Shown: piece by piece, positions 1 through 64,000 of the stretch
Layout of the letters: every line of letters starts with the position of its first letter
Numbering within the stretch: the stretch's first letter is position 1
From: a virus
Taxonomy: Duplodnaviria; Heunggongvirae; Uroviricota; Caudoviricetes
Length of the DNA stretch: 64,000 bases
IMG/VR virus record: IMGVR_UViG_3300042401_002002
Direction: 5' to 3' (one strand)
The notes under the pieces: generated by a model
Told to the model about the DNA's origin: nothing
What the model saw: only the letters and a program-made list of their open reading frames with translations
Database searches by the model: none
Made by a program: the position numbers and the translations under genes

Positions 1-75
1 GTAAATAGTATGCACCACATAAACTTGAAAAATTTACTTACCCAATTTAATCAACCGATGATTTGAATAAACAAA

Positions 76-107
76 AAACCTCACCTAATTTCTTAAGAGA
101 GGTTTTT
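76..107. terminator. Hairpin (aacctc..gaggtt) followed by T-run on the minus strand; terminator for gene 112..1206
   Basis: Inverted repeat plus T-run, read directly. Confidence 0.5.
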
Positions 108-111
108 CTTT

Positions 112-1206
112 TTATATTTTAAGGTTAACTGTAAATTGAACCGAGTTAAACCTATTCTTTGGTACCGGTTCAGATAATTTAGCAATAGCTATTAATTCTT
201 TATTTGCGTTATACAAACCTATTTCTGTTATATAAACAGGGTCATCATTTTCATTACCTGTTGGGTATACATCTAAGAAAGTTGGATTTGTACTTTCGTA
301 AAATTCACCTGGTCCACCAATACAACTAATACTTTGAACAAACTCTGTTGAGTAACTTGTAAATGCAGCTGAACTAAAAGTTGTACCAGTAAAATAAATT
401 TGTGTAAAATTAGTACCACCCGTATAAGTAGAACCACTAGTTATACCATCAAAACCAGATGAGAAACCTGCTTCATAATCAAAATTATTAACCAAAGTTT
501 GATTAGTAATAACAAAGAAACCTTTATCTAAATAAGCAACTCCAACAACTTCATCTTTAGAAGAACCATCATACTGAGCAAATTGTTTTGCTGTTGTTGA
601 TGTGATAGGATTTTTCACGTCATATTTATTTGCAGAAGACCATGCTGACCAAGTTGTTCCGGTATTCACTTTTGGTGTACTAATGCTATTACTAAACAAG
701 AACGCAATATTTGATTGATAATTATTATCACTATTTGCAGGTACACCAAAATATTCAGCTTGAGGAGTTGAATCTGAATATTGTTTATTCATATTTCCTT
801 GTGTTGTATTTTGTGAACTATCATTAAAATACGTACCATAACAAGTAACCTGATATTGAGTTGAACCAGTCTTTTGTGGTATGTTAAAAGTTATAGTTTT
901 ACCATCAATAACTTCACCATAAGTATTTTTAGGTATCTCTACAACAATAACATTATCCTGATTAATATTTTGTAAAGCTGTGTTATAAAAAGTACCACCA
1001 CTTAAAAATTCATTTTTTTGTTCTTGTGTTACAGGTAAGTTAAATGAAGTAAATAAATTACCATAAGGTCTAACAGTTAAATCAGTTCTACTAGCTTTAG
1101 TAAAAAACAAATTTGGTCCAGATAAACTTGTAGTAGTTTTAACTAATTGTGTCTGAAAAGCATTAGGGTTTGCCTCAACAGATTTTAATTTATCATCTAT
1201 GAACAT
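112..1206 (-). CDS. S/T/N/G-rich virion protein, probably fibre or capsid-decoration
   Basis: 364-aa ORF in a structural context with low-complexity T/S/N/G composition. Confidence 0.5.
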   Translation of the reverse strand: MFIDDKLKSVEANPNAFQTQLVKTTTSLSGPNLFFTKASRTDLTVRPYGNLFTSFNLPVTQEQKNEFLSGGTFYNTALQNINQDNVIVVEIPKNTYGEVIDGKTITFNIPQKTGSTQYQVTCYGTYFNDSSQNTTQGNMNKQYSDSTPQAEYFGVPANSDNNYQSNIAFLFSNSISTPKVNTGTTWSAWSSANKYDVKNPITSTTAKQFAQYDGSSKDEVVGVAYLDKGFFVITNQTLVNNFDYEAGFSSGFDGITSGSTYTGGTNFTQIYFTGTTFSSAAFTSYSTEFVQSISCIGGPGEFYESTNPTFLDVYPTGNENDDPVYITEIGLYNANKELIAIAKLSEPVPKNRFNSVQFTVNLKI

Positions 1207-1209
1207 AAA

Positions 1210-1479
1210 TTATTTAATTTTATAGAAAACAGCTTTTTTAACTGTTGAAGTTTGAGAAGTGATTAATGGTTCATTCAATAAACCCAAAGTTGGTAACATA
1301 TAATTTTTATTGTAATTACCTGAACTATCAATATCATCAGTAACCAACCCAGTTGTGTTTGTATTATTTGTTATATTTATACCTATCATATTAATAGGTA
1401 AACCGTAAATCATTGATTCAATATCTTTATTACTAAATGTGGAACCACTAACAACAGGTACGGTATAAGTTTTAGTCAT
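1210..1479 (-). CDS. Hypothetical structural-module protein
   Basis: ORF tightly packed between structural genes. Confidence 0.45.
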   Translation of the reverse strand: MTKTYTVPVVSGSTFSNKDIESMIYGLPINMIGINITNNTNTTGLVTDDIDSSGNYNKNYMLPTLGLLNEPLITSQTSTVKKAVFYKIK

Positions 1480-1480
1480 G

Positions 1481-2731
1481 TTAAGAAATAGTTACAAAAG
1501 TATCATTAATAGAAGGTGTATAAATCGTTGCTGAATCATATTTCAAAACAACCTTAACAACACCATCTTTAATTTTTATATCATTAGTTTCTGAAACAAA
1601 TCTTAAATTAAAAGGTTTCGATGTGTATACAGTTGAAATATTATCAAACAAATCAACTCTATTAATTATATACGATTCTAATAATTCAGATTCTCTGTAT
1701 ATTAAAGTTTTATTAGTATTCGGGTCAATAAAACCTTTACCGTATTGATTTTCCGTAAAAGTATTTGATTTAAATTTAGATAAATAATCTTCTCTAATAA
1801 TAAAATATTCATTTTGTTGTAAATTATCTTTAACATAAGAAACATTTACTGTAGGTCTAACCAACATATTTTCATCAGTTACATCTACATTTAATATTGA
1901 ATTATTAACCAGTAAATCAGATAAAGAAACAAAAGATTTTAAAGTATAAACACTATTAATGATTGACCAAACACCATAACCTATTGTTCTATTATTTACT
2001 GTAAATGAAACATTTTTTTGTTCATCAAAAATAAACTGAATTGGTGGTGTTTGATAATTTAATAAAGGTTCTGTCAAAGTAAAAGTATCTGACAATAAAA
2101 ATCTATTATATTGTTTAAATATATTATAATCAGCTAAAGACAATTCAATTGATAATAAATTTCTCATATTAGGTACACCGTATTTAGATGTATTATCATA
2201 AACAGTAATACCATCAATAACTGGAATAGTTGTTTTAAATTTACTATCATTAGTATTATATTGACTACCTAAAACAGATGAATATCCACCAAATGTTTTC
2301 AGATATGAAATATATTTAAACAAATCAATTTCAACTTTAACAAAATTTTTACCATCATTGTTTAAAACGTCATTGTTATTTAACCTTACTTCATAATTAA
2401 CATTAGTTGACAATTCAACATCTGAACTATTATCATCTAACAAGGTAATAAACGAATCAACACTATCAGGTTTTTTATAAAACACTGGGTTAGTAATATT
2501 ATCTTCAGAAATACTTTTTAAACAATCATCAACATCACCAGTTAAATCAGGAATTAAAATATTATTTGTTGTTGTATTAACATCTAAATTATAATTGATA
2601 TCACCATCACCAAATGAAAAGTATGTTATTATTTTATCAGCATCAGTACCACTAGCAAATAAACTTCTACCTTTTTGAGTATAATAAGCATTCACTAATA
2701 TTTCTGATGTTTTTTTGGAAATAAAACCCAT
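1481..2731 (-). CDS. Hypothetical virion protein (N/D/T-rich)
   Basis: 416-aa ORF abutting the upstream gene. Confidence 0.5.
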   Translation of the reverse strand: MGFISKKTSEILVNAYYTQKGRSLFASGTDADKIITYFSFGDGDINYNLDVNTTTNNILIPDLTGDVDDCLKSISEDNITNPVFYKKPDSVDSFITLLDDNSSDVELSTNVNYEVRLNNNDVLNNDGKNFVKVEIDLFKYISYLKTFGGYSSVLGSQYNTNDSKFKTTIPVIDGITVYDNTSKYGVPNMRNLLSIELSLADYNIFKQYNRFLLSDTFTLTEPLLNYQTPPIQFIFDEQKNVSFTVNNRTIGYGVWSIINSVYTLKSFVSLSDLLVNNSILNVDVTDENMLVRPTVNVSYVKDNLQQNEYFIIREDYLSKFKSNTFTENQYGKGFIDPNTNKTLIYRESELLESYIINRVDLFDNISTVYTSKPFNLRFVSETNDIKIKDGVVKVVLKYDSATIYTPSINDTFVTIS

Positions 2732-2790
2732 AAAAGTTTGGTTGTTTAATTTAAATAGTCTAGTTTTGTGTTGTTAAAATTGTATTTAAA

Positions 2791-3036
2791 ATGAAAAAAA
2801 GACGTGTTTGCAAAACCGTGAAATTAATATTAGGGGATAATTACCAAGTTGGTTGGTCAGTTAATAAAATGTCAACTTGCAAGTTTATTAAAGTCACAAG
2901 CAAAGGTTATAATTTTCTAGATATTGAAACTAATAAATGTATTTTAAAACATCATTTATATGCTAGTAAATATGAAAACAATAAAAATGGTAACTTATTT
3001 ATTATAAATGAATTATTAAAAATCACTAATGAATAA
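2791..3036 (+). CDS. Hypothetical small basic protein
   Basis: 81-aa ORF only. Confidence 0.3.
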   Translation: MKKRRVCKTVKLILGDNYQVGWSVNKMSTCKFIKVTSKGYNFLDIETNKCILKHHLYASKYENNKNGNLFIINELLKITNE

Positions 3037-3165
3037 CAAACAACATTGGAAAAAACTTTTCTTAATTACTTATTGGTTAAGAAATGACAAATTTAATATT
3101 ATAACATTCTTATTTGATATTTATATAATTTTTATTATATTAACTGTAGGAATTTATAGTTATTA

Positions 3166-3555
3166 TTAACTAATCACCGCACCACCTGTTTGTATAGTTG
3201 TTACAACTCCATTAGTTACAACAGGGATACCTATAGCATCAGTACCTGTAGCTGTTACATTACCAAACGGTTCGATAGCTACTTGTATTTTTGCGTTTTC
3301 TCTAATATCATTATATATTTCTTGTATTAACAAATAAATTAAAATAGCGTTTGGATTTGGCGAACCATCAGGTAAATTACCAACAGGTATGTCCAACTTT
3401 TTCATGTGTTCTACCATTTTATTATATACCCTGGTTTCAGAAATACCTGTACGTGAACTAGCAGCCAAAACCAAAGGTGTTGGTATTGATTGTGATTTCA
3501 CACTTTTAAAACCTAATAGGTTTTTAAGATTACTTAACATTTGAGTTATTTCCAT
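3166..3555 (-). CDS. Hypothetical protein
   Basis: 129-aa ORF. Confidence 0.45.
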   Translation of the reverse strand: MEITQMLSNLKNLLGFKSVKSQSIPTPLVLAASSRTGISETRVYNKMVEHMKKLDIPVGNLPDGSPNPNAILIYLLIQEIYNDIRENAKIQVAIEPFGNVTATGTDAIGIPVVTNGVVTTIQTGGAVIS

Positions 3556-3560
3556 AATGT

Positions 3561-3728
3561 TTACAAGTTAATTTGTATTTTTGCTTTAGTTCTTAAAACT
3601 TCGTAAATTTCTTTGCAAAGTAAATACAAATGAATTGACTCATCATCAGATGGGGTTATACCTAATTTTTTCATGTGCGCTATTGTTTTATTATAAACAA
3701 TAATTTCACGATTTTCTAAGTTATTCAT
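3561..3728 (-). CDS. Small paralog (55 aa) of the central part of 3166..3555
   Basis: Translation IVYNKTIAHMKKLGI...AKIQ matches RVYNKMVEHMKKLDI...AKIQ of the neighbour; absent from the ORF track because it is under 60 aa. Confidence 0.3.
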   Translation of the reverse strand: MNNLENREIIVYNKTIAHMKKLGITPSDDESIHLYLLCKEIYEVLRTKAKIQINL

Positions 3729-3759
3729 TACTGAATCTATTTATTTTAAATAGGATATC

Positions 3760-4050
3760 ATGAGTTATTTTAGTATTTACGATTATTACAAACCTACCGA
3801 ATCAATTCCATTTTTTACGATTGATACCAGGTCAAGTGATAAATTTATTACATATAGAGAAGGTTCACACACTATGGACATGTTATCATTTAAATATTAC
3901 AGGTCCAACTTATATGGCTGGTTAATATTACAAGGTAACGGTTTTATTGATGAAAATGATATTCCGGATGGAACTGTTTTAAGAATACCTTTTCCTTTAG
4001 AAGAAGTTAGATTTGAATTACAAACAAAAATACAAGCTGACCAAAAATAA
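3760..4050 (+). CDS. Hypothetical protein
   Basis: 96-aa ORF immediately upstream of the large virion gene. Confidence 0.45.
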   Translation: MSYFSIYDYYKPTESIPFFTIDTRSSDKFITYREGSHTMDMLSFKYYRSNLYGWLILQGNGFIDENDIPDGTVLRIPFPLEEVRFELQTKIQADQK

Positions 4051-4055
4051 TTTTT

Positions 4056-7000
4056 ATGCCAATTAATAATATTACAGACCCAAACGACACACTTATAATA
4101 GGTTCTAATTTAACTGAACAAAACTTGGTACCTGAATTACAAAATCAAGTACCTTATGTTGAGTTAGTTGTTTATAGAAATAAAGTTGCAGATTATTATG
4201 TTGCAGAGAATGGTGAAATAAAAGAATATATCACACAACAATCTGTTCCAATACCTTTAATGGGTTATGACCCATCAACAAATGTTTATGAAAATAATTT
4301 TGAAAGTGATAGTGATGTATTTCAAAATTTTGGTATTCTTTCAATTGATATAAATATCAAAAGTAAATTCATCCCAACTGTAAATATTAAATTCATTGAT
4401 GTTAAAGGACAATCAACATTTAATACAGACACTAAAACAAGTAATGCTGGTTATCGTAGTTTATTCGATTTACCACCAGCTACCTATGTCTTAAAAGTAA
4501 AGGGTGTTTTTGGTAATATTGTTAGATATGATTTACACTTACTTAAAACTAATAGTACTTTTAATTCTTCAAACGGTAATTTTGAAATAGCTTGTGAATT
4601 TGTTGGAAAATCATTTATCCCTTTAACTGATATAAAATTAGGCTGGATTAAAGCGGTTAGTAGAATGAATACACCTGATATTGATTCTACTAACACCAAT
4701 AATGGTTCTAATGTAAATAATTTTCAAGATTTGATTTGGCAAACTAAACAAATGTATAGTGATGTACGTAAATTAGTTAATGGTAGTAAAGAAACTGAAA
4801 AGTTAAATCAAAATAATATTAATAAAGATTTATGTGTTTCATATTTGGTTGATTTAAGAAAACGTTATGGAACTGTACTTAACAAAAGAAATAACAACTC
4901 AAGTACAACACTAAACGAAACAAAAACCATAACATTATATAATCTTTATACGCACGGTTCATCATTTAACCCAGGTGAAGAAATATTTATTGTATCAGGT
5001 AAGACTTATGAAGAGTTTTATGGTACTACTTACACTACAACAAGTACTGATATAACAAAAACAGTAGAAACTTTATACACTGAATTTAATACATATAAGA
5101 CTGAGATAATTAGATTTAACAAAACAAAATATAAAGATTTAAATATTGACATAGTTGATACTGATTTAGAAGTATTTTATACTAAACCTGTAAGTTTATT
5201 TGACAATAATAACAATGGGTTATCAACTGACATAACTGTTTACTATAACTATACACCGTTATATAAAAAAATTCAAGAAGCTTCAACTAAAGCACAAAAT
5301 GAATTAACTAAAACTGCTACTGATTTAGATAGTAAAATAAGTGAAATAGTAAATGATACAGTTGGTTTTGATTTAAAAATTAAAAAAGTTTTTGATATTT
5401 TAATGGGTGATGCTTCTAAGTTTTTAAGGTTATTAAAAGAATCTGGTGATATATCTGAAGATAGACGAAATTTAGTCAATTCAGGTGCTTCTACGATAAG
5501 GAATGATGTACCCTTAGTTGCATACCCTAGAGTTATTAATAATAACGGAGAGACGATATATCCGGGTGAAATGGAACAGTTTAAAAACTGGAAGGAAGTC
5601 AAGTTTGTTGAATCATTTCTTGATGCTTATTTAGCTACATTAAGAATCGACAAAGAGTTTCAAGATTCATTAGCAAATAGCGATGATTCACCTAGAGAAT
5701 ATATTCCAATAGGTACTTTAGATTTTAATTCATTAAAATACAGAAGTAGTTCTAGTATGGATGATATTTTTACTAATTTATTTAAAAGATATTATATTTT
5801 AAGTCAGTATAGTTATAAAGGTAGATGGGAAAATAATGATATAGGGTTTTTTGAACGCCAAACGTTTTTTAATGCATTATATAAACAATTAGGTGAAAAT
5901 GAATCTGAAAACGTATGTAGAAATATGTTTGATTTAACGTTATTAAAACAATTTAAAACTAATTTAACTGCAATAAAAAATGAAACACAAAAAAATGGTT
6001 TACAATATTTCTTAAACAATAGAAATAATTTTAGGAATACTGTTAGTACACTAAAAGAAGGGTTAAAACCTAACACAGGTACTAGTATAGATGGTGAATT
6101 TATAACTATAAATAAAAAAGAAATTAAGGGTGAAAATTTATTTATAATACCTAAGCCTAAAATTTTCGATGCAACTACACTAGATAGACAAAAAGAAGAA
6201 CCAACGGCAAGTTTACTTGATTCTATAACAGGTTTCTTTAGTTCATTTAATAGTTTTTTTAATAATATAACTAACTTATTTAAAACTGATTTAGAACTAA
6301 TAGGTATTGAAAAAATAACTGAAAATAATGTAACATTAATTATCGACAAAAGCATGTCTGAAAACACTGACGGTTATTACAGTGATTTTTATGTTAGTAC
6401 TGATAAAAACGTGTTATATAAACTTTGTGAAGAATATCTCACAGATAAAGCTAATTTTTTAACTGATAATAATAGTAGGTTTACTTATTTTGGTCAAAAT
6501 ACACCAAGGAATTATGAAAACTTAACAAATAAATTAAAACAAAAGTTTTCTTTACCTTCCATTGTTGAAATACCTAAAATTACGGTTATTAATATCGGTA
6601 GATTAATGTTTATTTACAGTGCATTACCTGAGTTAAATACTTCTGATAGAGAAATATTTATAGATGCATACAAAGAATACTTGCATAATGACACTGAAAA
6701 TATAATTAAAAAAGAAATTAGTATCATAAACGATTTCTTAAGTGTATCTAATGCAACTGAATATCTCGTAGATAAATTACCAAAAAATTCAGTTATTTAT
6801 AGTTTACTAGAACCTATGTATATACAAAACAATAGTTCTTATACATTTCTATTACCTGAAGAGACCAATGATGATATAACAAAAGGTGAATTCTTCCCAT
6901 TAATTTCAGGTAACACTGAAAATTATAACACAAAAGACACACCAAATATTAATTTTACTGAGGTTTTAAATCAAATACAACCAAAAATTAAACTATTTCT

Positions 7001-8183
7001 TGATGCTTTTATTGATAACTCATTAAAAATATTAAATGAAAAAATAAAATCTATTGAAACAACTGAAAAAGATTTATCATCTAAAATAAAAGATAATGAT
7101 GTTAAACGTCAAATTTATTATTCATTTAAAAACATATATGATAAATGGTTATCTGATGATGTTAAAATACCTGATGTAAATAATAGTAATAATGGATACC
7201 TAGAAACTATATTTTTGGATTATGAAAACCAATTTCAATTTGTTGACCGTACTCTAAAAGATATTGGACCAGAAATGGTGATTGATATTGAACCATTAAT
7301 TGAAGCTGTTGAAAGTGGACCAGATACATCTTTATACACAGGTATTAGTTTACTGTTATCTAAAAATAACTTTGAGTTCTTTCCATTACCTAACCTAATT
7401 AATTATGATGATAAAAATTTATGGTCTGATGTATTCAAAATAAATACATTTTTACAAACAACAAACAGAACTCAGTTTACCTGCATGTATATTGGTGGTT
7501 ATAGTACATCTAAAGATGACTATGTGTCATTTACTGATAACAGACCTACAGATTTCACAAAAAACGATATAGGTGTTGTTAATTCATTTAATGTATATTT
7601 TGGAAAACAAAATCAAATGATTTTTCAAGATATTAAATTAACAACAACTGATATTAAAGAAACTGGTGAAAGTTTAGCTTTAGTTGATAGAATATTTCAA
7701 AATAACGGAACAAATGTACCTGTTATTAAAACACAAAGTTTATTTGAAGTTTATGAAAAACGTGCATATGCTTGTGAAATGACAATACCTTTAGGTAATA
7801 CATGTATTCAACCAACTTGTTATTTTGAATTAAAAAATGTACAAATGTTTAATGGGTGTTATATTATACTAGAAGTTAACCATAATATTGAAAGTGGTTC
7901 AAATACAGTTAAAACAACTATTAAAGGTACTAGAATAGGCAAGTTTCCACCACCAATAATAACTAAAATGATTGTGTTAATTAATGGACTAGAAGGTAAT
8001 GTTGCTAAAATTATCGCAGACAATAGTGCAAATAGAAATACAACAAATGATAAATATGTAAACCCTGATTTTAATCCTAATACAATGACAAGACAATGGT
8101 CAAGAAAACAAGGTAAACAAACACCTAGTATTATTAGATACAACAGTAAAACAAGTGGTTTTGAATTTAAACCTGACATGTAA
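4056..8183 (+). CDS. Large virion structural protein (1375 aa); function unassigned
   Basis: Long uninterrupted ORF in the structural module. No transglycosylase or coiled-coil signature was seen, so tape-measure is not asserted. Confidence 0.6.
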   Translation: MPINNITDPNDTLIIGSNLTEQNLVPELQNQVPYVELVVYRNKVADYYVAENGEIKEYITQQSVPIPLMGYDPSTNVYENNFESDSDVFQNFGILSIDINIKSKFIPTVNIKFIDVKGQSTFNTDTKTSNAGYRSLFDLPPATYVLKVKGVFGNIVRYDLHLLKTNSTFNSSNGNFEIACEFVGKSFIPLTDIKLGWIKAVSRMNTPDIDSTNTNNGSNVNNFQDLIWQTKQMYSDVRKLVNGSKETEKLNQNNINKDLCVSYLVDLRKRYGTVLNKRNNNSSTTLNETKTITLYNLYTHGSSFNPGEEIFIVSGKTYEEFYGTTYTTTSTDITKTVETLYTEFNTYKTEIIRFNKTKYKDLNIDIVDTDLEVFYTKPVSLFDNNNNGLSTDITVYYNYTPLYKKIQEASTKAQNELTKTATDLDSKISEIVNDTVGFDLKIKKVFDILMGDASKFLRLLKESGDISEDRRNLVNSGASTIRNDVPLVAYPRVINNNGETIYPGEMEQFKNWKEVKFVESFLDAYLATLRIDKEFQDSLANSDDSPREYIPIGTLDFNSLKYRSSSSMDDIFTNLFKRYYILSQYSYKGRWENNDIGFFERQTFFNALYKQLGENESENVCRNMFDLTLLKQFKTNLTAIKNETQKNGLQYFLNNRNNFRNTVSTLKEGLKPNTGTSIDGEFITINKKEIKGENLFIIPKPKIFDATTLDRQKEEPTASLLDSITGFFSSFNSFFNNITNLFKTDLELIGIEKITENNVTLIIDKSMSENTDGYYSDFYVSTDKNVLYKLCEEYLTDKANFLTDNNSRFTYFGQNTPRNYENLTNKLKQKFSLPSIVEIPKITVINIGRLMFIYSALPELNTSDREIFIDAYKEYLHNDTENIIKKEISIINDFLSVSNATEYLVDKLPKNSVIYSLLEPMYIQNNSSYTFLLPEETNDDITKGEFFPLISGNTENYNTKDTPNINFTEVLNQIQPKIKLFLDAFIDNSLKILNEKIKSIETTEKDLSSKIKDNDVKRQIYYSFKNIYDKWLSDDVKIPDVNNSNNGYLETIFLDYENQFQFVDRTLKDIGPEMVIDIEPLIEAVESGPDTSLYTGISLLLSKNNFEFFPLPNLINYDDKNLWSDVFKINTFLQTTNRTQFTCMYIGGYSTSKDDYVSFTDNRPTDFTKNDIGVVNSFNVYFGKQNQMIFQDIKLTTTDIKETGESLALVDRIFQNNGTNVPVIKTQSLFEVYEKRAYACEMTIPLGNTCIQPTCYFELKNVQMFNGCYIILEVNHNIESGSNTVKTTIKGTRIGKFPPPIITKMIVLINGLEGNVAKIIADNSANRNTTNDKYVNPDFNPNTMTRQWSRKQGKQTPSIIRYNSKTSGFEFKPDM

Positions 8184-8191
8184 AAAAATAA

Positions 8192-8240
8192 AACCTACAA
8201 ATTAATTGGATAAATAAAAATTAATTTGTAGGTTTGTTGA
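8192..8240 (+). terminator. Rho-independent terminator after 4056..8183
   Basis: 16-bp stem aacctacaaattaatt/aattaatttgtaggtt followed by ttgttg. Confidence 0.6.
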
Positions 8241-8257
8241 AACTAAACAACTTAACT

Positions 8258-8644
8258 ATGAGTACAAAATTAAATTATGAAATTGTTTTTGACGATTTCG
8301 TCATTACTAATGATATTATAATATCAGCAAATAAACCTAAATACGGACATCATTATGTTAATAATTGGTTACCTATAACAATTCAATTAAATGACCTAAT
8401 TAGTAAATCCCCATCACAAACAATATATCACGGATTGGTACGTGAATTACAAAAAGGTAGTAATAAAAATAAAACCTTTAAAATTAGAACACTATCTTCA
8501 AATAAAGAAGAATATCAACAATGGGATATTGTAATAGATAAAATACTTTATATTGATTTTGGACAATTAAATGAATATTCTGAAAATAGTAACGGAATAT
8601 GTACAATTGTAATACAACCTAAAGACTGTATATTAAATTATTAA
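8258..8644 (+). CDS. Hypothetical protein; moron-like gene bracketed by duplicated terminators
   Basis: ORF (track start 8234 uses TTG; first ATG is 8258) flanked by two copies of aaataaaacctacaa...ttgtaggtttgttgaaa. Confidence 0.45.
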   Translation: MSTKLNYEIVFDDFVITNDIIISANKPKYGHHYVNNWLPITIQLNDLISKSPSQTIYHGLVRELQKGSNKNKTFKIRTLSSNKEEYQQWDIVIDKILYIDFGQLNEYSENSNGICTIVIQPKDCILNY

Positions 8645-8651
8645 CAAATAA

Positions 8652-8698
8652 AACCTACAATTTGTTTCATTTTATCGGAATAATTTGTAGGTTTGTTG
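8652..8698 (+). terminator. Second copy of the aacctacaa/ttgtaggtt terminator
   Basis: Near-identical stem and flanks to 8192..8240. Confidence 0.55.
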
Positions 8699-8711
8699 AA
8701 ATGTTAGCAAG

Positions 8712-9147
8712 ATGAAATTAAACGTAACAATTTACTTAGCACATATTTTTACTTTTGGAAAAGATGCAAAACAAGTTTGGTTAAATGAAACAACTGTAAC
8801 CAAATCAGTTAATATTGACTTTATTTCAAAAAGAAAGACTAAAAACAGATTACTTATTTTACATAGATTATGAAATTAAAAATCAACGGTAAACCTAAAA
8901 TAATGTTTAATGAAACATTTGTAAAACAAATATTATGTCATGAAATATTATTTAATTTAGAATCATATCACTTAAACACTTTAATTATAACTGAAAGATG
9001 AAAATAAAATTTATTAAAAGAAGTGATTACAAATATAGTGCAACTTATATACATGATTGGTTGAATATTGGAATACTAAACCCGACATTACATTCAGCTT
9101 TAGGTCAAAAACTGTATAAAAATACAATATATATTTACGGAAGATGA
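8712..9147 (+). other. Locus A of the mini-gene family: three overlapping mini-ORFs (8712..8873, 8870..9001, 8998..9147)
   Basis: Each starts MKL/MKI and successive ORFs overlap by ATGA; the third overlaps the start of 9144..9482 by ATGA. Confidence 0.5.
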
Positions 9148-9482
9148 AAACACTAAGATTTTACAAAACAACAATAGGTGAATGGTTTATTGATTTACCT
9201 GAATATCAAGGTTTTCAATCAGATTTGCAGATGGTTGAAGGTGCTGAGACTTTGTTAGATATTATTTCTGATAATAGTAATGAATGTGAAATAACTATAT
9301 CCGAAGACCCTTTCTACAAATGCAATGTTCTAGAATTAATAGGACCTAACACTGAATACAATAACGGTGCTTATTATTTTATTGAAGAATATAACGGTAA
9401 ACAAATTAACCTAAAAATATGGTTGTGTGATGTAACTTTAGAGGTTATTGGCACGTTTCCAGAAGAAATATATTTTTATTAG
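9144..9482 (+). CDS. Hypothetical protein
   Basis: 112-aa ORF. Confidence 0.5.
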   Translation: MKTLRFYKTTIGEWFIDLPEYQGFQSDLQMVEGAETLLDIISDNSNECEITISEDPFYKCNVLELIGPNTEYNNGAYYFIEEYNGKQINLKIWLCDVTLEVIGTFPEEIYFY

Positions 9483-9485
9483 AAT

Positions 9486-9917
9486 ATGTCAATATACAAC
9501 CAACAAACAAAAACATGGTTAATTGATACATTAACCAACGGAACATTTGAATTAAAATATTTAGATTTGGTTGCCTTTCCGGAACTAAATGAAACATTAA
9601 TTTCAACAGACCCAACACCTGAAGCTTTAGCTAATTTACAATATATTATTGATAATATATACGAACCATGTTGTCAACAATATACGTCTATAATTAAAGT
9701 TTTACCTTCTTATAGAAATTACGAAGTTAGTCAATATTTACAGACTGACGTGAATTCAGGGTATTTTACAGGAAATATACTAGTTCTTGATATTGAATCA
9801 ACCTTAAGAGGTATTAGTAATCATGATTTGTTTGATTATATAAAAAATAATATATATACCGATACATTAGTTTATAATAATGATAGTATAGTAGTTGGTT
9901 TGTATAAAAAAGAATAA
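9486..9917 (+). CDS. Hypothetical protein
   Basis: 143-aa ORF. Confidence 0.5.
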   Translation: MSIYNQQTKTWLIDTLTNGTFELKYLDLVAFPELNETLISTDPTPEALANLQYIIDNIYEPCCQQYTSIIKVLPSYRNYEVSQYLQTDVNSGYFTGNILVLDIESTLRGISNHDLFDYIKNNIYTDTLVYNNDSIVVGLYKKE

Positions 9918-9926
9918 AAACAAAAA

Positions 9927-9960
9927 ACCTCTCCTAAAATTAATTAAGAGAGGTTTTCTA
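9927..9960. terminator. Bidirectional terminator between convergent genes
   Basis: Stem aacctctc/gagaggtt with T-runs on both sides. Confidence 0.6.
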
Positions 9961-10239
9961 TTTTCTGGATTCAGACATCTTTTTTTGTTGTTCAAATTCT
10001 TTAACTAATCTATCGAAATGTTTTTTTCTTTCATAAACAGTCATTATGTTTTTAACATCACTAAAAGAATAACCACCATGTTTAACTAATATACCTATTT
10101 CATCATTTATGTAGTTCTCATAATCAACCCATAATTTTAATGATTCTTCTGAACTATCGTTAAACTGGATAAAAAAAGTCTGGACCGATTGAAACCCTAG
10201 CTTGAAATGTTTGTCCTGTATCTGGACACGTAAATTCAT
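9958..10239 (-). CDS. Hypothetical protein; possibly a frameshift extension of 10160..10921
   Basis: 93-aa ORF overlapping the 3' end of the upstream gene by 80 nt in the +1 frame across a T7 tract. Confidence 0.4.
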   Translation of the reverse strand: MNLRVQIQDKHFKLGFQSVQTFFIQFNDSSEESLKLWVDYENYINDEIGILVKHGGYSFSDVKNIMTVYERKKHFDRLVKEFEQQKKMSESRK

Positions 10240-10921
10240 ACGTTAAATCCAAACCAGCTTCTACCTCATTAATTTTATTTCTTAGTTCTTTAGCTTCTCT
10301 AATTTGCATCCTATCCAAGAATAAATCATTCTTAGCTTTATTATCATTACCATTAATTGAAACAATTTGTGTTTTTAATTTATTCATAATTAGATTATTT
10401 GCACCACCTAACATCTTAACTTCACTCTCAGATGTAGATTGCAATCTTCTCATTTCACCCATTGTCAGATATCTAAAAATAAATGTGTTACCGTTTTTAG
10501 ATACATATCTAAAATAACCGTCTTTATCATGAACATCACCAAATGGTCTAGTTTCAAATTTACCCAAATCAACAACTTCTTTAAATTCTACACCTGTATA
10601 TGGTGAAGTAACTATTGTTTCATACTCAGCACCATAAGCTGTAATCCTTAAGTTAAATAAAATTGCATCATAATCACCAGGTAATAACTGGTCTGGTTGC
10701 ATACCTAAATCTTTAGCTTTCAATGAAATTAAAGTATCAAAAGCCTTGTTTGATTTAATTAAGTTAGGTGATAATAATATTGCTTCATCCTTCGCACACA
10801 TACCTTCAACAGTTACCTGTGTCTTGCCATTAGGGTACAACACACCACCACTAGGTAAATCTACAACGTCAAACATTATATTACCAAACTCTGGTTTTTC
10901 GTTTAAATTATTTTGTTCCAT
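10160..10921 (-). CDS. Hypothetical virion (baseplate or tail-associated?) protein
   Basis: 253-aa ORF in a structural context. Confidence 0.5.
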   Translation of the reverse strand: MEQNNLNEKPEFGNIMFDVVDLPSGGVLYPNGKTQVTVEGMCAKDEAILLSPNLIKSNKAFDTLISLKAKDLGMQPDQLLPGDYDAILFNLRITAYGAEYETIVTSPYTGVEFKEVVDLGKFETRPFGDVHDKDGYFRYVSKNGNTFIFRYLTMGEMRRLQSTSESEVKMLGGANNLIMNKLKTQIVSINGNDNKAKNDLFLDRMQIREAKELRNKINEVEAGLDLTYEFTCPDTGQTFQARVSIGPDFFYPV

Positions 10922-10987
10922 AAAAAATTAATTTATTAGTCTTTTATTTAAATATAAAAATTTTATAAAAAATAGTATGTTTATTGA

Positions 10988-11017
10988 AACTTTTTTTGTA
11001 AGTTTACGTTAGAATTA
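10988..11017 (+). promoter_or_regulatory. Class-A promoter-like motif (ctttttttgTAAGTTTACGTTagaat) upstream of the methyltransferase
   Basis: Matches the recurring AACCTTTT-N-TAnnTTT(G/A)CGTT family. Confidence 0.4.
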
Positions 11018-11092
11018 GAAAATGAGGTATAACGGCTACGGCTATGTGCAGTAGCGGATTTGAAACACAAAACTTTAAATAACAGATAAATT

Positions 11093-11867
11093 ATGATAGT
11101 AGAACAAATGTTGAAGAACGCACAAACACCGCTATTGCATATAGCCGATGTTAGCGGTAGTGCTTTATTTCAAGGCGATTGCTTAGATATTATGCCTTTG
11201 ATACCTGATAAATCGGTGCAGTTAATTTTGGCTGATTTGCCTTATGGAACGACACAATGTAAATGGGATAGTGTTTTGCCTTTGGACTTACTTTGGAAGC
11301 AATACGAAAGGATTATTACAGACAAAGGAGCAATGATTTTTACTGCTTCCCAACCATTTACAACAATATTGACTGCAAGTAACATAAACCACTTTAAATA
11401 TTCTTTGGTTTGGGTGAAAACAAAAGCAACTGGACACTTGGATGCAAAAAAAGAAGCCAATGAAAAAACACGAGGATATTTTGGTATTTTGTAAAAACGG
11501 ATTTCCAAACTATTACCCACAAGGTCTAATTGATGGGGAGTTTAAGACTGGAAGAGATGTTGATATGGAAGGTAGAGTTTATGGACAATACAAAAATCAT
11601 AAAATATCTACAAAGGGTAACTATCCAAAAAGTGTTTTAGAAATACCAAACCCAAGCGGAAAGGGTAATTTGCATCCAACAGTAAAACCTATTGATTTAA
11701 TGAAGTGGTTTATTGAGCAATATTCACTTGAAAACGATATGGTATTAGATAACACAATGGGAAGCGGAACAACTTGTTTAGCTGCCAAAGAACTTAACCG
11801 TAAATTTATCGGGATAGAAAAGGAAGCCAATTATTATGAGATTGCTTGTCGAAGATGCGGTTTTTAG
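11093..11867 (+). pseudogene. Beta-class DNA N6-adenine/N4-cytosine methyltransferase split by a frameshift at an A7 tract (ORFs 11093..11494 and 11442..11867)
   Basis: Motif [10 protein letters not shown] lies in the first ORF and motif I MGSGTT in the second. The two frames join at GATGCAAAAAAAGAAGCC. Confidence 0.7.
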
Positions 11868-12057
11868 CATTACCGCTAACGTTAAAACGCTTGGCGAAGA
11901 AGCGGACTTGAAAGCACAAACTTTCAGTTTAGCACAAACGCCAATAGAAAGCACGAGTGTTCAATTTAGCACTAAACCCGCTTTTTTGCCAAACGTGTGT
12001 TATGTGCCGTTTTTTTTTTCGGAGTAGGATTTAATTAACAAAATAAAAAACAATAAA

Positions 12058-12396
12058 ATGGAATTTAAAAATTTATTACAAGACCACGATTACTATTGCT
12101 CTGATAGCAATTATTATTCAAATGATGCAGGGCAAAAATGGGAAAACTTTCAGGATTTTTATGATGAATATAAAGATGCTGATGTAGATATGAACTTAAT
12201 ATTTAGATGGGATATTAAGAAAAGAGATGACGGAATGTTATATATGGAAGTATTTATTATACACCAAAGAAAAGGGATTTTTGCACCACATTTTATTGAG
12301 AATGTCGTGGAAAATGATTTTGAAAGTATAAAAACATTGCTTCAACCACATTTAGATAAATTGGCTAAAAATTGGCTTCCATTTACGGTGTCTTAA
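12058..12396 (+). CDS. Hypothetical acidic protein
   Basis: 112-aa ORF. Confidence 0.5.
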   Translation: MEFKNLLQDHDYYCSDSNYYSNDAGQKWENFQDFYDEYKDADVDMNLIFRWDIKKRDDGMLYMEVFIIHQRKGIFAPHFIENVVENDFESIKTLLQPHLDKLAKNWLPFTVS

Positions 12397-12439
12397 AATG
12401 GCACATAACTACTATATAGAAGAATGTATATTTAAATAA

Positions 12440-13255
12440 TTGATTATGAATGTAAAGGGTGAATCAACTCTCGAAAAATTAAAAAATATTTTAAGAGTTA
12501 AAAATTATAGTGATAAAACAATAAATAATTATATACACTGTGTTGGGGTTTTTATAAACTCACATAATAAACAAACTTATCATTTAAATGAACAAGATTT
12601 AAAAACATATCTTCTAAATTATAATTATAGTTCTGTTTCTCAACAAAATCAAATTATTTCTTCTCTAAAATTATTTTATAAATATATTTTGGAGAAGAAA
12701 AATATACACTTAGATAAAATAGAACGACCTCGTTCAGAAAAGAAATTACCGAAAATAATTGATTCAGAATCTATTTTAAATAACCTTTCTAAAATAGAAA
12801 ATTTAAAGCATAGAACAATATTAAGTTTAACTTATAGCGTTGGTTTGAGAGTTTCAGAAGTCGTGAATTTAAAAATTGGTGATATTGATTCAAAAAGAAT
12901 GATTATTAATATAATCAATGGAAAAGGCAGAAAAGATAGAATTGTTCCGCTATCTCAAAATATTCTTAATTTATTGCGTGAATATTATAAAGAATATAAA
13001 CCGAAAGAATATTTATTTAACGGTCAAAATTCAAATCAATATTCTATAAAATCAATACAGAATATTTATAAAAAATATATTGATGATAAAACATCTGTAC
13101 ATAATTTACGACATAGTTGTTTTACAAATTTATTAGAAAATGATACCGATATAATGATAATTAAAGAAATCGCAGGTCATTCAAATATTAAAACAACGCA
13201 AATTTATACTCACGTTTCGACTAAATTACTTAACAAAGTGAAATTACCAATATAA
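12440..13255 (+). CDS. Tyrosine site-specific recombinase (XerD-like integrase or invertase; 271 aa, no arm-binding domain)
   Basis: C-terminal LRHSCFTNLLE...AGHSNIKTTQIYTHV matches the R..H-x-x-R...Y catalytic signature. Confidence 0.85.
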   Translation: MIMNVKGESTLEKLKNILRVKNYSDKTINNYIHCVGVFINSHNKQTYHLNEQDLKTYLLNYNYSSVSQQNQIISSLKLFYKYILEKKNIHLDKIERPRSEKKLPKIIDSESILNNLSKIENLKHRTILSLTYSVGLRVSEVVNLKIGDIDSKRMIINIINGKGRKDRIVPLSQNILNLLREYYKEYKPKEYLFNGQNSNQYSIKSIQNIYKKYIDDKTSVHNLRHSCFTNLLENDTDIMIIKEIAGHSNIKTTQIYTHVSTKLLNKVKLPI

Positions 13256-13261
13256 AAATAA

Positions 13262-13290
13262 AACCTCTACCAATTAAGATAGAGGTTTTA
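13262..13290. terminator. Bidirectional terminator between the recombinase and GT25 genes
   Basis: aacctcta..tagaggtt hairpin. Confidence 0.55.
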
Positions 13291-13294
13291 ATAT

Positions 13295-13945
13295 TTACTT
13301 CGTAAAACTAGTATCATAAAATACACCACCACCTATATCACTAATTCCTGATTCTTGGTAAGCTAGATTAGGAACTAAACAAAAACTATTACCTCTACGT
13401 TGAATAACTTCTCTTAGAACCATGTCTAATGGTTTTTCATTCTTCTCTAATTCAGTTAGTAACTTTTGAAATACACTAGAGTTAATACCAAAACAATGAC
13501 AAGCATTTGCTTCTCTAACAATACCTACAACATTATTATAATATTTAAATGGTACTAAATGAGTGCAACCAAAATAAAATAAATCATAAGTAAACGGCAT
13601 ATTTATTTTTAATGTTGAAAATACATCAAAATAATTTTCTTTAAACCTTAAATCATCTTCACAAATTAAAATAGATTTGTATTTCTTCTTAATAGCTTCT
13701 TTAAGAATATTTATAACCGTAAGATTTAAAGCATAAGAATTTTTATTAAATCTTAAATATGTTTTTTGGTCATCAGTAAAAACAGGTACACCATTCTCAC
13801 CTTCAACTAAAGTTTCACCATCTACGGCACTAACTCTAGTAAACTCAAAATCAAACTGTTCAGTTAACTGGTTAATACCTGCTAGTCTATCAGTCCTTCT
13901 ATCTAAATTAATTAGATATGTTTTGTCAAATATTGTATTTATCAT
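13295..13945 (-). CDS. Glycosyltransferase family 25 (LOS/LPS-type beta-glycosyltransferase)
   Basis: N-terminal KTYLINLDRRTDRL and ILICEDDLRF motifs typical of GT25. Confidence 0.7.
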   Translation of the reverse strand: MINTIFDKTYLINLDRRTDRLAGINQLTEQFDFEFTRVSAVDGETLVEGENGVPVFTDDQKTYLRFNKNSYALNLTVINILKEAIKKKYKSILICEDDLRFKENYFDVFSTLKINMPFTYDLFYFGCTHLVPFKYYNNVVGIVREANACHCFGINSSVFQKLLTELEKNEKPLDMVLREVIQRRGNSFCLVPNLAYQESGISDIGGGVFYDTSFTK

Positions 13946-13962
13946 AAAAGTAAATTTAAGTT

Positions 13963-15954
13963 TTATATATAAGTTTCAATTGAAGCATAAACAGGTGTTG
14001 TACCACCAGTAAATGTTAAACCAACTAATTGGTTTGTTTCATCTAAACCTATAAAGTTTTTATTATTAATATCTATATTAGTTATCGTTATATTTGGTCT
14101 TAATGGTGATGCTTTATAACCATCATAGGCTAAACATGTTTTAATATTAGTATATATTTTAGTTGTAAAATCAGGTGTGTTAAAATTAATATTTTGAGTA
14201 CCTGGTGCAAATGTACAATTTGTCAAACCAACATTCCAAGCTAACATTCTAATATTTTTACACCTTTCACCAAAAGAACAATTAGTTATTTGTCCAACAT
14301 TTAAATATGTACTAATATTTTCACAACCTGATTTATATGTACTGTAATCAGAAAATAAATAAGGTGTTGCTCCTGTTGTGTTACTTATACCCAAATTCAA
14401 ACAGTTATCTAAATTATTGTAACTACCGTATAAATTAATATTATTAGAATTTTTAATAATGTTATTTGTATTAGTACCATAAGTTGTTGTATTTCCTGTT
14501 GTACCGATATTTATGTACGTTGAATTAGATACATCATGATAAGAACCACCAATAACTGAATTAACAACATTAGTTAATAATAAGTTATTACTTGTACTAA
14601 AAACTTTACTGTAATAAAATTTATTTATAATATTATTTGTACACCCCCCTTGAAAAATTGAATATCGCACGTCAAAGAAAGTAGAATCAGAATTACTTAA
14701 AATGTTATTAAATTGTGAACGAGATATAACTGTACCGTTACTCCCTCCACCAACTAAAATATTATTACTATAAGTTATTTCAGTATTATTAAACGCTCCA
14801 TCCACAAAAGTACTATTAGCCACGTTAGCTAATGTAATATTACTAAAAGTACCATTAATAATATTAAAATTATTAATATCATTAATTTTAAAATTTGTTA
14901 ATGAACCTTTAAATAAAGTTACATCTGTTACACTATCTGAAAAATATCCATTTTGACAAAAACTACTCCACAAAACAATATTAGGTTTGTGTGTGTAATT
15001 AGTTGATGTATAGTCATAAAAAGGTCTCCAACCGTTATAACTATAAAAACTATCTATTTCAATATTTTTATATTGTGTTGATGAATTATTATTTTCACTA
15101 TATGTTAAACCAAAAGTAAAACCTGATGTAACCCCTGTCATTGTATTACCGCTAATATATGTTGACGCTGAAGTAATAACAGGATATAATAAAATATCAG
15201 CCTTAACAGTTGTACCGTAATTAGTGGAACCTGTTTTTGTTAAATATATATCTGAATCAATTATACAAACTGAATTATCAGTTGTTGGCGGTGTACTAGC
15301 ACCAACGTTTTTAGAGTAAACATACAACTTACCATTGTACCATACATAATCACCGGTTCCACCTGTTACAGCAGGGTTATATTGATTATAATTTACTTTA
15401 TCAACAGGATACCTAAACATAATATGAGTTCTAAAATCATACCCCCTTACCTTAATATTTCTTACTGTATCATGCCTATAATAAATATACCCATTTCTTC
15501 TATAAACTTCAGTTCCATTAGGTAAAAGAAAACCGTTATTACTAAAATCATAATAAATTATATCTTGTGGGTAATCTTTACTGTAAACTTGTGTATGAAA
15601 ACTATAATCATCAACAGCTAATAATAATAACGTTTCTGTTTGTCCTGTATATACAATATTTGTATTATTAATACTATCAATAGTGTTATGATTTAATTCA
15701 TAATACATTCCAGATATTAAATCACCGGCTAATGCTAAACTCAATAAAGAATTGTAAGTATTACCTGTAACAATATTACTTTTATTAATAACCGTACTAA
15801 AGGAACCACCACCTATTTTATTATAGGTTATAACAGTACGTGCTACCGAATCAACAGTACTTACTGATTCAATAACCTCATCAACTAACCCATTATATTT
15901 AATTGCCCAAGCACCAACCTTATCAGCACCCTCAACAACTTTAAAATCACTCAT
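13963..15954 (-). CDS. Tail spike/fibre with parallel beta-helix repeats
   Basis: 663 aa with repeated N/G/T/S-rich ~22-aa segments (NNILVGGGSNGTVISRSQFNNILS...). Confidence 0.6.
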   Translation of the reverse strand: MSDFKVVEGADKVGAWAIKYNGLVDEVIESVSTVDSVARTVITYNKIGGGSFSTVINKSNIVTGNTYNSLLSLALAGDLISGMYYELNHNTIDSINNTNIVYTGQTETLLLLAVDDYSFHTQVYSKDYPQDIIYYDFSNNGFLLPNGTEVYRRNGYIYYRHDTVRNIKVRGYDFRTHIMFRYPVDKVNYNQYNPAVTGGTGDYVWYNGKLYVYSKNVGASTPPTTDNSVCIIDSDIYLTKTGSTNYGTTVKADILLYPVITSASTYISGNTMTGVTSGFTFGLTYSENNNSSTQYKNIEIDSFYSYNGWRPFYDYTSTNYTHKPNIVLWSSFCQNGYFSDSVTDVTLFKGSLTNFKINDINNFNIINGTFSNITLANVANSTFVDGAFNNTEITYSNNILVGGGSNGTVISRSQFNNILSNSDSTFFDVRYSIFQGGCTNNIINKFYYSKVFSTSNNLLLTNVVNSVIGGSYHDVSNSTYINIGTTGNTTTYGTNTNNIIKNSNNINLYGSYNNLDNCLNLGISNTTGATPYLFSDYSTYKSGCENISTYLNVGQITNCSFGERCKNIRMLAWNVGLTNCTFAPGTQNINFNTPDFTTKIYTNIKTCLAYDGYKASPLRPNITITNIDINNKNFIGLDETNQLVGLTFTGGTTPVYASIETYI

Positions 15955-15964
15955 ATATATTTAG

Positions 15965-16705
15965 TTAAATTATTTTTGTATTAGTTCTTAACCTATTATA
16001 AGCTTTAGTAACTGTAAAGTCTTTTTCACTTAATATATAAGCTCTCAAATTTATTTTTGTTGTAATTACATAATACCTATCAGCATTTCTATCTCCAGTT
16101 GTGCCATCATCACTAAATTCAACATCTCTTAACATTCTAAAATAATGACCATTAACTGTTATGTAATATTCTAAACCTTTAAATTTATCTAATATATGTT
16201 CAATAAATGTATTGGTGTCTTGAATATACCTACTAACAAAACTTACTTTATATTCAATATCCAAAGCACTAGGTTCTGGTATTTTATACAAATCATATCC
16301 GTACAAACCATTTTCAAATGTTGGTTTCTTATAATACAAATAATTTTTTACTGGTGTGTTATACCTACCCTCATAATAAGTCCCTTTCTGTATTCTACCT
16401 CTTTCAATTAAAATATATGGTGGTACAACATTCTTATCACCATCATTATATTCCCAAGTCTTAGCAAAATCACCCCACCTTTCATTTGTTAAATAAATAA
16501 CAGGTATTTGTTTATTATCAATGGTCATAGCAAACTCACCAGTCTGAAATACATCCATCACACCACCCTCTATATCTTCCATATAAATCGGTTGCGGTAA
16601 ATCCGTACTATACTGACTGTACTCATCAACAATTTCAGCAGTTCTACCAGGACCACCTTTTTGTAATGAAATATCTATATTATTTTTTAACCTCTTTTTT
16701 AACAT
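15965..16705 (-). CDS. Hypothetical virion protein
   Basis: 246-aa ORF. Confidence 0.5.
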   Translation of the reverse strand: MLKKRLKNNIDISLQKGGPGRTAEIVDEYSQYSTDLPQPIYMEDIEGGVMDVFQTGEFAMTIDNKQIPVIYLTNERWGDFAKTWEYNDGDKNVVPPYILIERGRIQKGTYYEGRYNTPVKNYLYYKKPTFENGLYGYDLYKIPEPSALDIEYKVSFVSRYIQDTNTFIEHILDKFKGLEYYITVNGHYFRMLRDVEFSDDGTTGDRNADRYYVITTKINLRAYILSEKDFTVTKAYNRLRTNTKII

Positions 16706-16708
16706 AAT

Positions 16709-17452
16709 TTAAACAATTACTGTATATTTACCATCCACATTAATATAATCTTTATTTTTATCAGTATTATATTTTTGTGTCGGTACAAAGTCTGCATTGT
16801 TTTGAATACTAACTAACTCATTTGGATTCTTATACTCATCTAACATGAAATAATCAGACGAATCAAAAGACCATAAATCACTTGTATTATCCAACAATAC
16901 TTTAATATAAATATCATTATTTTTTGTTTTAAAAAACTTAAGTTCACCATTCTTTGCATTGAATAACCTAACTCTTAAATACAATGAACTATAATTTGTG
17001 TTCTTCGGTAAAAACAACATTAAATCACTTAATGTAAATGATAATAAATCTATTAGTTTACCAGAAGTATCAACCAAAGACCTAAAATATTTTCGATAAC
17101 TATAAACTAATCTGTTTAACCTAGGGTCAGTTGTTTCGTAAAACTCTAACAAATAAAAACTTTTTAAAAATTTATCACTACCACTTCTAACCTCTTGTTC
17201 AGTAAACATATTAGTTAAATATGTGTTAAAAATTGTACCACCTGTTGTTAAACAAGATAAGTTGATTTGATATGTTATTGATGGGTCAAAAACTGTGACT
17301 TCTGTATCTCTAATTGGATTAGTATTTTGTTTTAATGTCTCTAATTCAAAAACACCTAATAAGTTATTATTCTCAACAACTATGTCATTTGATATGTTTA
17401 TATCAATATATGAATCAGAATTAGTTGTTTGTTTAACCTTATAGAACTCCAT
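16709..17452 (-). CDS. Hypothetical virion protein
   Basis: 247-aa ORF. Confidence 0.5.
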   Translation of the reverse strand: MEFYKVKQTTNSDSYIDINISNDIVVENNNLLGVFELETLKQNTNPIRDTEVTVFDPSITYQINLSCLTTGGTIFNTYLTNMFTEQEVRSGSDKFLKSFYLLEFYETTDPRLNRLVYSYRKYFRSLVDTSGKLIDLLSFTLSDLMLFLPKNTNYSSLYLRVRLFNAKNGELKFFKTKNNDIYIKVLLDNTSDLWSFDSSDYFMLDEYKNPNELVSIQNNADFVPTQKYNTDKNKDYINVDGKYTVIV

Positions 17453-17517
17453 GTGTTTTTATGTAAATAGATAAAAACTATTATTTACTATTTATTTGTA
17501 AAAGTTAATAATTTTTT

Positions 17518-19212
17518 ATGGCTGATATAACAATTTTACCAAAAACCAAACAAGAACTACAAGAAGAGTGGTTGAAATGCGCTCTTGATTTTGAATATTT
17601 TGCTGAGACTTATCTTAAAGTTGAAGATAAAAAAAAAGGTGGGTGGTTTCCTTTTAAATTAATGCCACATCAAAAAGATGTTTTTGAATTATATGAAAAT
17701 AATGAATTAGCTATAACTAATAAATATAGACAATCAGGTATTACCACCTTTACTTGTGCTTATTATACATGGAAAATGTGTTTCAATAAAAATATAAGAA
17801 TTGCAGTAATCGGTTCAAACTTAGAACATGCTAAAACTGAACTATTAAAACGTATATCAGATAATATTGAAGGTTTACCTGATTTTTTACGTATAGAAAC
17901 AATAATAGATTCACAAAAATATAAAACATATAAAAATGGTGGTGAAATAATCGCTAAAGCAGCTCAAGGAAATGCACTCAGGGGGACGAGTCCGAATCAT
18001 ATCATCCTAGATGAATTAGCACATTATGAGGACCTTGATAGTTTTTGGGAATCATCAAAATCAGCTTTTTCTATGGGGGGGTGTGTGAGAATCATAAGTA
18101 CCCCTTTAGGGTCAAGTAACATATTTTTTCAACTTTTTGATTTAGCTAAACAAGGTAAAAGTAGTTTTAAACCTATCGAATTAAAATGGTATCATGATAT
18201 ACGATTAAATACTGACCTTAAATGGGTTTCTGGGTCAGATGAAATTATTGAGTACAATAAAGATAAACAAAAAGAATTAATTTTAAAAGGTTATAAACCT
18301 ACATCTACATGGTATGAAAAAGAATGTGCAGGGTTTAATTATGATAAAAAGAAAATTGCACAAGAATTAGAAGGCGAATTCCTAGGTTCAGGTAATAGTT
18401 TTATAGATGAAGAATACATTAACCAACAGGAATTAGAAAACGTCTCAAAACCTATGTATTATGAACATAGTGATAAAAACTTTTGGATATGGAAATATCC
18501 TTTAAATAGTGAACAAAAATTTATATTTGGTGTTGATGTTTCGTTAGGTACAGCAGAAGACTATAGTACTATTACTGTAATGGATATGTTTAATTTAGAA
18601 ATGTATGCTGAATATAGAGGTAAAATACCACCAGATTTACTTGCTGATGTTGTTTACAAATTCGCAAACATATTCAATCATGCTTATGTTTGTGTTGATA
18701 TAACAGGTGGTTATGGTGTTGCAACAGTACAAAAATTAATTAATGAATATAGTTATAAAAATTTACATTACACTGAAATTAAAGATAGATATATAAAAGA
18801 TAGACTAGAAGGTGAAGCTAATGGTGATTTACGACCAGGTTTAACTATTGGGAAAAATCGCATGGAAATATTAGAATGTATGGCTAAAGCATTCAGAAGT
18901 GGTGAATTAATTATTAGGTCATCTAGATTAATTGATGAATTAAAAGGTTTTAAAGATGTGGGTGGGAAACCTGACCATAAAAGAGGTGGTACATCTGATT
19001 TAATTTTTTCATTAGCTATTGCATTATATGTTGGTGATAATAGTGGAACTACCATACTTAAAGCACTTGAAAGAACTAAATCTATGGTTTCATCATGGGT
19101 TGTTGTAAACTATAATAATGAAGATTTTGCTAGAGAACAAATTAAATTTGAAGAAAATTTAAAAAATAACGAAAATAATAATAAAATCCCTAGTTTATTT
19201 TATTTTAATTGA
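17518..19212 (+). CDS. terL: Terminase large subunit
   Basis: N-terminal ATPase with Walker-A-like YRQSGITT and Walker-B IILDELAH; C-terminal nuclease-like acidic residues. Confidence 0.8.
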   Translation: MADITILPKTKQELQEEWLKCALDFEYFAETYLKVEDKKKGGWFPFKLMPHQKDVFELYENNELAITNKYRQSGITTFTCAYYTWKMCFNKNIRIAVIGSNLEHAKTELLKRISDNIEGLPDFLRIETIIDSQKYKTYKNGGEIIAKAAQGNALRGTSPNHIILDELAHYEDLDSFWESSKSAFSMGGCVRIISTPLGSSNIFFQLFDLAKQGKSSFKPIELKWYHDIRLNTDLKWVSGSDEIIEYNKDKQKELILKGYKPTSTWYEKECAGFNYDKKKIAQELEGEFLGSGNSFIDEEYINQQELENVSKPMYYEHSDKNFWIWKYPLNSEQKFIFGVDVSLGTAEDYSTITVMDMFNLEMYAEYRGKIPPDLLADVVYKFANIFNHAYVCVDITGGYGVATVQKLINEYSYKNLHYTEIKDRYIKDRLEGEANGDLRPGLTIGKNRMEILECMAKAFRSGELIIRSSRLIDELKGFKDVGGKPDHKRGGTSDLIFSLAIALYVGDNSGTTILKALERTKSMVSSWVVVNYNNEDFAREQIKFEENLKNNENNNKIPSLFYFN

Positions 19213-19246
19213 TTACATTTGCATCGTAAATTTAAAACAAATAAAA

Positions 19247-22039
19247 ATGGCTAAAAAGTATTTTACTCCAGAACAAGTTAATCATATTATTGATTGTTAC
19301 GAAAATAAAAATTATTCTATTAAAAATATAGCTGTGGAATACAGATGTGACCCTGGTACTATTACTAGGGTCTTAAATGAAAATGACGTAAAAATTAAAG
19401 ATTATAGGATACCATTTACGCCTGAACAAGAAGAGTATATTAAAATACAATATAACAATGGTAAAAGTACAGTCAAATTAGGTGAAGAATTTGGTTGTTC
19501 AGCTAAAGCTATTGGGTCTTTCTTGAAAAGAAATGAAATAGTTGTAACTAAATCAACATTATTGTGTGATGAAGATATATCTAACATTATTTTAGATTAC
19601 ATTGAAAATTCACTTACTTTAGAAGTTATTTCCGCAAAATATAATATTGCTAAAAGAAGACTTTCAGATATTTTACAAGAAAAGGGTATTGAAACAAAAA
19701 ATAAATTATATAAAACATTTTCAGAAGAAGATGTTAAAGAGATTATCAAAATGTACACTATCGGATTTATTAGTTTAAAGAAGATAGGTGAAAAATATAA
19801 TTGCGATAAAAGTGTTATTAGTAATCTTCTAAAGAAAAACAAGATTGAAATATATGATAGAAACCTTAAACACCATTTAATTGACGATGAAACCGTTTGT
19901 AATGAACATATTAACGGTTTATCAATAAATGATTTAAGTAAAAAATATGGTTGTTCTGACACAGTTATTACTAGAATTTTACAAAAAAATAACATTGAAA
20001 CTATTAATCATAGATTTTATAATTTTTCTAAAGAACAAGTTGATGAATTAATTAGGTTATACACAACTGAACTTAAACCAACATCTGAGTTATCTGTTTT
20101 ATTTGACTGTACTGTTGATAGAGTTAATAAGATTTTACATGATAATAATGTATCTTTAATTAAACAAGCAGCAAATAAAATAACTTTCTCTACTGAAGAT
20201 ATTGATAAAATAAAAAGTTTACACAAAACAATGTCTAACAAAGAAATAGGTAGTTTATTTAATTGTAGTCCTGATACAATCAGACGACTTCTAAATAAGG
20301 AAGGTGTTAATACAAGTAAAAATTATCAAACCGAACAAAGTGTCATTGATAATATTGTTATTGATTATTCAATAAATAAACTTAGTACTAGAACATTATC
20401 TGAAAAATATAATTTCTCTCAAACGTATATTAGTAAGGTTTTAAAAGAAAATAATGTTGAAGCTAATTTAAGATATATAATTTCAGTTTCTTCTGATGAA
20501 GAGAAAGAAATTATTAGAAAACATGTTGAAGATAGAAAAACTTTAACTGAGATTAGTAATGAATATGGCATTAATATTAAATTTTTAAGTGAAAATATCT
20601 TTAAAAAGAATAATATTAATATTCAACTTAAAAAACCTGCTCAAGAGAAATTAAATATTGAACAAATATTAACCGAACTAAAAACAGGTAAAGGTATTTC
20701 AACTATCGCTAGAGAGAATAATTGTTCTTTCGGTACTATAAACTCAATAGCTATTAGTAATGGAATTAAAACAACAAATGAATTAACAGATGTTTTTACT
20801 AATGAGTTGATTCTTAAAAAAGAAAATAGAAGATTTGTATTTGATAATTATCAAACTAAATTTGTTATTGAAAAATACACTAATGGTGCAACAATAAAAC
20901 AAATTAGTAATTTCCTTAAAGTTGACTATACTACAATCCACAGGGTACTTGTAAATAACAATATAAAGGTTCAACATAAATTATTAAAAACATTTACTGA
21001 ACAAGTTGAAGAAGATATCTGTTCAGAATACGTTGATAATAACAAAACTATGTTAGAAATTGGCAAACTATACAATGTGTCACAATCAGTTATTAGAAAA
21101 GTTCTAATAAAACACAACGTAGAAATTACCAATAATTATTATTCATCGGTTAACGAAAATAAAATTCGTTATATTCTTGGTTATTTTATTCCAACTATTC
21201 ACAAGAAATCAGATTGTGATAATATTTTGCAAGCTAAGGAAATAGACATTATTGATTATACCAAAAAGATTGGTATAGAATATAACGGAACATATTTTCA
21301 TAGAAGCGAGAATAAATCCGAAACTTATCATATTGATAAAACAAAAGAAGCTTCGTCTGCCGGTTATAAACTGTATCATGTTTTTGATGATGAATATGTA
21401 CATGATTCTGTTAAAATAATAAACCGACTTTTGAAGTTATTTAAAACAGGTTTGTATATTACTGAAGATACTTATGATGAACTAGAAGAATGTTTCTTCA
21501 GCAATACTAGTTACGATGAAATTTACATTGAAGGTTTAGTTAAAACCAAACTACCACTTTCTGAATGTACGATAACTAAAGTTGAACCAACTAAACAATA
21601 TTATCAGTTTTACACTGCGTTTGGTTTATTGAAATCTTACGATGAAACTATTAATAATGTCAATTACAATATTGAACATAAAGAATACGGTTTAATTGGT
21701 TATATTAGTATTAATAAAACAACCAATACTGTTGAAAATTTATTCATTGAAGATGATTATGTAATTACAGGTTTAAACAAAAGAATCTTTGATTTATATT
21801 TAAATGAATTTAAACCAACTGAGTTATTTATTGAAATTGACAGAAGATACGCTTCAGAGCCAGAGAATTTATCTGGTTTATCATTTGAGTTAATTAACGA
21901 AACAGAACCTAGAATTCATTATTTTAAGAATTATTCAAGATATATCGCAACTAATGAAACTAATTTAGAATTGGATTCTGATGTTGAGTGGAACATTATT
22001 CACGATTGTGGGACTTGGAAATATAAATTGATTAAATAA
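19247..22039 (+). CDS. 930-aa protein with about 13 tandem HTH-like modules and a C-terminal putative Vsr/DUF559-like nuclease domain
   Basis: Repeated ~48-aa units (..IA.EY.CS..TI.R.L..N.I..), then IDIIDYTKKIGIEYNGTYFH. Confidence 0.55.
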   Translation: MAKKYFTPEQVNHIIDCYENKNYSIKNIAVEYRCDPGTITRVLNENDVKIKDYRIPFTPEQEEYIKIQYNNGKSTVKLGEEFGCSAKAIGSFLKRNEIVVTKSTLLCDEDISNIILDYIENSLTLEVISAKYNIAKRRLSDILQEKGIETKNKLYKTFSEEDVKEIIKMYTIGFISLKKIGEKYNCDKSVISNLLKKNKIEIYDRNLKHHLIDDETVCNEHINGLSINDLSKKYGCSDTVITRILQKNNIETINHRFYNFSKEQVDELIRLYTTELKPTSELSVLFDCTVDRVNKILHDNNVSLIKQAANKITFSTEDIDKIKSLHKTMSNKEIGSLFNCSPDTIRRLLNKEGVNTSKNYQTEQSVIDNIVIDYSINKLSTRTLSEKYNFSQTYISKVLKENNVEANLRYIISVSSDEEKEIIRKHVEDRKTLTEISNEYGINIKFLSENIFKKNNINIQLKKPAQEKLNIEQILTELKTGKGISTIARENNCSFGTINSIAISNGIKTTNELTDVFTNELILKKENRRFVFDNYQTKFVIEKYTNGATIKQISNFLKVDYTTIHRVLVNNNIKVQHKLLKTFTEQVEEDICSEYVDNNKTMLEIGKLYNVSQSVIRKVLIKHNVEITNNYYSSVNENKIRYILGYFIPTIHKKSDCDNILQAKEIDIIDYTKKIGIEYNGTYFHRSENKSETYHIDKTKEASSAGYKLYHVFDDEYVHDSVKIINRLLKLFKTGLYITEDTYDELEECFFSNTSYDEIYIEGLVKTKLPLSECTITKVEPTKQYYQFYTAFGLLKSYDETINNVNYNIEHKEYGLIGYISINKTTNTVENLFIEDDYVITGLNKRIFDLYLNEFKPTELFIEIDRRYASEPENLSGLSFELINETEPRIHYFKNYSRYIATNETNLELDSDVEWNIIHDCGTWKYKLIK

Positions 22040-22093
22040 TATTAAGGTAATTAAACATAAAAGTTGTAAGACTATTTACAATAAACGACTTTT

Positions 22094-25045
22094 ATGTTTA
22101 ATAACAAACCTAAAGAAATTGAATTGATAAATGAAGGTTTAATTCCAAGTATATTATCACATCAAGAAATGTTAAAAATGGGTGCGACAGGTGCTTTATC
22201 AAGAGCATTTGAAAGATATATTCTTTTAGATAAAATAGAAGGATTAGACCCAGAACCTTCTACATGGGGTGATGGTTATGAATTTAAAAAAGGTGAAGAA
22301 ATTAAAAGTTCAATCGAAGTTATTTACGATAAAGACCGTGATATTTATTTTTTACAAAACGGTAATCATCGCATTAAACAAGCTAGAGTTAACGGTGATA
22401 AATATATACGTGCATTTATACAACCAGATAATGGTAAAATAGGTAATGATGCAAAATTATCTATAAGTGAATCATTAAATGAAACACGACTTAACGAAGG
22501 TTACGAAGAAATTAAAGATATTAATGAATTAGCTAATGATATTATATATTCATTAAGTTATAAATTAAATGCAACAAAAACACCTAGTAAAAGTAACCCA
22601 GGTACATATTTATATGAATTTAATAAAGCTATTACTACAATAGAAGAATCTATTAATTTTCAAAAAACTGTTAAATATCAAAATTTTACATCTAATAATT
22701 TTAAAAACTTTTGTGATAAGTTTAAAAATATTTCAATTACTTTTGAAAAAGGTTCAAAGGATAATGAAGGTAGATACAATCTTAATACTAAGAGTATTAT
22801 ATTATTTATTACAGATGAAAAAGAACTAGAAATTAATCAAGATTTAAATATTGATAATAAAGTTACAACTACTAAAGATATATATTTTAAAATTCATGGT
22901 AAGTTCATTTCTATATTAGAACATGAATTACAACATGTTTATGATGACTATATTTCAAAAGGTCAAGCTTTTAATGTTAAACAAACTAAACATGAATACG
23001 ATTATACTCAATTTGATGATGCTAAAGAATATTTAAATTTACCTTATGAAGTTAATGCTAGATTTACTCAAGCTATTAATAAAATTAATTTCTTAGAATT
23101 AGTGGATTTTACTGATGATAATAAACAAATTGAAAGACCTTATGAATTTAAAAAAGTATTACGTGATTTTTTATATCAATTTCCACATAAACATTTGTTA
23201 AATCAAAATGTTAAAAATACTGTTATCAAAAGGTTATATAATATTTACAACAAAGCTATTGAAAAAGCTAAAACTGATGATAAAATTGAGTTAATTAAAG
23301 AAAATAACTTAGATTACACTACAACTGATGATAAAAATAATGTTTTAATTTATGTTGATGGTAATAAAATATTAAACAAATTAAAAACTGATTCACCAGA
23401 GTTTGATATTACTAATAAAGATAACCAAATTGGTAATAGAGTTGAGAAAGCTAAAGAGTTTATTAGTAATTACAAAACCGACAAAAGACCAATTCACCCT
23501 ACGACAGGTGAAAGAATAGATTATTTAGGTAAACATAGTTTTGAACCTTCAGTTGCATCTTTTGATATGAATGGTAAGTTAGGTTTTACTGACGGTAGAC
23601 ATAGAATATTAGCAGCAATTGAATCTGGAATAAACAAAGTAGGTGTATTAGTACCTAAAAACCAAGTAGATATGTTTAAAGATTTAATAAACGAATCCAA
23701 CTCACAACTTGAAGACACGTTTATTAAAATAAATTCACCAAATATTAAATCACACATTGATTCTTTAATTAATAAATACAGTGAGAAATCTGAGGTTATG
23801 AATTATATTAAACATGCTGATGAAGAATCAAATAAACCTGAGTATTCTATTTCATATACATATTGTAAAAAACTAATTAGTTTAGCTACTAATTTAAAAG
23901 ACAAACATGGTCTTGATAAAGATAAATTTGAATTATATGGTGGTTTTCCTCTTATAAATTATTTATCAAAAGAACTAAATAATAAACGTGAAATAATATC
24001 ACGTTCTAAAAAAATAAAAACTATGGCAGGATTTAATCACCAATATAACAAAGAACATGAAAGAGTTGGTTTAATTAAGAATGGTAAAAAATATGTTGAT
24101 AGAAATTTAAGAGAATGTATTGAATTAATTAAAGAATCTGAAGTTAAGGTAAATAAAGAAGCTTCATGTATTGTTTTATTAAATGAAGACAAAAAAATAT
24201 TATTACTTAAACGTAGTGATAAAACCCCTTGGGAACCTGGTAAATGGTCTTTAGTTGGTGGAAAGATTGATTTAGGTGAAAACGCTAAAGAAGCTGCTAT
24301 TAGAGAATGTGGTGAGGAAACAGGTTTAGGTATCAAAGGAAATAAATTAATTTATTGTTTCACAATGAAAGAGGATGACTATGAAGTTAATTTCTTTATT
24401 GGTGTTTCTGAAGGTAGTGATGTTAGATTAAATGGTGAACATACTGAATATAAATGGGTTAACCCAAATGAAATACCTGAACTAGAAACAGTACCTAATT
24501 TATTAGGTGAAATTAAAAAGTGTTTTGAAACGTTAAATGAAAATAAAGAAGAAACGGTTATTAACGAAGAATTCAATAAAACTGAATATTTAAAATGGAA
24601 ACGTAATAATGTAACATATAGAGGAATTAAAGAATTAGGTCAAGATAACAATGTTTATGGTTCTTTTGGTAAAGGTTTATATACTGTACCAGCTAGCAAT
24701 AAAGTTATGGCTAAAACTTTCGGAAAACTTTATTTTGTTGTAAATGGTATACCAAAAAATCCTAAAGTTGTTAATTCATTAAATGATGCTGAAATGTTCA
24801 GATATAATCTTATTAATGAATATTGTAAACAACATAATAACATTAAATCAGACGGATTTTTTGATGATAATACATCAATGGAAGCTGAAATGTTAAAGCT
24901 TGGTTATGATGGTTTTGTTATTAAAGGTAGAGAAATGGTTAATTATAAACCTGAAAATGATAAGGTTAAATATTTTTCAAATGAAAACCAATTAATTCAA
25001 TATTATGAAAACTTTATCGAAAACAATAATTCTGTTATTAACTAA
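22094..25045 (+). CDS. 983-aa multidomain protein: two ParB/Srx-like domains plus a NUDIX hydrolase domain
   Basis: LQNGNHRIKQA and GFTDGRHRILAAIESG (ParB-N-like); Nudix box GGKIDLGENAKEAAIRECGEETGL. Confidence 0.7.
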   Translation: MFNNKPKEIELINEGLIPSILSHQEMLKMGATGALSRAFERYILLDKIEGLDPEPSTWGDGYEFKKGEEIKSSIEVIYDKDRDIYFLQNGNHRIKQARVNGDKYIRAFIQPDNGKIGNDAKLSISESLNETRLNEGYEEIKDINELANDIIYSLSYKLNATKTPSKSNPGTYLYEFNKAITTIEESINFQKTVKYQNFTSNNFKNFCDKFKNISITFEKGSKDNEGRYNLNTKSIILFITDEKELEINQDLNIDNKVTTTKDIYFKIHGKFISILEHELQHVYDDYISKGQAFNVKQTKHEYDYTQFDDAKEYLNLPYEVNARFTQAINKINFLELVDFTDDNKQIERPYEFKKVLRDFLYQFPHKHLLNQNVKNTVIKRLYNIYNKAIEKAKTDDKIELIKENNLDYTTTDDKNNVLIYVDGNKILNKLKTDSPEFDITNKDNQIGNRVEKAKEFISNYKTDKRPIHPTTGERIDYLGKHSFEPSVASFDMNGKLGFTDGRHRILAAIESGINKVGVLVPKNQVDMFKDLINESNSQLEDTFIKINSPNIKSHIDSLINKYSEKSEVMNYIKHADEESNKPEYSISYTYCKKLISLATNLKDKHGLDKDKFELYGGFPLINYLSKELNNKREIISRSKKIKTMAGFNHQYNKEHERVGLIKNGKKYVDRNLRECIELIKESEVKVNKEASCIVLLNEDKKILLLKRSDKTPWEPGKWSLVGGKIDLGENAKEAAIRECGEETGLGIKGNKLIYCFTMKEDDYEVNFFIGVSEGSDVRLNGEHTEYKWVNPNEIPELETVPNLLGEIKKCFETLNENKEETVINEEFNKTEYLKWKRNNVTYRGIKELGQDNNVYGSFGKGLYTVPASNKVMAKTFGKLYFVVNGIPKNPKVVNSLNDAEMFRYNLINEYCKQHNNIKSDGFFDDNTSMEAEMLKLGYDGFVIKGREMVNYKPENDKVKYFSNENQLIQYYENFIENNNSVIN

Positions 25046-25071
25046 ACTATTTAATTTAAACAACTAAAAAC

Positions 25072-25299
25072 ATGGCAATTATAAAATCAAAAGTTAAGGC
25101 TTCACAAACCTTACAAAAACCTGTATTAGAAGCAAAGAATGATTATAAAGAAGCGAAACAATACTCTATATCTGATACTTTGACAGCAAATGGTGGTAAA
25201 AGTGATAACGGTAGTTTCTTGGATATTAGTCAACGAGCTAAATTGCAAGCGTCCAACATTTTCTCTGATAATTCTCCGTATGGAATGCCGTCTGACTGA
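25072..25299 (+). CDS. Hypothetical small protein
   Basis: 75-aa ORF. Confidence 0.35.
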   Translation: MAIIKSKVKASQTLQKPVLEAKNDYKEAKQYSISDTLTANGGKSDNGSFLDISQRAKLQASNIFSDNSPYGMPSD

Positions 25300-25312
25300 A
25301 AATCAATAACTT

Positions 25313-25350
25313 ACAAAACAAAAACCCTTATCTAAATTATTCAGATAAGG
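25313..25350. terminator. Bidirectional terminator
   Basis: aacccttatct..agataagggtt hairpin with flanking T/A runs. Confidence 0.6.
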
Positions 25351-25375
25351 GTTTTCTATTTTAAATAGTTGTTAA

Positions 25376-25882
25376 TTACTTAACAAAACCTTTTTTCTTA
25401 TGTTCAATATAATGTTTTGTTTTAAAATAATCAACATAAGTTTTTCCATTAAACACTAATACACCTTGAGGTTGACCTGGTGTAATTCCAATATGTAACC
25501 AATCTGGCATAACGACATCACCTTTCTCCCAAATAAGTTTTGTGAATTTTAAAGTTTTTCTGTTATTAACCAACCAAAAGAAAACTTGGTCACTTATTTC
25601 TTTACCATCCTTAATGAAAGTTTCATCAAATGCCTGACCATCTAAATGTTGTGATTTTTTAGCTGCACCTGGAATAGCATCGTTAACACGTTTACAACGA
25701 TAAGCAACGGTTGGTGAAAATGACCCAAATTGTTTTCTAATTGGTTCGGCTACTTCAATAGCTAATAATTTAAGATTTTCTATAATATTAGCTGGTGGAT
25801 TAAATTGTTCTTTAATCCCAAGACGCATTGCAGTTGCTGAAGAAGTAAATTCCCTCAGACTAAAATTTTCTGATAATTGCAT
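25376..25882 (-). CDS. Peptidase M15 (L-Ala-D-Glu/D-Ala-D-Ala peptidase-type) endolysin
   Basis: FSLREF...VAYRCKRVNDAIPGAAKKSQHLDGQAFD matches the Peptidase_M15_3 zinc-site pattern. Confidence 0.75.
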   Translation of the reverse strand: MQLSENFSLREFTSSATAMRLGIKEQFNPPANIIENLKLLAIEVAEPIRKQFGSFSPTVAYRCKRVNDAIPGAAKKSQHLDGQAFDETFIKDGKEISDQVFFWLVNNRKTLKFTKLIWEKGDVVMPDWLHIGITPGQPQGVLVFNGKTYVDYFKTKHYIEHKKKGFVK

Positions 25883-25921
25883 AGTTTAAAATATTTTTAA
25901 TAAATAGTTTAGGTTTACTGA

Positions 25922-25950
25922 AACCTTTTCTATAACTTTGCGTTCAAGAA
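25922..25950 (+). promoter_or_regulatory. Class-A promoter (aaccttttcTATAACTTTGCGTTcaag)
   Basis: Exact 41-bp duplicate of the element at 26430..26470; contains TAacTTTG. Confidence 0.5.
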
Positions 25951-25967
25951 CATATAATTTATATAAA

Positions 25968-26429
25968 ATGGTAATAACTGAAGAAGTAGCTGAATTTTGT
26001 TTAAACAACAATCTAACATTTAACCAATTCTTTGGAATTGAAAAAATTATTGGTTCTTTAGATTTAAGTAAAGTTAAACATTTACCTAAAGGGTTTGAAC
26101 CTGTTATAGAAGGTTCATTATATTTAAACTCATTAAAAAGTATTGAATACAAGACACGTTTTATTGTTAGTGAACGATTACATTTACCATCATTAAGATA
26201 TTTATGCACTGATTGTGTATTATTTGTTCTTGGGACAATTTATTTATCAAATTTAAAGTCAATTCCTAGCAGAACTACAATTGTAACAAATACTGTTTTA
26301 GATATTATGAATTGTATATTTATAACAGATAGTTCAGTTATAATAAGTAAAGAGTATATTATTAATAACAATAATTTAAAAATAAATAATGTTATTTCCT
26401 TTGAAAAATTAGTTGATAATTTAAAATAA
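25968..26429 (+). CDS. Hypothetical protein (first ATG after the promoter; track ORF 25938)
   Basis: ORF downstream of a class-A promoter; preferred over the antisense ORF 25886..26209. Confidence 0.45.
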   Translation: MVITEEVAEFCLNNNLTFNQFFGIEKIIGSLDLSKVKHLPKGFEPVIEGSLYLNSLKSIEYKTRFIVSERLHLPSLRYLCTDCVLFVLGTIYLSNLKSIPSRTTIVTNTVLDIMNCIFITDSSVIISKEYIINNNNLKINNVISFEKLVDNLK

Positions 26430-26434
26430 ACTGA

Positions 26435-26462
26435 AACCTTTTCTATAACTTTGCGTTCAAGA
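26435..26462 (+). promoter_or_regulatory. Class-A promoter (duplicate)
   Basis: Identical to 25922..25950. Confidence 0.5.
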
Positions 26463-26489
26463 ACATATAATCAAAATATAAATAAAGAA

Positions 26490-27062
26490 ATGAAAAAAAC
26501 TAAATTCGATGTGTTTGTTGGTGACACTTATATTACAACTATTAATCCAACTTTAATTAAAAGACAAAACATTGATTCAGATGGTTTAAAACTTATCAAG
26601 GAATTACATAAAATAAAATATTCTGTTTTAAAACAAATGGAAGAAACAGATGATTCTGATAAGTTAAAAGAATTGGGTAAAAGTATTACTGATATCGAAT
26701 TTAAGTTACAAAAAGCTTGGGGTTTTAAAGAAGATATTAATTTTCATAGATTCTGGGATGTCCCTAAATGTGAATGTCCAAAAATGGATAATGAAGATAG
26801 TTACCCTTCTGGTCATTATGTAATAAATCAAAATTGCCCAGTACACTGTGTTTTCCATAGTTCTATTGAATCAGAATTAGAAAGTGATAACAACATAACA
26901 GAATTTGTTTTGAACGCTAAGAATGATGTTAAAACAGCAAATATTGAAGAGTTAACAAAAGGTGCAAGTTACCTTGCTAAAATAGCTGATTTAGTAGGTA
27001 AAGGTGACTTAACAAAAATTAACGATTTAAAGAAAGCTATTAATTCAATTAATCTTAATTAA
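26490..27062 (+). CDS. Hypothetical protein
   Basis: ORF starting MKKTKFDV after the promoter. Confidence 0.5.
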   Translation: MKKTKFDVFVGDTYITTINPTLIKRQNIDSDGLKLIKELHKIKYSVLKQMEETDDSDKLKELGKSITDIEFKLQKAWGFKEDINFHRFWDVPKCECPKMDNEDSYPSGHYVINQNCPVHCVFHSSIESELESDNNITEFVLNAKNDVKTANIEELTKGASYLAKIADLVGKGDLTKINDLKKAINSINLN

Positions 27063-27064
27063 AA

Positions 27065-27445
27065 ATGAATCAAATCCAAGAAGTAATCAAACAAATAAAA
27101 ACTTCAATTCAGTTAATTGAAGAAAAACAATACCAACGTGCTAAACAAATATTGGTTGATTTGGCTGGAACTAATTATTCTTTATTAGAAGAATATAATA
27201 AGGAATTCGGTGAGATAGATACATTAATTAGAGAACAAGAAGACTTAAAAACTGAAGTTCGAGATTTGGAATCTAAAATTGAAGATAAAGATACTGAAAT
27301 TGATGAAAAAGAAGATGAAATTACATCTTTAGAAAATGATATTCTTCAACTTAATAGTAAAATTCAAGAATTAGAACAAGAAGTCGAAATGTTGACTGAT
27401 GAAAAGAATAGTTTAGAACTAAAATTATTTGATTTCAGAAATTAA
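27065..27445 (+). CDS. Coiled-coil protein
   Basis: Heptad-like E/K/L-rich 126-aa ORF. Confidence 0.5.
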   Translation: MNQIQEVIKQIKTSIQLIEEKQYQRAKQILVDLAGTNYSLLEEYNKEFGEIDTLIREQEDLKTEVRDLESKIEDKDTEIDEKEDEITSLENDILQLNSKIQELEQEVEMLTDEKNSLELKLFDFRN

Positions 27446-27525
27446 ATATAAAATATATTAACATAATATTTGTTTATTATGTTTTCAATAACTAAATTTG
27501 CACTATCAATTTAAACAATTAACTA

Positions 27526-28233
27526 ATGCAGTTCACACACGAATACAATTTAATCAAAATATTTCAGGAATCATTCTCATTTCCTGTTCTTTGTTATTCA
27601 CCGTTAAATAACAAAACAATTACATTAAGACATAACTTAATTAAAGAAGAAGCTGAAGAAACACAAGAAGGTATCGAACTTTACTTACAAAGAATTAAAG
27701 AAAATGTTTTACAACCAAAAGATGACTCTTTAGTTGAGATAGCGGATGGTTTAGGTGACTTAACCGTTGTAACATTAGGTAGTTTATTTACATTCGGTTT
27801 ATCTGTTGATTTAGAACTAGGTAAGAAATTTAGTTTACAAGCTCCCATGTATTTTAGAGATGATACTAGCACTATCATCTACCTTTTAGATAATTATATT
27901 TTAAAAGAATATGATGATTCAGTTAGTTTAGAAGATTATCATGGTGCTTTAAATTTAATTCTTTTAGAAATTAAAAGACTTTGGAATGTTTTCTTACCTA
28001 AAGTATCTTTTAAAGACATATATGAAGAAATTCATAATTCAAACATGTCAAAAGCTTGTGAGACAGAAGAAACAGCTTTAAAAACAATTGCACAACCTCA
28101 ATATAAAGATGTTAATTTATCTTACACTGTAACAGATGGTAGATATTTTGTTAGACGTGACGATAACAAACTAATCAAAAGTTGCGATTATAAACCTGCT
28201 AATTTAAGTCCTATTGTTTATGAAACTAAATAG
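27526..28233 (+). CDS. Possible MazG-like NTP pyrophosphohydrolase
   Basis: EEAEETQEG...VEIADGLGDLTVV resembles the MazG EExxE/ELGDxL motifs; weak. Confidence 0.4.
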   Translation: MQFTHEYNLIKIFQESFSFPVLCYSPLNNKTITLRHNLIKEEAEETQEGIELYLQRIKENVLQPKDDSLVEIADGLGDLTVVTLGSLFTFGLSVDLELGKKFSLQAPMYFRDDTSTIIYLLDNYILKEYDDSVSLEDYHGALNLILLEIKRLWNVFLPKVSFKDIYEEIHNSNMSKACETEETALKTIAQPQYKDVNLSYTVTDGRYFVRRDDNKLIKSCDYKPANLSPIVYETK

Positions 28234-28522
28234 ATTATCAGAAAAAACTCTTCAAGAAACTGAAAATCTTGAAGAGTTGTATTACAAAATGTTCTTCACA
28301 GTTGATGGTGAATTTATTGGTCCAGTTGGATGTAAAACATTTGAAGATTTTTACAATCTGTATTGTTTCTTTACAGAACATATTTGTAAACTAATTCCTG
28401 ATATAACTTTAGGTGAGTTTCTAAAATTCGATAGGAACTACTCAAAGTTACAAGAAATTTATACATGGAAAAACACCGAGTTTTACATTAAAGCTCTTGA
28501 ATTTGAAATAAACAAAAAATAA
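28214..28522 (+). CDS. Hypothetical protein
   Basis: 102-aa ORF. Confidence 0.4.
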   Translation: MFMKLNRLSEKTLQETENLEELYYKMFFTVDGEFIGPVGCKTFEDFYNLYCFFTEHICKLIPDITLGEFLKFDRNYSKLQEIYTWKNTEFYIKALEFEINKK

Positions 28523-28526
28523 ACCG

Positions 28527-28805
28527 ATGGGATATAATTTTAAAAAGAAAACAGTTGTTTGTGATTGTGAATGTCAGCGTGGTTCAAACTGTGGACGAAA
28601 AACTTGTTTTATGTTTAGATACGGAACAAATACTGATATAGGTGATTTATACATTAAAGACATACCACCAAATACTGAAAATGAAGATTCATTACCATAT
28701 CAACACATTAGAACATTCACCGATGATGAAATATCCGCTATATGTAGTGTAATGGAAGGTGGTCAAAGCGAGGAAGAAATAACTAAAAACGATAAATTAG
28801 CTTAA
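28527..28805 (+). CDS. Small Cys-rich protein
   Basis: CDCECQRGSNCGRKTC cluster. Confidence 0.45.
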   Translation: MGYNFKKKTVVCDCECQRGSNCGRKTCFMFRYGTNTDIGDLYIKDIPPNTENEDSLPYQHIRTFTDDEISAICSVMEGGQSEEEITKNDKLA

Positions 28806-28823
28806 AAATATTAGGTTATTTAA

Positions 28824-28850
28824 AACCTTTTAATTAATTTTACGTTCAAG
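28824..28850 (+). promoter_or_regulatory. Class-A promoter (aaccttttaatTAATTTTACGTTcaag)
   Basis: Motif family member. Confidence 0.5.
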
Positions 28851-28866
28851 ATAAAAACAAATTATT

Positions 28867-29736
28867 ATGTTTATAAAATCAACAAACGATTTCGAGAAAA
28901 TTTACCAAGATATGTTTCAAGCCATTCATCAATATGGTGAATGGTCAACTGAAAAAGTACGTACCAAATACATAGATGGTACACCAGCTAAAAGAAAACA
29001 AATAATTGGTTATCAATTTAAATTTGATAACTCTACTGATGTAGTACCATTAGTTAGAAGTAGATTCATTCCTACTAAAGATGCTTTACGTGAGATGCAG
29101 TGGATTTGGATTATGCAATCTAACAAAGTACAAGACCTTAGAGATTTGGGTTGTAAATATTGGAACCAATGGGAGAAGGAAGATGGTACGATAGGTCCAT
29201 CTTATGGACATCAAATAGCTAAGTCTGTTTTCGGACACAAAAACCAATTAGATTATATTCTACATGAATTAAAAAACAATCCGGATTCAACTAGAATATT
29301 AACTGAACTTTGGAACACTAGTGATATTGATAACATGTCATTAACACCATGTATTCATTTAACACAATGGTCTGTTAATAATGGTAAAGTTCATTTAGAA
29401 GTTAGAGCAAGAAGCCAGGATTTTGCTTTAGGTTTATGTTCTAATGTATATCAGTATTCGATTTTACATAAAAAAGTTTGTCAACAAATAGGTTTACCAG
29501 CTGGTGATATGTTATATACTATTCATAATTTACATTATTATGACCGACATGAAGAGAATTTATTAAAACAATTTTCTGTTTATAATAATGAAATTAAAGG
29601 TTCTAAACTAGATGTTTTATCAACAGCTAACCTAACCAAACTAGATAGTATCTATGATTTTGTTGCTGATAAACATGTTGAATTAATAACGACCAACAAA
29701 GAATTACCAAAATATAAGTTTGAAATAGCAATATAA
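28867..29736 (+). CDS. Thymidylate synthase family protein (ThyA, or a dCMP/dUMP hydroxymethylase homolog)
   Basis: DSTRILTELWN and SLTPCIHLTQW...RSQDFALGLCSNVYQYSIL align to the ThyA RR..SAWN / LPPCH...QRS.D...G.PFNIASY core. Confidence 0.8.
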   Translation: MFIKSTNDFEKIYQDMFQAIHQYGEWSTEKVRTKYIDGTPAKRKQIIGYQFKFDNSTDVVPLVRSRFIPTKDALREMQWIWIMQSNKVQDLRDLGCKYWNQWEKEDGTIGPSYGHQIAKSVFGHKNQLDYILHELKNNPDSTRILTELWNTSDIDNMSLTPCIHLTQWSVNNGKVHLEVRARSQDFALGLCSNVYQYSILHKKVCQQIGLPAGDMLYTIHNLHYYDRHEENLLKQFSVYNNEIKGSKLDVLSTANLTKLDSIYDFVADKHVELITTNKELPKYKFEIAI

Positions 29737-29738
29737 CT

Positions 29739-30146
29739 ATGAAAAAAATAGCAATGTATGACCTTGAAGGTTATCTACTAGAGGTATTTGAAGTTGAGAC
29801 TTACGTTGAACTTGAAAGACAATTAAAACTACCTCAAGCAAGTATTTACTCTTGTGTTAATAACAGACAACATCAGGTTAAGAATAGACAGTTTAAAGAG
29901 ATAAAAGGTGAAAGAGTTGCATTGCAAAAAATAGGCGATGTGTCAATGTTAGTCAATGGAAGTACAGAGTATAAAACAATACTTAAACTATACAAAGAAC
30001 GTGTAATATGTGCTTATGAATCTTTGCAAGAAGCTTCTTTTAAAAACAAAATAAGTGACACTTCTATAAAAATTTGTCTTAATGGTAAAACTAGCAATGC
30101 TGGAGGGTTTGAATGGAAATATGCAGATAGTTTAAATGATAATTAA
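29739..30146 (+). CDS. Free-standing protein with two NUMOD1-like DNA-binding repeats (homing-endonuclease remnant?)
   Basis: SLQEASFKNKISDTSIKICLNGKTSNAGGFEWKYA fits the I-TevI-type S..EA...IS..SI....NGK...GGF.WKY pattern. Confidence 0.45.
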   Translation: MKKIAMYDLEGYLLEVFEVETYVELERQLKLPQASIYSCVNNRQHQVKNRQFKEIKGERVALQKIGDVSMLVNGSTEYKTILKLYKERVICAYESLQEASFKNKISDTSIKICLNGKTSNAGGFEWKYADSLNDN

Positions 30147-30318
30147 TATGATTAAAAGAATTATCCAACAAATCATAGACAAATTGTTTTGTTTACATGA
30201 ATATGAAGAAAAACATTATAGAAACGTAATGGAAAATGAAAGTGACACTTTACCGTTATATTCTAAAGTAACATACATGTGCAAAAAATGTGGCAAGATT
30301 AAACAAATTAAACTTTAA
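30136..30318 (+). CDS. Small zinc-ribbon-like protein
   Basis: CLHEY...CKKCGK. Confidence 0.4.
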   Translation: MIINMIKRIIQQIIDKLFCLHEYEEKHYRNVMENESDTLPLYSKVTYMCKKCGKIKQIKL

Positions 30319-30320
30319 CT

Positions 30321-30575
30321 ATGCAAAAGATTACCTGCATTAACGATAAAAACAAACCCAATGATATTTCTAACAAACATTGGATTAAAGCTGAACAAGA
30401 ATACACACCTGTTAAGATTATTAGGTCAAAATTAACCGGAGACCATTATTTTGTTTTAGAGGAAGTTAAACCCGACAACCCTTTGTATGGTGGTTATAAT
30501 GTAAACAGATTTGCAATCAGAGTTTCGATAAAAGATTTTATTGAAGAAAACGAACTTGAATTAATTGAGAAATAG
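30321..30575 (+). CDS. Hypothetical protein
   Basis: 84-aa ORF. Confidence 0.45.
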   Translation: MQKITCINDKNKPNDISNKHWIKAEQEYTPVKIIRSKLTGDHYFVLEEVKPDNPLYGGYNVNRFAIRVSIKDFIEENELELIEK

Positions 30576-30577
30576 TT

Positions 30578-30700
30578 ATGAATAAAAAATTTATTGCAAC
30601 TCTTATTATACTAGCTGTTGTTACAACAATGTGTTTTGTTTTAACAAGTTGTAGAAAGAAACCTGCTTCATGTCCGACATTTAATTATTGTAAACGATGA
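30578..30700 (+). CDS. 40-aa lipoprotein-like peptide
   Basis: MNKKFIATLIILAVVTTMCFVLTSC lipobox. Confidence 0.3.
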   Translation: MNKKFIATLIILAVVTTMCFVLTSCRKKPASCPTFNYCKR

Positions 30701-31161
30701 GAATATATAATTCTAACAACATAATTAGATATAAAAATAATTATTATTGTAAGGTTAAAATTAAAACAGTTAACATACAGTTTAAATATTTAACTAAGTC
30801 ACCAATCTTAGTTGTTGAAGATGAACCTTATATGTTAGGTGAACCTGTTTGTTTATTTGAAACAGATAATAAGAAAATAACTGAATCTTGTCATATAGTT
30901 GAATACCAAGGGCAAGAAGAACATTTATTAAACAAATTTGTTCCTTACAATATACCTGATAGTTTATCTAATTTACATGACACTAACGAAATACAAGATT
31001 TTAATGTGTTATTAATTAAAGCTAAAAAAGTATTTGGTTTATATTTCATTGATGAACAAGATGATAATATTATATTTGAATCAACATTTAAAGATTTTCA
31101 TAAAATAGAAACTAAATTTGAAAAATGGTTTTATAATTTTAAAGAAAAATATTTTATATAA
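30697..31161 (+). CDS. Hypothetical protein
   Basis: 154-aa ORF. Confidence 0.45.
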   Translation: MRIYNSNNIIRYKNNYYCKVKIKTVNIQFKYLTKSPILVVEDEPYMLGEPVCLFETDNKKITESCHIVEYQGQEEHLLNKFVPYNIPDSLSNLHDTNEIQDFNVLLIKAKKVFGLYFIDEQDDNIIFESTFKDFHKIETKFEKWFYNFKEKYFI

Positions 31162-31168
31162 AATGTGT

Positions 31169-31195
31169 AACCTTATTAATTTGTTTGCGTTAAAG
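31169..31195 (+). promoter_or_regulatory. Class-A promoter (aaccttattaatTTGTTTGCGTTaaag)
   Basis: Motif family. Confidence 0.5.
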
Positions 31196-31203
31196 ACTAA
31201 TAT

Positions 31204-31386
31204 ATGAATTACAAAGAACTATTAAAAAATGCAGAAGAATATTACTCTGGTAATAAAATGAAATTAGATAACAGACATATTGTTACTATCAAAAGTTTAA
31301 CTCCAAACTTTATGTTTTCAACAGTTTATGTTGATAATGAAAATGATTCTTGGGATGTTATGTCAAATAGGTTAAAAAAGATTTAA
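31204..31386 (+). CDS. Hypothetical small protein
   Basis: 60-aa ORF. Confidence 0.4.
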   Translation: MNYKELLKNAEEYYSGNKMKLDNRHIVTIKSLTPNFMFSTVYVDNENDSWDVMSNRLKKI

Positions 31387-31447
31387 AATAATTTTGTTTT
31401 ATCGAAAACTAATTGTAAGTTTGTAAAGTCATTAATTTATTAAGGAA

Positions 31448-31657
31448 ATGTTAAAGAATATTATCATAATTATTATCGCTCTAGTTGTAATTTTAAATCT
31501 AATATTAACAGGGTTTAAATTACTATCCGAACCAAATGATTTAGCTTTCTATTTTGGTTTTGTTGTGTTGTTCGTTTTACCTGCAACAATTATTTATCTT
31601 ACATATCAAATCATTAAAAAATCGTTTAAAAACAAAAATGAAAAAGTTAATCTTTAA
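31448..31657 (+). CDS. Small membrane protein
   Basis: Two hydrophobic helices. Confidence 0.4.
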   Translation: MLKNIIIIIIALVVILNLILTGFKLLSEPNDLAFYFGFVVLFVLPATIIYLTYQIIKKSFKNKNEKVNL

Positions 31658-32459
31658 TTTAGCTATTGTAGCTACACTATTATCATTTTTCTCATGTAGA
31701 GAAAAAATTGATGCAGGAAATGTTGGTTTATTAATTAATCAGTATGGCACAGGAAAAGGACAAGGTGTTGAAATTGTTGCAGGTTCAACTTGGTACAATC
31801 CTTGGACAGAAGATGTAATTCAAGTTCCAGCCTTTGTTCAACACAAAGAATTTGAAAAAGTTACTGTTAATGATAAAAACGGTACTGAGTGGACAATGAC
31901 ACCAACATTGGACTATAGAATTGAAAAAGGTACTATTTCTGATACTTACAGAAAATACAGAAAACCTTTAGCTGAACTTGAAGAAGGTGTTATTAAAACT
32001 ATTGTGAAAGAATCTTGTAGATTTATCATTAATAATTACAGCACTGATTCAATTATGGGTTCAAGAGGTGATATTGAAAAACAAATCAAAGCTAGAATTA
32101 AAATCACACTTCAAAGTGAAGGATTTAATACAGAAAACTTTACTTCAGGTCTATACCCACCTAAAGCAATCACTGAATCTATCACCTTAAAAAACCGTGC
32201 CATCCAAGACGCAATGCGAATTGAGAACGAAGTAAAGTCAACAGAAGCTGAAGCCAAGAAAAAGGTTGCTCAAGCAAAAGGTAGCGCTGAAAGTTTACTT
32301 ATCAATGCAAGAGCTGAAGCTGAAGCAAATAGATTAAAACAACAATCATTAACACCAATGTTAATCCAACAACAATGGATTCAAAAATGGAATGGTAATC
32401 TACCAGAAACTATGACTGGTTCCGGTTCAAATCTAATGATTGGAATTAACAAACAATAA
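31641..32459 (+). CDS. SPFH/band-7 (prohibitin/HflK-like) lipoprotein
   Basis: Lipobox MKKLIFNLAIVATLLSFFSC; SPFH-like core followed by an Ala/Glu-rich coiled region (AEAKKKVAQAKGSAESLLINARAEAEANRLK). Confidence 0.65.
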   Translation, partial: KKLIFNLAIVATLLSFFSCREKIDAGNVGLLINQYGTGKGQGVEIVAGSTWYNPWTEDVIQVPAFVQHKEFEKVTVNDKNGTEWTMTPTLDYRIEKGTISDTYRKYRKPLAELEEGVIKTIVKESCRFIINNYSTDSIMGSRGDIEKQIKARIKITLQSEGFNTENFTSGLYPPKAITESITLKNRAIQDAMRIENEVKSTEAEAKKKVAQAKGSAESLLINARAEAEANRLKQQSLTPMLIQQQWIQKWNGNLPETMTGSGSNLMIGINKQ

Positions 32460-32466
32460 AAACCAA

Positions 32467-32508
32467 AACCTATGTAGATTTGAAATACATTCTACATAGG
32501 TTTTAAAA
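32467..32508 (+). terminator. Rho-independent terminator
   Basis: 12-bp stem aacctatgtaga/tctacataggtt followed by tttt. Confidence 0.65.
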
Positions 32509-32512
32509 ACAT

Positions 32513-32663
32513 GGTTCTGTAGGTTTTACTTGGTCGCACCAGTATTACTGAAATTGGGTTCCTGATGATTTCTTGTTCGTAAGATAACAATATTCTAGAT
32601 AGTTATAATTACGAGCAAGTTAATATGTAAGGGATGTTGTTGGTTCGATTCCGACCAGAGCCA
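32513..32663 (+). tRNA. tRNA-like element. The firm part is a 3' module (32616..32663) with T-arm GTTGG-TTCGATT-CCGAC and acceptor strand CAGAGCC-A; a complementary GGTTCTG sits 144 nt upstream. It is either a partial tRNA (att core?) or an atypically long tRNA-like RNA
   Basis: Canonical T-loop GGTTCGATTCC and 7-nt acceptor seen directly. No D or anticodon arm could be folded from the intervening 100 nt. Confidence 0.3.
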
Positions 32664-32680
32664 CTTAAATTTAAAGTAAA

Positions 32681-32953
32681 ATGAAAAAACTTATATTAAT
32701 TTTATCAGCAATAACTTTACTTAGTTGTTCTGAATATAATGAACAAAGAGAGTGTTATAGTGGAACTTTAGTTGTTTTGAAGAAAGAAACCCAATCAGGT
32801 GTTAGAGGTGTTGGTTATTGGTATTTTCTATACATCTTTGATGGTAAAGAAGCTAAATATTATCAAACCTCAGAAAAAGATTATAACAAATATAATGTTA
32901 ACGATACATTACCAACATTGGTTCTTAAAACAACTTTAACTAAAAATAAATAA
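32681..32953 (+). CDS. Small lipoprotein
   Basis: MKKLILILSAITLLSCSE lipobox. Confidence 0.5.
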   Translation: MKKLILILSAITLLSCSEYNEQRECYSGTLVVLKKETQSGVRGVGYWYFLYIFDGKEAKYYQTSEKDYNKYNVNDTLPTLVLKTTLTKNK

Positions 32954-32954
32954 T

Positions 32955-33362
32955 ATGTTAAATTCTGAAACAATAAAAAATAAATTTCTTAAAGAAAAAG
33001 AAGAATATCTTAAAACTTTAAAAGAAAACGACACAGTAGTCTTTGAATATCAATTTACATTTAAAGGTTTTACTGTATATGTTTATTACGAGGATGATGA
33101 AACTGTACATTACAGTATTACATCAATAGTTATTAAAGGGAATGAATATGTACTACCTGAAAGAGTTGTTGATAGTTTAACTGAAATTGAAGATTTAAAT
33201 CACTTAGAAGATTATATATTTGCGATTGAAAATCGTGATTTTGATTGGATTAAAAGTCTTTATAGTGATTTATTAAAAATAAATGAAAAATACATTGATA
33301 ATTCATTTACTGATGAAGCAACTGTTGTTAATTTAATCTACCACTTACTACCAATAGAATAA
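32955..33362 (+). CDS. Hypothetical protein
   Basis: 135-aa ORF. Confidence 0.45.
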   Translation: MLNSETIKNKFLKEKEEYLKTLKENDTVVFEYQFTFKGFTVYVYYEDDETVHYSITSIVIKGNEYVLPERVVDSLTEIEDLNHLEDYIFAIENRDFDWIKSLYSDLLKINEKYIDNSFTDEATVVNLIYHLLPIE

Positions 33363-33542
33363 TATGAATCTAGTCAACTCCTGGGTCTTGGAAGTACTTT
33401 CTGAACCTGAATTTAAATATAATTTTTACTTTGTTAAAGTTAAAGCGATTGCTGAAGGTTCTGAATTTCAAACTGATATAATGGTTGAAACATTAGAACA
33501 AGCTTTATCAATTAAAAAAGATTATAAATTTCTTAGTTAAAA
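33363..33542 (+). CDS. Hypothetical 59-aa protein (under the track cutoff)
   Basis: MNLVNSWVLEVLSEPEF... ORF filling the gap before the next promoter. Confidence 0.3.
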
Positions 33543-33545
33543 CGT

Positions 33546-33571
33546 AACCTTATTAATTTATTTGCGTTAAA
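33546..33571 (+). promoter_or_regulatory. Class-A promoter (aaccttattaatTTATTTGCGTTaaac)
   Basis: Motif family. Confidence 0.5.
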
Positions 33572-33616
33572 CACCTTAAATCAACAACGAAGTTGGTTTG
33601 TTAAATATAAAATGTT

Positions 33617-33826
33617 ATGTTAGAAAGAATGCTAAAATACAAATTGTTGTTCTTCCTTGTAGGTTCACCAATCATCACTGTTGTTTTATTCAACAAAACA
33701 ATGAATTATATAGGTTTACATTTCCAAAGAAATAGTGAAATGTACCACATCAGTAAAACAATATTTCTTATGTTGATATTCGTTTTGATTTATAAATTCA
33801 GAAAACAAATATTTAAATTGTTTTAA
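33617..33826 (+). CDS. Small membrane protein
   Basis: Hydrophobic 69-aa ORF. Confidence 0.4.
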   Translation: MLERMLKYKLLFFLVGSPIITVVLFNKTMNYIGLHFQRNSEMYHISKTIFLMLIFVLIYKFRKQIFKLF

Positions 33827-33828
33827 TT

Positions 33829-34032
33829 ATGGGAAAACCGTATACCTTTAAATATATTATTAATACAGTTTCAACATTAGTATTAATATTATGTGGTGCT
33901 TTCTTATTACCTATCATGTTCAACTTTTCAGTTGTTCCGGAATCAGAAAAAGATGTTAACTTCTATTTGTTAATGATTGATATTAGTTTAGGTTCAATTA
34001 GTTGGTTTATTAGTTATTTGAGTAAAGAATAA
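33829..34032 (+). CDS. Small membrane protein
   Basis: Hydrophobic 67-aa ORF. Confidence 0.4.
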   Translation: MGKPYTFKYIINTVSTLVLILCGAFLLPIMFNFSVVPESEKDVNFYLLMIDISLGSISWFISYLSKE

Positions 34033-34036
34033 AAGC

Positions 34037-34381
34037 ATGACACCACCTGTTATATTACTATTAATATGTTTAGGCATATTAATACTCTTCGCAACTATTA
34101 TGTTTTCAATAGTAGCTTACAAAATTATGAAAAGAGAACCAGTTATCTACAAGTTAGAAGAACTAAGAGGTTGGGGGAATTCAATACATCTTGATAGAGC
34201 TGATGACAATGGTAAAATTACAGCACATGGTTGGATTTCAAGACCTTATGTAAACAAAGGTGATTTTCTAACTTATAAACATTTCGATGGTTCTGAAGTA
34301 AAACTTAAGTTTACTAAAGTAAAATATTGTAACGACCCTCGTGATATGTTCTTTGCTGAACTTAAACAATTTGATAAATAA
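34037..34381 (+). CDS. Membrane-anchored protein
   Basis: N-terminal transmembrane helix then a soluble domain. Confidence 0.45.
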   Translation: MTPPVILLLICLGILILFATIMFSIVAYKIMKREPVIYKLEELRGWGNSIHLDRADDNGKITAHGWISRPYVNKGDFLTYKHFDGSEVKLKFTKVKYCNDPRDMFFAELKQFDK

Positions 34382-34854
34382 TGAGTCACCACGTATATGT
34401 TATTTCTGACCCTCACTTTGGTCACGAAAACATGGCAATTAAACGAGGTTTTAGTTGTTCAGAAGAACATGATAATTATATTATTCAGGAATGGAATAAA
34501 GTTGTAAATAAAAATGATACAGTTTGGATTCTTGGCGATATTACAATGGAAACAACTAAACATTATTATTTACTTAACAAGTTAAAAGGAATTAAAAATG
34601 TTGTTTTAGGTAACCACGATTTACCACAACATATCCCGGAACTAATGAAATATGTAAATAAAGTTTGTGGTTCTGTTAAACTTAAAGGTTGTATATTAAC
34701 ACACATACCAATTCATCCACATGAAATTGGTAGATTCAAATATAATATATTTGGTCACTTGCACGATGAAATAATCAATCACGATAAATACATTAATGTT
34801 TGTTGTGAACAAATTAACTATAAACCTGTTTTATTAAACGATTTAATATGTTAG
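34381..34854 (+). CDS. Metallophosphoesterase (calcineurin-like Ser/Thr phosphatase family)
   Basis: DPHFGH, GDI and GNHD motifs in the canonical order. Confidence 0.75.
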   Translation: MSHHVYVISDPHFGHENMAIKRGFSCSEEHDNYIIQEWNKVVNKNDTVWILGDITMETTKHYYLLNKLKGIKNVVLGNHDLPQHIPELMKYVNKVCGSVKLKGCILTHIPIHPHEIGRFKYNIFGHLHDEIINHDKYINVCCEQINYKPVLLNDLIC

Positions 34855-35129
34855 AAAATATCATACAATTTTGTATATTTGTATTATCAGCATCAGCTAT
34901 TTGGTTTGTTGGGTCCACAGAAAAGTGGTCAAAATATGGTTATGTTCTTGGTTTACTTAGTCAACCATTTTGGTTCTACTCAACTATTACCAAAGAACAA
35001 TATGGAATGCTTTGCTTAACAGTATTCTATACGTATAGCTGGGGTCGTGGTTTTTATAATCATTTTATAAAAAAGAAAGAAATTACAATTGAAGAACGAG
35101 TTGCACAGGTTTATACTGATATTGATTAA
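34848..35129 (+). CDS. Membrane protein
   Basis: 93-aa ORF with two hydrophobic segments. Confidence 0.45.
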   Translation: MLENIIQFCIFVLSASAIWFVGSTEKWSKYGYVLGLLSQPFWFYSTITKEQYGMLCLTVFYTYSWGRGFYNHFIKKKEITIEERVAQVYTDID

Positions 35130-35132
35130 TAA

Positions 35133-35675
35133 ATGAAGAAAATACAATTCACCGAAGAAGAACTTTTACTATTATTAAACGATGTAGTAAAAGAACAACA
35201 AAATAAAGTAGAAATTTGGACCAACAATCTTTCGTTAAAAGAAGTTGTTGAAAAAGTTGGTTTTAAAATAGTTAAACAATGAAACTAGAAATAGCAAATT
35301 ATAGTGATAGAAGATTTATTACAAGTAAATCGTTTGAAGTAATAAATAAGGAAATCCCTGTTAAAGAATATTGGTTTAACAACTTAAGAATATATGAAAG
35401 ATGAAATTAAATATCGATAACTTATATACAATTTCTTTTGAAGAAAGTAATGCGTATTTCTTTCTTATACAATTAACCCCAGCAAAGAAACATTTACTAA
35501 ACAATCTAAGGATTTATAAAAGATGAAACTAATAGTTGCTTCAAATCCATATATCTATTTTAATTCAACTGATAGTTTCAGAGAATTATTTAATTTTATT
35601 ACTAACGGAGATAAAATTAAGTTAGATAATTGGATGAATAAAAATAAACCTGATTTTATAGTAATGAAAAGATAA
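35133..35675 (+). other. Locus B of the mini-gene family: four overlapping mini-ORFs (35133..35282, 35279..35404, 35401..35526, 35523..35675)
   Basis: ATGA overlaps; C-termini YWFNNLRIYER and LNNLRIYKR; N-termini MKLEI, MKLNI, MKLIV. Confidence 0.55.
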
Positions 35676-35689
35676 TTTTGTTTTATTGC

Positions 35690-35717
35690 AACCTTTTGTT
35701 TAGATTTGCGTTAGAAT
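35690..35717 (+). promoter_or_regulatory. Class-A promoter (aaccttttgttTAGATTTGCGTTagaat)
   Basis: Motif family; TAgaTTTG fits the Bacteroidetes -7 box. Confidence 0.5.
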
Positions 35718-35737
35718 CATTATAAAATAACTAAACT

Positions 35738-36016
35738 ATGAAATCACATATTTTACCATTCCTTGCAGGTTGTTTCTTAATAACAACTATTGCAGCAACA
35801 TCACCAAAGGTTCAAGAAATACTAACCTTCAAACCAGCACAACCTAAGTTAGTTGTTTCTCAGACATTTGAACATGTTTCGTTAAACACAATAAATAACT
35901 TTATTTTATCTAAAGCTAGAGAAGGCTACATACTTAAAAGTAATAGTTTAGGTATAATAACAAGTGCTGGTTACTCAAATGAATATTCAGCAATCGTAAC
36001 ATTAGAAAAATATTAA
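35738..36016 (+). CDS. Secreted small protein
   Basis: Signal-peptide-like N-terminus. Confidence 0.45.
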   Translation: MKSHILPFLAGCFLITTIAATSPKVQEILTFKPAQPKLVVSQTFEHVSLNTINNFILSKAREGYILKSNSLGIITSAGYSNEYSAIVTLEKY

Positions 36017-36020
36017 TATT

Positions 36021-36551
36021 ATGGAATTAAAAATCAACAACAAATATATTTTGCTTGAAAAGAATAATGATTATGTTTTCAAAGCATTAATTAATGATGT
36101 TACTAAAACATCTATTCAAATTACTAACTTAGATAACGGAAGTGGTCCTGTTAGAACATTATTAACAGCGTTTCATGAACAACTTGATGTTATTGAGTTT
36201 ATTGATGATAAACAAATAGAATCTCAAATAACAAATTCTATAAATAAATTAAATAAACTAGATAACATAGTAACTAAAGAACTTGTCTCTTTACCGACTA
36301 AGGTAATAAAAGATAATTTAGAAATAGAATCAGCAATGATGAATGTTTTTCTAGAAAATCAAAAACCTTTAGAACCGGATTTTCAAGATGCACTTAATGA
36401 GTTAACTAAAGAATCCGGAAAGGAAATACCAATTCGTTTTATTTCACCTCAAATTAATGTTCGTGAAATTGATAATATTATTTCTGATGAACCAGATTAC
36501 ATTCAACCAACCAAACCTTTAACAAACAATTGGTGTTTTAAAAGCAAGTAA
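36021..36551 (+). CDS. Hypothetical protein
   Basis: 176-aa ORF. Confidence 0.5.
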   Translation: MELKINNKYILLEKNNDYVFKALINDVTKTSIQITNLDNGSGPVRTLLTAFHEQLDVIEFIDDKQIESQITNSINKLNKLDNIVTKELVSLPTKVIKDNLEIESAMMNVFLENQKPLEPDFQDALNELTKESGKEIPIRFISPQINVREIDNIISDEPDYIQPTKPLTNNWCFKSK

Positions 36552-36611
36552 ATAATCTTTAATTTTATGGAAGTTTTATTTAATTTCTACTATTTAAAAT
36601 AAATAACTACA

Positions 36612-37184
36612 ATGTACTACAAACTATCTGATTACGCAAAAAAATTTAACATTACCTACCGTGCAGCGTGGAATCGCTTCAAAGCTGGTAAAATTAAAGA
36701 TGCTTTTGTTGATGATACAAACCATGTTTGTATCCCTGTTCATAAAATGGACTCAATGTCTAAAAACATGGTAATTTATTCCAGAGTTTCTTCTAATGAA
36801 ATGAAAGAAAACTTAGAACGTCAATCTGAAAGATTGACCAACTACGCTATCTCTAACGGTTATACTATCATTAAAGTTGTTAAAGAAGTAGGCTCTGGTC
36901 TGAACGACCACAGACCTAAACTTATGAAAGTTTTAACAGACAACAACTTTGATTTTATTTTAGTTGAAAATAAAGATAGATTAACCCGTTTCGGGTTTAA
37001 TTATCTTGAAACTCTTTTAAAAACTCAAAACAAACAAATTATCGTTGTTAACAATACAAATGATGATAAAACAGATATCATTAATGATTTAGTTTCTATT
37101 ATCTACTCATTCTCTGCCCGTATCTACGGGTTAAGAAGAGCTAAAAACAAACAAAAAGAAATACTTAATATTATAAATAATTAA
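36612..37184 (+). CDS. tnpA: IS607-type TnpA: MerR-like HTH followed by a serine-recombinase catalytic domain
   Basis: N-terminal HTH (YKLSDYAKKFNITYRAAWNRF) then VIYSRVSSNEMKENLERQ with the catalytic Ser. Confidence 0.8.
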   Translation: MYYKLSDYAKKFNITYRAAWNRFKAGKIKDAFVDDTNHVCIPVHKMDSMSKNMVIYSRVSSNEMKENLERQSERLTNYAISNGYTIIKVVKEVGSGLNDHRPKLMKVLTDNNFDFILVENKDRLTRFGFNYLETLLKTQNKQIIVVNNTNDDKTDIINDLVSIIYSFSARIYGLRRAKNKQKEILNIINN

Positions 37185-37191
37185 TTCTTTA

Positions 37192-38496
37192 ATGTACGTT
37201 ACTGAAAAACATATAATCAACAAATTACATCGCTTCTACGAAGAGATTGATTCTCTGTGTTTTAAAAGTAAAAACTTGTATAATAAAGCTCTTTATACTG
37301 TAAGACAAGAATTTATTAATACTTCTAAATTAAAAGAACAAGGCATGGTTGACCATGCTAATTATTTTAATTATTATGATATTAATAGACAATTCATTGA
37401 CAGTAAAGATGTTGATTATTATAATTTACCTGTTAAAATTAGTAATCAAACCCTTATGTTGGTTGATAAGAACTTTAAATCTTTCTTTGCTTTATGTAAA
37501 AAGTACAAAAGCAACAAAAATAATTTAACAGGTAGACCAAAGTTACCTAACTACTTGCACAAAACCAAGGGTCGTTACGTAGTAACGTATGAACTTGGTG
37601 CAATATCTAGCAAGTTTTTAAAACAAAATGTAATTAAACTAAGTGGGACTAACATTGAAGTACCCGTCATTAACAAACACAACGGTGTTTTAAAAATGGT
37701 ACGATTAGTACCCATGTCAAATAAAAAATATAAAATTGAAGTTGTTTATGATGTAGAAGAAAAGAACATGAATTTAAATAAAGACAATATAATAAGTATT
37801 GATTACGGAGTTAATAATTTAATGACTATAACATCAAATGTAGAAGGCTTTCAGCCTCGTATAATTAAAGGTGGTCATGTTAAATCAATAAATCAGTTTT
37901 ATAATAAAGTCAAAAGTGAGTTGCAGTCGCAACTACCAAACCATTCTAGTTTGAAAGACAAAGAAGGTAAACCTCAAATCTTACAGAACTCTAATAAGAT
38001 TAACACTTTAACACATAAGCGTAACTGTAAGATTGAACATGAGTTTCATGAGTACACAAACAAAATATTGCAACTGTGTTTACAGTATAATATTGGTACA
38101 ATAGTTATAGGTTGTAACAAGGGTTGGAAACAGGGAACAAATATGTCAAAGAAAGTTAACCAAAACTTTGTTTCGATACCTTACACAAAACTGACACATC
38201 AGTTAAAGTACAAAAGTGAGTTGATAGGTAATGTTGTTGTGGAACAAGAGGAAAGTTACACATCAAAGGCAAGCTTTGTTGATGATGACTTGATACCCAC
38301 CTACAATAAAAACCAAGCTAAGAGTTACAGTTTCAGTGGAAACCGTAAGCTAAGAGGTTTATACGTTACAAAATTAGGTATCAAAGTTAACTCAGATGTA
38401 AACGGTAGTTATAATATACTGAGAAAGTATATGTTAAGTATCGGTAGGATATTAGACAGCAGTCGCTGTAAATTAGTACCGATAATAATAGATTAA
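37192..38496 (+). CDS. tnpB: TnpB (RuvC-like RNA-guided nuclease family); the zinc-finger Cys pairs appear to be absent
   Basis: RuvC-I SIDYGVNNL, RuvC-II EESYTSKASFVDD and RuvC-III DVNGSYNILRKY are present, but there is no CxxC..CxxC between II and III. Confidence 0.8.
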   Translation: MYVTEKHIINKLHRFYEEIDSLCFKSKNLYNKALYTVRQEFINTSKLKEQGMVDHANYFNYYDINRQFIDSKDVDYYNLPVKISNQTLMLVDKNFKSFFALCKKYKSNKNNLTGRPKLPNYLHKTKGRYVVTYELGAISSKFLKQNVIKLSGTNIEVPVINKHNGVLKMVRLVPMSNKKYKIEVVYDVEEKNMNLNKDNIISIDYGVNNLMTITSNVEGFQPRIIKGGHVKSINQFYNKVKSELQSQLPNHSSLKDKEGKPQILQNSNKINTLTHKRNCKIEHEFHEYTNKILQLCLQYNIGTIVIGCNKGWKQGTNMSKKVNQNFVSIPYTKLTHQLKYKSELIGNVVVEQEESYTSKASFVDDDLIPTYNKNQAKSYSFSGNRKLRGLYVTKLGIKVNSDVNGSYNILRKYMLSIGRILDSSRCKLVPIIID

Positions 38497-38619
38497 ACGC
38501 AAGGGCGGATTGTTCCAAACGGGACATGAAACAGATAGAGGGTTAGCAGTTAACCCAGTGTGAGTTCAAAGTCCACGAAAAGAGAGTAATGGTATTATAT
38601 ACCATGAAATTTTGAACTG
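38495..38619 (+). ncRNA. Putative TnpB omega/reRNA scaffold derived from the IS right end
   Basis: 125-bp segment starting at the tnpB stop; repeated inverted at 42134..42258 with about 92% identity, and homology ends sharply at ...gaaattttgaactg. Confidence 0.45.
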
Positions 38620-38777
38620 TAGTAATAATAGTTGTAATACATTCATGTTATTCGTTTATTGATGAAAAGATAAACGGAAAAACTATAGAATCAAAAATGA
38701 TAGTTAAACCGGATTATAGGTTAGAAACAAACGGTAAAAATATTGATACAATTTATATTTACAAATTTGAATAGTTT

Positions 38778-39380
38778 ATGAAAGAATTTAAAAATATCCA
38801 AGAAAAATATACATCAATGTATTCTGTACCACAAAACATTAATTACAAAATTATATGTTTTGAATACTTAATCAAATTATATATTGATTGGTACAATGAT
38901 GTTAATAGTTCAAATATCGATTATACACAACATTTTAATAAACTAGCACTTAATAAGTTATTATTCTTTACCTCAGCTGTAGGTACAAATAGAAATAATG
39001 ATAACAACGGTTTATTAGATATATTTGATAATTTTTATGCAGCACCATTTGGACATCTGGAGGATGATGTTAATAGTAACTTACGGTTAATTAAATGTAT
39101 TAAGTTTGAATACAATAGTATAAGAAAATTTAACCAACCCAATACATTATATTTTGATAAGATTTCACCAGAAATAAAACAAAGGTTAACAGATGCTGTT
39201 CAATTATTAAGAAAACAAAATGAAACATTAGTATTATATAAACCTTACGAGTTATATGAACTTTCACATGAATATTATTTCTGGAAGTCAACATATAAAT
39301 TTGCTCAATCAATTGGTATGTCTTATTTAGCTATCTCAACAAGTTTAATTAAAACAGAAGAAAAGTTTTTTAGTAAATAA
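38778..39380 (+). CDS. Hypothetical protein
   Basis: 200-aa ORF. Confidence 0.5.
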   Translation: MKEFKNIQEKYTSMYSVPQNINYKIICFEYLIKLYIDWYNDVNSSNIDYTQHFNKLALNKLLFFTSAVGTNRNNDNNGLLDIFDNFYAAPFGHLEDDVNSNLRLIKCIKFEYNSIRKFNQPNTLYFDKISPEIKQRLTDAVQLLRKQNETLVLYKPYELYELSHEYYFWKSTYKFAQSIGMSYLAISTSLIKTEEKFFSK

Positions 39381-39383
39381 AAG

Positions 39384-39512
39384 ATGAAACTTAAGATAAT
39401 AATTACAGGTTTTTATAATGCTAAATCTAAATTTCAACTAACCAAATTTGTAGGTTATTTTGGTATTGGAAACACATGGTCAAATAATTTAAGAATTTAC
39501 TCAAGATATTAG
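39384..39512 (+). CDS. Solo mini-gene family member (locus C)
   Basis: MKLKIIITG...NTWSNNLRIYSRY. Confidence 0.45.
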   Translation: MKLKIIITGFYNAKSKFQLTKFVGYFGIGNTWSNNLRIYSRY

Positions 39513-39521
39513 GTTTATTAA

Positions 39522-39550
39522 AACCTTTTATTTAATTTTACGTTATAAAT
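39522..39550 (+). promoter_or_regulatory. Class-A promoter (aaccttttatTTAATTTTACGTTataaat)
   Basis: Motif family. Confidence 0.5.
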
Positions 39551-39558
39551 AAAAATAT

Positions 39559-39795
39559 ATGGAAGGACAAACATTAAAGCAATGGGCAGAAGGTAATCTA
39601 AATAAAAATTGTATTGGAGAATACGAATTTAAACCTTCAGATATTTTACAAAATGAATTATCTAAAATAAATAATACAGATATTATTGTAAATCCAAATG
39701 ATTCATATATCACTAATAGACAATTCGGTAAACTTAGTCTAGTAAGTCGTGAATTAGAAATAGCTATTAAATTACTTAAAGAGAATAAATTATGA
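39559..39795 (+). CDS. Hypothetical protein
   Basis: 78-aa ORF. Confidence 0.45.
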   Translation: MEGQTLKQWAEGNLNKNCIGEYEFKPSDILQNELSKINNTDIIVNPNDSYITNRQFGKLSLVSRELEIAIKLLKENKL

Positions 39796-39986
39796 AAAAC
39801 ATAACATTTGTAGATTCAGATAAATTAAAGGAATCTCAAGAAACTATTGGTGGAATTTTAACTGGTATCGAATATAGAATTAAAAACCCTGATACAGGTA
39901 GAATAACCGAACAAGAGTTATTTAACTTATGTTTAGAATTAAGGGAACAACAAAAAGAAATGATTTTAGGGAATATTAAAATATAA
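39792..39986 (+). CDS. Hypothetical protein
   Basis: 64-aa ORF with an ATGA overlap upstream. Confidence 0.4.
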   Translation: MKNITFVDSDKLKESQETIGGILTGIEYRIKNPDTGRITEQELFNLCLELREQQKEMILGNIKI

Positions 39987-40120
39987 TCATGAACAATTTA
40001 GAAATAATATTACAAGAATTCGTGCAGTGGTGCAGCGATAATAGTGAAGATGCATTTGATATCTTCGATAATACTGATAAAATGATTGAACGATTCCTAG
40101 AAGAAAGAGATAACTAAACT

Positions 40121-40576
40121 ATGAAAAATATGCAAGAAGAATTAATGGACCTTTTCTTTAAATTAAAAGAATTGAACCCAAACATTAAATTAACAGGTAG
40201 TTTAGCCTTAAACTTACAAAATGTTAAAACCAGAACGGAACCAAACGACTTAGATGTTTATTTACCACTTGGTGAAGAACTAAACATGTTAGAAGGATTT
40301 GAAGAAACTGAACAAGAAGATTATCCTGAAGAAGACTATAATTTGTTTCAGTATTCTAACAACAAAATAAAAATAGATGTATTTCAACCAACTAACAAAT
40401 TGGAATACGGTATCAGTAAAATCATATCTTACAAAGATGTAAAAATTAATGTTATAAAAACACCTGTTATTCTAAGACATAAATTTAATCACGCATTCTC
40501 TATTAACAGCACAACAAATGTTTGTTTCAAACAAACGCAAGACCTAGGTTATATCTTTACGAATTTATGGACTTAA
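40121..40576 (+). CDS. Minimal nucleotidyltransferase-fold (Pol-beta superfamily, MNT-like) protein
   Basis: LTGSLALNLQNVKTRTEPNDLDVYL matches hG[GS]x9-13D[LI]D. Confidence 0.5.
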   Translation: MKNMQEELMDLFFKLKELNPNIKLTGSLALNLQNVKTRTEPNDLDVYLPLGEELNMLEGFEETEQEDYPEEDYNLFQYSNNKIKIDVFQPTNKLEYGISKIISYKDVKINVIKTPVILRHKFNHAFSINSTTNVCFKQTQDLGYIFTNLWT

Positions 40577-40899
40577 TAGACAAAATTAAACTAGAAAAAA
40601 GTTTCAAAATCACAATTGATAATGAAACTTATAAATGTATCATTAAAACTGGAACCATTTATTATTTTGTTGATATCTCAATAATAAAACAATGTAACTT
40701 GTTTGGTTTTAAATTTACTTATTCAAAATTTATGGGATATGTTTGTAGTGATATGGAATTCCCAATACCTTTAACTAATACTGACCAAGACTGGATAAAC
40801 ATTAATAAAGCAATAGAAATAGTCAAAAAAGGTTTAAGCAAATTTGTAAGTAAAAAATATAAACACTTAGAACATATTGTGGTTAAAGACTCGTTATAA
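40567..40899 (+). CDS. Hypothetical protein (start taken at the ATG overlapping the upstream stop; track ORF 40522)
   Basis: MDLIDKIK... ORF. Confidence 0.4.
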   Translation: MDLIDKIKLEKSFKITIDNETYKCIIKTGTIYYFVDISIIKQCNLFGFKFTYSKFMGYVCSDMEFPIPLTNTDQDWININKAIEIVKKGLSKFVSKKYKHLEHIVVKDSL

Positions 40900-40901
40900 A
40901 G

Positions 40902-42102
40902 ATGAAATTAAATATAAACAACGTAAGTTATTTAGAGTTTAATATAACAAATGGTATTGATGTTGTATCAGGTAGTTATAAAGGTGTTTTTAATACAAAT
41001 TATTGGTTAAACAATTTAATAATTTATGAAAGATGAAACTTACAATCAGTTCTTTTAGTAAACAGAAAATAATAAATTCATATATTTATCTTTCTTTACG
41101 AGGATATAGTGAAAAAATAGGACCACATTGGTATAATGAAATTTTAATTTACAAAAGATGAAATTAGAAATATTCAAAGGTCCTGGTCTAACTGGTGTTA
41201 GTCAATTTAAAAATACGTTTATTTATGATTTAATAACAGAAGGAATTAAAATTGATACATCAATTTGGATTAATGATTTAATAATTTCCATAAGATGAAA
41301 TTAATCATAGATAACAGAGTATTATATCGTCATGGTAAAATTACAGATTCATTCGCTCATGATATTATTACAGGGATTAACGCTGATAAAATAAATACTT
41401 TAGGTTGGTTAAACGAAATAACAATATTCACAAGATGAAATTAAAAATTGACATCCAAACCCGTGAAATTAATTCATTTAATTATAGTAATTTATATGTG
41501 AGTTATTTAAAATATCCGTATCATAAAATAAACTTAAATTGGTTAAATGAAATGACAATATTCAGAAAATGAAACTCATATTATATTATAAAGAATCTGA
41601 TTACAGTTTTAAAGATTCACCACATTTTCAAGCCTTAATTGATTGTAATACAATAACAAGTAATAAAGGTTGGGTCAATTACATTATAACATTTAAAAGA
41701 TGAAACTCACAATATACAATAGAAGTTACGTTGATTTTAATAGAACAGGTTATTATAAAATAATAACAACTGATTATGTAAAAATAGACCACTATGATTA
41801 TTGTAACTATATTTTAATAATGAAGAGATGAAACTAAAAACATTATTTTATCCAGACACCTGGGTTTTTACACAATCTGAGAAATACAGGTTATGTAATT
41901 CAGAACTGGAATATAAAATTAAACGACTAGATGTTTGGACCAATAACATACATATATTTGTAAGATGAAACTTACGGTAGAAACAGATTATGGAAACTTT
42001 GTACCAGGACGACCTGATTATGATTTACTAACAGGTTCATTTGAAAATGAAAAAATATCAATAGAATATTGGTGCAACTTGTTGGTTATTTATACGAGAT
42101 AA
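40902..42102 (+). other. Locus D of the mini-gene family: tandem array of 9 complete mini-ORFs (starts 40902, 41033, 41158, 41295, 41435, 41569, 41700, 41828, 41965), with a 10th truncated at 42107..42151
   Basis: Units of 129-144 nt, eight joined by ATGA overlaps. Conserved N-terminus MKL.I and C-terminus W.N.[IL].I[YF].R with a variable middle. Confidence 0.6.
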
Positions 42103-42133
42103 AAAGATGAAATTAAAAATACACGATAGAGAA

Positions 42134-42258
42134 CAGTTCAAAATTTCATAGTATTTTATACCATTACTCTCTTTTCGTGGACTTTGACCTCACACTGGGT
42201 TAACTGCTAACCCTCTATCTGTTTCATGTTCCCTTTGGAACAATCCACCCTTGCGTTT
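42134..42258 (-). mobile_element. Inverted solo copy of the IS607 right-end / omega-RNA-scaffold sequence, inserted into mini-gene unit 10
   Basis: The reverse complement matches 38495..38619 apart from about 7 substitutions and a 2-3-bp indel near the AT-rich distal end. The mini-gene reading frame breaks exactly at its edge. Confidence 0.6.
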
Positions 42259-42679
42259 GTTTTATGTCACTTAACTTATTTGATTCAACAAGCTACGCTT
42301 GTTGTCTTGTTATATTGTGACGATTCTAAAACACTCTTGCGTTTTACGTTTACGAGAACAAAACCTTCAGGTTTTGATTTGTAAACAACCTAATACCACT
42401 ATGTCAAATAATCAACAACCTTTTGTTGTTGAGCAAACAAAGGTACTAATTTAAAATGATAGAACAAAATAAATTAGTACTTTATTTTAAATAGTATATT
42501 TTAAATAAAACTTCTATAAAATTAAAGATTTATTGGTCGCTTTGACTACACCTCTACTTTAAAGATAGTGGTGCATGTTTCTTAATGTCCAAAGGCGGTA
42601 CTTATTATTTGTCGGTTATTAATGAAAATAATACGTTCATTAAATATAATTGGTTAAATAATATAACAATATATGACAA

Positions 42680-43711
42680 ATGAAATTAAAAATACATAAA
42701 ATAATTTATTATTCATTTACTGAATATCGTATTAGCACTTCACTAATAAAAGGTTTTACTAAATCAAAAGAAACCAAAGATTGGTTAAATTACATAACAG
42801 TTTATAATAGAAGAGAAAATGAAACTTAACATAGATAATAGAATTGAAATATTTAAAAAAACATTACTTTATGATGATATTTTTTTAAACCCAAAAACAA
42901 TTAAAATAGATTTATCAGGTTGGTTTGAAATAACTATATTTATAAGATGAAATTAAAAATTGATTACAAAATAATGGTACACCACAGATTTACTGTAGAA
43001 ATATTTTGTAAATCTAACTGGTTTATTCCTGAATACTGGATTAATAAAATTATTGTTTTTGAAAGATGAAACTTAACACACTACACAAAGAGTATAATTT
43101 TAATGATACAAATATGTATGTATTTCTGGTAACAAGCAAAATAAGAACCGTTACTGCATTGTCATTAAAAACAATTTTTAATAAGTTAATTACTTACGAA
43201 AGATGAAATTAGAAATAACTAAATCAGTACATAACTTCAAGAATACATTTACTCTTGAAATATTGTTAAATAAATTCACAGCACAAATAACTCATTCAGC
43301 CTGGTGCAACACAATAGATGTTTATATAAGGTAAATTTATGAAATTAAAAATTCAAAACACAGATTGGTTTCTTGAATTCACAGGTTATCATCCACTTAT
43401 AACAGGTGGATATACAAAACCACAACCACCAATTTCAAAAAACTGGACCAACAAATTAACATTATTTATACGATGAAACTTATTACAGAAAATAAACAAT
43501 ATAATTTTAATAATACCAGAACAAGTTCATTTCTGATATCCGGTAAAATAAGAACTGTTACAGCATTGTTAATTAAAACAAATATTAATAAGTTAATTAC
43601 TTACGAAAGATGAAACTTAAAATTTGGTACCACAATCACAACTTTAAAAATACAAACGTATATATTTCATTAACCATCGGTTATAGTTGTAAAATAAATC
43701 ATGACAACTGA
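42680..43711 (+). other. Locus E of the mini-gene family: 8 mini-ORFs (42680..42829, 42819..42950, 42947..43069, 43066..43206, 43203..43334, 43339..43476, 43473..43613, 43610..43711)
   Basis: Same MKL.I / W.N.I.I(Y/F).R architecture. Units 15 and 18 are close paralogs (..SKIRTVTAL..KT..NKLITYER). Confidence 0.6.
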
Positions 43712-43789
43712 CTTAATACATTATTTGTTTTTAAAAAAATAATAAATTCGTAACAATAAAAGTATTAAGTTTAAAAACCGTATTTTTCT

Positions 43790-44320
43790 GGAAAAAAAAT
43801 TTTTGAGGACCCGGAATAAATATGCGTTTTGGAAATTGCTGGTGGTATTTTGGTTACAAACGATATTAGTTATTTTTGTTTATTAAAATACATGCCAGCA
43901 TTACGATAAAAACAAATTAGTTGTTTTGTTTTATTGGTTTAGTTTATATCGGGAATATAAAACAATATTGGTTTAGAATTCAAAAAATTCTGGGAAAAAT
44001 TTTTTTGAAGATGGAAGAAGATTATAATAAGAACAGAATTAGTTGGTTTGTTTTATTGGGAATGTACCGGTATTAAAAAAAAAGAATAAATTAGAATATA
44101 AACAATATTTGTTATTTTTGTTTATTAGAATAATAATTATATTTGGAATACCTGTCAGTATTAAGAAAAGAATAAGATTGGTTGGTTTTATTGGAAATAT
44201 AAAAGTTATTCGGTTAGTTAGTTTAGAATTCAAAAATTTCTGGAAAAATTTTTTTGAAGATGAAGGAACAAGGTTGGTTTTGGTTGTTTCCCTGGGAAAT
44301 AAAAAACTAGATATTTTGTA
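43790..44320. repeat. Non-coding repeat region: degenerate direct repeats of about 130-250 bp carrying TTGGTT(T/G)GTTTTATTGG(G/A)AAT iterons and aattcaaaaaWttctggGaaaaatttttttgaagatg hairpins
   Basis: Three or four repeat copies read directly. The track ORFs 44039..44395(-) and 44043..44321(+) lie on the repeats and are considered spurious. Confidence 0.5.
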
Positions 44321-44391
44321 GAAGTGTAGCCCCAGCGACATAAACCCCTGTGTATCAGGGAGTTCCCTACGGGTACGGAGAAGTAGGTATA

Positions 44392-44583
44392 TCAAACCAA
44401 CCCACTATTATTCGCTCTATACCTATAATTGCAATTGTTATACAAGATTACATCATTAAGACTTATATAATCATTATTAATAAGTCTATTATAAAAGTCT
44501 CTATCTATTTGATTCATTTCAGTACCGTAGTTATTAACTATACACTTTGCTTTATATTTAAGGTTATTGAAGATGTTATTCAT
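44392..44583 (-). CDS. Hypothetical small protein
   Basis: 63-aa ORF; competes with the overlapping plus-strand ORF. Confidence 0.3.
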   Translation of the reverse strand: MNNIFNNLKYKAKCIVNNYGTEMNQIDRDFYNRLINNDYISLNDVILYNNCNYRYRANNSGLV

Positions 44584-44680
44584 ATTAGTATTAATTTAGC
44601 TTGTAATAAACGATAATAAGTATTAAGGTTAAAGTACCTACATTAGTATTATTGTTTAATGTAGGTACTTAAAATTGAAA

Positions 44681-45100
44681 TTAGTCCCAATTTAAATCAT
44701 TTTGTCTTATAATTTCTTTTTTGATTTTATCTAAATCAAAAGTAACTTTTGTAAATTTAGAAATTTCATTTAATACATTTTCTATATTAAAATTAGAATA
44801 TTCTATATCTATAATTGTTTGGTTTGGTTTATTGTCATTAAATTTCAATCTAATTAAATCGAAATCAAAGTCCCAAACGTACAAATCAATGCCACTTTTT
44901 AACCCAAAATCAATATAAAAAAAATCTTCTTCGCCTTCGTCGGATTCATTTTCATAATAGGCTGTTTTTGTAGATTGTCTAGTTTTTAGTGCAATCATTA
45001 ATTGCCACATAAAACCACTATGCAAAGGACTTGGATTAATATCTAAACCTAAATCAATTTTAATCATTTCAGAAGCGAATATTTGAGAAGGAGTTTTCAT
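44681..45100 (-). CDS. Hypothetical protein
   Basis: 139-aa ORF. Confidence 0.5.
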   Translation of the reverse strand: MKTPSQIFASEMIKIDLGLDINPSPLHSGFMWQLMIALKTRQSTKTAYYENESDEGEEDFFYIDFGLKSGIDLYVWDFDFDLIRLKFNDNKPNQTIIDIEYSNFNIENVLNEISKFTKVTFDLDKIKKEIIRQNDLNWD

Positions 45101-45393
45101 AGTCTTATAATTTTTAAAGTTTACAACCCTTGTAAACCAAACTTGGTATTAATACGGTGCAAAGTTTCATTTAGTTGTCAAAATTTTAAAAATCTTTGAA
45201 AGTTTATATAAAAACAACTAAATTAGTTCAATTATCTTTGTTTAGTGCAATTCTACCTCAAGATTAATATAAATTTGTATTATAAAAAGAACTTTCAACC
45301 AAAATAGGTTATTTTATATGAATATTCCGATATGACGCAACTTAATTTATTTAAATCCGATAGAGTACATATAACCATTAAATAAATAAGTTT

Positions 45394-45960
45394 ATGAAAA
45401 CGCAAATCAATTTCTCAAAGATTACTTTAGAAAAATTCAATTCATTATCTAATTTAGATAAACTTGAATTTTACCAATATTTATTTGAAAACAAAATTAC
45501 TTTTAATAGTTTTTTTGGTTTCAAATTGAAAAATAGTCATATCTTAGATACGTTTAAATTTTATGGTACAGATTTATTTGAAAGTAAATTTAATAATCTA
45601 TATAGAAACAATATAGATGAATATGAACTTTTAACTGATAAATCTTTGGACACTTTATTAAGTCAAAAAAGTGTAATTGATATTTTAATTGTTTGGCATA
45701 ATTTTAAAGAAAATATTATTGCTGACTTAATTTATGGTGAACAAGTTTTTAATGTAGCTATATGGAACTTTTTACCTAAAACAGTTAGGACTGAAATTGC
45801 ACAATATGTATTGGATTTTTGGGTTCATAAAAAAGAAACAACCCACAAAGATTGTAAATTTATTTATGATTTTATTAGAGAAGAAAAATTGAAAGCTAAT
45901 ACAATTGATAATGCTTTTGCAGAAATTGAGGATATGTTTCATGGGTGTTATGTAGATTAA
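45394..45960 (+). CDS. Hypothetical protein
   Basis: 188-aa ORF. Confidence 0.5.
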   Translation: MKTQINFSKITLEKFNSLSNLDKLEFYQYLFENKITFNSFFGFKLKNSHILDTFKFYGTDLFESKFNNLYRNNIDEYELLTDKSLDTLLSQKSVIDILIVWHNFKENIIADLIYGEQVFNVAIWNFLPKTVRTEIAQYVLDFWVHKKETTHKDCKFIYDFIREEKLKANTIDNAFAEIEDMFHGCYVD

Positions 45961-46500
45961 TACAAACCTAAATAACAATCTTTAAACCCAACTTTGTTTT
46001 ATACATTGTTGGGTTTTTTGTATTATAACATTGTTTTTTTTAGTTTAGTTAGTTCTATGACAATCGCTTTGTTCGGTTAACTTTTTTTCAGTCCTCTTAC
46101 TAGCTTGTTAGCGTTCATGCTACATTGTACGCAAATAAAACATTAAAGTTACAGTCTTTAATAACAAAGTTATATTTTATACATTGTTTATAACAATCTT
46201 TTATGACAAACTAAATTAGTTTTGTTGTTTTATACATTGTTTACATTCTATAAAACAAACTTTATTTTAATGAGTTTTAAGCGTACTTATTTAGTTGTTT
46301 AATACTTTGTATTGGTTTGTTATTAAAGTCTCTTAAAACTATCTAAAACCGCATTAAAATACATTGTTTTGATTAAGATTATATACATTGTTTATAACAT
46401 TGTTTTGACTTAACTAAATAAACAATCTTTAATAACAAACTTATTTAGTTTTATACATTGTTTTGACAATCTTTAATAACATTGTTTACTAATATAAATT
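45961..46500. repeat. Left arm of a large inverted repeat. The outer ~165 bp is near-identical to the right arm; the inner part is diverged with TATACATTGTT iterons (about 8 copies)
   Basis: The reverse complement of 48563..49030 aligns. Iterons were counted by eye. Confidence 0.6.
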
Positions 46501-46765
46501 AATCGCTTAAACCTACATAAATCGTACCTAAATCAATAATAGTGAATATATAATGACTATTGAATATTACAATATGTTTAGACACTACTTTATTTTTATT
46601 ATTAATGAAACAACCTTTGTCAATAAGTTGTATATTGGTTAAAGTACTATTATTAGAATAAAGTTTAAATTTATCTAATAAGGTAGTAATTATGTTTTGT
46701 TTGAAAATTGATAGTTCTTTAAGCATAGACAAACAAATTAAATAAGTTGGTTTAATACTAAACAA
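46499..46765 (-). CDS. Hypothetical protein; inverted paralog of 48317..48562
   Basis: ..KFKLYSNNSTLTNIQLIDKGCFINNKNKVVSKH..HYIF aligns with ..RFKKYSNNSNINSIKLIDKGCIINDKNKLVSLH..HYIF. Confidence 0.5.
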   Translation of the reverse strand: MFSIKPTYLICLSMLKELSIFKQNIITTLLDKFKLYSNNSTLTNIQLIDKGCFINNKNKVVSKHIVIFNSHYIFTIIDLGTIYVGLSD

Positions 46766-46855
46766 ATAAACTCATTTAGTTATATAATAAGTTTTAAGCA
46801 ACGCAAACAACAAACTGAATACTTTATATTATTTTGTTATTTGCGTTAAATGTAG

Positions 46856-47113
46856 TTAGTTATTCAAAGCAAGTTTTCTAATTTCATCATCAGACAAAGA
46901 AAACATTTTTTCACAACAAAACTCAATATTTTCAAACGTACAAACAACTCTAGCATAATCTTTATTAGCAAGTTGTTTTTTGAAATAATAAAGATAAACA
47001 TTAGGTTTTTTGGTTTCTTGTCGCATATAGCAATCAAAACCAAACAAATTAAGTTGATTTAATTCAGACCATTTAGGAACTGAAACGGTTTTGTTATTTT
47101 GAGTAGTAAACAT
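46856..47113 (-). CDS. Hypothetical protein; near-identical duplicate of 49900..50157
   Basis: 85-aa proteins differ at about 5 positions. Confidence 0.55.
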   Translation of the reverse strand: MFTTQNNKTVSVPKWSELNQLNLFGFDCYMRQETKKPNVYLYYFKKQLANKDYARVVCTFENIEFCCEKMFSLSDDEIRKLALNN

Positions 47114-47185
47114 ATACTTGATATTTTAGTTGGTTTAAACAAACCTAAACAAAATAAATTATTTAGGTTTTGTTATTTTGATTGT

Positions 47186-47398
47186 CTAGTTTCTATACTT
47201 ACCAATTATATAACCTATACTCTCAATAGTTAATTGAGTATCTTTGCTAAAATTTTCAACTGAATTAACAGTGCCTTGATAATTATTAACAAAATTGTTA
47301 TACAACTCTTTTAATTCAGTTTCTTTAACAAAATGTACAATAGTATTTACATTATTGATATTTTTCTCTAGTTGGAAAATTGGCTCTACATTTTTCAT
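47186..47398 (-). CDS. Hypothetical small protein
   Basis: 70-aa ORF. Confidence 0.4.
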   Translation of the reverse strand: MKNVEPIFQLEKNINNVNTIVHFVKETELKELYNNFVNNYQGTVNSVENFSKDTQLTIESIGYIIGKYRN

Positions 47399-47635
47399 AA
47401 TCTTGGTTATTTAATTGGTATATGGGTTTATTCGCAAAAACCTACATAAAGGTTACAGTATAAACAACTTATTTTTGTTAATATTGGAAAGTTTATATAA
47501 AAACAACTAAATTAGTTCAATTATCTTTATAAAGTACAATTCAAATACTATAATCATTATTAATTGTATTATATAAAGAAGTTTAAACAAATATTGGTTA
47601 TTTTATATGAATATTCCGTTATTTTTAAAATTAAT

Positions 47636-47670
47636 GTAACCTTATTAGTTTAAATACGATATAAATACCA
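47636..47670 (+). promoter_or_regulatory. Class-B promoter/5'UTR module on the plus strand (gtaaccttattagTTTAAATACGATATAAATACC-ATG)
   Basis: Same module as the minus-strand copy at 49739..49773. Confidence 0.45.
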
Positions 47671-47712
47671 TGAAACAAATAAAACGGTTTATTTGTTAAA
47701 CTAAACAAGACT

Positions 47713-48174
47713 ATGCAAGCTATTAAAACTCAAATCGAATTAATTTTAAATAACAAATTACCTAACTTCGCTATCAAGGTAATTGAAAGAAAAAACTTTA
47801 TTGGTAATGGTACATACTTAGCAATTTTAATTGCATCTACTATGGATAAAACTATTCATAATGTAGATAACCAATATCCAGATTTTTGTAGTTTAAGATT
47901 AGATAATGATTTAACTTTAGAAACTCAACACTATGGTGGTTTTGGTGGTGGTTCACTATATAGAAATATTGACAAAAACAACCCCGATGAAAAATATCTG
48001 GCAATGAAAAGTGTTAAAATACCATTTAGAAAACCCCAACAAACTGAAAAGGCTGTACTTAATGCAATTTCTAAATTTGCTGATAACTATCTTAAAACCC
48101 TTAAAGAAATACAAGCAATGGGTTTATTAAGATATACTGATTTAGTTGATTATTCTAAATTGTTAAACTCTTAA
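47713..48174 (+). CDS. Hypothetical protein
   Basis: 153-aa ORF. Confidence 0.5.
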   Translation: MQAIKTQIELILNNKLPNFAIKVIERKNFIGNGTYLAILIASTMDKTIHNVDNQYPDFCSLRLDNDLTLETQHYGGFGGGSLYRNIDKNNPDEKYLAMKSVKIPFRKPQQTEKAVLNAISKFADNYLKTLKEIQAMGLLRYTDLVDYSKLLNS

Positions 48175-48316
48175 TACTATAAACAACTTACTAAATGATT
48201 TATTTGTTTAGTAAGTTGTTTCTTATTCTACTATAAGTATATGAAAACAATAAACCAAGTTAAAGTTATTAAAGTAAGTAAAGCAAAATTTATGGTTTTG
48301 TCTGAACAAATTAACT

Positions 48317-48562
48317 ATGCAAACAAAAGACTATAATCTTATCTTTGATAATAAACTATTGTCAATATTCAAACATAATATATTAACTATTTTATTTGAT
48401 AGATTTAAAAAGTATTCAAATAATAGTAATATTAATTCTATTAAATTAATTGATAAGGGTTGTATTATTAATGATAAAAATAAATTGGTTTCTTTACATA
48501 ATATAATAATCAATGAACATTATATTTTTGTTGTTACTGATATGTCAATAGTAACAATATAA
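48317..48562 (+). CDS. Hypothetical protein; inverted paralog of 46499..46765
   Basis: See 46499..46765. Confidence 0.5.
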   Translation: MQTKDYNLIFDNKLLSIFKHNILTILFDRFKKYSNNSNINSIKLIDKGCIINDKNKLVSLHNIIINEHYIFVVTDMSIVTI

Positions 48563-49030
48563 CAAAACAATCTTTATAAACAATGTCAAATAGTAACTTT
48601 ATAAACAATGTAATAAAAGATTGTTTTTGTGCCGGTTTAGATAGCTACAAGCGATTATTATTGTTAAGTAATACAAAGTATCAAACAATGTATTAAAGTC
48701 GCTTAAAACTCATTAAAACAAACATTATAAAACAATGTCAATAAACAATCTTATATACTAATAATGTATAAAATAAAAACAATCTTTTTTAACAATCTTA
48801 TATACTAATAATGTTTAAAAACAATGTATAAAAATATATTTGTAATACAAAACTTATTTTATTGGTTTGCGTACAATGTAGCATGAACGCTAACAAGCTA
48901 GTAAGAGGACTGAAAAAAAGTTAACCGAACAAAGCGATTGTCATAGAACTAACTAAACTAAAAAAAACAATGTTATAATACAAAAAACCCAACAATGTAT
49001 AAAACAAAGTTGGGTTTATAAAGATTGTTA
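48563..49030. repeat. Right arm of the large inverted repeat with AACAATGTATA iterons
   Basis: See 45961..46500. Confidence 0.6.
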
Positions 49031-49258
49031 AATTTTAATTAATGCTACATTTTTAAAAGCATTACCAAAAATTTCAGTTACTTGTTTATAACCTTCATTT
49101 AAACTATTTGTATTAATTATAATTTCTAAATTAATACCGTTACTATATAATTGGTATTGATACATATTGTTATTATTTAAACACTTGATAAAATTCTTTT
49201 GTATTATGATTTTCAAAAACCCTAAACGAAAATGAAATAGGGCTTTCATATATTTCAC
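49028..49258 (-). CDS. Hypothetical small protein
   Basis: 76-aa ORF. Confidence 0.4.
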   Translation of the reverse strand: MKYMKALFHFRLGFLKIIIQKNFIKCLNNNNMYQYQLYSNGINLEIIINTNSLNEGYKQVTEIFGNAFKNVALIKI

Positions 49259-49358
49259 TAATAACTAATTTATTCACATTATCATTAACTAACTCATTAT
49301 ATTTATTAGTTAATTCACTTACACTATTTAATGTTTCAATTTTCATAGTCTTTATTAT

Positions 49359-49694
49359 TTAAACTAATTCAGTTATTACATTTGCACCTACTATGGTACA
49401 TTTAAATTTAAGCGTAGCAAAATATTGGTTTACTTTATTTTCACAATATTCTTTATTTGTACTGAATTGTGAAATAATAAACAAACAACAATTTTTAGCA
49501 AAATTAAAATCATTATTCAATCTTAATTCTGTGTTATGTTTATCACTTCTTATTGAATCCTTTGAAACAACAAATCTACATTTATTAAATTCAAAAGTAG
49601 TCAAAGTAGTTGACCACTCAATAATCTCTAAATTATTAGGGTTTTTACTGTTTATCTTAATAAAATCACTAATTACTTTTGTTTGCGTTTTCAT
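49359..49694 (-). CDS. Hypothetical protein (preferred over the overlapping plus-strand ORF 49393..49728)
   Basis: A class-B promoter lies immediately upstream on the minus strand. Confidence 0.45.
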   Translation of the reverse strand: MKTQTKVISDFIKINSKNPNNLEIIEWSTTLTTFEFNKCRFVVSKDSIRSDKHNTELRLNNDFNFAKNCCLFIISQFSTNKEYCENKVNQYFATLKFKCTIVGANVITELV

Positions 49695-49738
49695 AGTCTT
49701 AAGTCTTTATTGGTTAAAACCGTTTTAACCATTTGCAT

Positions 49739-49773
49739 GGTATTTATATCGTAAAAACAATATAAAAGGTTAC
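49739..49773 (-). promoter_or_regulatory. Class-B promoter (minus strand: gtaaccttttatattgTTTTTACGATATAAATACC)
   Basis: Motif family. Confidence 0.5.
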
Positions 49774-49899
49774 ACTTTTAATAAACTATTTTTAAATTAT
49801 TTTTTAATGAGTTTTAAGCAACGCAAATAACAAAATAATATAAAGTATTCAGTTTGTTATTTGCGTTCAATGTAGTTAGTTAAACAGTATTAAACTTAG

Positions 49900-50157
49900 T
49901 TAGTTTCGTAAAGCAAGTTTTCTAATTTCATCATCAGACAAAGAAAACATTTTTTCACAACAAAACTCAATATTTTCAAACGTACAAACAACTCTGCAAT
50001 AATCTTTATTCTCTAGTTGTTTTTTGAAATAATAAAGATAAACATTAGGTTTCTTGGTTTGTTGTCGCATATAGCAATCAAAACCAAACAAATTAAGTTG
50101 ATTTAATTCAGACCATTTAGGAACTGAAACGGTTTTGTTATTTTGAGTAGTAAACAT
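49900..50157 (-). CDS. Hypothetical protein; duplicate of 46856..47113
   Basis: Near-identical paralog. Confidence 0.55.
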   Translation of the reverse strand: MFTTQNNKTVSVPKWSELNQLNLFGFDCYMRQQTKKPNVYLYYFKKQLENKDYCRVVCTFENIEFCCEKMFSLSDDEIRKLALRN

Positions 50158-50197
50158 AGGTAAGTTGTTTTAGTTGGTTAGTAATAAAACTAATAAT

Positions 50198-50548
50198 TTA
50201 TTTATTACCTACATAATGAGGTAAAAACACTGTTGAGTTTTCTAAAGTATATAAATCTTTTGTTAAACGTTCAATATCGTTTTTAGCGTTTTTAATTCTG
50301 TTTTGAAGTCTTTTAGCATTAATTTTGTCAATAGATACATTAACACCTTCCATTTCAGAACCAACAAAAACAGATTTTTTGCCACAAGATTTAAATGTTT
50401 TGTTAGATGCAATTTCTAACTCATTATAGGCTTTCAATAATAATTCCTTAACATAATCAATCGCACCTTGATTAGGATTTATTGTTGGGTTATTTTCAAC
50501 CGTTTCAACAGTATCAAATAATGAAGTATAATCGAAATTGTCTAACAT
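50198..50548 (-). CDS. Small early protein, hypothetical
   Basis: 116-aa ORF. Confidence 0.45.
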   Translation of the reverse strand: MLDNFDYTSLFDTVETVENNPTINPNQGAIDYVKELLLKAYNELEIASNKTFKSCGKKSVFVGSEMEGVNVSIDKINAKRLQNRIKNAKNDIERLTKDLYTLENSTVFLPHYVGNK

Positions 50549-50598
50549 AATCTTATTCTTTAAATATACATCTTTATACTCTTAAATTAGTAATAAGG

Positions 50599-50868
50599 TT
50601 ACACATTATAAGTAATATTTTCAAAATTTTTATTGTGCAATAAAAAACCTTTAGTTAGAAATTCAGTTTTATGTAGAATAAAACCTTTAGTTAGTTGTTT
50701 ACATTGCATAGCCGTTTCAATATTGGGGCAAATATCAGCATAGTATAATAACTCATTAGCAGGGTTTAATTCATTGCTACAATATAAAACAACCAAATAA
50801 TAATTTGATTGTATAACGTTATCAATTTGTTGTTTTGATAAGTTATTAAGTATGTTTGTTAATTCCAT
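50599..50868 (-). CDS. Small early protein; paralog of 51439..51681
   Basis: Shared NNLSK.QIDN..L...F....Y......P.NE...Y.D.CPNIETA.QCK. Confidence 0.5.
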   Translation of the reverse strand: MELTNILNNLSKQQIDNVIQSNYYLVVLYCSNELNPANELLYYADICPNIETAMQCKQLTKGFILHKTEFLTKGFLLHNKNFENITYNV

Positions 50869-50872
50869 ATAT

Positions 50873-51172
50873 TTAACTAAGAATTATTAATTTATTCATA
50901 GTTATTTTTCTATCTTTTTCATTTTTGAATGTACTTCTATCAAAATAGAAACTATAATCACCGTAAGAAAATTGTTTGTTATATTCGTTTTTAGTAACAA
51001 ATAAAGAAGCTTTTTCAAACATTAAACGCAACCAATAAGCTGTATTTTGATATTTTAAAATATATGAATCGTATCTATATTGAGTACCATCAGCAGCAGT
51101 AGAAATTGTACCAACTTTGATAGTACAATTTTTTTCTAAATTTTCTATTAATATTTCAACAGGATTTTTCAT
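50873..51172 (-). CDS. Small early protein, hypothetical
   Basis: 99-aa ORF. Confidence 0.45.
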   Translation of the reverse strand: MKNPVEILIENLEKNCTIKVGTISTAADGTQYRYDSYILKYQNTAYWLRLMFEKASLFVTKNEYNKQFSYGDYSFYFDRSTFKNEKDRKITMNKLIILS

Positions 51173-51438
51173 AATCTTATTTGTTTTAGTTGTTATATAG
51201 TCTTATTCGTAAAAACAAGTAATAAGGTTACACTATTAACAACTTATTTTTATTGATATTGGAAAGTTTATATAAAAACAAACTAAATAAGTTAATTTTG
51301 TTGGTATAATACAAAACTTATTTTTAGTTAGTAAGTATTAATCCACCTATAACAACAAAACCAATAAAGCTTATACAACTTATAAATAAAACAATAGCTA
51401 TAACTGTTAATAATAATTTTCTGAATAACATAACAAAC

Positions 51439-51681
51439 TTATTTATTAAGGTTTAAATTATAGTATGTTGTATAATCTTGTTTAGTTAATATATAGCCGT
51501 TGGTTTTTTCTTTACATTGTAAAGCAGTTTCAATATTCGGACAAACATCTAAATAAAACATCATTTCATTATTAGGAGTAAATAAGTTTGTTTGATATAT
51601 ACAACAAAACTCAAATTTTGATAATAGAAAATTATCAATTTGTGCCTTAGATAAGTTATTAATTAGGTTTTGAAATTCCAT
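51439..51681 (-). CDS. Small early protein; paralog of 50599..50868
   Basis: See 50599..50868. Confidence 0.5.
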   Translation of the reverse strand: MEFQNLINNLSKAQIDNFLLSKFEFCCIYQTNLFTPNNEMMFYLDVCPNIETALQCKEKTNGYILTKQDYTTYYNLNLNK

Positions 51682-51763
51682 AGTGTTTAATGAGTTTTAA
51701 GGAACTTAAATTAGTTAATCAATAGAATATACCAATTAACTAATTTAGTTCAATGTTGATATA

Positions 51764-52174
51764 CTAAACAAGTATTTTATACATATAATCAATTAATTCG
51801 GGTATTAACTTACCATTGATTTTATTTACCAAATCTTTGTCGATTATTAACCCTTTTAGTGGGTTTGTTGTATAGTGTGAACCTCCACGTCCAAAAACTT
51901 CAGCCGTTTCTTTAAGTGAATAAATTGTTTTAACAATTTCACAAAACTCATAAAGATTTTCTTCTTTAATTGTTAAGGTATCTCCAAAATGTTTTTTTAA
52001 ACCATTATACAAATCAGTTTCTTTCATTAAAGAATATAAATGATAATGAGTATTTTTGTTACCTATATAACCAAAACCCCAATTGCAATCAAAAGAAGGT
52101 ACAGATAAATAAATATTTTCTTCATTGTTTTTACCTAGTAAAAATTTAGAAGGGTATGAGTTTAATAATTTCAT
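51764..52174 (-). CDS. Hypothetical protein
   Basis: 136-aa ORF. Confidence 0.5.
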   Translation of the reverse strand: MKLLNSYPSKFLLGKNNEENIYLSVPSFDCNWGFGYIGNKNTHYHLYSLMKETDLYNGLKKHFGDTLTIKEENLYEFCEIVKTIYSLKETAEVFGRGGSHYTTNPLKGLIIDKDLVNKINGKLIPELIDYMYKILV

Positions 52175-52205
52175 AGTCTTAATAATTTAGTTGGTTAATT
52201 AATAT

Positions 52206-52240
52206 GTAACCTTATACTCTTAAAATCTTTATAAGGTTAC
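52206..52240 (-). promoter_or_regulatory. Class-B promoter, fully palindromic copy (GTAACCTTATActcttaaaatctttATAAGGTTAC)
   Basis: Motif family; the inverted-repeat halves are evident. Confidence 0.5.
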
Positions 52241-52259
52241 AATATTTAGATAAAACTTT

Positions 52260-52637
52260 TTAGTTATTACTAATTTGCATTAATAAAGCTAAATTCTGAA
52301 TATGTTTTGTAATGGCAAAAACAAAACTATCTAAGTCATTTGTATTGCCTTGAAATGTTTTATTTCTTTCCAAATCCATATATACTAAACTATTTTCAGA
52401 AATAGTATATGAACCAGCACGTTTAGTACCTAACAAACATTTGACTGTATTAATAGTACCATTATTATCAGCATTACTAATAGCCATTTTAACAGTCCTA
52501 AATTGAACTTGTTTATTAAATATTAAAGAAGACAAATTACATTTTAAAGCATTGTCTATTTCAGTAATAAAATCTATTTCAGTTTTCATAATCTTAAAAT
52601 TTAAATTGCTTACAAAGGATAATACGTATCTAAACAA
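52260..52637 (-). CDS. Hypothetical protein
   Basis: 125-aa ORF. Confidence 0.5.
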   Translation of the reverse strand: MFRYVLSFVSNLNFKIMKTEIDFITEIDNALKCNLSSLIFNKQVQFRTVKMAISNADNNGTINTVKCLLGTKRAGSYTISENSLVYMDLERNKTFQGNTNDLDSFVFAITKHIQNLALLMQISNN

Positions 52638-52670
52638 ATTAATGTTTCATTTAGATACGTATTATTTTTA
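52621..52670. terminator. Long hairpin aatacgtatctaaa..tttagatacgtatt with a flanking T-run
   Basis: 14-bp perfect stem. Confidence 0.5.
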
Positions 52671-53046
52671 TATTTTTTCAAATAATCTTTTTAGATTAAT
52701 TAAACTTACAATTTCTTTTGAACCTGTGTTTACATTACACAAAATAACTTCATTTGAGTTATTATTCATATCAGTAAAATTTTTGTAAATACCTTTGTAC
52801 TCAAAAATTTGTCCACTTGTTTTATGCTTATACATAATCTTGTTAGTTTAGTTGTTTAACTTACAGTCTTATACTGAATATGTTTTATTAAGGTTACAGT
52901 AAATCGAATAAACTTTTTAATTATTTTTGTCAAACCAAATAAAATTTTGCAAAAACACAAAATAACATTTATTTCTCTATTAGAGAAATTTTAAAATAAC
53001 CAAATATTATTTTGTGTTTTGGTTGTTTTGCAAAATCTTTATTATT

Positions 53047-53262
53047 CTAATAAACAAAATTAGGATAATTCTTTTTAAGAAATTTGTTTAAACTGTTTTC
53101 AGTCCTAAATCCTTTGTTTGGTTTTTGTCTATCTTGCCAAGCATTTTGAAACTCAAATTCTTTTACAATAGCAATAAAACCACCTTTGAATACTTTGCCA
53201 TTATCAGCGATTAATAATGTATTATCAGTCAATACATTTTCTCTTAATATATAAGTTTGCAT
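53047..53262 (-). CDS. Small early protein, hypothetical
   Basis: 71-aa ORF. Confidence 0.45.
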   Translation of the reverse strand: MQTYILRENVLTDNTLLIADNGKVFKGGFIAIVKEFEFQNAWQDRQKPNKGFRTENSLNKFLKKNYPNFVY

Positions 53263-53488
53263 AATCTTTATTGTTTTGTTGTTGAACTTAGTACCTTATA
53301 CTCTTAAATTAATAATAAGGTTACAAAATAAACAATATATTTTTAAATTATTATTTTAATACGTTTTATCAAATCTAGTCTTAACAAAACAAGTATTATA
53401 TTTTGCTTGTTTAGATTGTTTACTATGTTTTAATAATTTTTGTATATAACTTTTTTCACTTATACAATTTTTTCTTAATGTTTGCATA

Positions 53489-53701
53489 TTAATTCAATGT
53501 TTTAAGAATTTCATAATATTTAGGACTAAAATTGTTTTCACTTAAAAAGAAAAAAAATTTTAGTTTTTGTTTACTCGATAATTTAACAAACAATTCTTTT
53601 GCTTGTTGTTTATTGTCATTGATTATACTATCAATTATATAATCAAAATATTCAGTTATGTTTTGAAAGTCTAAAGACTTAATTAATTTTTGAGATACCA
53701 T
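53489..53701 (-). CDS. Small early protein, hypothetical
   Basis: 70-aa ORF. Confidence 0.45.
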   Translation of the reverse strand: MVSQKLIKSLDFQNITEYFDYIIDSIINDNKQQAKELFVKLSSKQKLKFFFFLSENNFSPKYYEILKTLN

Positions 53702-54291
53702 AATCTTTTTAGTTTAGTTATATGTATTGTAACGTGATTGTGTTAATAAGGTTGTTTAAATCCGTTGGTTTTTTGAAAAATTTTGAAAAATTTAGTTAGT
53801 TTTTTCATTTGTGGGGGTTACAAACCAACAAATCTAGTTTAACTCATTAATAATCAAACAAATAACCTATTTTTATATTTCAATTAACACTATAAAGTTT
53901 TAATCAAACAAAACTAACTAATATTATATACTGTTAATTAAATTTTATCTTAACAATACAAACAACTTAATTTGTTTATATTAGAATTAATATAGTTTTA
54001 TACAATAAACTTACTTTTGTTTTTAATTTAACTCATTAATAATCAATATTTTGCCAAAATAGAAACCTACATTTATAAGGGAACATTAAACAAACAATAC
54101 AAAGTATTAATTTATTTTAATAACTAAACAATTAATTTAGTTATCTATATAAAACCAAACAAACTAATTTTAGTCTTTAATAGATAAAACAAACATAGTT
54201 CTATACTGTACAATGTTTAACATTTCAGAAATAAACAAACTTAATACTTTGTATTGTTTTAAGCATTAAGTATGTTACAAGTGTTTACTAA

Positions 54292-55032
54292 CTACAATCC
54301 ATTAATTAATTCATTTAGTTTATTTAAGTTGTAAGCTACTTTATTAGTTAGTAAATCATTGCTAAATAATATTTGATTATCTTTGTTATTTTCAAACAAA
54401 GGTATTAAACTAATTGTTTGTATTAGTTCTTTTTTTGTTGGTAATTTGTTTACATATATGTTAATTCCTTTTTGTTTTGTATCTGTTAATGTTTTGTCAA
54501 TTGCATCAAAAGTTCCACCATTAAACCCGAAAATATTAATAATATAAATTGAGTTGTAAGGTTCTTTTTTAATAGTTATACCTTCTTTTAAATTGTTTGA
54601 GTATTTTCTTTCAGTACCTACAATTAATTGTGCATTAACATTTAAATTTAATGTATTATCATAATACTCATTAATAACATTAAAGCAAAAACTATATTTA
54701 TCTTTAAACTCATTATTTTGTTTATTATAGAATAATATAGTTTTATCTTTTTTAGTGGCATTAAAGTAGTCTAGTAACAAAGTATAGCCACCTAAATACA
54801 TTAAAGCCTTAATAGAAAACAAAGGGTTAAGATTGTTTTGTTTTGTATAGTTAATTAAACTATTATTTGTTTTAAATTTAGATTCTAAAACGTAGCTAAT
54901 AACTAAATCACTATATTTATTAAAGTTATTAATGTTAGTTATTAACTCATTGAATATAGATTCAATATCTAATGTATTAACAAATGTATTAACATTATTA
55001 ATACCTTTTATTTTTGCTTGTTTGATTGTCAT
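54292..55032 (-). CDS. Hypothetical protein
   Basis: 246-aa ORF. Confidence 0.5.
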   Translation of the reverse strand: MTIKQAKIKGINNVNTFVNTLDIESIFNELITNINNFNKYSDLVISYVLESKFKTNNSLINYTKQNNLNPLFSIKALMYLGGYTLLLDYFNATKKDKTILFYNKQNNEFKDKYSFCFNVINEYYDNTLNLNVNAQLIVGTERKYSNNLKEGITIKKEPYNSIYIINIFGFNGGTFDAIDKTLTDTKQKGINIYVNKLPTKKELIQTISLIPLFENNKDNQILFSNDLLTNKVAYNLNKLNELINGL

Positions 55033-55041
55033 AATTAGCTA

Positions 55042-55443
55042 TTATTTAATTAATCTAATTTTATCACTTACAATAGAAACATCGTATAAATTATTAATGC
55101 TATCAATATGTTTTTTAGCATTATATTTATTTGTTTTTGTAATTACGTATTCTATTGTTTGAATATCACAAATATCTATTTTAGCATTTACTTTTTTGGT
55201 TTTGAATAAACCTTTGTAACCTAATTTATTTAATTGTGTTACTACTTTTTGAGTAGTATAAAACGTTTGTGTTTTATTATGATTAACAAAAGAAATTTGT
55301 ATAATTTGTAAAGTATTCAAACTATTGAAATACTTGTTTGTATCTTTGTTAATTTCTTTTTGTGTTTCATTCCATTCCTTATTGGTTAACGGTTTAAAAC
55401 GGTTACTTAAAATATTAACAAGTGTGTTATTCAAAGTTTTCAT
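55042..55443 (-). CDS. Hypothetical protein
   Basis: 133-aa ORF. Confidence 0.5.
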   Translation of the reverse strand: MKTLNNTLVNILSNRFKPLTNKEWNETQKEINKDTNKYFNSLNTLQIIQISFVNHNKTQTFYTTQKVVTQLNKLGYKGLFKTKKVNAKIDICDIQTIEYVITKTNKYNAKKHIDSINNLYDVSIVSDKIRLIK

Positions 55444-55479
55444 AATCTTAGAAATTTGCTTTATTGTGCAAACTTAATA

Positions 55480-55510
55480 CTTATACTCTTAAAGTTATTA
55501 AAAGGTTACA
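55480..55510 (-). promoter_or_regulatory. Class-B promoter (minus: tgtaaccttttaataacTTTAAGAGTATAAG)
   Basis: Motif family. Confidence 0.5.
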
Positions 55511-55550
55511 TACTATTGAAACTATTTTTAAAATATTTTTTTTGTTTATA

Positions 55551-56018
55551 TTAGTTCCACAAATTACTTACTAAGTGTTTAAGTTCCATTAATGGTGTAA
55601 TTAATAAAAAATTATATGTATTATCATATTCAGTATTATACATTACTTTTAGATAATCTTTGAATATAGGCTCAAATAATTCCATTGTACCTAAACATCT
55701 TGGATTCATATAATCACAATTAATAAAAACGTGTGTATTACTATATTGTTTATTGATTTTATTTAATTCGATATATAGTAATTCCATTGATTTGAACGGT
55801 TTATATTTGTGTATATAAACCGTGTTACCGTTTTCATAGTAATAACTTAAGAGTTCAATTTTTTGTTTTTTACCTAAACCTATTGTAAGTATTTTATTGA
55901 AAATAATATTTTCAATTTTGTTATTATCTAAATATTGATTAAAATATTCAGTTTTTAACATATAGATTTGTTTCGGTTTTATTTCTAAAAACAACATTGA
56001 TTTGAATATTTTTATCAA
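55551..56018 (-). CDS. Hypothetical protein (true start possibly the internal MLKTEYF at 55961; an alternative 47-aa ORF 55948..56091 reads in another frame)
   Basis: ORF track plus downstream promoter position. Confidence 0.4.
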   Translation of the reverse strand: MIKIFKSMLFLEIKPKQIYMLKTEYFNQYLDNNKIENIIFNKILTIGLGKKQKIELLSYYYENGNTVYIHKYKPFKSMELLYIELNKINKQYSNTHVFINCDYMNPRCLGTMELFEPIFKDYLKVMYNTEYDNTYNFLLITPLMELKHLVSNLWN

Positions 56019-56168
56019 TGTTTAGTTTTTCCTTGCAGTATTCGACAAAGTGTTTAACCTCATTGTTTAGAATATCTTTATAGCTTTGCATAATCTTGGT
56101 AGTTTAAATATACAGTCTTTTACGCTTACTTTTTAATTAAGTTTCATAAAAGACTGTAATTTTTTAAA

Positions 56169-56831
56169 TTATTTTAACAATGTACCTTTTTTGGGTTTTT
56201 CTTTTTTGTTTATATATGTTTTTGTTGGTTTAAAGTTTTTTAAGATTATTTCTTCATTAACCTTTGAAGTTAATATAAAATTAATTGTTTCTTTTTGTAG
56301 TGGAGTTAAATCCTTTGTTAGTTGGTTTTTATAATAATCTTTGTTTAAATTCGATTCTAACAAACCCAAAACAGTTATATAGTATTCTGCTAGTATAAAA
56401 CTGTTTTCATCTTTGTAAGTGTTATAATAAACAACTTCATTACCAAATTTAAAACATTCGTGTGTATCTTTGATAAGTTTTTTTACTTTGTCAACTGTTA
56501 ACAATGTAGCATTTTTGGTATTATCTGTTTTATGTGATTCTAATATATAATTTATATAAGTTTCACTAATATGTTTGGGTACTTCATTGTAATTTAAAAT
56601 TTCTAAATCTTTTTTATATAAATTACTATGTGTATGCAACTTTGCTACATTGTCATTATCTGATTTAAACAATGTACTAATGTGATATTCAGTACCTAAA
56701 TTATTACCATTATTAGGTACAATTTTGATAACATAACCAATGCCTGTGGGTATGTATTTACAAGCTACAAAATCATTTAGTTTGATTTTATTTCTTTTGT
56801 TATTCCAAACTGTAAAGTTAATAGTACTCAT
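56169..56831 (-). CDS. Hypothetical protein
   Basis: 220-aa ORF. Confidence 0.5.
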   Translation of the reverse strand: MSTINFTVWNNKRNKIKLNDFVACKYIPTGIGYVIKIVPNNGNNLGTEYHISTLFKSDNDNVAKLHTHSNLYKKDLEILNYNEVPKHISETYINYILESHKTDNTKNATLLTVDKVKKLIKDTHECFKFGNEVVYYNTYKDENSFILAEYYITVLGLLESNLNKDYYKNQLTKDLTPLQKETINFILTSKVNEEIILKNFKPTKTYINKKEKPKKGTLLK

Positions 56832-56904
56832 AATCTTGGTTATTTTAGTTAGTTACTTAATGAATATACGGTTTATACGTTCACTTTTTAAAAAGGTTGT
56901 GTTT

Positions 56905-57384
56905 TTATTTATGTTTTAATACAATTTTATTATGTAGATTATCTACTATAAAATTATTATTTGCATTATCAATTCTAATTGTATATCTATCAAAATCATT
57001 ATAAGATAAACTATATAAACTAAGTTTATATTTAAAGTTTATTTTATATTTTTCTAAGTAATTTTTAATACTATCAAAATGTGTTTGATTTAATCTAATT
57101 GTTATTATGTTATTTTTAATTTCTAAGGTAGAAATTTTAGCAAACAAATTACAACCAAACTTTGTTTTATTGAGTTCACTAAATGTAAAATCAATATTAA
57201 GAGTAATTTGTTCCTTTGCTTGTTTCTTTAAGTATGTTTGATATTTTTTGTTACAAATATCACTTACAAAACAAGTATTATCATATTGTTTTATTATTTC
57301 ATTTTCTGAAATAATTTCAGTATTAAAATCTGTTAAGGTTTTAATCTTACCTTTGTTTGTGGTGGTGTTAACAAACTTTTGCAT
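56905..57384 (-). CDS. Hypothetical protein
   Basis: 159-aa ORF. Confidence 0.5.
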   Translation of the reverse strand: MQKFVNTTTNKGKIKTLTDFNTEIISENEIIKQYDNTCFVSDICNKKYQTYLKKQAKEQITLNIDFTFSELNKTKFGCNLFAKISTLEIKNNIITIRLNQTHFDSIKNYLEKYKINFKYKLSLYSLSYNDFDRYTIRIDNANNNFIVDNLHNKIVLKHK

Positions 57385-57508
57385 AATCTTTTTTAACTTT
57401 ATTAGTTACTTAATGAATATAGTCATAATACGTTCACTTTTTAAAAAGGTTACATTAAAAACAAAAAAACTCTTATTATTTTTATACAATAAGAGTTTTT
57501 AATATATT

Positions 57509-58069
57509 TTAACCAATTAAACTATATTTGATTAATTCAGTTTGTTGTTTGATTTTCCTTGCATTTGGATAACTATTTGGTACTGTATATTGATTTGCTT
57601 CACTTTCAAGTAATGCAACTACAATATTTTTAGGTATTATCATTGGTTCATTGCTTACATTCCAATTATCAATATTAATAACCGTATTATGTTTAAAAAC
57701 ATTGTCTAGTTTATTAATCATTGCTTTGTGTGAAGTTTCTAACATTTCTAATACTAAAGATTTTATTTTTTCTTTGTTAGTAACGTAATTGTCAATATCT
57801 AATTTCAAACCAATATTTAAATTTTCTTTAGCTAAATTAAATCTTGTTAAATTAAATTCACTTGGTACATTGTTTGCTAACTCATCAATTAATGATATGT
57901 TTTTACTTGTTAAGGTTGTTATAAGTATATGATTATAGCAAACATAATAAGAAATATTTTTGATTGCTACGTACATAGCAAAGTTACCATTTTGGTAAAA
58001 AGGTTTTGAGTTAACCTCAATATAAACTAAATTATTGGGTTGTGATTCAAATGTATTTAGAATTTTCAT
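57509..58069 (-). CDS. Hypothetical protein
   Basis: 186-aa ORF. Confidence 0.5.
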   Translation of the reverse strand: MKILNTFESQPNNLVYIEVNSKPFYQNGNFAMYVAIKNISYYVCYNHILITTLTSKNISLIDELANNVPSEFNLTRFNLAKENLNIGLKLDIDNYVTNKEKIKSLVLEMLETSHKAMINKLDNVFKHNTVINIDNWNVSNEPMIIPKNIVVALLESEANQYTVPNSYPNARKIKQQTELIKYSLIG

Positions 58070-58153
58070 AGTCTTTATTGTTTATCTTATTAAACTTAAT
58101 ACTTATACTGAATATCTTATTAAAAGGTTGCGTTTATACACCATATTTTAATA

Positions 58154-58519
58154 TTAATTTTGCAACCAATTAGTATAATTATACTTTGTTAAGTGTGTTA
58201 CAGTGTAATTATCTTTTTTTAGATTGTTTACAAGTTCTTCTTTTACTAATTCAGTTTTATAGCCTACACAAATTTTAGAACTATCTTTGTGCAATCTATA
58301 ACCTATATAACCTATATTTGTATCGTTTTCAATTTCTTGTTTGATACGTTCCTGTTTTTCAATTTCAGCTAATTTATTTTGTTCTTCTTTAAGTTCCTTT
58401 AATCTATTTTGTTCAATTAAAGATTGTTTGATACGTTCTTGCATATCAATATTATATTGAATAGTATTCAAGCGAACTAATTCGTTATGTTTTTCGATTG
58501 TATCTGCTAATAATTTCAT
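58154..58519 (-). CDS. Coiled-coil-containing hypothetical protein
   Basis: E/K/Q-rich heptads in the N-terminal half. Confidence 0.45.
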   Translation of the reverse strand: MKLLADTIEKHNELVRLNTIQYNIDMQERIKQSLIEQNRLKELKEEQNKLAEIEKQERIKQEIENDTNIGYIGYRLHKDSSKICVGYKTELVKEELVNNLKKDNYTVTHLTKYNYTNWLQN

Positions 58520-58572
58520 AATCTTGGTAGTTAAACTTAGTACTTTTACGTTTACTTTAATATAAAGTTGTG

Positions 58573-58896
58573 TTATTTAGATTTATTTTCAAAATAATCT
58601 TTTTTAATATGTAATAAACCTAAACAAAAATTTGATTCAATACTATACAAATCTAATAACCTATTAAAATATTTATATGTTGGTTTGTATCTTAATTCCC
58701 AATTGGTATGTTGACCTGTGTACATTTGTATTAAATCAACATGGTTACCGTTTTTATCAGTAAAAGAACTTGAACCCATACAACACGTATAACTAACTAA
58801 ATTAGTGTGTTTCTTTAGTATCTTTACAACTTCTTTAATTATTTCATTTTCCAAAATTTCAAGATATTTTTCTCTTGCTTTTAAAATGTTTTTCAT
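58573..58896 (-). CDS. Hypothetical protein
   Basis: 107-aa ORF. Confidence 0.45.
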   Translation of the reverse strand: MKNILKAREKYLEILENEIIKEVVKILKKHTNLVSYTCCMGSSSFTDKNGNHVDLIQMYTGQHTNWELRYKPTYKYFNRLLDLYSIESNFCLGLLHIKKDYFENKSK

Positions 58897-59020
58897 AGTC
58901 TTTATTGTTTAAATATACTACTTATACGCTAGGTTTCAAACAAAGTTTCAATATTTACCTATTATTTTCAAAATAAAAACCTTAACTATTAAATTAATAA
59001 TTAAGGTTTTTGTATTTAGT

Positions 59021-59734
59021 TTATAAACTTAAAAACGTTTCTAAGTCTTTTTTGCCTGTGTGTATAATCTTTTCAGTTACATAACCGTTTTGTGAAATTT
59101 CAAATCTATATTCATGGTTTACTTTAGTAATATAACCGTTTGTAAACGAATAAGGGTTATTAATATTAGTACTATTAAGATAATAATCTTTTTTATCTAA
59201 ACCTTTTACTATATCTAGTATTTTGGTTTTAAATTGGTTGATTGTATCTAAGTTTTTGTTGTTTTCAATTGTTAATGCTTCATGCAATGTTAAAGCATTT
59301 TCAAAGAGTTCAATTAGTTTTTTTCTTGTTGGTTTGATTACTTTGTTTAAAGATTTGATTGAATTACTTTTATACAAGTCTGTTTCAATTTTATCTTTGT
59401 CATAGGTTGATACATTGTTATAGTGTTGATAGGTATGTATTAAATAACCGTATCTTGTGTTATGTGATTGATAACCTAAACAAAAATCAATGTTTGTTTT
59501 GTCTTGTTTGAAAACTAAATAACTTCTTTCAAAATAAATTTCCTTTTCGTATTCTTTTTTAAAATCGTTATAGTTTTGATTTAATTGTACTTTAATTTCA
59601 AACAAATCTAATAAGTTTAATTCTTTTAGTTGTTTGTATGCTTGTGGCATAAAACGTTCATTTAAAATCAAATCAATAGTTAATACTTGAGTATTACATA
59701 AAGCGATTGCATCTTGGATTGAATAAAGTTTCAT
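59021..59734 (-). CDS. Hypothetical protein
   Basis: 237-aa ORF. Confidence 0.5.
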   Translation of the reverse strand: MKLYSIQDAIALCNTQVLTIDLILNERFMPQAYKQLKELNLLDLFEIKVQLNQNYNDFKKEYEKEIYFERSYLVFKQDKTNIDFCLGYQSHNTRYGYLIHTYQHYNNVSTYDKDKIETDLYKSNSIKSLNKVIKPTRKKLIELFENALTLHEALTIENNKNLDTINQFKTKILDIVKGLDKKDYYLNSTNINNPYSFTNGYITKVNHEYRFEISQNGYVTEKIIHTGKKDLETFLSL

Positions 59735-59801
59735 AGTCTTAATATTTTAAGTTTTTAAATATACTTCTTTAACGTGCAAAGTTTTAAAAGGTTGCGTTTT
59801 T

Positions 59802-60113
59802 CTAAGAAATATTTATAATACTTTCAATATCTTTTGCTTGTGAAACATTGTAAATCCATTGTGCTACCTCATTAGGTTTTACCCAACCTTTTACCATGCC
59901 ACTACCAACAAATTGAAATTCTTTATTGTCTTTATCCCAAATACAAATTTCAGCGTTTTCACATGATGTTATTTCTTTTTCAGAATAACCGTCATAACCA
60001 ATATTTTGTTTATTTTTATTAGCACAATCGTTACCTTTTCCGTATTGTACTGAAATTGTTATGCCGTTTTCAAAAGTAATTTGAAAACCTTTATTGTCGG
60101 TTGATTTGAACAT
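59802..60113 (-). CDS. Hypothetical protein
   Basis: 103-aa ORF. Confidence 0.45.
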   Translation of the reverse strand: MFKSTDNKGFQITFENGITISVQYGKGNDCANKNKQNIGYDGYSEKEITSCENAEICIWDKDNKEFQFVGSGMVKGWVKPNEVAQWIYNVSQAKDIESIINIS

Positions 60114-60138
60114 AGTCTTTATTGTTTAAATATACAGT

Positions 60139-60169
60139 CTTTTACGCTTACTTTTTAATAAAGTTACGT
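60139..60169 (-). promoter_or_regulatory. Class-B promoter variant (minus: cgtaactttattaaaaAGTAAGCGTAAAAG)
   Basis: Motif family, GTAAGCGTAAAAG subtype. Confidence 0.45.
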
Positions 60170-60174
60170 TTTTA

Positions 60175-60513
60175 TTAAACTAATTTATTTAATTTTTTAA
60201 CTGTTTGTTTTAAATGTTTATGATAATCTTTAAAATCTTTTAAAGATTCAGAAATTGTAAAAACAGTTTTGTATCTTGGGTCTTGTCTATGTAAATCAAT
60301 TTCTTCATCTATATCAAAATCATTGACTTGTTCAATAAATGATTCTTTGGTAAATGGTTGTAAACATAAAACCATATCTACACCACCATTTGTCCACATT
60401 TCAACTTCTGCATTGATTTTATTATCTTGTTCAAATAAATGAACTTGATAACCTTCATTTTCAAAGAAGTCTTTTAATATTTCGATTGATAATTCTTTAT
60501 TGATAGTTTTCAT
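60175..60513 (-). CDS. Hypothetical acidic protein
   Basis: 112-aa ORF. Confidence 0.45.
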   Translation of the reverse strand: MKTINKELSIEILKDFFENEGYQVHLFEQDNKINAEVEMWTNGGVDMVLCLQPFTKESFIEQVNDFDIDEEIDLHRQDPRYKTVFTISESLKDFKDYHKHLKQTVKKLNKLV

Positions 60514-60587
60514 AATCTTAATATTTTTAACTTTGTTAGTTATTGAACTTGTTACCTTTTACGCTTACTTTTATAAAAGGTTGCGTT

Positions 60588-60890
60588 TTAGCTAAAATAA
60601 ATTTCTAATTCGTTCCCACCTAAAGAATAACAATCAGTCATTTGTACTATTCTAAACTCTTTATTTGTTGGGTTGTTTAAATCCTTAATTAAATTGTTTA
60701 TAGTTGTACAAAGTGTATCATCTTTGCTAAATTTAAACCAAATTTCTTTTGTTGGTTCAACTTCTTTCATACCTATATTATTTTCCATATTAAGTAAACC
60801 ATTTTCTAGTTCACTAATATTTATTTGTTCTTTTACAAATTTGAAAAACAAATTTTCACAATAGAAACGGTACTCAATTAGATTTTTCAT
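60588..60890 (-). CDS. Hypothetical protein
   Basis: 100-aa ORF. Confidence 0.45.
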   Translation of the reverse strand: MKNLIEYRFYCENLFFKFVKEQINISELENGLLNMENNIGMKEVEPTKEIWFKFSKDDTLCTTINNLIKDLNNPTNKEFRIVQMTDCYSLGGNELEIYFS

Positions 60891-60922
60891 AGTCTTAATA
60901 TTTTAAGTTTTTAAATATAGTT

Positions 60923-60952
60923 CTTATACTCTTAAACTGTTAATAAGGTTGC
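60923..60952 (-). promoter_or_regulatory. Class-B promoter (minus: gcaaccttattaacagTTTAAGAGTATAAG)
   Basis: Motif family. Confidence 0.5.
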
Positions 60953-60970
60953 ATTATTTAAGAAATATTT

Positions 60971-61285
60971 TTAGTCAAATTTTAAGATATACATATAATA
61001 ACCAATATTAGGAAATTCATAGTTACCAATATTAGGTTTATATGATTCAGCGAATTGATTATATAATTCAACAAATTTACTTTTAGCTTGGTTAATATCA
61101 GTAAACATAAAATCAAAGTTTCTATACTTTTTTGCATCAAAATAGGTAACTTCAAATTCTGTTCCAACATTAGGGTAAATATTACCTATTTGTAATTTAA
61201 TATCGGGTTTACTAGTATTGTTACCAAAATTAATAGTAAAATTTTGTGATTCAGTATTAAACTCAATATCTTTTAAGACTTTCAT
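60971..61285 (-). CDS. Hypothetical protein
   Basis: 104-aa ORF. Confidence 0.45.
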   Translation of the reverse strand: MKVLKDIEFNTESQNFTINFGNNTSKPDIKLQIGNIYPNVGTEFEVTYFDAKKYRNFDFMFTDINQAKSKFVELYNQFAESYKPNIGNYEFPNIGYYMYILKFD

Positions 61286-61365
61286 AATCTTTGTTGTTTA
61301 GTTAATCAATATGTAGTCTTATACTCTTAAAGTTGGTATAAGGTTGCGTTATTTAAGAAATATTT

Positions 61366-61563
61366 TTAAAATTCTTTTTTATAACCTTCTTTATTTAATA
61401 ACTCAATAAAATTATTAAACAATACTTTACTTTTGTAAATTTGAATATCGTAAAATTTAGAGTTATCAGTATGTAATTTAATACCATTATGATAATTAAC
61501 TAAATATTTCACCTTACCTACATTGTATTGTACGTTATAGGTTTTATTAAGTGTGTTACTCAT
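61366..61563 (-). CDS. Hypothetical small protein
   Basis: 65-aa ORF. Confidence 0.4.
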   Translation of the reverse strand: MSNTLNKTYNVQYNVGKVKYLVNYHNGIKLHTDNSKFYDIQIYKSKVLFNNFIELLNKEGYKKEF

Positions 61564-61567
61564 AATA

Positions 61568-61774
61568 TTAATTATAGTAAGTTGTTAATATTGGTACTTC
61601 ACTTTTTATATTACTTCTTTTTAGAAAAATCAAATCGCAAATTTTTTGATTCAAAGTACAATCTGTAAATGTATTTACAATGCCAATATTTGTTTTGTTG
61701 TTAAACATAAAATCGGCTTCTTGCACTTGTAATTCTGTTTCAATTTTCGATAATACTTTATTGATAGTTTTCAT
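61568..61774 (-). CDS. Hypothetical small protein
   Basis: 68-aa ORF. Confidence 0.4.
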   Translation of the reverse strand: MKTINKVLSKIETELQVQEADFMFNNKTNIGIVNTFTDCTLNQKICDLIFLKRSNIKSEVPILTTYYN

Positions 61775-62009
61775 AATATTATAATCAGTTTAACCAATTA
61801 ACTGAAAAGGTTTATAATAATGAAGTAGTTATTAATTCAAATTTTACATTGTTAGCATCAAGTAAATCAGTATATATATTTACTTCATAATTTGAGAAAC
61901 AAGTAAATTTTACTTTACCGTTTACAATAAATTCATATTTATTACTTGGCATATTGTTAATATTTTAAAGTTAGTATTAATACGTTTACTTTTAAACAAA
62001 GTTGCGTTT

Positions 62010-62324
62010 TTACCAAACTATTTTAGCTTTTTTCTTAACTACTAAATTATAACCAATACTTGTTAATTCATTGAATAATTCTTTGTATTCGGATTCAATA
62101 CAAGGTTTTGATTCTTTAACACAATGATAATAGTCAGCTTCACTATGTTGACCTATGTGCATATAACTCATTACCATATAGGTAAGAGTATTTTTTTGTG
62201 TAGGAAATAAAGCAATAATTTCGTTTGTATCTTTGAATTTTCTGAATACTACATTGGTTTTTTCAGTATCTTGACTAGTTAAATCATTGTAAGTATCTTG
62301 GAAAATTTCTGAAAAGGTTTGCAT
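62010..62324 (-). CDS. Hypothetical protein
   Basis: 104-aa ORF. Confidence 0.45.
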   Translation of the reverse strand: MQTFSEIFQDTYNDLTSQDTEKTNVVFRKFKDTNEIIALFPTQKNTLTYMVMSYMHIGQHSEADYYHCVKESKPCIESEYKELFNELTSIGYNLVVKKKAKIVW

Positions 62325-62376
62325 AATCTTGGTTATTTAGGTTAATATTGAAATATAGTATTAATACGTTAACAAC

Positions 62377-62580
62377 TTACAAAAGGTTGTGTTTTTGTTT
62401 CAATTCTTTTATAACTTTTTGAGAATAATCTCTATCTTCTTTACTAGTCCTATGGTTAGGTATTTCAACCTTTTCAATAGTAATGTATTGTCTAACATTA
62501 TTAACAATACAATTTTGTTTTACACTTACAGCAAATGGATTACTTACAGTTCCACTTACAAATATTTCTTTGGTTGACAT
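62377..62580 (-). CDS. Hypothetical small protein
   Basis: 67-aa ORF. Confidence 0.4.
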   Translation of the reverse strand: MSTKEIFVSGTVSNPFAVSVKQNCIVNNVRQYITIEKVEIPNHRTSKEDRDYSQKVIKELKQKHNLL

Positions 62581-62638
62581 AATCTTTATTGTTTAAATAT
62601 ACAGTTTTTTACGATAGGTTTTTAATAAGGTTGCGTTT

Positions 62639-62860
62639 TTAGTTATTTATTTTCTGTAAATTAAAAGGTATTGCATCTAAACCATATTCAAACGTATAAC
62701 CTAATATTTCAAGTTCCTTAAGCATATTCGCTAAGTCTGAATAATTTAAACCTGTATCGGTATCAATTAATTGATATTTTTCAATGATTACTTTTACCTC
62801 AATAGGTAACAAATCTAAATCCCAAAACAAATCATTTTCTGAATTATATTCAAGTTCCAT
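62639..62860 (-). CDS. Hypothetical small acidic protein
   Basis: 73-aa ORF. Confidence 0.4.
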   Translation of the reverse strand: MELEYNSENDLFWDLDLLPIEVKVIIEKYQLIDTDTGLNYSDLANMLKELEILGYTFEYGLDAIPFNLQKINN

Positions 62861-62884
62861 AATCTTAATATTTTAAAGTTAGTT

Positions 62885-62914
62885 CTTATACTCTTAAACT
62901 GTTAATAAGGTTAC
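62885..62914 (-). promoter_or_regulatory. Class-B promoter (minus: tgtaaccttattaacagTTTAAGAGTATAAG)
   Basis: Motif family. Confidence 0.5.
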
Positions 62915-62919
62915 AATAA

Positions 62920-63231
62920 TTAATAATTATTTTTCAAACTTTTTAAGAAACTATACATTTCAGTTAATTCTGTTTCAGCATCAAAGTTTTTTAACTCATT
63001 GTCAATATTGCCGTTTTCATTTGAAATTCTATTAAGATAACATACATTATAAGTACAGTCATCAATGACAATAAATGTACCTTCATAATTACTACCTTTT
63101 ACGCTCCAAACATCTAAACCACCCCAATCAGCACCAAAACGGTTACTTACTCTTTTACCTAACACACTACTAATTAATTCAACTAAGTAAGCGTTGTAAT
63201 TAGGATAATTTTCTTCATTGTATAATAACAT
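62920..63231 (-). CDS. Hypothetical protein (last gene of the minus-strand cluster)
   Basis: 103-aa ORF. Confidence 0.45.
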   Translation of the reverse strand: MLLYNEENYPNYNAYLVELISSVLGKRVSNRFGADWGGLDVWSVKGSNYEGTFIVIDDCTYNVCYLNRISNENGNIDNELKNFDAETELTEMYSFLKSLKNNY

Positions 63232-63481
63232 AATATTGATTGTTTAAATTTAGTATTAATACGTTAATAACTTGTACTAGGTTACACTATACAAGATAAT
63301 TATTGTTTATTTCCTTTTATAAGTACGTTCTCATTTTGGCAAAATGTTATTATTCAGTTAGTTATAAATTATTTTAAAAATATAACCAATTGTATGTAAC
63401 CTTTTATAAGTTTTCAATGTATAAGGTACTATATTAATCAACAAATTAATTCTTTTCTGTTATTAGATTAAACAGTATTAC

Positions 63482-63631
63482 AAGTATATGAAAATAATTT
63501 TAATTAGTATCGCAATTATAACAACTATTTCCAGTTGTTCACGTATTAATACCAACGAAAGTCAAATGACAGGAAATAACTTAAAAGGTATTTCTTTTGA
63601 TTATTCAAAAATTAATGATTTTGTTCAAAAA
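63482..63631 (+). CDS. 49-aa lipoprotein-like peptide
   Basis: MKIILISIAIITTISSC lipobox; under the track cutoff. Confidence 0.3.
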
Positions 63632-63702
63632 TAACTAATAATTTTTGCAACCTTATTAAATTAATTTCGTTAAAGATAGAGTATTAAGTTAAACAATTTA
63701 AA

Positions 63703-64000
63703 TATTAAGATTATGGGTTACACAGGTGTATATTTGCAAAGTAGTGAAGAGCCAAAACAATGGCTTAAAAATGAATTTAATTATGATTATTCAAAAAATC
63801 ATAATGTATTAGAAATTAAGGTTAATGCTGATAACGGTTATGTTTTATTAGAAAACAAAAAGGTTGATAGTGTTTATTTTGGAACTGTTTTCTTAATGGT
63901 ATTCAATTGGAGTTTTGATAAAAAAACTAGGGAATTGGTTTACAAAGAAATGAGTGAGTTTGATGGTGCGTATGGTAATTTTAAAGTTACTAAGGCAGTA
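63703..64000 (+). CDS. Hypothetical protein, 3'-truncated by the window edge
   Basis: ORF MGYTGVYLQSSEEPKQW... runs off the end. Confidence 0.35.

Follow-up and report, generated by a model that had tools for sequence, protein, structure and literature searches.

Mini-gene arrays at five loci of a T4-like phage contig

The window analysed here, a stretch of 64,000 nucleotides within a 308-kb contig of a large, uncultivated T4-like phage that encodes a T4-like large terminase, carries a family of mini-genes arranged for the most part in tandem arrays. A family HMM scanned across all six frames recovered 21 intact members of 40–50 aa, at coordinates on which an open reading frame (ORF) listing and a motif scan agree; besides these, there are one nonsense-truncated unit, one unit that a transposon remnant interrupts, and a pair of divergent copies. 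A first-pass annotation of the sequence had described about 26 units at five loci, all in one strand orientation, in DNA of 30% GC and with most neighbours linked by ATGA stop/start overlaps. The arrays do lie where it placed them, every unit is on the plus strand, and the 4-nt ATGA overlap occurs at 16 of the 18 internal junctions of the window arrays; the count, however, becomes 23 clear plus two divergent units, with the ORF at 35133–35282 dropped as unconvincing (HMM E 0.08, different character), and the measured local GC is 25%. A GC-richer patch at 44320–44400 folds no better than shuffled sequences (z = −1.45).

The first locus holds one intact unit (8870–9001, 43 aa, HMM E 1.7e-14) between the two divergent copies. 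The upstream copy (8712–8873, 53 aa, MKLNV...WLNETTV..., HMM E 0.43) is divergent or degenerate and shares an ATGA overlap with the intact unit, and the downstream one (8998–9147, 49 aa, MKIKF...NTIYIYGR) falls below the HMM threshold and is ATGA-linked on both sides. The second array comprises 35279–35404 and 35401–35526 (41 aa each, both of an ‘NNLRIYxR’ subtype), followed by 35523–35675 (50 aa), which has an insertion in its C-terminal motif and closes the array; a lone intact unit of 42 aa lies at 39384–39512.

The main array is opened by the unit at 40902–41036 (44 aa) and contains nine intact units up to position 42102, continuing with 41033–41161 (42 aa), 41158–41298 (46 aa), 41295–41438 (47 aa), 41435–41572 (45 aa, termed w10 type), 41569–41703 (44 aa), 41700–41831 (43 aa), 41828–41968 (46 aa) and 41965–42102 (45 aa), the last of which ends in AGA TAA without an overlap. 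Seven further intact units occupy 42680–43613: 42680–42829 (49 aa), with a five-residue tail beyond the conserved Arg and an 11-nt overlap with its successor, 42819–42950 (43 aa), 42947–43069 (40 aa), 43066–43206 (46 aa), 43203–43334 (43 aa, ending in AGG TAA and followed by a 4-nt gap), 43339–43476 (45 aa) and 43473–43613 (46 aa). The last of these is overlapped by the truncated unit (43610–43711, 33 aa), in which the conserved Trp codon has changed from TGG to TGA and whose orthologue in a related contig is intact (L003 11030–11161).

Between the two parts of this region lies the split unit, whose N-terminal fragment (42107–42151) reads MKLKIHDREQ and then out-of-family residues up to a stop, and whose C-terminal fragment (42555–42683, ...YNWLNNITIYDK) is recognized by the family HMM; its intact orthologue is L003 9843–10004. 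The interruption is a gene-less IS607 derivative of ~420 bp on the minus strand (42135–42555), as the first-pass annotation had proposed in attributing the split to an IS607-derived insertion. A complete IS607-family element, with left and right ends, a serine-recombinase TnpA (36612–37184) and TnpB (37192–38496), lies on the plus strand at 36532–38620. The right-end arm of the remnant (42133–42265) is 92% complementary to 38488–38620 and its left-end arm (42475–42552) is 82% complementary to 36532–36609. The main array had been described as lying between inverted copies of an IS607 right end; an inverted second copy does exist, but it has both ends, and of the array no more than its first half falls between the two elements.

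The units are protein-coding genes

At the local composition, a single 44-codon open frame arises with P ~0.014. Across 931 codons of the units no in-frame stop was found, whereas the remaining five frames contain 0.107 stops per codon (log10 P = −45.5), so that the openness that the first-pass annotation had judged unexpected is indeed far beyond chance. Furthermore, when codon usage learned from long genes was used for scoring, the units' own frame scored best in 21 of 21 cases.

Comparison of the window units with their orthologues in the related contigs L001, L003, L006 and L007 gave a dN/dS of 0.31 without frame-breaking indels; the indels that do separate relatives are whole codons or whole units. 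Conserved residues are encoded by diverse synonymous codons, with both Leu codon families in use at Leu3 (CTT 45, TTA 39, CTA 14, CTC 5), both Asn codons at N37 (AAT 59, AAC 37), and R44 retained, also as AGG, at ends that have no overlapping downstream gene. Because of this synonymous diversity, we rejected gene conversion alone as the process that keeps the conserved ends alike.

These data bear on whether the arrays could be a non-coding DNA or RNA repeat, composed of a conserved repeat and a variable spacer, in which the open frames are incidental. A stretch of ~40–60 nt does recur at each junction with a period of ~135 nt, as such a repeat would predict; against it stand the open-frame statistics, the variation of synonymous codons at conserved residues, the low dN/dS, the restriction of indels to whole codons or units, and the lack of any Rfam match in or around the arrays. 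The first-pass annotation had named relatives in which frameshifts and stops build up freely as the mark of a non-coding repeat; instead, the frame is kept and dead copies are only occasional. We therefore consider the repeat reading refuted as far as sequence analysis goes, with a negligible residual probability, and, judged on the same grounds, the units are protein-coding genes under purifying selection.

Selection is uneven along the units. Across 21 orthogroups, pN/pS was 0.29 in the N-terminus, 0.52 in the core and 0.34 in the C-terminus, which agrees with the earlier description of conserved termini around a more variable core; the term ‘hypervariable’ nevertheless overstates the case, since the core of most units is itself under purifying selection. 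In a few units core pN/pS approaches 1, as in 40902–41036, where the termini are constrained, and some orthogroups reach 1 or more, a range in which relaxed constraint and diversifying selection are indistinguishable because the counts are small.

A conserved scaffold with a predicted beta-alpha-beta fold

The encoded peptides share a scaffold that runs along their whole length (M1, K2, L3, I5, F13, S/T16, Y19, L22, W35, N37, I/L39, I/V41, Y/F42 and R44). Among 169 unique members the N-terminus MKLxI is almost invariant, and the middle region retains F13 in 86%, S/T16 in 85% and Y19 in 59%, together with L21/L22 and I30. The earlier description of conserved ends around cores that differ almost completely thus holds for the ends and for the greater variability of the middle, but not for F13, S/T16, Y19 and L22, which are conserved within it. 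The peptides are ~44 residues long, hydrophilic (median GRAVY −0.33) and mostly basic (median pI 9.5), and 65 of 107 contain no Cys. Close paralogues had been taken as a sign of recent duplication; the closest pair in the window, 43066–43206 and 43473–43613, did not arise very recently, because its identity is 63% at the protein and ~74% at the DNA level.

Two AlphaFold models of the family reached moderate confidence (pLDDT 74.6 and 78.3), the better one with the unit at 41965–42102 as its first sequence. The predicted elements are a strand (residues 4–8), a helix (17–23), a short helix (33–36) and a second strand (39–43). In the monomer model the two terminal strands form a two-stranded sheet with both edges free, and the strand face that points away from the helix is variable and polar. 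The models predict, with moderate confidence, a beta-alpha-beta miniprotein fold, in which the N- and C-terminal strands would pair and pack on the short helix while exposed positions vary between paralogues. Fold searches with both models returned no structural neighbour, and the family had no match in Pfam, PHROGs, NCBIfam, PADLOC, PDB or BFVD.

The family is seen only among relatives of this phage

To describe how far the family extends, we combined profile, word-indexed and DNA-level searches. An exhaustive HMM search of 1.84e9 protein representatives gave 67 matching clusters, each covering the whole profile; all but two of the matches are 41–54 aa long, and in the two exceptions, of 67 aa, the unit occupies residues 23–67 behind an upstream start. 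Word-indexed protein searches with two family alignments returned the same phage clade only. A degenerate DNA pattern of the junction was used to scan species genomes and viral contigs; its single matches were mostly chance, no member was found in 185,579 species genomes, whose matching loci (L020–L040) all lack one. Among 11 viral-contig stretches the family HMM found nothing in six (L010, L011, L013, L014, L016 and L019), and a near-identity DNA search of 50,697 phage records gave no match. Arrays of the kind that the first-pass annotation had proposed to look for in relatives are present in related viral and metagenomic contigs of this clade. As judged from these searches, the family has been seen only among relatives of this phage, and its best reading is an expanded set of small soluble proteins that is specific to this lineage. 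In the literature searched we found no comparable tandem mini-gene family in phages, and BLASTP among the ~100-aa minus-strand genes at 50–63 kb of the window revealed no second paralogue family.

Genes that head the arrays

Two unrelated genes, both on the plus strand, precede units in the window. A 110-aa gene (40567–40899) heads the main array, a position conserved in L001, L006, L007 and L008, and heads the two largest arrays. A 200-aa gene (38778–39380), to which the 110-aa gene bears no likeness, lies directly upstream of the lone unit at 39384. Its paralogues head arrays of the ‘LRIYxR’ subtype in L001, L003 and L006 with an ATGA overlap, giving in these contigs a layout of one such gene followed by one to several mini-genes.

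The 200-aa protein shows a distant, sub-threshold likeness to SocA/Panacea proteins. Three of five paralogues match PF13274 (SocA_Panacea) over positions 1–112 of 113 with 18.4–23.1 bits (cut-off 25.7; E 1.5e-4 to 4e-3), and the same three match NF047745 (SocA_antitoxin) with E 3e-5 to 3e-4, below its 190-bit cut-off. The window copy has no Panacea match itself and is 55% identical to a matching paralogue, L001 5197–5799. A homologue search returned close relatives only, without a Pfam label, and a PDB profile search gave only spurious matches to tissue factor. We treat the apparently SocA/Panacea-like gene that heads some arrays as a lead.

Array expression layout

Stop/start overlap is the rule throughout the family, with ATGA ends in 93 of 107 unique units. 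Each ATG is preceded by a conserved A at −3 and −1, which could also favour retention of the terminal AGA codon at the RNA level, and a Shine-Dalgarno motif is present in 0 of 49 long genes. Terminator-like hairpins were found within the arrays only at the IS remnant. Promoter scans are uninformative in DNA this rich in AT, both for sigma-70-like matches, which are not enriched (63 versus 55 expected), and for the T4 late promoter (TATAAATA). Each array would be carried on a single transcript, on which ribosomes would terminate at an ATGA and re-initiate there. Read this way, the arrays would illustrate how stop/start coupling can express long strings of genes without Shine-Dalgarno sites.

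Whole-unit turnover and a proposed cassette model

Orthologous units are collinear between related phages, and differences consist of whole units present or absent with frame and ATGA kept. The unit 41158–41298 is missing from L003, whereas 41569–41703 is missing from L001 and present in two copies in L003, which has a duplicated pair. Single copies die by nonsense mutation, by start-codon loss (as in the L003 orthologue of 43339–43476) or by IS insertion. The L006 unit 5831–5971 is a mosaic that combines a body of the w10 type, as in 41435–41572, with ends of the type of L001 9617 (first 17 nt and last ~33 nt), and its neighbour L006 5706–5834 has a w10-type C-terminus. These exchanges fall inside the conserved terminal coding segments.

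Based on these comparisons, our best reading is that the family evolves by cassette shuffling, gene by gene through its conserved ends. The conserved junction, formed by the C-terminal codons of one unit and the first codons of the next, would double as a homology patch for phage recombination, and units would therefore behave as shufflable cassettes. Counting against this model, junction identity between paralogues is just 60–77%, which is low for classical homologous recombination.

T4-type phages show a similar process in their hyperplastic regions, described as PeSL-mediated shuffling (Arbiol et al. 2010, PMC2839356; Comeau et al. 2014, PMC4122927). Both cases involve T4-like phages with a plastic region in which short, dispensable genes without annotated function are grouped. 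Single genes have been inserted, deleted or replaced there between close relatives, and a short recurring sequence is the exchange point; the end points of indels and replacements do lie in the conserved motif here. The recurring sequence of our arrays differs in that it is coding, spanning ~12 codons at the end of one unit and ~5 at the start of the next, rather than an intergenic promoter and terminator. The ATGA overlaps leave no intergenic space for a sigma-70-like early promoter and a stem-loop terminator, promoter-like matches show no enrichment, no stem-loop was found in the arrays outside the IS remnant, and the units are paralogues of one family whereas PeSL-flanked genes are unrelated ORFans. 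The arrays appear to work like PeSL shuffling, a likeness that does not in itself make them members of the PeSL class. It would imply that, in T4-type phages, the homology behind the shuffling of single genes can come from the coding sequence.

Possible functions of the mini-proteins

The explanation we favour, with about an even chance of being correct, is that the arrays encode lineage-specific, translationally coupled small soluble proteins that are shuffled as cassettes and that likely act as host-interaction effectors. The effector role, in which the small proteins would bind or inhibit proteins or defences of the host, is assigned as likely on the basis of analogy with small phage inhibitors and of the accessory, fast-turnover behaviour of the units; different paralogues would hit different host targets, and the array would constitute a dispensable repertoire with fast turnover. 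A more specific version, which we hold only tentatively, is a phage-borne library built on a novel 44-residue beta-alpha-beta scaffold, in which every unit would bind or inhibit a host protein or defence system of its own and the repertoire would shuffle itself. The conserved coding ends would then serve both as structural core and as built-in recombination sites for swapping, duplicating and trading cores between phages, and the SocA/Panacea-like head gene may handle the peptides.

That head gene also suggests a reading in which the mini-proteins are partners of the 200-aa protein, acting as small toxins or host-shutoff effectors in a multi-toxin version of PanA-PanT, with the 200-aa protein neutralising them, chaperoning them or passing them to a protease. 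Panacea (DUF4065) antitoxins have a wide range of unrelated toxin partners, which are frequently small peptides, and phages too can carry PanAT modules (Kurata et al. 2022, PMC8832971). The organization here would be alike in that a Panacea-like gene stands immediately upstream of small genes in the window (38778–39380, then 39384) and, with the ATGA overlap that suggests translational coupling, in the three related contigs, with profile matches in three paralogues and 55% identity linking the window copy to them. The likeness is nonetheless limited: every domain match is below its curated cut-off and the window copy has none, the two largest arrays are headed by the unrelated 110-aa gene, most units do not adjoin a Panacea-like gene, PanAT modules are two-gene pairs rather than 1-to-20 arrays, and small PanT toxins carry predicted transmembrane helices (PMC8832971), while the units are hydrophilic and lack them. 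We consider this partnership unlikely. Packaging offers another use for conserved termini, which could be sorting or processing signals on peptides that are placed in the capsid and injected with the DNA, as are the internal proteins of T-even phages. The latter have only a capsid-targeting sequence in common and are otherwise diverse anti-restriction proteins (PMC3012670, citing Repoila et al. 1994). The phage is T4-like, and the units resemble internal proteins in being small, basic and diverse, individually dispensable, equipped with a short, nearly invariant N-terminus and different in content between phages; the anti-defence role of the internal proteins would have its counterpart here by analogy. 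Internal proteins differ in numbering ~1–4 per locus, in being larger and in sharing only the N-terminal signal, compared to 20 or more copies and whole-fold conservation here. The conserved positions extend along the whole peptide, as suits a folded core better than a signal that is cut off. The targeting sequence of internal proteins is removed by the prohead protease, gp21 in T4, which cleaves by the rule L/I-x-E, and no such site is evident after the N-terminus of the units; packaging is in our estimate quite improbable.

Two further readings, both raised by the first-pass annotation, fare less well. In one, paralogues would co-assemble by way of the beta-strands conserved at both termini and build a heteromeric sheet, ring or fibre, the array then listing the parts of one structure. 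Such co-assembly would draw on the two free sheet edges of the monomer model and on near-equal synthesis, which ATGA coupling would favour. We regard it as very improbable: a fixed multi-subunit structure is hard to reconcile with the data because close relatives vary freely in unit content and every genome has single dead units, and the strand face not packed on the helix is variable and polar. RiPP precursors would likewise account for arrays of numerous small paralogues whose N-terminus is conserved, as in the multi-copy prochlorosin precursors, whose many paralogous short genes are partly conserved and partly variable. Such precursors combine a conserved leader or follower with a hypervariable core at the opposite end, usually rich in Cys/Ser/Thr. 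In contrast to prochlorosins, the units have a C-terminus as conserved as the N-terminus, scaffold residues in the middle and a model that is a folded domain; there is no Cys/Ser/Thr-rich core, Cys is rare, and scans of the neighbouring genes with Pfam, PHROGs and NCBIfam found no lanthipeptide synthetase, cyclodehydratase, radical SAM enzyme, protease or exporter. A RiPP role is thus extremely improbable and the suggestion does not hold.

Among known phage loci, gp37–gp60 of Bacillus phage SPO1 form operon-like strings of very small, often overlapping genes that act on host functions. The favoured effector reading would place the arrays beside them in organization, with the difference that the SPO1 genes are not paralogues of one another. 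Small phage proteins are a main source of factors that inhibit host machinery or counter host defences, and are usually singletons that do not lend themselves to comparative study. The present family supplies one scaffold in more than 160 natural variants, with clear conserved and variable positions, sets of orthologues ready for use and a size accessible to chemical synthesis. If the units bind host targets, they would provide a miniprotein scaffold of natural origin and would make up a new class of phage effectors; the host of these phages appears to be Bacteroidota-like.

Mini-gene units are protein-coding

A family HMM run on all six frames of the window recovered 21 intact members, with every copy on the + strand: one in the first array (8870-9001), three in the second (35279-35404, 35401-35526 and 35523-35675), a lone unit (39384-39512) and, in the main array, nine at 40902-42102 and seven at 42680-43613. 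A truncated unit (43610-43711) is the last of the window, another unit is split (42107-42151 plus 42555-42683), and two further + strand ORFs of the first array (8712-8873 and 8998-9147) resemble divergent members in sequence. An ORF listing with a simple MKL-start scan recovered the units of the first-pass annotation where it had placed them; its ORF 35133-35282 does not look like a member (family HMM E 0.08), and the GC content that it put at 30% was measured as an AT-rich 25% around the arrays. Neighboring units share the 4-nt stop/start overlap ATGA at 16 of 18 internal junctions.

All tests agree that the units are genes. In-frame stops number 0 in 931 codons against 0.107 stops per codon in the other five frames (log10 P = -45.5), and the annotated frame scored highest in 21/21 units when codon frequencies were trained on the window's long genes. 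Conserved residues are written with varied synonymous codons, including both codon families at Leu3 (CTT 45, TTA 39, CTA 14, CTC 5) and both codons at Asn37 (AAT 59, AAC 37), and the terminal Arg is retained, once as AGG, even where no downstream gene overlaps it. Orthologous units in four contigs of related phages, reached by protein look-ups (L001, L003, L006 and L007), show 63-100% protein identity, a dN/dS of 0.31 and no frame-breaking indels, and pN/pS across 21 orthogroups is 0.29 over the first 14 codons, 0.52 over the core and 0.34 over the last 11 codons; the free decay by frameshifts and stops that would have marked a repeat, as the first-pass annotation had framed it, is thus not observed in relatives. 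The lack of in-frame stops, the synonymous variety, this dN/dS and the best-scoring frame together reject a non-coding repeat. Single copies do die: in the last window unit the codon of the conserved Trp has gone from TGG to TGA, the start codon is lost in one L003 unit, and a transposon remnant interrupts one window unit.

A conserved scaffold confined to related phages

Across 169 unique members pooled from all loci, the conserved termini described earlier hold (M1 K2 L3 x I5 and W35 x N37 x I/L39 x I/V41 Y/F42 x R44), and the "hypervariable core" proposed between them does not, since F13 (86%), S/T16 (85%), Y19 (59%), L21/L22 and I30 are conserved in the middle; this makes the core a scaffold whose exposed positions vary, as opposed to a free-form segment. 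The peptides are hydrophilic, with a median GRAVY of -0.33, and most are basic (median pI 9.5; net charge spans -5 to +8); Cys is rare. AlphaFold2 models built with 30 and 78 aligned sequences (pLDDT 74.6 and 78.3, respectively) share one topology, in which an N-terminal and a C-terminal strand enclose two helices, one at 17-23 and a short one at 33-36. Conservation alternates in both strands (L3 and I5; I39 and I41), a pattern that, read from the profile and predicted secondary structure and not from coordinates, fits one buried sheet face packing on the helix.

The family has no match in Pfam, PHROGs, PADLOC or NCBIfam or among PDB sequences, and no similar fold was found among predicted viral structures. 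When 1.84 billion cluster representatives were searched exhaustively with the HMM, only 67 proteins came back, and every one aligned along the full profile. All are 41-54 aa except two of 67 aa, which are units for which an upstream start had been called. A degenerate junction pattern located further arrays among viral and metagenome contigs (L009, L012, L015, L017, L018, L054, L059, L090, L093, L097 and L098) and none across 185,579 species of bacteria and archaea, represented by one genome apiece. Judged from these searches, the family is restricted to one clade of uncultivated phages; it is new as a protein family, and the scale and layout, with >20 coupled 44-codon paralogues, are unusual.

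The window lies in a 308,574-bp contig whose large terminase shares 28-30% identity with its counterparts in T4-like myoviruses of Microcystis and Flavobacterium, which marks the metagenomic source as a very large T4-type phage; no close relative of the window was found among 50,697 deposited phage records. Shine-Dalgarno motifs precede 0/49 long genes of the window, and Shine-Dalgarno-independent initiation is a known habit of Bacteroidota. Many minus-strand genes, such as those in 50198-63231, share the start context AAAGAYTATG, and a promoter motif of Bacteroidota type (TTG, 18-20 nt, TAnnTTTG) occurs 17 times in the window against 6.3 expected. Its copies lie between genes, for example at 8206-8236, ahead of the operon holding the first array. 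These three features hint at a Bacteroidota host.

Array expression and turnover

ATGA ends 93/107 unique units, and, the IS remnant aside, the arrays contain neither the Bacteroidota-type promoter motif nor a terminator-like hairpin. On the simplest reading, the arrays would be read as long transcripts along which ribosomes stop and restart at each ATGA, in a Shine-Dalgarno-independent host, possibly one of the Bacteroidota. The terminal AGA codon gives the next start its A at -3 and -1, which may add an RNA-level constraint on that codon. A 62-aa strongly hydrophobic ORF within the main array of L001 (9445-9633), likely a membrane peptide, is ATGA-linked to its upstream unit and overlaps the next by 17 nt, showing that unrelated small genes can enter the string. 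A DUF6717 protein (9144-9482, E 8e-35) directly follows the first small array with an ATGA overlap.

Orthologous units keep a collinear order between the window and its relatives, and whole units are present or absent: 41158-41298 is missing from L003 and 41569-41703 from L001, L003 carries an extra pair duplicating the 41435 and 41569 types, each relative holds units absent from the window, and several apparent gaps in relatives' arrays are occupied by still more divergent members. Within L006, the body of unit 5831-5971 is of the 41435 type, at 91% identity to the L007 copy, and lies between a first 17 nt and a last ~33 nt from the L001 9617-type unit; the neighboring unit carries the 41435-type C-terminus. 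This mosaic and the swapped C-terminus show that exchange also takes place inside units, with the conserved terminal coding segments serving as exchange points. In the first main-array unit, compared across five phages, the termini are near-invariant (pN/pS 0.07-0.15) and core pN approximates pS (0.33 vs 0.33), indicating relaxed or diversifying evolution, between which counts this small do not separate.

The arrays fit a known kind of locus, the plastic accessory regions of T4-type phages shuffled via short conserved sequences. PeSL motifs likewise act as short exchange points there, shuffling unrelated ORFans in hyperplastic regions (PMC2839356, PMC4122927), whereas in our arrays the patch of homology lies in coding sequence and the cassettes are paralogous to one another.

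A miniature IS607 derivative splits one unit

A complete IS607-family element with serine-recombinase TnpA and TnpB occupies 36532-38620. The insert at 42135-42555 is a 420-bp gene-less, inverted miniature of it with both ends kept, its right-end arm 92% complementary to 38488-38620 and its left-end arm 82% complementary to 36532-36609. The insert resembles a non-autonomous, MITE-like copy that transposed within the phage. The split gene survives as an uninterrupted 53-aa version in L003. That an IS607-derived insertion splits a unit had been recognized in the first-pass annotation; its placement of the main array between inverted copies applies only to the first nine units. The miniature includes the right-end segment adjoining the tnpB 3′ end, the usual source of TnpB guide RNAs.

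Units as an accessory repertoire

The units behave as an accessory repertoire: they are narrowly distributed and turn over rapidly, single copies are dispensable, surviving copies are under purifying selection, and the scaffold that they share has a variable surface. Our best estimate is that they would be small binders or inhibitors of host proteins or defences. The analogy is with the numerous small inhibitors made by phages and with the polymorphic internal-protein loci of the T-even group, whose products have no more than a short targeting sequence in common and counter restriction (PMC3012670). The original observation was real and its units are genes; its interpretation was right only in part. 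RiPP-like precursors, proposed there, are rejected for their wrong architecture, rare Cys and the lack of a modifying enzyme among the nearby genes scanned, and a fixed heteromeric assembly sits poorly with unit content that varies freely between relatives.

A partnership with a SocA/Panacea-like protein is conceivable and, on balance, unlikely. A 200-aa gene (38778-39380) lies directly upstream of unit 39384, and paralogues (55% identical) head arrays of the "LRIYxR" subtype in L001, L003 and L006 with an ATGA overlap. Three paralogues match the SocA/Panacea antitoxin domain full-length in two independent libraries, under the curated thresholds of both (PF13274, 18-23 bits against a cut-off of 25.7; NF047745, E 3e-5 to 3e-4), and the paralogues match phrog_1281 at 8e-10. 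Because the toxins that Panacea proteins bind and neutralise are many, unrelated and often small peptides (PMC8832971), such a relationship is possible; against it, an unrelated 110-aa gene (40567-40899) heads the largest arrays, the genes are not arranged as a two-gene module, and membrane helices are absent from the peptides. The 200-aa family, with members also at L001 5197-5799 and 6785-7384, L003 6640-7242, and L006 2012-2614 and 4087-4686, has two paralogues per phage with mini-genes directly after each.

Other genes and repeats

A 930-aa protein (19247-22039) carries many helix-turn-helix repeats with HNH and homing-endonuclease-like matches; L015, a more distant phage contig, encodes a 703-aa relative (99-2210; 22% identical) just ahead of a mini-gene array. 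The 983-aa protein at 22094-25045 has an internal NUDIX domain at residues ~690-800, and its residues 696-804 also weakly match a PHROG annotated as portal protein. A GC-richer patch (44320-44400) gave no tRNA or Rfam match and has ordinary folding energy (z = -1.45). Just after the main array, 43763-44255 holds three non-coding direct-repeat families spaced 242-250 bp and 452 bp. Three gene pairs are local duplications: two 85-aa genes (46856-47113 and 49900-50157) are 95% identical; 48317-48562 (+) and 46499-46726 (-) are 58% identical and inverted, and 51439-51681 is 50% identical to 50599-50868.

What the first reader, a model, noticed from the sequence alone, without database searches (positions are those of the whole stretch)
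42134..42600. Inverted solo copy of the IS right-end / omega-RNA scaffold inserted into a mini-gene, forming 125-bp inverted repeats around a 3.5-kb segment
42134..42258 is the reverse complement of 38495..38619 with a handful of mismatches (A/G differences plus a small indel near the AT-rich distal end). It interrupts mini-gene unit 10 after codon 9 (MKLKIHDRE|), and the unit's C-terminal part (..KYNWLNNITIYDK) resumes around 42600. About 340 bp of unrelated, slightly GC-richer sequence (42259..42600) lies between. Homology in both copies stops at the same ...gaaattttgaactg boundary, so this is an element end rather than a random duplication. It could be a miniature derivative of the IS, a second omega-RNA locus with its own guide (ttctctatcgtgtattttta on the minus strand), or a substrate for recombination that would invert 38620..42133, which carries the NTase-fold gene and array D.
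Basis: seen in the sequence. Interest (0 to 1): 0.7.

Follow-up and report, generated by a model that had tools for sequence, protein, structure and literature searches.

The report
Gene-less miniature IS607 transposon in phage
A 415-bp gene-less element carrying both ends of a neighbouring IS607-type transposon, including its intact guide-RNA fold, has inserted into one small gene of a jumbo-phage genome; it is a known kind of hitch-hiking element, and I found no earlier description of one for this transposon family in a phage.

Summary
The inverted repeat is real: 38495-38620 vs 42258-42133, 126 nt, 94.4% identity, no gaps. It is not a solo right end. The IS left end is also present (36532-36609 vs 42552-42475, 82%), so 42133-42550 (minus strand) is a complete gene-less miniature element. 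It consists of left end, a 216-nt unrelated hairpin-rich middle, and right end.

Related phage contigs L018 and L019 carry the uninterrupted 53-aa mini-gene. They are identical to the window over 245 nt spanning the insertion point. This defines a clean 415-bp insertion with TGT at both junctions and no other duplication. Assemblies from five other samples contain the element, so it is not an artefact.

The parent (36534-38620) is an IS607-family element with a serine-recombinase TnpA and a TnpB with an intact D204/E354/D402 triad. The right end encodes a structured RNA that covaries across nine relatives, and the miniature copy keeps every stem.

Best reading: a non-autonomous IS607 derivative, moved in trans by TnpA. 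It could supply a second guide to TnpB against the empty allele. No inversion of the 3.5-kb segment was seen.

Ordinary in kind, with modest novelty.

The parts
42133..42550 (-). Miniature gene-less IS607-type element. It spans 418 nt including the TGT (ACA on +) present at both junctions; the inserted unit is 415 nt.
   Evidence: Both IS ends are present. The empty site in L018/L019 joins window 42135 to 42548 with ACA shared. There is no ORF with TnpA/TnpB similarity and all frames contain stops. It is 100% identical in L014/L017, L020 and L021-L023.
42133..42258 (-). Right end of the miniature element, carrying the guide-RNA (omega/reRNA-like) scaffold.
   Evidence: It is 94.4% identical to 38495-38620. 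Covariance models R1 and R2 find exactly two copies in the window. All stems are kept, and the 7 substitutions are either unpaired or keep a pair.
42259..42474 (-). Middle of 216 nt, unrelated to the IS, hairpin-rich, with terminator-like hairpins facing both directions.
   Evidence: No match in the window, the held loci, deposited phages or IMG/VR. Fold z-scores are -3.3 and -4.6. Three terminator-like sites were found where 0.3 are expected. No Rfam family matches.
42475..42550 (-). Left end of the miniature element.
   Evidence: 82% identical to the IS left end 36534-36609. The homology stops 3 nt before the position of the tnpA ATG.
42113..42132 (-). Predicted guide-encoding flank, immediately 3' of the right end: TCTCTATCGTGTATTTTTAA.
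   Evidence: Inferred by position, by analogy with IS607 TnpB systems. It is unique in the window at up to 3 mismatches. A perfect match preceded by GGTGT is present in the empty alleles L018/L019.
42107..42135 (+). N-terminal fragment of the interrupted mini-gene (MKLKIHDRE, plus the first two bases of the His codon).
   Evidence: Translation and comparison with the intact 53-aa gene in L018/L019.
42551..42683 (+). C-terminal fragment of the interrupted mini-gene (third base of the His codon, then LYFKDSG...NITIYDK and the stop codon).
36534..38620 (+). Full-length IS607-family element. It comprises the left end, tnpA 36612-37184, tnpB 37192-38496 and the right end 38495-38620, with TGT at both junctions.
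   Evidence: TnpA matches NF033518 (169 bits, cut-off 110) and TnpB matches NF040570 (144 bits, cut-off 100), with Pfam support. No terminal inverted repeats. The D204/E354/D402 triad is invariant in relatives.
38621..42132 (.). The 3,512-nt segment lying between the two head-to-head right ends. It contains a 200-aa gene, small genes and part of the mini-gene array.
   Evidence: Only a weak PHROG hit (phrog_1281, unknown function, E 6e-4) and a sub-threshold Pfam hit, both for the 200-aa protein; nothing for the other genes. The same orientation is seen in all spanning contigs.

Best explanation
Window 42133-42550 (minus strand) is a non-autonomous, gene-less miniature derivative of an IS607-family insertion sequence. 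It is a sister lineage of the full-length IS that lies 3.5 kb upstream, not a copy of it.

It keeps exactly the two non-coding ends of such an IS. The 76-nt left end stops just before where tnpA would start. The 126-nt right end starts at the tnpB stop codon. A 216-nt hairpin-rich filler sits in place of the genes.

It entered (or can leave) the mini-gene by serine-recombinase transposition: exchange at a short core inside the TGT shared by element ends and target, no target duplication, and a target of the form NG|TGT. Because it has no genes, a TnpA supplied in trans must have moved it, most simply the TnpA of the resident IS or a closer relative.

Its right end still encodes the complete structured guide-RNA scaffold of this lineage. 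If transcribed on the minus strand, it would give TnpB a second guide (TCTCTATCGTG...). That guide matches the uninterrupted allele found in related phages, so it could favour retention of the element or its spread into co-infecting genomes.

Shown: anatomy, boundaries, presence/absence polymorphism, protein families, conserved RNA fold.
Inferred: mobilisation in trans, transcription, TnpB loading and cleavage, and what the TAM is.
For: Both ends.
- The right end matches over 126 nt at 94.4% and the left end over 78 nt at 82%.
- The homology blocks coincide with the non-coding ends of the IS.

Exact empty site.
- L018/L019 carry the intact 53-aa gene.
- They are 100% identical to the window over 174 nt on the left and 71 nt on the right of the insertion point, inside an otherwise diverged array.
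- TGT is the only sequence shared by the two junctions.

Independent assemblies contain the element: L014/L017 and L020 span it; L015 and L021-L023 end or begin inside it (five samples).

The parent is an IS607-family element by NCBI curated models and has no terminal inverted repeats.

The TnpB triad is intact and invariant in relatives.

Junction motif in the lineage.
- Six of six left-end junctions read NG|TGT.
- All right ends of the sub-lineage read ..ACTGT.

RNA fold.
- 97.1% of cells are paired, against 29-52% when partners are slid.
- Five of six pairs of hairpin 1 change on both sides.
- The covariation score is 0.126 vs 0.064 +/- 0.013, with 0/500 shuffles reaching it.
- Hairpin 4 occurs in four sequence versions, all paired.
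- The miniature copy keeps all stems.

The empty allele has GGTGT plus a perfect 20-nt guide match.

At 38565 and 38603 the miniature copy shares the state of the outgroup L012, so it is not a copy of the neighbouring IS.

Published background.
- A gene-less mini-IS607 (IStron) is excised in trans by TnpA-Ser, and TnpB with its guide RNA cleaves the donor joint (PMC10690162).
- Gene-less PATEs carrying omega RNAs that TnpB must act on in trans are known in IS200/IS605 (PMC10055086).
Against: - Only one copy of this element is known. Three IMG/VR pattern scans found none, and nothing was found in deposited phages or the held loci. Typical MITEs are multicopy.
- The left end is only 82% identical to the resident IS, so recognition by this particular TnpA is uncertain.
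- On the element strand a terminator-like hairpin (42432-42412) lies between the left-end promoter-like site and the right end. This could prevent guide-RNA synthesis.
- There are no expression data.
- The core is TG/TGT rather than the canonical GG, so rules taken from characterised IS607 members may not transfer exactly.
- The RNA matches no Rfam family.
Confidence: 0.8

Rival explanations
1. It is a dead fossil. A second full-length IS copy once sat in this mini-gene and lost its genes in place through deletions and drift. The remnant never moved as a small element and has no present function.
For: The middle has no detectable homology to anything. The left end has diverged to 82%. Only a single copy is known. 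A short stretch on the + strand (42255-42296) weakly resembles a TnpB N-terminal motif.
Against: The retained blocks are exactly the two non-coding ends, not random deletion end-points. The flanks are 100% identical to an empty allele over 245 nt while the surrounding array is strongly diverged, so the presence/absence difference is recent relative to array divergence. All RNA stems are intact and none of 7 substitutions breaks a pair. The TnpB-like motif is 14-16 aa long, lies on the wrong strand and is of borderline significance.
Confidence: 0.1
2. Its main role is structural. The two 126-bp inverted right ends act as recombination sites that flip the 3.5-kb segment 38621-42132, an invertible cassette carrying the 200-aa gene and part of the mini-gene array.
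For: The inverted repeats contain perfect runs of 41 and 30 nt. A second probable gene-less element faces the other IS right end in L001 in the same head-to-head geometry. The IS right end is a junction between two genome forms.
Against: All contigs crossing the repeat with unique sequence on both sides show one orientation (L014/L017, L020). No inverted junction was retrieved by look-ups of genes on either side. IS607 TnpA is known to pair a left end with a right end, not two right ends (PMC6188088, from the abstract listed).
Confidence: 0.05
3. It is a domesticated regulatory insert. The bidirectional terminator-like hairpins and antisense orientation make it a transcription stop or insulator, or an antisense RNA source, within the mini-gene array. 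The IS-end homology would be merely its origin.
For: Three terminator-like sites occur in 900 nt where 0.3 are expected, one on each strand inside the middle. The element is antisense to all neighbouring genes.
Against: It destroys the gene it sits in. Related phages lack it at an otherwise identical site. Nothing ties the hairpins to regulation, and consensus scans are not evidence of function.
Confidence: 0.04
4. It is an assembly artefact: a mis-join at a repeated IS end.
For: Several short-read contigs break inside the repeat (L015, L021-L023).
Against: L014/L017 (JGI 3300042484) and L020 (JGI 3300042486) span the whole element at 100% identity. Contigs from SRR27420059, SRR27420658 and ERZ27272034 contain its unique middle. 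The clean empty site argues for a real insertion.
Confidence: 0.01

Closest known systems
IS607-family insertion sequences (serine-recombinase TnpA plus TnpB; e.g. IS607, IS1535, ISXfa1, the IS607-type IStron of Clostridium botulinum)
   Same: The parent element passes the NCBI equivalog model for the IS607 transposase and the TnpB model. It has no terminal inverted repeats and no target duplication beyond the shared core. A guide-RNA-like structure lies at the right end, running to the element boundary. The target motif abuts the left end.
   Different: The ends and targets share TG/TGT instead of the canonical GG (vs 46, 89). TnpB has the alternative RuvC-II glutamate and no zinc-finger cysteines. 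The host replicon is a jumbo phage. The feature under study carries no genes at all.
PATE/MITE-type gene-less derivatives of IS200/IS605 that carry omega RNAs (Meers et al., PMC10055086)
   Same: A small element made of the two ends of a TnpB-carrying IS, with no protein gene and the guide-RNA scaffold retained. It depends on TnpA and TnpB supplied in trans.
   Different: Those move as single-stranded DNA using an HUH transposase and have hairpin ends, and they are usually multicopy in bacterial chromosomes. This one belongs to the double-strand, serine-recombinase IS607 family, is known as a single copy, and sits in a phage.
Experimental mini-IS of the C. botulinum IS607-type IStron (Zedaveinyte et al., PMC10690162)
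   Same: It has a left end plus a right end without tnpA or tnpB. In that system it is excised and integrated by TnpA-Ser in trans, and TnpB with its guide RNA cleaves the regenerated donor joint.
   Different: That construct is man-made, contains a group I intron and uses a GG core with a TGGG TAM. Here the element is natural, has no intron, and the shared junction motif is TGT.
RAGATH-18-derived guide RNAs of IS607 TnpBs (PMC11061315)
   Same: A structured RNA immediately 3' of an IS607 tnpB that would guide the nuclease.
   Different: No Rfam family, RAGATH-18 included, matches either copy even at E up to 10. This is a different RNA scaffold.
Free-standing homing endonuclease genes of T-even phages, and 'non-restorative transposon homing' as framed in PMC13565253
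   Same: A selfish insert whose nuclease would cut the insert-free allele of a co-infecting relative. The empty and occupied alleles differ only by the insert.
   Different: Here the nuclease would be encoded elsewhere (the neighbouring IS), and only the guide would be carried by the insert. None of this has been demonstrated.

Membership tests
IS607 family (parent element 36534-38620) | Serine-recombinase transposase with an N-terminal DNA-binding domain | tested here: met
   NF033518 'IS607 family transposase' equivalog, 169 bits against a cut-off of 110, covering residues 7-180. Pfam Resolvase, E 4e-18.
IS607 family (parent element 36534-38620) | Accessory tnpB downstream of tnpA on the same strand | tested here: met
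   NF040570 guided_TnpB, 144 bits against a cut-off of 100. Pfam OrfB_IS605 and Cas12f1-like_TNB. D204/E354/D402 are invariant in six relatives.
IS607 family (parent element 36534-38620) | No terminal inverted repeats | tested here: met
   First 50 nt against the reverse complement of the last 50 nt: best local score 8, shuffle mean 7.9, 167/300 shuffles as good.
IS607 family (parent and miniature element) | No target-site duplication; exchange at a short core shared by the ends and the target | tested here: met
   The empty site in L018/L019 contains TGT once, and the occupied site has it at both junctions with nothing else duplicated.
IS607 family (parent and miniature element) | Ends and targets share a GG core dinucleotide ('most members terminate in GG') | tested here: not met
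   Right ends terminate ...AACTGT in the window IS, the miniature element, L001/L016, L012, L029-L033, L007, L009 and L002. L008 ends ...AACTG. GG precedes TGT on the left flank in four of six cases but is not at the right end. I treat this as a lineage variant of the core, not as grounds for exclusion, because the protein models are met.
Non-autonomous miniature IS derivative (MITE/PATE-like) | Carries both ends of an autonomous element | tested here: met
   Left end 82% over 78 nt, right end 94.4% over 126 nt.
Non-autonomous miniature IS derivative (MITE/PATE-like) | No transposase or other protein gene; small size | tested here: met
   418 nt. Stops in all three element-strand frames. No significant tblastn match to TnpA or TnpB. 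No gene is called there in the public contigs.
Non-autonomous miniature IS derivative (MITE/PATE-like) | Evidence of mobility (occupied and empty sites) | tested here: met
   L018/L019 are empty while the window, L014/L017 and L020 are occupied. The flanks are identical over 245 nt.
Non-autonomous miniature IS derivative (MITE/PATE-like) | Multiple copies per genome or population at different sites | tested here: not met
   Only this site is known. A second, much more diverged gene-less candidate exists in L001, but it is not a copy of this element.
Non-autonomous miniature IS derivative (MITE/PATE-like) | Mobilised in trans by the transposase of the autonomous relative | not testable with these tools
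   Needs an excision/integration assay. Shown for an engineered mini-IS607 in PMC10690162.
TnpB guide RNA (omega RNA / reRNA) | Structured RNA at the 3' end of tnpB that runs to the right-end boundary, with conserved secondary structure | tested here: met
   Nine right ends (TnpB 70-100% identical). 97.1% of cells are paired against 29-52% when slid. Five pairs have double changes. 0/500 shuffles reach the covariation score. Hairpins 1, 2 and 4 were checked sequence by sequence.
TnpB guide RNA (omega RNA / reRNA) | Is transcribed, binds TnpB and directs cleavage next to a TAM | not testable with these tools
   Needs RNA-seq or RIP-seq and interference assays. Only the target logic could be checked: the empty allele has GGTGT plus a perfect 20-nt match.
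TnpB guide RNA (omega RNA / reRNA) | Belongs to a curated RNA family (RAGATH-18, IS605-orfB RNAs) | tested here: not met
   No credible Rfam match at E up to 10 on either copy.
IStron (group I intron fused to an IS605/IS607 element) | Group I intron at the left end, oriented so that it can splice out of the host gene | tested here: not met
   No intron family in the Rfam scans. The element is antisense to the interrupted gene.

The most novel reading that the evidence does not exclude
The miniature element is a guide-only hitch-hiker. It carries no nuclease but supplies a second guide RNA to the TnpB of the neighbouring IS, and that guide targets the insert-free allele of co-infecting phages. 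Together with the IS it would form a two-guide cassette whose guides read into the two borders of the 3.5-kb segment between them. Double cutting of a naive relative would then drive co-conversion of the whole IS-cargo-mini block.

Two observations would fit such a recurrent architecture. The same head-to-head geometry recurs in the alternative right flank (L001). A 245-nt island of perfect identity surrounds the insertion point.
Probability: 0.15. Interest if true: 0.7.

Novelty: new member of a known kind. Interest (0 to 1): 0.4.

Why it matters
If the guide-RNA reading holds, this is a natural case in which a TnpB guide has separated from its nuclease within the IS607 family, and on a phage. 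Phages undergo frequent co-infection and recombination, so RNA-guided homing could have immediate population effects there.

The finding also supplies a matched occupied/empty allele pair with an exact target. This makes TAM and cleavage rules for a non-GG IS607 lineage directly testable.

In practical terms, it corrects the annotation of this region. The mini-gene is disrupted by a transposon, and the 3.5-kb segment is simply the DNA between two insertions, not a demonstrated invertible cassette.

Tried and rejected
- Rfam scans of 35500-44500, 42100-42600 and 38250-38660 at E up to 1-10 found nothing credible: no RAGATH-18, no group I intron, no IS605-orfB RNA.
- Deposited phages (INPHARED): blastn of the element gave no match. 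The IS gave only distant tnpA/tnpB hits.
- IMG/VR pattern scans:
  - The middle (two patterns), the miniature element's left end, the shared left end and the predicted empty site all gave 0 hits.
  - The empty-site pattern had assumed a 418-nt excision and was therefore slightly wrong.
- GTDB genome scans gave no right-end core and no close TnpB.
- The metagenome hit L013 was a chance 23-nt match inside a cyanobacterial surface-protein gene and was discarded.
- My first boundary estimate (418 nt removed, 52-aa gene) was superseded by the real empty site (415 nt, 53 aa).
- Coding remnants in the middle: only a 14-16-aa resemblance to a TnpB N-terminal motif on the opposite strand. I judged it probably chance.
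- Model R1, built from four close copies, did not reach distant relatives.
- The long-range ACAG/CUGU pairing predicted from close copies was not recovered in the nine-sequence consensus structure. I do not rely on it.
- phmmer of TnpB against PDB sequences gave no hit.
- Empty site for the full-length IS: not found. Every left-junction contig carries the IS. The only IS-free homologue (P0002/L028, 48% identity) is too diverged and has an extra C-terminal domain.
- Which of the two right flanks of the IS is ancestral could not be resolved.
Full report
**1. The observation**

The claimed inverted repeat exists. The repeat finder reports arms 38488-38620 and 42133-42265 (133 nt, 92%). A local alignment gives an ungapped core of 126 nt, 38495-38620 against 42258-42133, with 119 identities. 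blastn within the window gives E 3e-52. The seven differences are all substitutions, so the 'small indel' does not exist.

36532-36609 matches 42552-42475 (78 nt, 82%, E 6e-17). This second block is the left end of the upstream element. These are the only copies of either end in the 64-kb window.

**2. The upstream element**

ORFs 36612-37184 (190 aa) and 37192-38496 (434 aa) pass NCBI's curated models. The first matches 'IS607 family transposase' (169 bits, cut-off 110). The second matches 'RNA-guided endonuclease TnpB' (144 bits, cut-off 100). Pfam gives Resolvase, OrfB_IS605 and Cas12f1-like_TNB. The element has no terminal inverted repeats.

In an alignment with five relatives at 40-48% identity, D204, E354 and D402 are invariant. 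The position of the canonical RuvC-II glutamate is a conserved glycine (G307, VIG-x-NKGWKQ). E354 lies six residues before the position of the first zinc-finger cysteine. This is the 'alternative glutamate' arrangement described by Yoon et al. (PMC10711439). The zinc-finger cysteines are absent in this lineage. The nuclease triad is therefore intact.

The window itself is phage. It encodes a T4-type large terminase, thymidylate synthase, a NUDIX protein and homing-endonuclease-like proteins, and it has 25% GC. The contigs that carry it reach 265-309 kb.

**3. Anatomy of the finding**

On the minus strand, 42550 down to 42133 reads as follows:
- Left end: 42550-42475.
- Unrelated middle: 42474-42259, 216 nt.
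- Right end: 42258-42133.

The two homology blocks are exactly the non-coding ends of the IS. The left block stops 3 nt before the tnpA ATG, and the right block starts at the tnpB stop codon.

The middle has no similarity to TnpA or TnpB coding sequence, to the rest of the window, to any fetched locus, to deposited phages or to IMG/VR. It is GC-richer than the window (30% against 25%) and hairpin-rich, with fold z-scores of -3.3 and -4.6 on the two strands. It holds terminator-like hairpins facing both ways, and three such sites occur in the 900-nt scan where 0.3 are expected. No Rfam family matches.

**4. Proof that it is an insertion, and its exact limits**

Exact-protein look-ups of the flanking mini-genes returned two contigs from other samples (L018, L019). 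In these the 45-aa gene is followed directly by an intact 53-aa gene, MKLKIHDREHLYFKDSG....
- L018 766-939 equals window 41962-42135 at 100%.
- L018 937-1082 equals window 42548-42692. The first 71 nt are identical and the rest is diverged.
- The three bases ACA (TGT on the element strand) occur once in the empty site and at both junctions in the window.

The inserted unit is therefore 415 nt, with no other duplication. This is the signature expected of a serine-recombinase IS607 element.

My earlier estimate from reading-frame restoration alone (418 nt) was off by one codon.

Outside the 245-nt island of identity the arrays of the two phages are strongly diverged. The presence/absence difference is therefore recent relative to array divergence.

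**5. Not an artefact**

L014/L017 (JGI 3300042484) and L020 (JGI 3300042486) are 100% identical to the window and span the whole element. L015, L021, L022 and L023 (Logan and ENA assemblies of three further samples) end or begin inside it and include its unique middle. L015 is exactly the segment bounded by the two inverted right ends, which is where a short-read assembler would be expected to break.

**6. The junction motif**

Canonical IS607 members exchange at GG, end in GG and have G-rich TAMs. This lineage differs.
- Right ends end ...AACTGT in the window IS, the miniature element, L001/L016, L011/L012, L029-L033, L007, L009 and L002. L008 ends ...AACTG followed by A.
- All six left junctions of the sub-lineage read NG|TGT: GG in the window IS, the miniature element, L032 and L033, and TG in L029 and L031.

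The core is thus TG (or GT) within TGT.

By analogy with the C. botulinum element, the TAM here may be (G/T)GTGT, with self-cleavage avoided because the right end reads ACTGT. In that element the TAM TGGG differs from the scaffold end TCGG. This is inference only.

**7. The right end as a guide-RNA scaffold**

I fetched five closer TnpB homologues (70-82% identity). With them, nine right ends could be compared. On the cleanly aligned part:
- 97.1% of cells form standard pairs, against 29-52% when partners are slid by 1-3 columns.
- Five of the six pairs of hairpin 1 change on both sides.
- The covariation score is 0.126 against 0.064 +/- 0.013 in shuffles, with 0/500 reaching it.

A sequence-by-sequence check shows the following:
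- Hairpin 1 occurs as TGTTCC/GGGACA, TGACTT/AAGTCA, TAACCT/AGGTTA and TGG/CCA.
- Hairpin 4 occurs as ATGGTAT/ATACCAT, ATAG/CTAT, TATA/TATA and TATGG/CTATA. All versions are paired.
- Hairpin 2 (GGGTTA-GCAGT-TAACCC) is nearly invariant in these nine. It covaries in the distant relatives L009, L002 and L003.

In most members the RNA begins at about the stop codon, so the 126 nt kept by the miniature element cover the whole conserved structure. The miniature copy keeps every stem. Its seven substitutions are four unpaired positions and three that keep a pair as G-U or A-U. This last point is weak support, because the structure was derived partly from these same sequences.

The RNA is not a curated Rfam family.

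Whether it is made from the miniature element is unknown. A promoter-like site lies in the left end, and a terminator-like hairpin lies downstream of it.

**8. Guide and target**

The 20 nt 3' of the miniature element's right end (TCTCTATCGTGTATTTTTAA, 42132-42113) match nothing else in the window at up to three mismatches. The empty alleles L018/L019 carry GGTGT followed by a perfect match. So if TnpB were loaded with this RNA, its natural target would be the insert-free allele of related phages. This is the logic of transposon homing described for TnpB.

**9. Relationship to the neighbouring IS**

At two of the seven differing sites (38565, 38603) the miniature copy shares the state of the outgroup L012, and at one of them that of the second IS copy. 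Together with the 82% left end, this shows it is a sister lineage and not a recent deletion derivative of the resident IS.

**10. Inversion hypothesis**

The repeats contain perfect runs of 41 and 30 nt, so homologous inversion is conceivable. However, every contig with unique sequence on both sides of the miniature element's right end has the window orientation. No look-up returned an inverted junction. This cannot exclude a minor isomer.

**11. Wider context and open points**

(a) A second IS copy.
- A second copy of the IS (99.9% identical, two SNPs near the right-end tip) joins a different right flank: L001, L016, and a 265,309-bp contig that has the window's left flank.
- Both junction types co-occur in samples 3300042484 and 3300042486.
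- Contigs L014 and L001 begin exactly 127 nt before the first SNP, which is an assembly-graph branch point.
- 308,574 - 265,309 = 43,265, the exact length of the L014 contig.
- I could not fetch the far end of that contig, so whether the two forms differ by recombination between right-end copies is unresolved.
- No contig independent of the window crosses from tnpB through the right end into 38621 onwards.

(b) A second probable gene-less element.
- Model R2 finds a weaker right-end-like RNA in L001 (11999-12111, 33.7 bits, E 3e-4 over 205 kb).
- It has left-end-like motifs about 170 nt upstream, TGT at both inferred termini and a palindromic hairpin in between. It lies in a 363-nt intergenic gap.
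- It faces that IS copy's right end 2.4 kb away, the same head-to-head geometry as in the window.
- Pairwise similarity to the IS ends is only marginal, so I rate it probable, not certain.

(c) The closest TnpB homologues are tnpB-only elements.

**12. Comparison with what is known, and verdict**

The parent is a member of the IS607 family by its proteins and by its transposition signature, with a non-canonical core.

The finding is a non-autonomous, gene-less derivative. The nearest described analogues are the omega-RNA-bearing PATEs of IS200/IS605 and the engineered mini-IS607 that TnpA-Ser excises and integrates in trans. Three literature searches found no description of a natural gene-less IS607 derivative, or of one in a phage. 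Absence from that library is not proof of absence.

I class it as a new member of a known kind, of moderate interest. It is well supported as a mobile miniature element (about 0.8-0.9). It is plausible but untested as a working second guide (about 0.3-0.4). It is unsupported as an inversion switch.

Noticed in passing
L001 11831-12111 (+ strand of the locus; the IS right end there ends at 14555 on the - strand): A probable second, more diverged gene-less IS607-type element. It has a right-end-like RNA (33.7 bits), left-end-like motifs, TGT at both inferred termini and a 12-bp palindrome in the middle. It faces the IS right end 2,443 nt away, the same head-to-head geometry as in the window.
   Followed up: partly
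window 38476-38620 and beyond; L001, L014, L016; 265,309-bp contig of JGI 3300059473: The IS has one known left flank but two right flanks, distinguished by two SNPs at 38603 and 38614, and both occur in the same samples. 308,574 - 265,309 = 43,265, the exact length of the contig that starts at 38476. This suggests two genome forms differing by one unit bounded by right-end sequence. The IS-to-38621 join is supported beyond k-mer length only by the window itself.
   Followed up: partly
window 37192-38496: TnpB has the alternative RuvC-II glutamate (E354) with glycine at the canonical position, a DYG RuvC-I motif and no zinc-finger cysteines. More than 7,000 homologues score E <= 1e-40, many on contigs of 100-340 kb.
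   Followed up: partly
window 36532-36536, 38616-38620, 42133-42137, 42548-42552; L007-L009, L029-L033: This IS607 lineage uses TG/TGT as the shared junction motif instead of the canonical GG. Left flanks read (G/T)G|TGT in six of six cases.
   Followed up: yes
window about 35130-35680 and 40900-43620: Long tandem arrays of ~40-50-aa mini-genes with overlapping ATGA stop/start codons, a conserved MKL..I start and a W.N...I..R end. The units tested have no Pfam or PHROG match. Between related phages the arrays are highly diverged, except for a 245-nt island of perfect identity around the insertion point.
   Followed up: partly
window 36021-36551; L028 1351-2226: The 176-aa gene upstream runs into the IS left end and takes its last residues and stop codon from it. 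A 48%-identical homologue (P0002) continues for 154 more residues with a weak NUMOD4 match. That extension is not encoded anywhere in the window or in the alternative flank.
   Followed up: partly
window 42255-42296 (+): This stretch translates to VCFMSLNLFDSTSYAC, which resembles the conserved TnpB N-terminal motif LCFxSKNLYNxxLY. tblastn E is 0.003-0.15 in a 418-nt database. It is on the strand opposite to the element and is probably chance.
   Followed up: partly
L029-L033: The closest TnpB homologues (70-82% identity) are tnpB-only elements. L030 keeps an 84-aa remnant of tnpA.
   Followed up: partly
L001 about 14330-14530 (- strand), just beyond the IS right end: About eight copies of the motif (A)ACAATGTT, in both orientations, lie within ~200 nt of an intergenic region. 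This could be an operator or origin-like repeat cluster.
   Followed up: no
window 19247-22039: A 930-aa protein with many helix-turn-helix modules whose C-terminal part resembles phage homing endonucleases (Hef-like, GIY-YIG). It is another selfish-element candidate in the same window.
   Followed up: no

What the first reader, a model, noticed from the sequence alone, without database searches (positions are those of the whole stretch)
45961..49030. 0.5-kb inverted repeats with TATACATTGTT iterons bracketing a 2-kb segment with inverted paralogous genes
45975..46138 and 48865..49028 are near-perfect reverse complements, including a GC-richer core gacaatcgctttgttcggttaactttttttcagtcctcttactagcttgttagcgttcatgctacattgtacgc. 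The inner 350 bp of each arm is diverged but retains about 8 copies of TATACATTGTT and shared blocks (taatgagttttaagc, aatactttgtatt). The paralogous genes 46499..46765(-) and 48317..48562(+) sit just inside each arm in mirrored orientation. This geometry resembles invertible segments flanked by long inverted repeats (as in the P1 C-segment), but it could also be a palindromic, iteron-bearing replication origin. No invertase is adjacent; the only recombinases in the window are the tyrosine recombinase at 12440 and the IS607 TnpA.
Basis: seen in the sequence. Interest (0 to 1): 0.65.

Follow-up and report, generated by a model that had tools for sequence, protein, structure and literature searches.

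The report
Mirrored intergenic modules bracketing a phage gene cassette
Two mirror-image copies of a conserved non-coding module (terminator, conserved core and a dense array of one short motif) bracket a 2-kb cassette of small genes in an uncultured T4-like phage; public assemblies suggest the copies occasionally recombine, but there is no sign of a programmed switch and no test of a replication origin was possible.

Summary
45983-46135 and 49018-48866 are a 153-nt exact inverted repeat. The inner ~350 nt of each arm are old, diverged homologues. The motif ASATTGTT occurs 25 times in the 1 kb of arms and 18 times in the other 63 kb.

Each arm lies between convergent genes and starts with an intrinsic terminator that faces the flanking operon. 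Relatives (L012, L007) carry a single arm at such a junction, so the pair looks like two junction modules placed back to back by modular shuffling. TerL is T4-like at about 30% identity.

Near-identical contigs cross a repeat in the window's orientation in 9 assemblies. One contig (L011) joins the left flank to the inverted segment. An 83% relative (L012) has the reciprocal junction. Two contigs lack 3,044 nt between direct 85-aa gene repeats.

I read this as occasional homologous recombination between repeated cassettes, as with PeSLs. It is not a P1/Mu-type switch: no invertase is adjacent and flipping would change no gene or promoter.

The motif arrays are probably binding sites for an unidentified DNA-binding protein. 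An origin of the T4 oriE kind is not excluded and not supported.

Interest is moderate. I rate it a new variant of a known kind.

The parts
45974..46135 (+). Left outer inverted repeat. It holds a 153-nt exact stretch (45983-46135) plus 9 nt beyond a 2-nt indel.
48866..49030 (-). Right outer inverted repeat, the reverse complement of the left one.
45984..46021 (+). Intrinsic terminator for the plus-strand flanking operon. It has a 9-bp stem AAACCCAAC/GTTGGGTTT followed by T6. One ACATTGTT site lies in its loop.
   Evidence: -15.2 kcal/mol, z = -3.65; read from the sequence
48980..49017 (-). The same terminator, facing the minus-strand flanking operon.
   Evidence: -15.2 kcal/mol, z = -3.99
46055..46135 (+). 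Left copy of the GC-richer conserved core. It is 100% identical in the 83% relative L012 and about 89% identical over 64 nt in L009, which has no motif array. It has no Rfam match and no covariation.
48866..48946 (-). Right copy of the conserved core.
46136..46498 (+). Inner left arm (L type). It is non-coding, and its ACATTGTT sites all point inward, with AGATTGTT sites on the other strand. Within the aligned arms, long blocks are 100% identical to L012, and the indels correspond to gain or loss of motif units.
48563..48865 (-). Inner right arm (R type). It is the same kind of array, and the whole arm matches the single arm of L007 at about 82%.
46265..46313 (-). Central conserved block of the left arm (GCTTAAAACTCATTAAAA ... 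AATACAAAGTATTAAACAA), read on the outward strand.
48669..48718 (+). Central conserved block of the right arm, read on the outward strand.
46499..46765 (-). Small gene of 88 aa from a TTG start; gene callers use the ATG at 46726, giving 75 aa. It is a paralogue of the 81-aa gene and points outward toward the left arm.
46856..47113 (-). 85-aa gene. Its paralogue at 49900-50157 is 95% identical in DNA. The two copies form the direct repeat that bounds the 3,044-nt indel.
46800..46847 (-). Long hairpin downstream of the 85-aa gene, followed by a degenerate GCTTAAAAC... block. This is a PeSL-like composite cassette, and a second copy lies at 49802-49867.
   Evidence: (I5)
47186..47398 (-). 70-aa gene, the first gene of the leftward unit.
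47399..47712 (.). Divergent intergenic region at the centre of the segment. Positions 47473-47682 resemble the region upstream of the 188-aa gene (45184-45389, 76%).
   Evidence: (D1)
47713..48174 (+). 153-aa gene, the first gene of the rightward unit. A hairpin follows at 48181-48221.
48317..48562 (+). 81-aa gene, a paralogue of the 88-aa gene, pointing outward toward the right arm.
45394..45960 (+). Left flanking gene (188 aa), the last gene of the plus-strand block.
49028..49249 (-). Right flanking gene, called as 73 aa, or as 45 aa from 49165. It is the last gene of the minus-strand block, and its stop codon overlaps the end of the repeat.
49755..50204 (-). Direct repeat of 46731-47165 (82% overall, with 97 nt exact). 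It comprises the 85-aa paralogue, the hairpin and the GCTTAAAACTCATTAAAA block.

Best explanation
The feature is two paralogous copies of one intergenic module, placed in mirror orientation.

Each module consists of:
- an intrinsic terminator that faces the incoming operon;
- a strongly conserved core of about 80 nt;
- a non-coding stretch of about 350 nt packed with the site ASATTGTT.

Each module sits where two gene blocks converge. In this phage, whose large terminase is T4-like, two such junctions lie 2.7 kb apart. Between them is a small cassette transcribed divergently from its centre: leftward the 70-, 85- and 88-aa genes, rightward the 153- and 81-aa genes.

Shown:
- Relatives carry a single module at a convergent junction.
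- The L-type and R-type inner arms are each conserved in a different relative.
- The outer 153 nt are identical within this genome, including a stretch that differs in both relatives. This indicates gene conversion or recent exchange between the two copies.

Inferred:
- The pair arose by recombination at repeated regulatory cassettes, in the way PeSLs shuffle modules in T4-type phages.
- The identical 153 nt now serve as a substrate for occasional homologous recombination that flips the cassette.
- The direct 85-aa gene repeats allow loss of 3,044 nt that include one arm.
- Flipping has no regulatory consequence, so it is a by-product and not a switch.
- The ASATTGTT arrays are most likely clustered binding sites for a sequence-specific DNA-binding protein of the phage or its host. 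That protein could act at these convergent junctions as a regulator or a barrier. Neither the protein nor its role has been identified.
For: - Repeat and motif statistics.
- Terminators face the flanking genes.
- Gene layout: the flanks converge and the interior diverges.
- Single-arm relatives. L012 reads A genes -> C genes -> repeat -> L-type inner arm <- 85-aa gene. L007 reads 153 -> 73 -> 81 -> R-type arm <- 89 <- 115.
- L009 has the core alone, without arrays.
- Homogenisation. The two copies are identical over 46017-46056, where L012 and L007 differ by substitutions and by 5-nt and 19-nt indels.
- Structural variants at 98-100% identity. L011 has the opposite orientation. L021 and L022 join the 116-aa gene to the 85- and 75-aa genes, with different crossover points inside the 85-aa paralogues.
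- L024 has a mosaic 85-aa gene.
- L012 has the junction C-repeat-L-type arm, which is the junction expected in the flipped isomer.
- TerL is about 30% identical to T4-type terminases.
- The hairpin plus GCTTAAAACTCATTAAAA cassette recurs between genes here and in L003 and L009.
- The PeSL concept comes from PMC2839356 and PMC4122927.
- In L003 the motif forms palindromic, operator-like pairs upstream of a gene.
Against: - The opposite orientation rests on a single 3-kb short-read contig. The exact repeat (153 nt) is longer than the k-mers I assume these short-read assemblers use (not checked here), so a mis-join cannot be excluded.
- The same caution applies to L021 and L022, which cross a 97-nt exact repeat.
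- No reciprocal junction was found at near-identity.
- The PeSL analogy is only partial. The promoter half of the cassette is not demonstrated: the sigma-70 scan is at background and TATAAATA is not enriched.
- Classical PeSLs are about 50-60 nt long (my recollection; the length was not confirmed in the sections I read), not 500-nt arrays.
- The binding protein is unknown, so the function of the arrays is inferred from their pattern alone.
Confidence: 0.5

Rival explanations
1. Each arm, or the pair together, is a replication origin of the iteron kind, comparable to T4 oriE. An initiator protein would bind the ASATTGTT sites, and transcripts from the adjacent small genes might prime synthesis.
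For: - Dense clusters of one short motif lie in conserved non-coding DNA.
- The arms are at least as conserved as the coding flanks.
- They sit at a switch of coding strand and at the maximum of cumulative GC skew in the window.
- There is a precedent: T4 oriE carries evenly spaced 12-nt repeats, and T4 origins lie near strand switches (PMC3016281).
Against: - The sites are 8-11 nt long, irregularly spaced (11-153 nt between starts) and on both strands.
- No initiator, helicase-loader or other replication gene is adjacent.
- The neighbouring 81/88-aa family has no detectable relatives outside this phage group and no informative fold.
- GC skew is confounded by gene orientation.
- In T4 itself the role of the oriE repeats is unproven.
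- L009 has no array. L012 and L007 have one arm. L021 and L022 appear to lack one arm.
Confidence: 0.15
2. The segment is a programmed invertible switch of the Mu G / P1 C / shufflon kind. A site-specific recombinase encoded elsewhere in the genome (the tyrosine recombinase at 12440 or the serine recombinase at 36612) would flip it.
For: - Long inverted repeats bracket mirrored paralogous genes.
- One contig has the opposite orientation.
- Two recombinase genes lie in the window.
Against: - No recombinase lies within or next to the segment. The serine recombinase belongs to an IS607-type element with TnpB and has its own ends.
- The inner genes are complete and stop before the repeat, and the terminators lie in the repeat. 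Inversion would therefore exchange nothing.
- Contigs from 9 assemblies that cross a repeat show one orientation.
- Relatives have single arms.
Confidence: 0.05
3. The repeat is a fixed, inert duplication. L011, L021 and L022 are assembly chimeras formed across exact repeats, and no rearrangement occurs in nature.
For: - The exact repeats (153 nt and 97 nt) are at or above common assembler k-mer lengths (my assumption; not checked).
- Only one contig shows the flip.
- No reciprocal junction was found at near-identity.
- Many contigs break at or inside the repeats (L001, L002, L030).
Against: - L012, an independent 83% relative, has the C genes joined through the repeat to the L-type inner arm, so the flipped junction exists in evolution.
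- The outer 153 nt are homogenised within this genome, which needs exchange between the copies.
- L021 and L022 come from two assemblies and have different crossover points, and L024 has a mosaic paralogue.
- If assemblers resolved the repeat at random, 9 of 10 assemblies agreeing would be unlikely.
Confidence: 0.2
4. The whole 3-kb unit is a non-autonomous transposon or foldback element. It would have terminal inverted repeats and subterminal transposase-binding repeats, as in Tn7 or Mu ends.
For: - The terminal inverted repeats are perfect.
- Polar arrays of a short site point inward from both ends.
- AAAT lies immediately outside both ends.
Against: - There is no transposase inside.
- No relative shows an empty site. 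Relatives instead keep one arm at the same junction.
- AAAT is also part of a palindromic extension of the repeat, and a 4-nt match is weak evidence in 77% A+T DNA.
- The apparent indel (47114-50158) is not bounded by the arms.
Confidence: 0.03
5. The arms are transcribed outward as long 3' UTRs or non-coding RNAs. The motif (AACAAUGUAUAAAA in RNA) and the core would then act at the RNA level, for example as a protein sponge or a small RNA.
For: - The inner genes read into the arms, and no strong terminator precedes the outer hairpin.
- The GCTTAAAACTCATTAAAA block has the sense orientation on the outward strand.
- The arm RNAs fold somewhat better than shuffles, with z = -2.4 and -4.2.
- The core is conserved beyond what the mini-ORFs would require.
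Against: - There is no Rfam match.
- No compensatory changes occur in the core (only four sequences were available).
- The motif occurs on both strands, and as palindromic pairs in L003, which suits DNA recognition better.
- The folding z-scores are expected from the terminator hairpins and from oppositely oriented motif copies.
Confidence: 0.07

Closest known systems
PeSL (promoter-early stem-loop) cassettes of T4-type phages (Arbiol et al. 2010, PMC2839356; Comeau et al. 2014, PMC4122927)
   Same: - Repeated composite regulatory cassettes lie between small ORFs in a variable region of a T4-like phage.
- Close relatives differ by indels and rearrangements whose breakpoints fall in those cassettes.
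- Recombination between the copies is the proposed mechanism.
   Different: - Here the repeated unit at the junctions is much larger (165 nt exact, about 500 nt in all) and carries a dense motif array.
- The two copies are inverted, so the outcome is inversion and not an indel.
- A promoter in the cassette is not demonstrated.
- The phage is only distantly T4-like (TerL about 30% identical).
Invertible segments Mu G, P1 C, e14 P and the p15B Min system (Gin/Cin/Pin/Hin serine invertases)
   Same: - Inverted repeats bracket a segment of a few kb in a phage.
- Mirrored paralogous genes lie just inside the repeats.
- Both orientations may exist.
   Different: - No invertase is adjacent.
- The repeats do not lie inside a gene, so no alternative C-termini are exchanged.
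- One orientation dominates in public assemblies.
- Homologous rather than site-specific exchange is the likely mechanism.
T4 oriE repeat cluster and plasmid or phage iteron origins
   Same: A cluster of short repeats lies in non-coding DNA near a switch of transcribed strand in a T4-like genome.
   Different: [quoted passage not shown]
- Here the spacing is irregular, both orientations occur, the cluster is present in two mirrored copies, and no initiator is adjacent.
Flip-flop isomerisation across long inverted repeats by general recombination (plastid genomes, herpesvirus segments; the 2-micron plasmid uses FLP)
   Same: An identical inverted repeat is kept homogeneous by exchange between the copies, and the region between the copies inverts.
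   Different: In those systems the isomers are roughly equimolar. Here one orientation predominates, so exchange is rare or recent.

Membership tests
Site-specific invertible segment (Gin/Cin/Hin type, P1 C-like) | Inverted repeats bound the segment | tested here: met
   A 153-nt exact inverted repeat, 45983-46135 / 49018-48866.
Site-specific invertible segment (Gin/Cin/Hin type, P1 C-like) | A dedicated invertase gene is adjacent to or inside the segment | tested here: not met
   None of the ORFs from 44.6 to 50.5 kb matches a recombinase family in Pfam or PHROGs. The nearest recombinases are at 36612 (an IS607-type TnpA with its own TnpB and ends) and at 12440.
Site-specific invertible segment (Gin/Cin/Hin type, P1 C-like) | Inversion reconnects a fixed promoter or gene part outside with alternative parts inside | tested here: not met
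   The inner genes are complete and end before the repeat. Each repeat starts with a terminator that faces the outside operon.
Site-specific invertible segment (Gin/Cin/Hin type, P1 C-like) | Both orientations coexist in a population | tested here: inconclusive
   One contig (L011) has the flipped orientation. Contigs from 9 other assemblies have the window's orientation. No reads were available.
Iteron-type replication origin (including T4 oriE) | A cluster of regularly spaced direct repeats (12 nt in T4 oriE; 17-22 bp in plasmids) | tested here: not met
   There are 12 and 13 sites with an 8-nt core (11-15 nt with flanks). Starts are 11-153 nt apart, and sites occur on both strands.
Iteron-type replication origin (including T4 oriE) | An initiator gene next to the repeats | tested here: inconclusive
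   The adjacent 81/88-aa paralogues have no family match and no relatives outside this phage group. The AF2 model has pLDDT 64 and gives no fold match.
Iteron-type replication origin (including T4 oriE) | Replication starts there | not testable with these tools
   This needs marker-frequency or initiation mapping. The GC-skew maximum at 44-47 kb coincides with the switch of coding strand, so it is not diagnostic.
PeSL-mediated modular shuffling in T4-type phages | The genome is that of a T4-type phage | tested here: inconclusive
   TerL matches T4-type terminases in Pfam and PHROGs, and is 26-30% identical to Microcystis, Flavobacterium, cyanophage and Klebsiella T4-likes. Other core genes were not examined.
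PeSL-mediated modular shuffling in T4-type phages | A repeated composite stem-loop and promoter cassette lies between small ORFs | tested here: inconclusive
   The stem-loop plus conserved block GCTTAAAACTCATTAAAA recurs in the window and in L003 and L009. Promoter activity is not shown, and the consensus scans are at background.
PeSL-mediated modular shuffling in T4-type phages | Differences between close relatives have their breakpoints in the repeated cassettes | tested here: met
   L011 breaks in the 153-nt repeat. L021 and L022 break in the 85-aa gene and cassette repeat. The rearrangement in L012 is bounded by the repeat and by the upstream region 45111-45406.
Transposon or foldback element with terminal inverted repeats | A transposase inside, or empty sites in relatives | tested here: not met
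   No transposase is present. Relatives keep one arm at the junction instead of lacking both.
Known structured RNA family | A match to an Rfam model, or covariation | tested here: not met
   No hit reaches gathering score, and there are only chance-level hits at E of 2.8-3.9. There are no tRNAs. None of 20 predicted pairs shows a compensatory change.

The most novel reading that the evidence does not exclude
The ASATTGTT arrays, together with the near-invariant 80-nt core, could be the cis element of an undescribed phage system. One possibility is an origin of the T4 oriE kind. Another is a polar barrier to forks or transcription at convergent junctions, bound by a protein that is still unknown. 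In either case, mirrored copies kept identical by gene conversion would let the enclosed cassette flip.
Probability: 0.15. Interest if true: 0.6.

Novelty: new variant of a known kind. Interest (0 to 1): 0.38.

Why it matters
- It is a clear example, from an uncultured freshwater or marine T4-like phage, of how repeated regulatory modules drive inversion, deletion and module exchange in the variable regions of large phages.
- It shows that long exact inverted repeats can both break metagenome assemblies and lead them astray.
- The motif arrays and the invariant core are conserved non-coding elements with no known function. If they prove to be an origin or a barrier element, they would give a handle on replication or transcription control in a phage lineage with no cultured member.

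Tried and rejected
- Rfam at gathering score and at relaxed E-value, and ARAGORN: nothing.
- Consensus folding of the core on both strands: weak structure and no covariation. Only 4 sequences were available, two of them identical.
- Mini-ORFs in the core (MTIALFG, MNANKLVRGLKKS): reading frames are not kept across relatives in one orientation, and nucleotide conservation exceeds any coding need. I did not pursue this (reasoning from the sequence).
- Sigma-70 promoter scan: 46 sites against 51 expected. The T4 late-promoter box TATAAATA: 26 against 31.5 expected. Both are uninformative.
- blastn of 44-51 kb against INPHARED phages: no match.
- IMG/VR: no copy of the core and no relative of the 153-aa protein.
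- GTDB genomes: no copy of the core, so there is no sign that it is an attachment site copied from a host gene.
- Pattern ACATTGTT x3 in GTDB and IMG/VR: more than 120 hits each, mostly unrelated tandem repeats from all taxa, none similar to the window. Two AT-rich viral contigs (L239, L176) have similar arrays, but their neighbouring genes gave no clue. Because the pattern selected them, they are not independent evidence.
- Pfam and PHROGs on all ORFs in and around the segment: nothing significant.
- Profile search of the 81/88-aa family against 1.84 billion representatives: one hit, from the same family.
- AF2 model of the 81-aa protein: pLDDT 64. Foldseek against the PDB found nothing below E = 1.
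- Look-ups for the reciprocal flipped junction through the right-flank genes and the small ORF in the right arm: only the window's arrangement.


Full report
**What the window is.**
- The window is DNA of about 25% G+C that encodes a large terminase of the T4 type. The evidence is Pfam Terminase_6N and PHROG terminase families, and 26-30% identity to Microcystis, Flavobacterium, cyanophage and Klebsiella T4-like phages.
- It also encodes a baseplate hub, thymidylate synthase, a NUDIX-containing 983-aa protein, a small tyrosine recombinase (12440-13255) and an IS607-type element.
- Genes run on the plus strand from 17.5 kb to 45,960 and on the minus strand from 49,028 to the end of the window. 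The finding therefore lies exactly between two converging gene blocks.
- The same phage is present at 99-100% identity in several JGI, ENA and Logan assemblies, including two 43-kb contigs.

**The observation.**
- The inverted repeat is real. Positions 45983-46135 are the exact reverse complement of 49018-48866 (153 nt). Nine further identical bases follow after a 2-nt indel.
- Inside that boundary the identity collapses. The inner ~350 nt align at about 42% with gaps.
- The inner arms still share ordered blocks: GCTTAAAACTCATTAAAA (exact in both) and TTGTTT(A/G)ATACTTTGTATT.
The 11-mer TATACATTGTT occurs 5 and 2 times in the left and right arms.
It occurs 12 and 13 times in the arms, 25 in 1,006 nt, against 18 in the remaining 63 kb. 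TACATTGTT occurs 17 times against 3.3 expected. There is no other cluster in the window.
- All ACATTGTT copies point inward in both arms. AGATTGTT copies occur in either orientation.
- The 88-aa and 81-aa products are paralogues, 58% identical with E = 3e-27.

**Anatomy.**
- Each outer repeat begins with a canonical intrinsic terminator: a 9-bp G+C-containing stem followed by T6, at -15.2 kcal/mol with z about -3.7 to -4.0. It is oriented to stop transcripts coming from the flanking operon. In the outward direction the hairpin has no U tract.
- Next comes a GC-richer core of about 80 nt, then the motif-rich inner arm.
- The enclosed genes form two short units that diverge from 47399-47712. Leftward are the 70-, 85- and 88-aa genes, and rightward the 153- and 81-aa genes.
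- All of these are complete and end before the arms.
- None has a family match.
- Flipping the segment would therefore change no coding sequence and no promoter-gene connection.

**Relatives.**
- Homologues of the 153-aa protein led to contigs of related phages. A scan for the core found three more contigs.
- L012 matches the window at roughly 80-89% identity. It has one arm only, in the order A genes -> C genes (the window's right-flank genes, here on the other side) -> repeat -> L-type inner arm <- 85-aa gene.
- L007 has a 153-aa protein about 95% identical and DNA 82-91% identical. It also has one arm only, of the R type, between converging genes.
- L009 has the 64-nt heart of the core at about 89% identity in an ordinary intergenic region, with no ASATTGTT site at all.
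- L003 has four copies of the motif arranged as palindromic pairs upstream of a gene.
- The arm is thus a module that normally occurs singly at a convergent junction. The L-type and R-type inner arms are old variants, each conserved in a different relative. The core can occur alone.
- Within the arms, long blocks are 100% identical to the relatives. The core is unchanged in L012 over 91 nt although the flanking genes are 79-89% identical. Differences are mostly indels of one motif unit. This indicates function at the DNA or RNA level.
- The stretch 46017-46056 differs in both relatives (substitutions, with 5-nt and 19-nt indels) but is identical between the two copies in the window. The outer 153 nt have therefore been homogenised within this genome.

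- The left junction B-repeat-L arm is crossed in the window's orientation by L001 (3300042486), L015 (ERZ27272034), L016 (3300002835), L019 (3300042484) and, by gene order, the 43,207-nt contig of 3300059473.
- The right junction C-repeat-R arm is crossed in the window's orientation by L019/L026, L027, L028 (ERZ27272035) and L013 = L029 (3300020485).
- One contig, L011 = L014 = L017 (3300020522, 3,016 nt), joins window 44255-46135 to the reverse complement of 49030-47731. Identity is 100% apart from the end-of-repeat indel. That is the left flank followed by the R-type arm, the 81-aa gene and the 153-aa gene.
- I found no near-identical contig with the reciprocal junction. L012 has it at 83% identity.
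- The exact repeat (153 nt) is longer than the k-mers I assume these short-read assemblers use, which I did not check. A single contig therefore cannot prove inversion. However, agreement among 9 other assemblies shows that the repeats are not being resolved at random, and that one orientation predominates.
- Two further contigs, L021 and L022, join the 116-aa gene (50198-50548) to the 85- and 75-aa genes of the left side. This is the result expected from loss of 47114-50158 (3,044 nt, including the right arm) by exchange between the direct 85-aa gene repeats. Their crossover points differ. L024 has a mosaic 85-aa gene. The repeat there has 97 exact nt, so the same caution about assembly applies.

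**Interpretation.**
- The best account is that two junction modules were brought back to back by the kind of recombination at repeated regulatory cassettes described for T4-type phages (PeSLs; PMC2839356, PMC4122927).
- Their outer parts have since exchanged sequence.
- The resulting 153-nt identity allows occasional homologous inversion.
- A hairpin followed by GCTTAAAACTCATTAAAA recurs between small genes here and in relatives, and it bounds the apparent deletion. That is PeSL-like, although I could not show a promoter in it.
- A programmed switch of the P1 C or Mu G kind is unlikely, for the reasons given in the membership table.
- A transposon is unlikely because relatives keep one arm instead of showing an empty site.

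**What the arms do.**
- This question remains open.
- A DNA-binding array is the reading I favour. The grounds are the short site, its occurrence on both strands, the palindromic pairs in L003, the conservation of sites, and the gain and loss of whole units.
- An origin of the T4 oriE kind is possible but lacks regular spacing and an adjacent initiator, and one arm appears dispensable.
- The GC-skew maximum here coincides with the change of coding strand and is not diagnostic.
- An RNA-level role is not excluded. The arms are probably transcribed outward, and the arm RNAs fold with z = -2.4 and -4.2. However, there is no Rfam match and no covariation.
- The 81/88-aa family next to the arms is confined to this phage group, and its predicted structure is uninformative.
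- The core is absent from GTDB genomes and from IMG/VR, so nothing suggests it is a copy of a host sequence.

**Verdict.**
- This is a real, statistically solid feature with a well-supported structural explanation and tentative evidence of polymorphism.
- It is not a new kind of switch, and it has not been shown to be an origin.
- The unexplained part, the motif arrays plus the invariant core, gives it moderate interest.

Noticed in passing
window 40902-42102 and 42680-43613: There are at least 17 head-to-tail mini-genes of 40-49 aa. All start MKL... and end with a conserved W.N..I.(F/Y).R tail, and their start and stop codons overlap. It is a tandem family of tiny paralogues of unknown function.
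   Followed up: no
window 36551-38620 and 42133-42534: An IS607-type element lies at 36551-38620. It has a serine-recombinase TnpA (36612-37184), a TnpB (37192-38496) and ends at 36551-36609 and 38495-38620. A 400-nt inverted miniature copy of both ends (91-94% identical) is inserted in the mini-gene array. That copy may be a non-autonomous derivative or a spare TnpB guide-RNA region.
   Followed up: partly
window 19247-22039: A 930-aa protein with about eight tandem helix-turn-helix modules lies between the terminase gene and a 983-aa NUDIX-containing protein. It also has HNH and homing-endonuclease PHROG matches. It looks like a free-standing homing endonuclease.
   Followed up: no
window 43800-44400: This stretch has a very strong G-over-C skew (+0.4 to +0.5), contains 50-nt direct repeats (43968-44017 / 44218-44265) and has only implausible ORFs.
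   Followed up: no
window 25917-25958 and 26430-26471: A 42-nt exact direct repeat flanks the ORF 25938-26429.
   Followed up: no
window 55000-63000: Repeated intergenic cassettes (55-88 nt, 85-91% identical) lie between the small minus-strand genes, for example 60885-60970 and 59729-59814. This is the PeSL-like pattern of a hyperplastic region.
   Followed up: no
L239 2660-2830 (IMG/VR 3300011113_000664, 170 kb) and L176 5980-6360 (IMG/VR 3300022752_000151): Other AT-rich viral contigs carry arrays of the same 8-mer ACATTGTT in non-coding DNA. L239 has eight direct copies about 17-27 nt apart (mostly 17-18), between a terminator and a gene start. L176 has copies in both orientations over about 400 nt. 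The neighbouring genes gave no clue. Because the search pattern selected them, they are not independent evidence.
   Followed up: partly
L003 4908-5015 and L009 3437-3540: Small hydrophobic peptide genes (about 35 aa) start directly after the conserved block CTTAAAACTCATTAAAA in relatives. In the window's arms the same block is followed by no ORF.
   Followed up: no
L007 1778-2236 and 4186-4644: The relative L007 carries two paralogues of the 153-aa gene, one on each side of its single arm.
   Followed up: no
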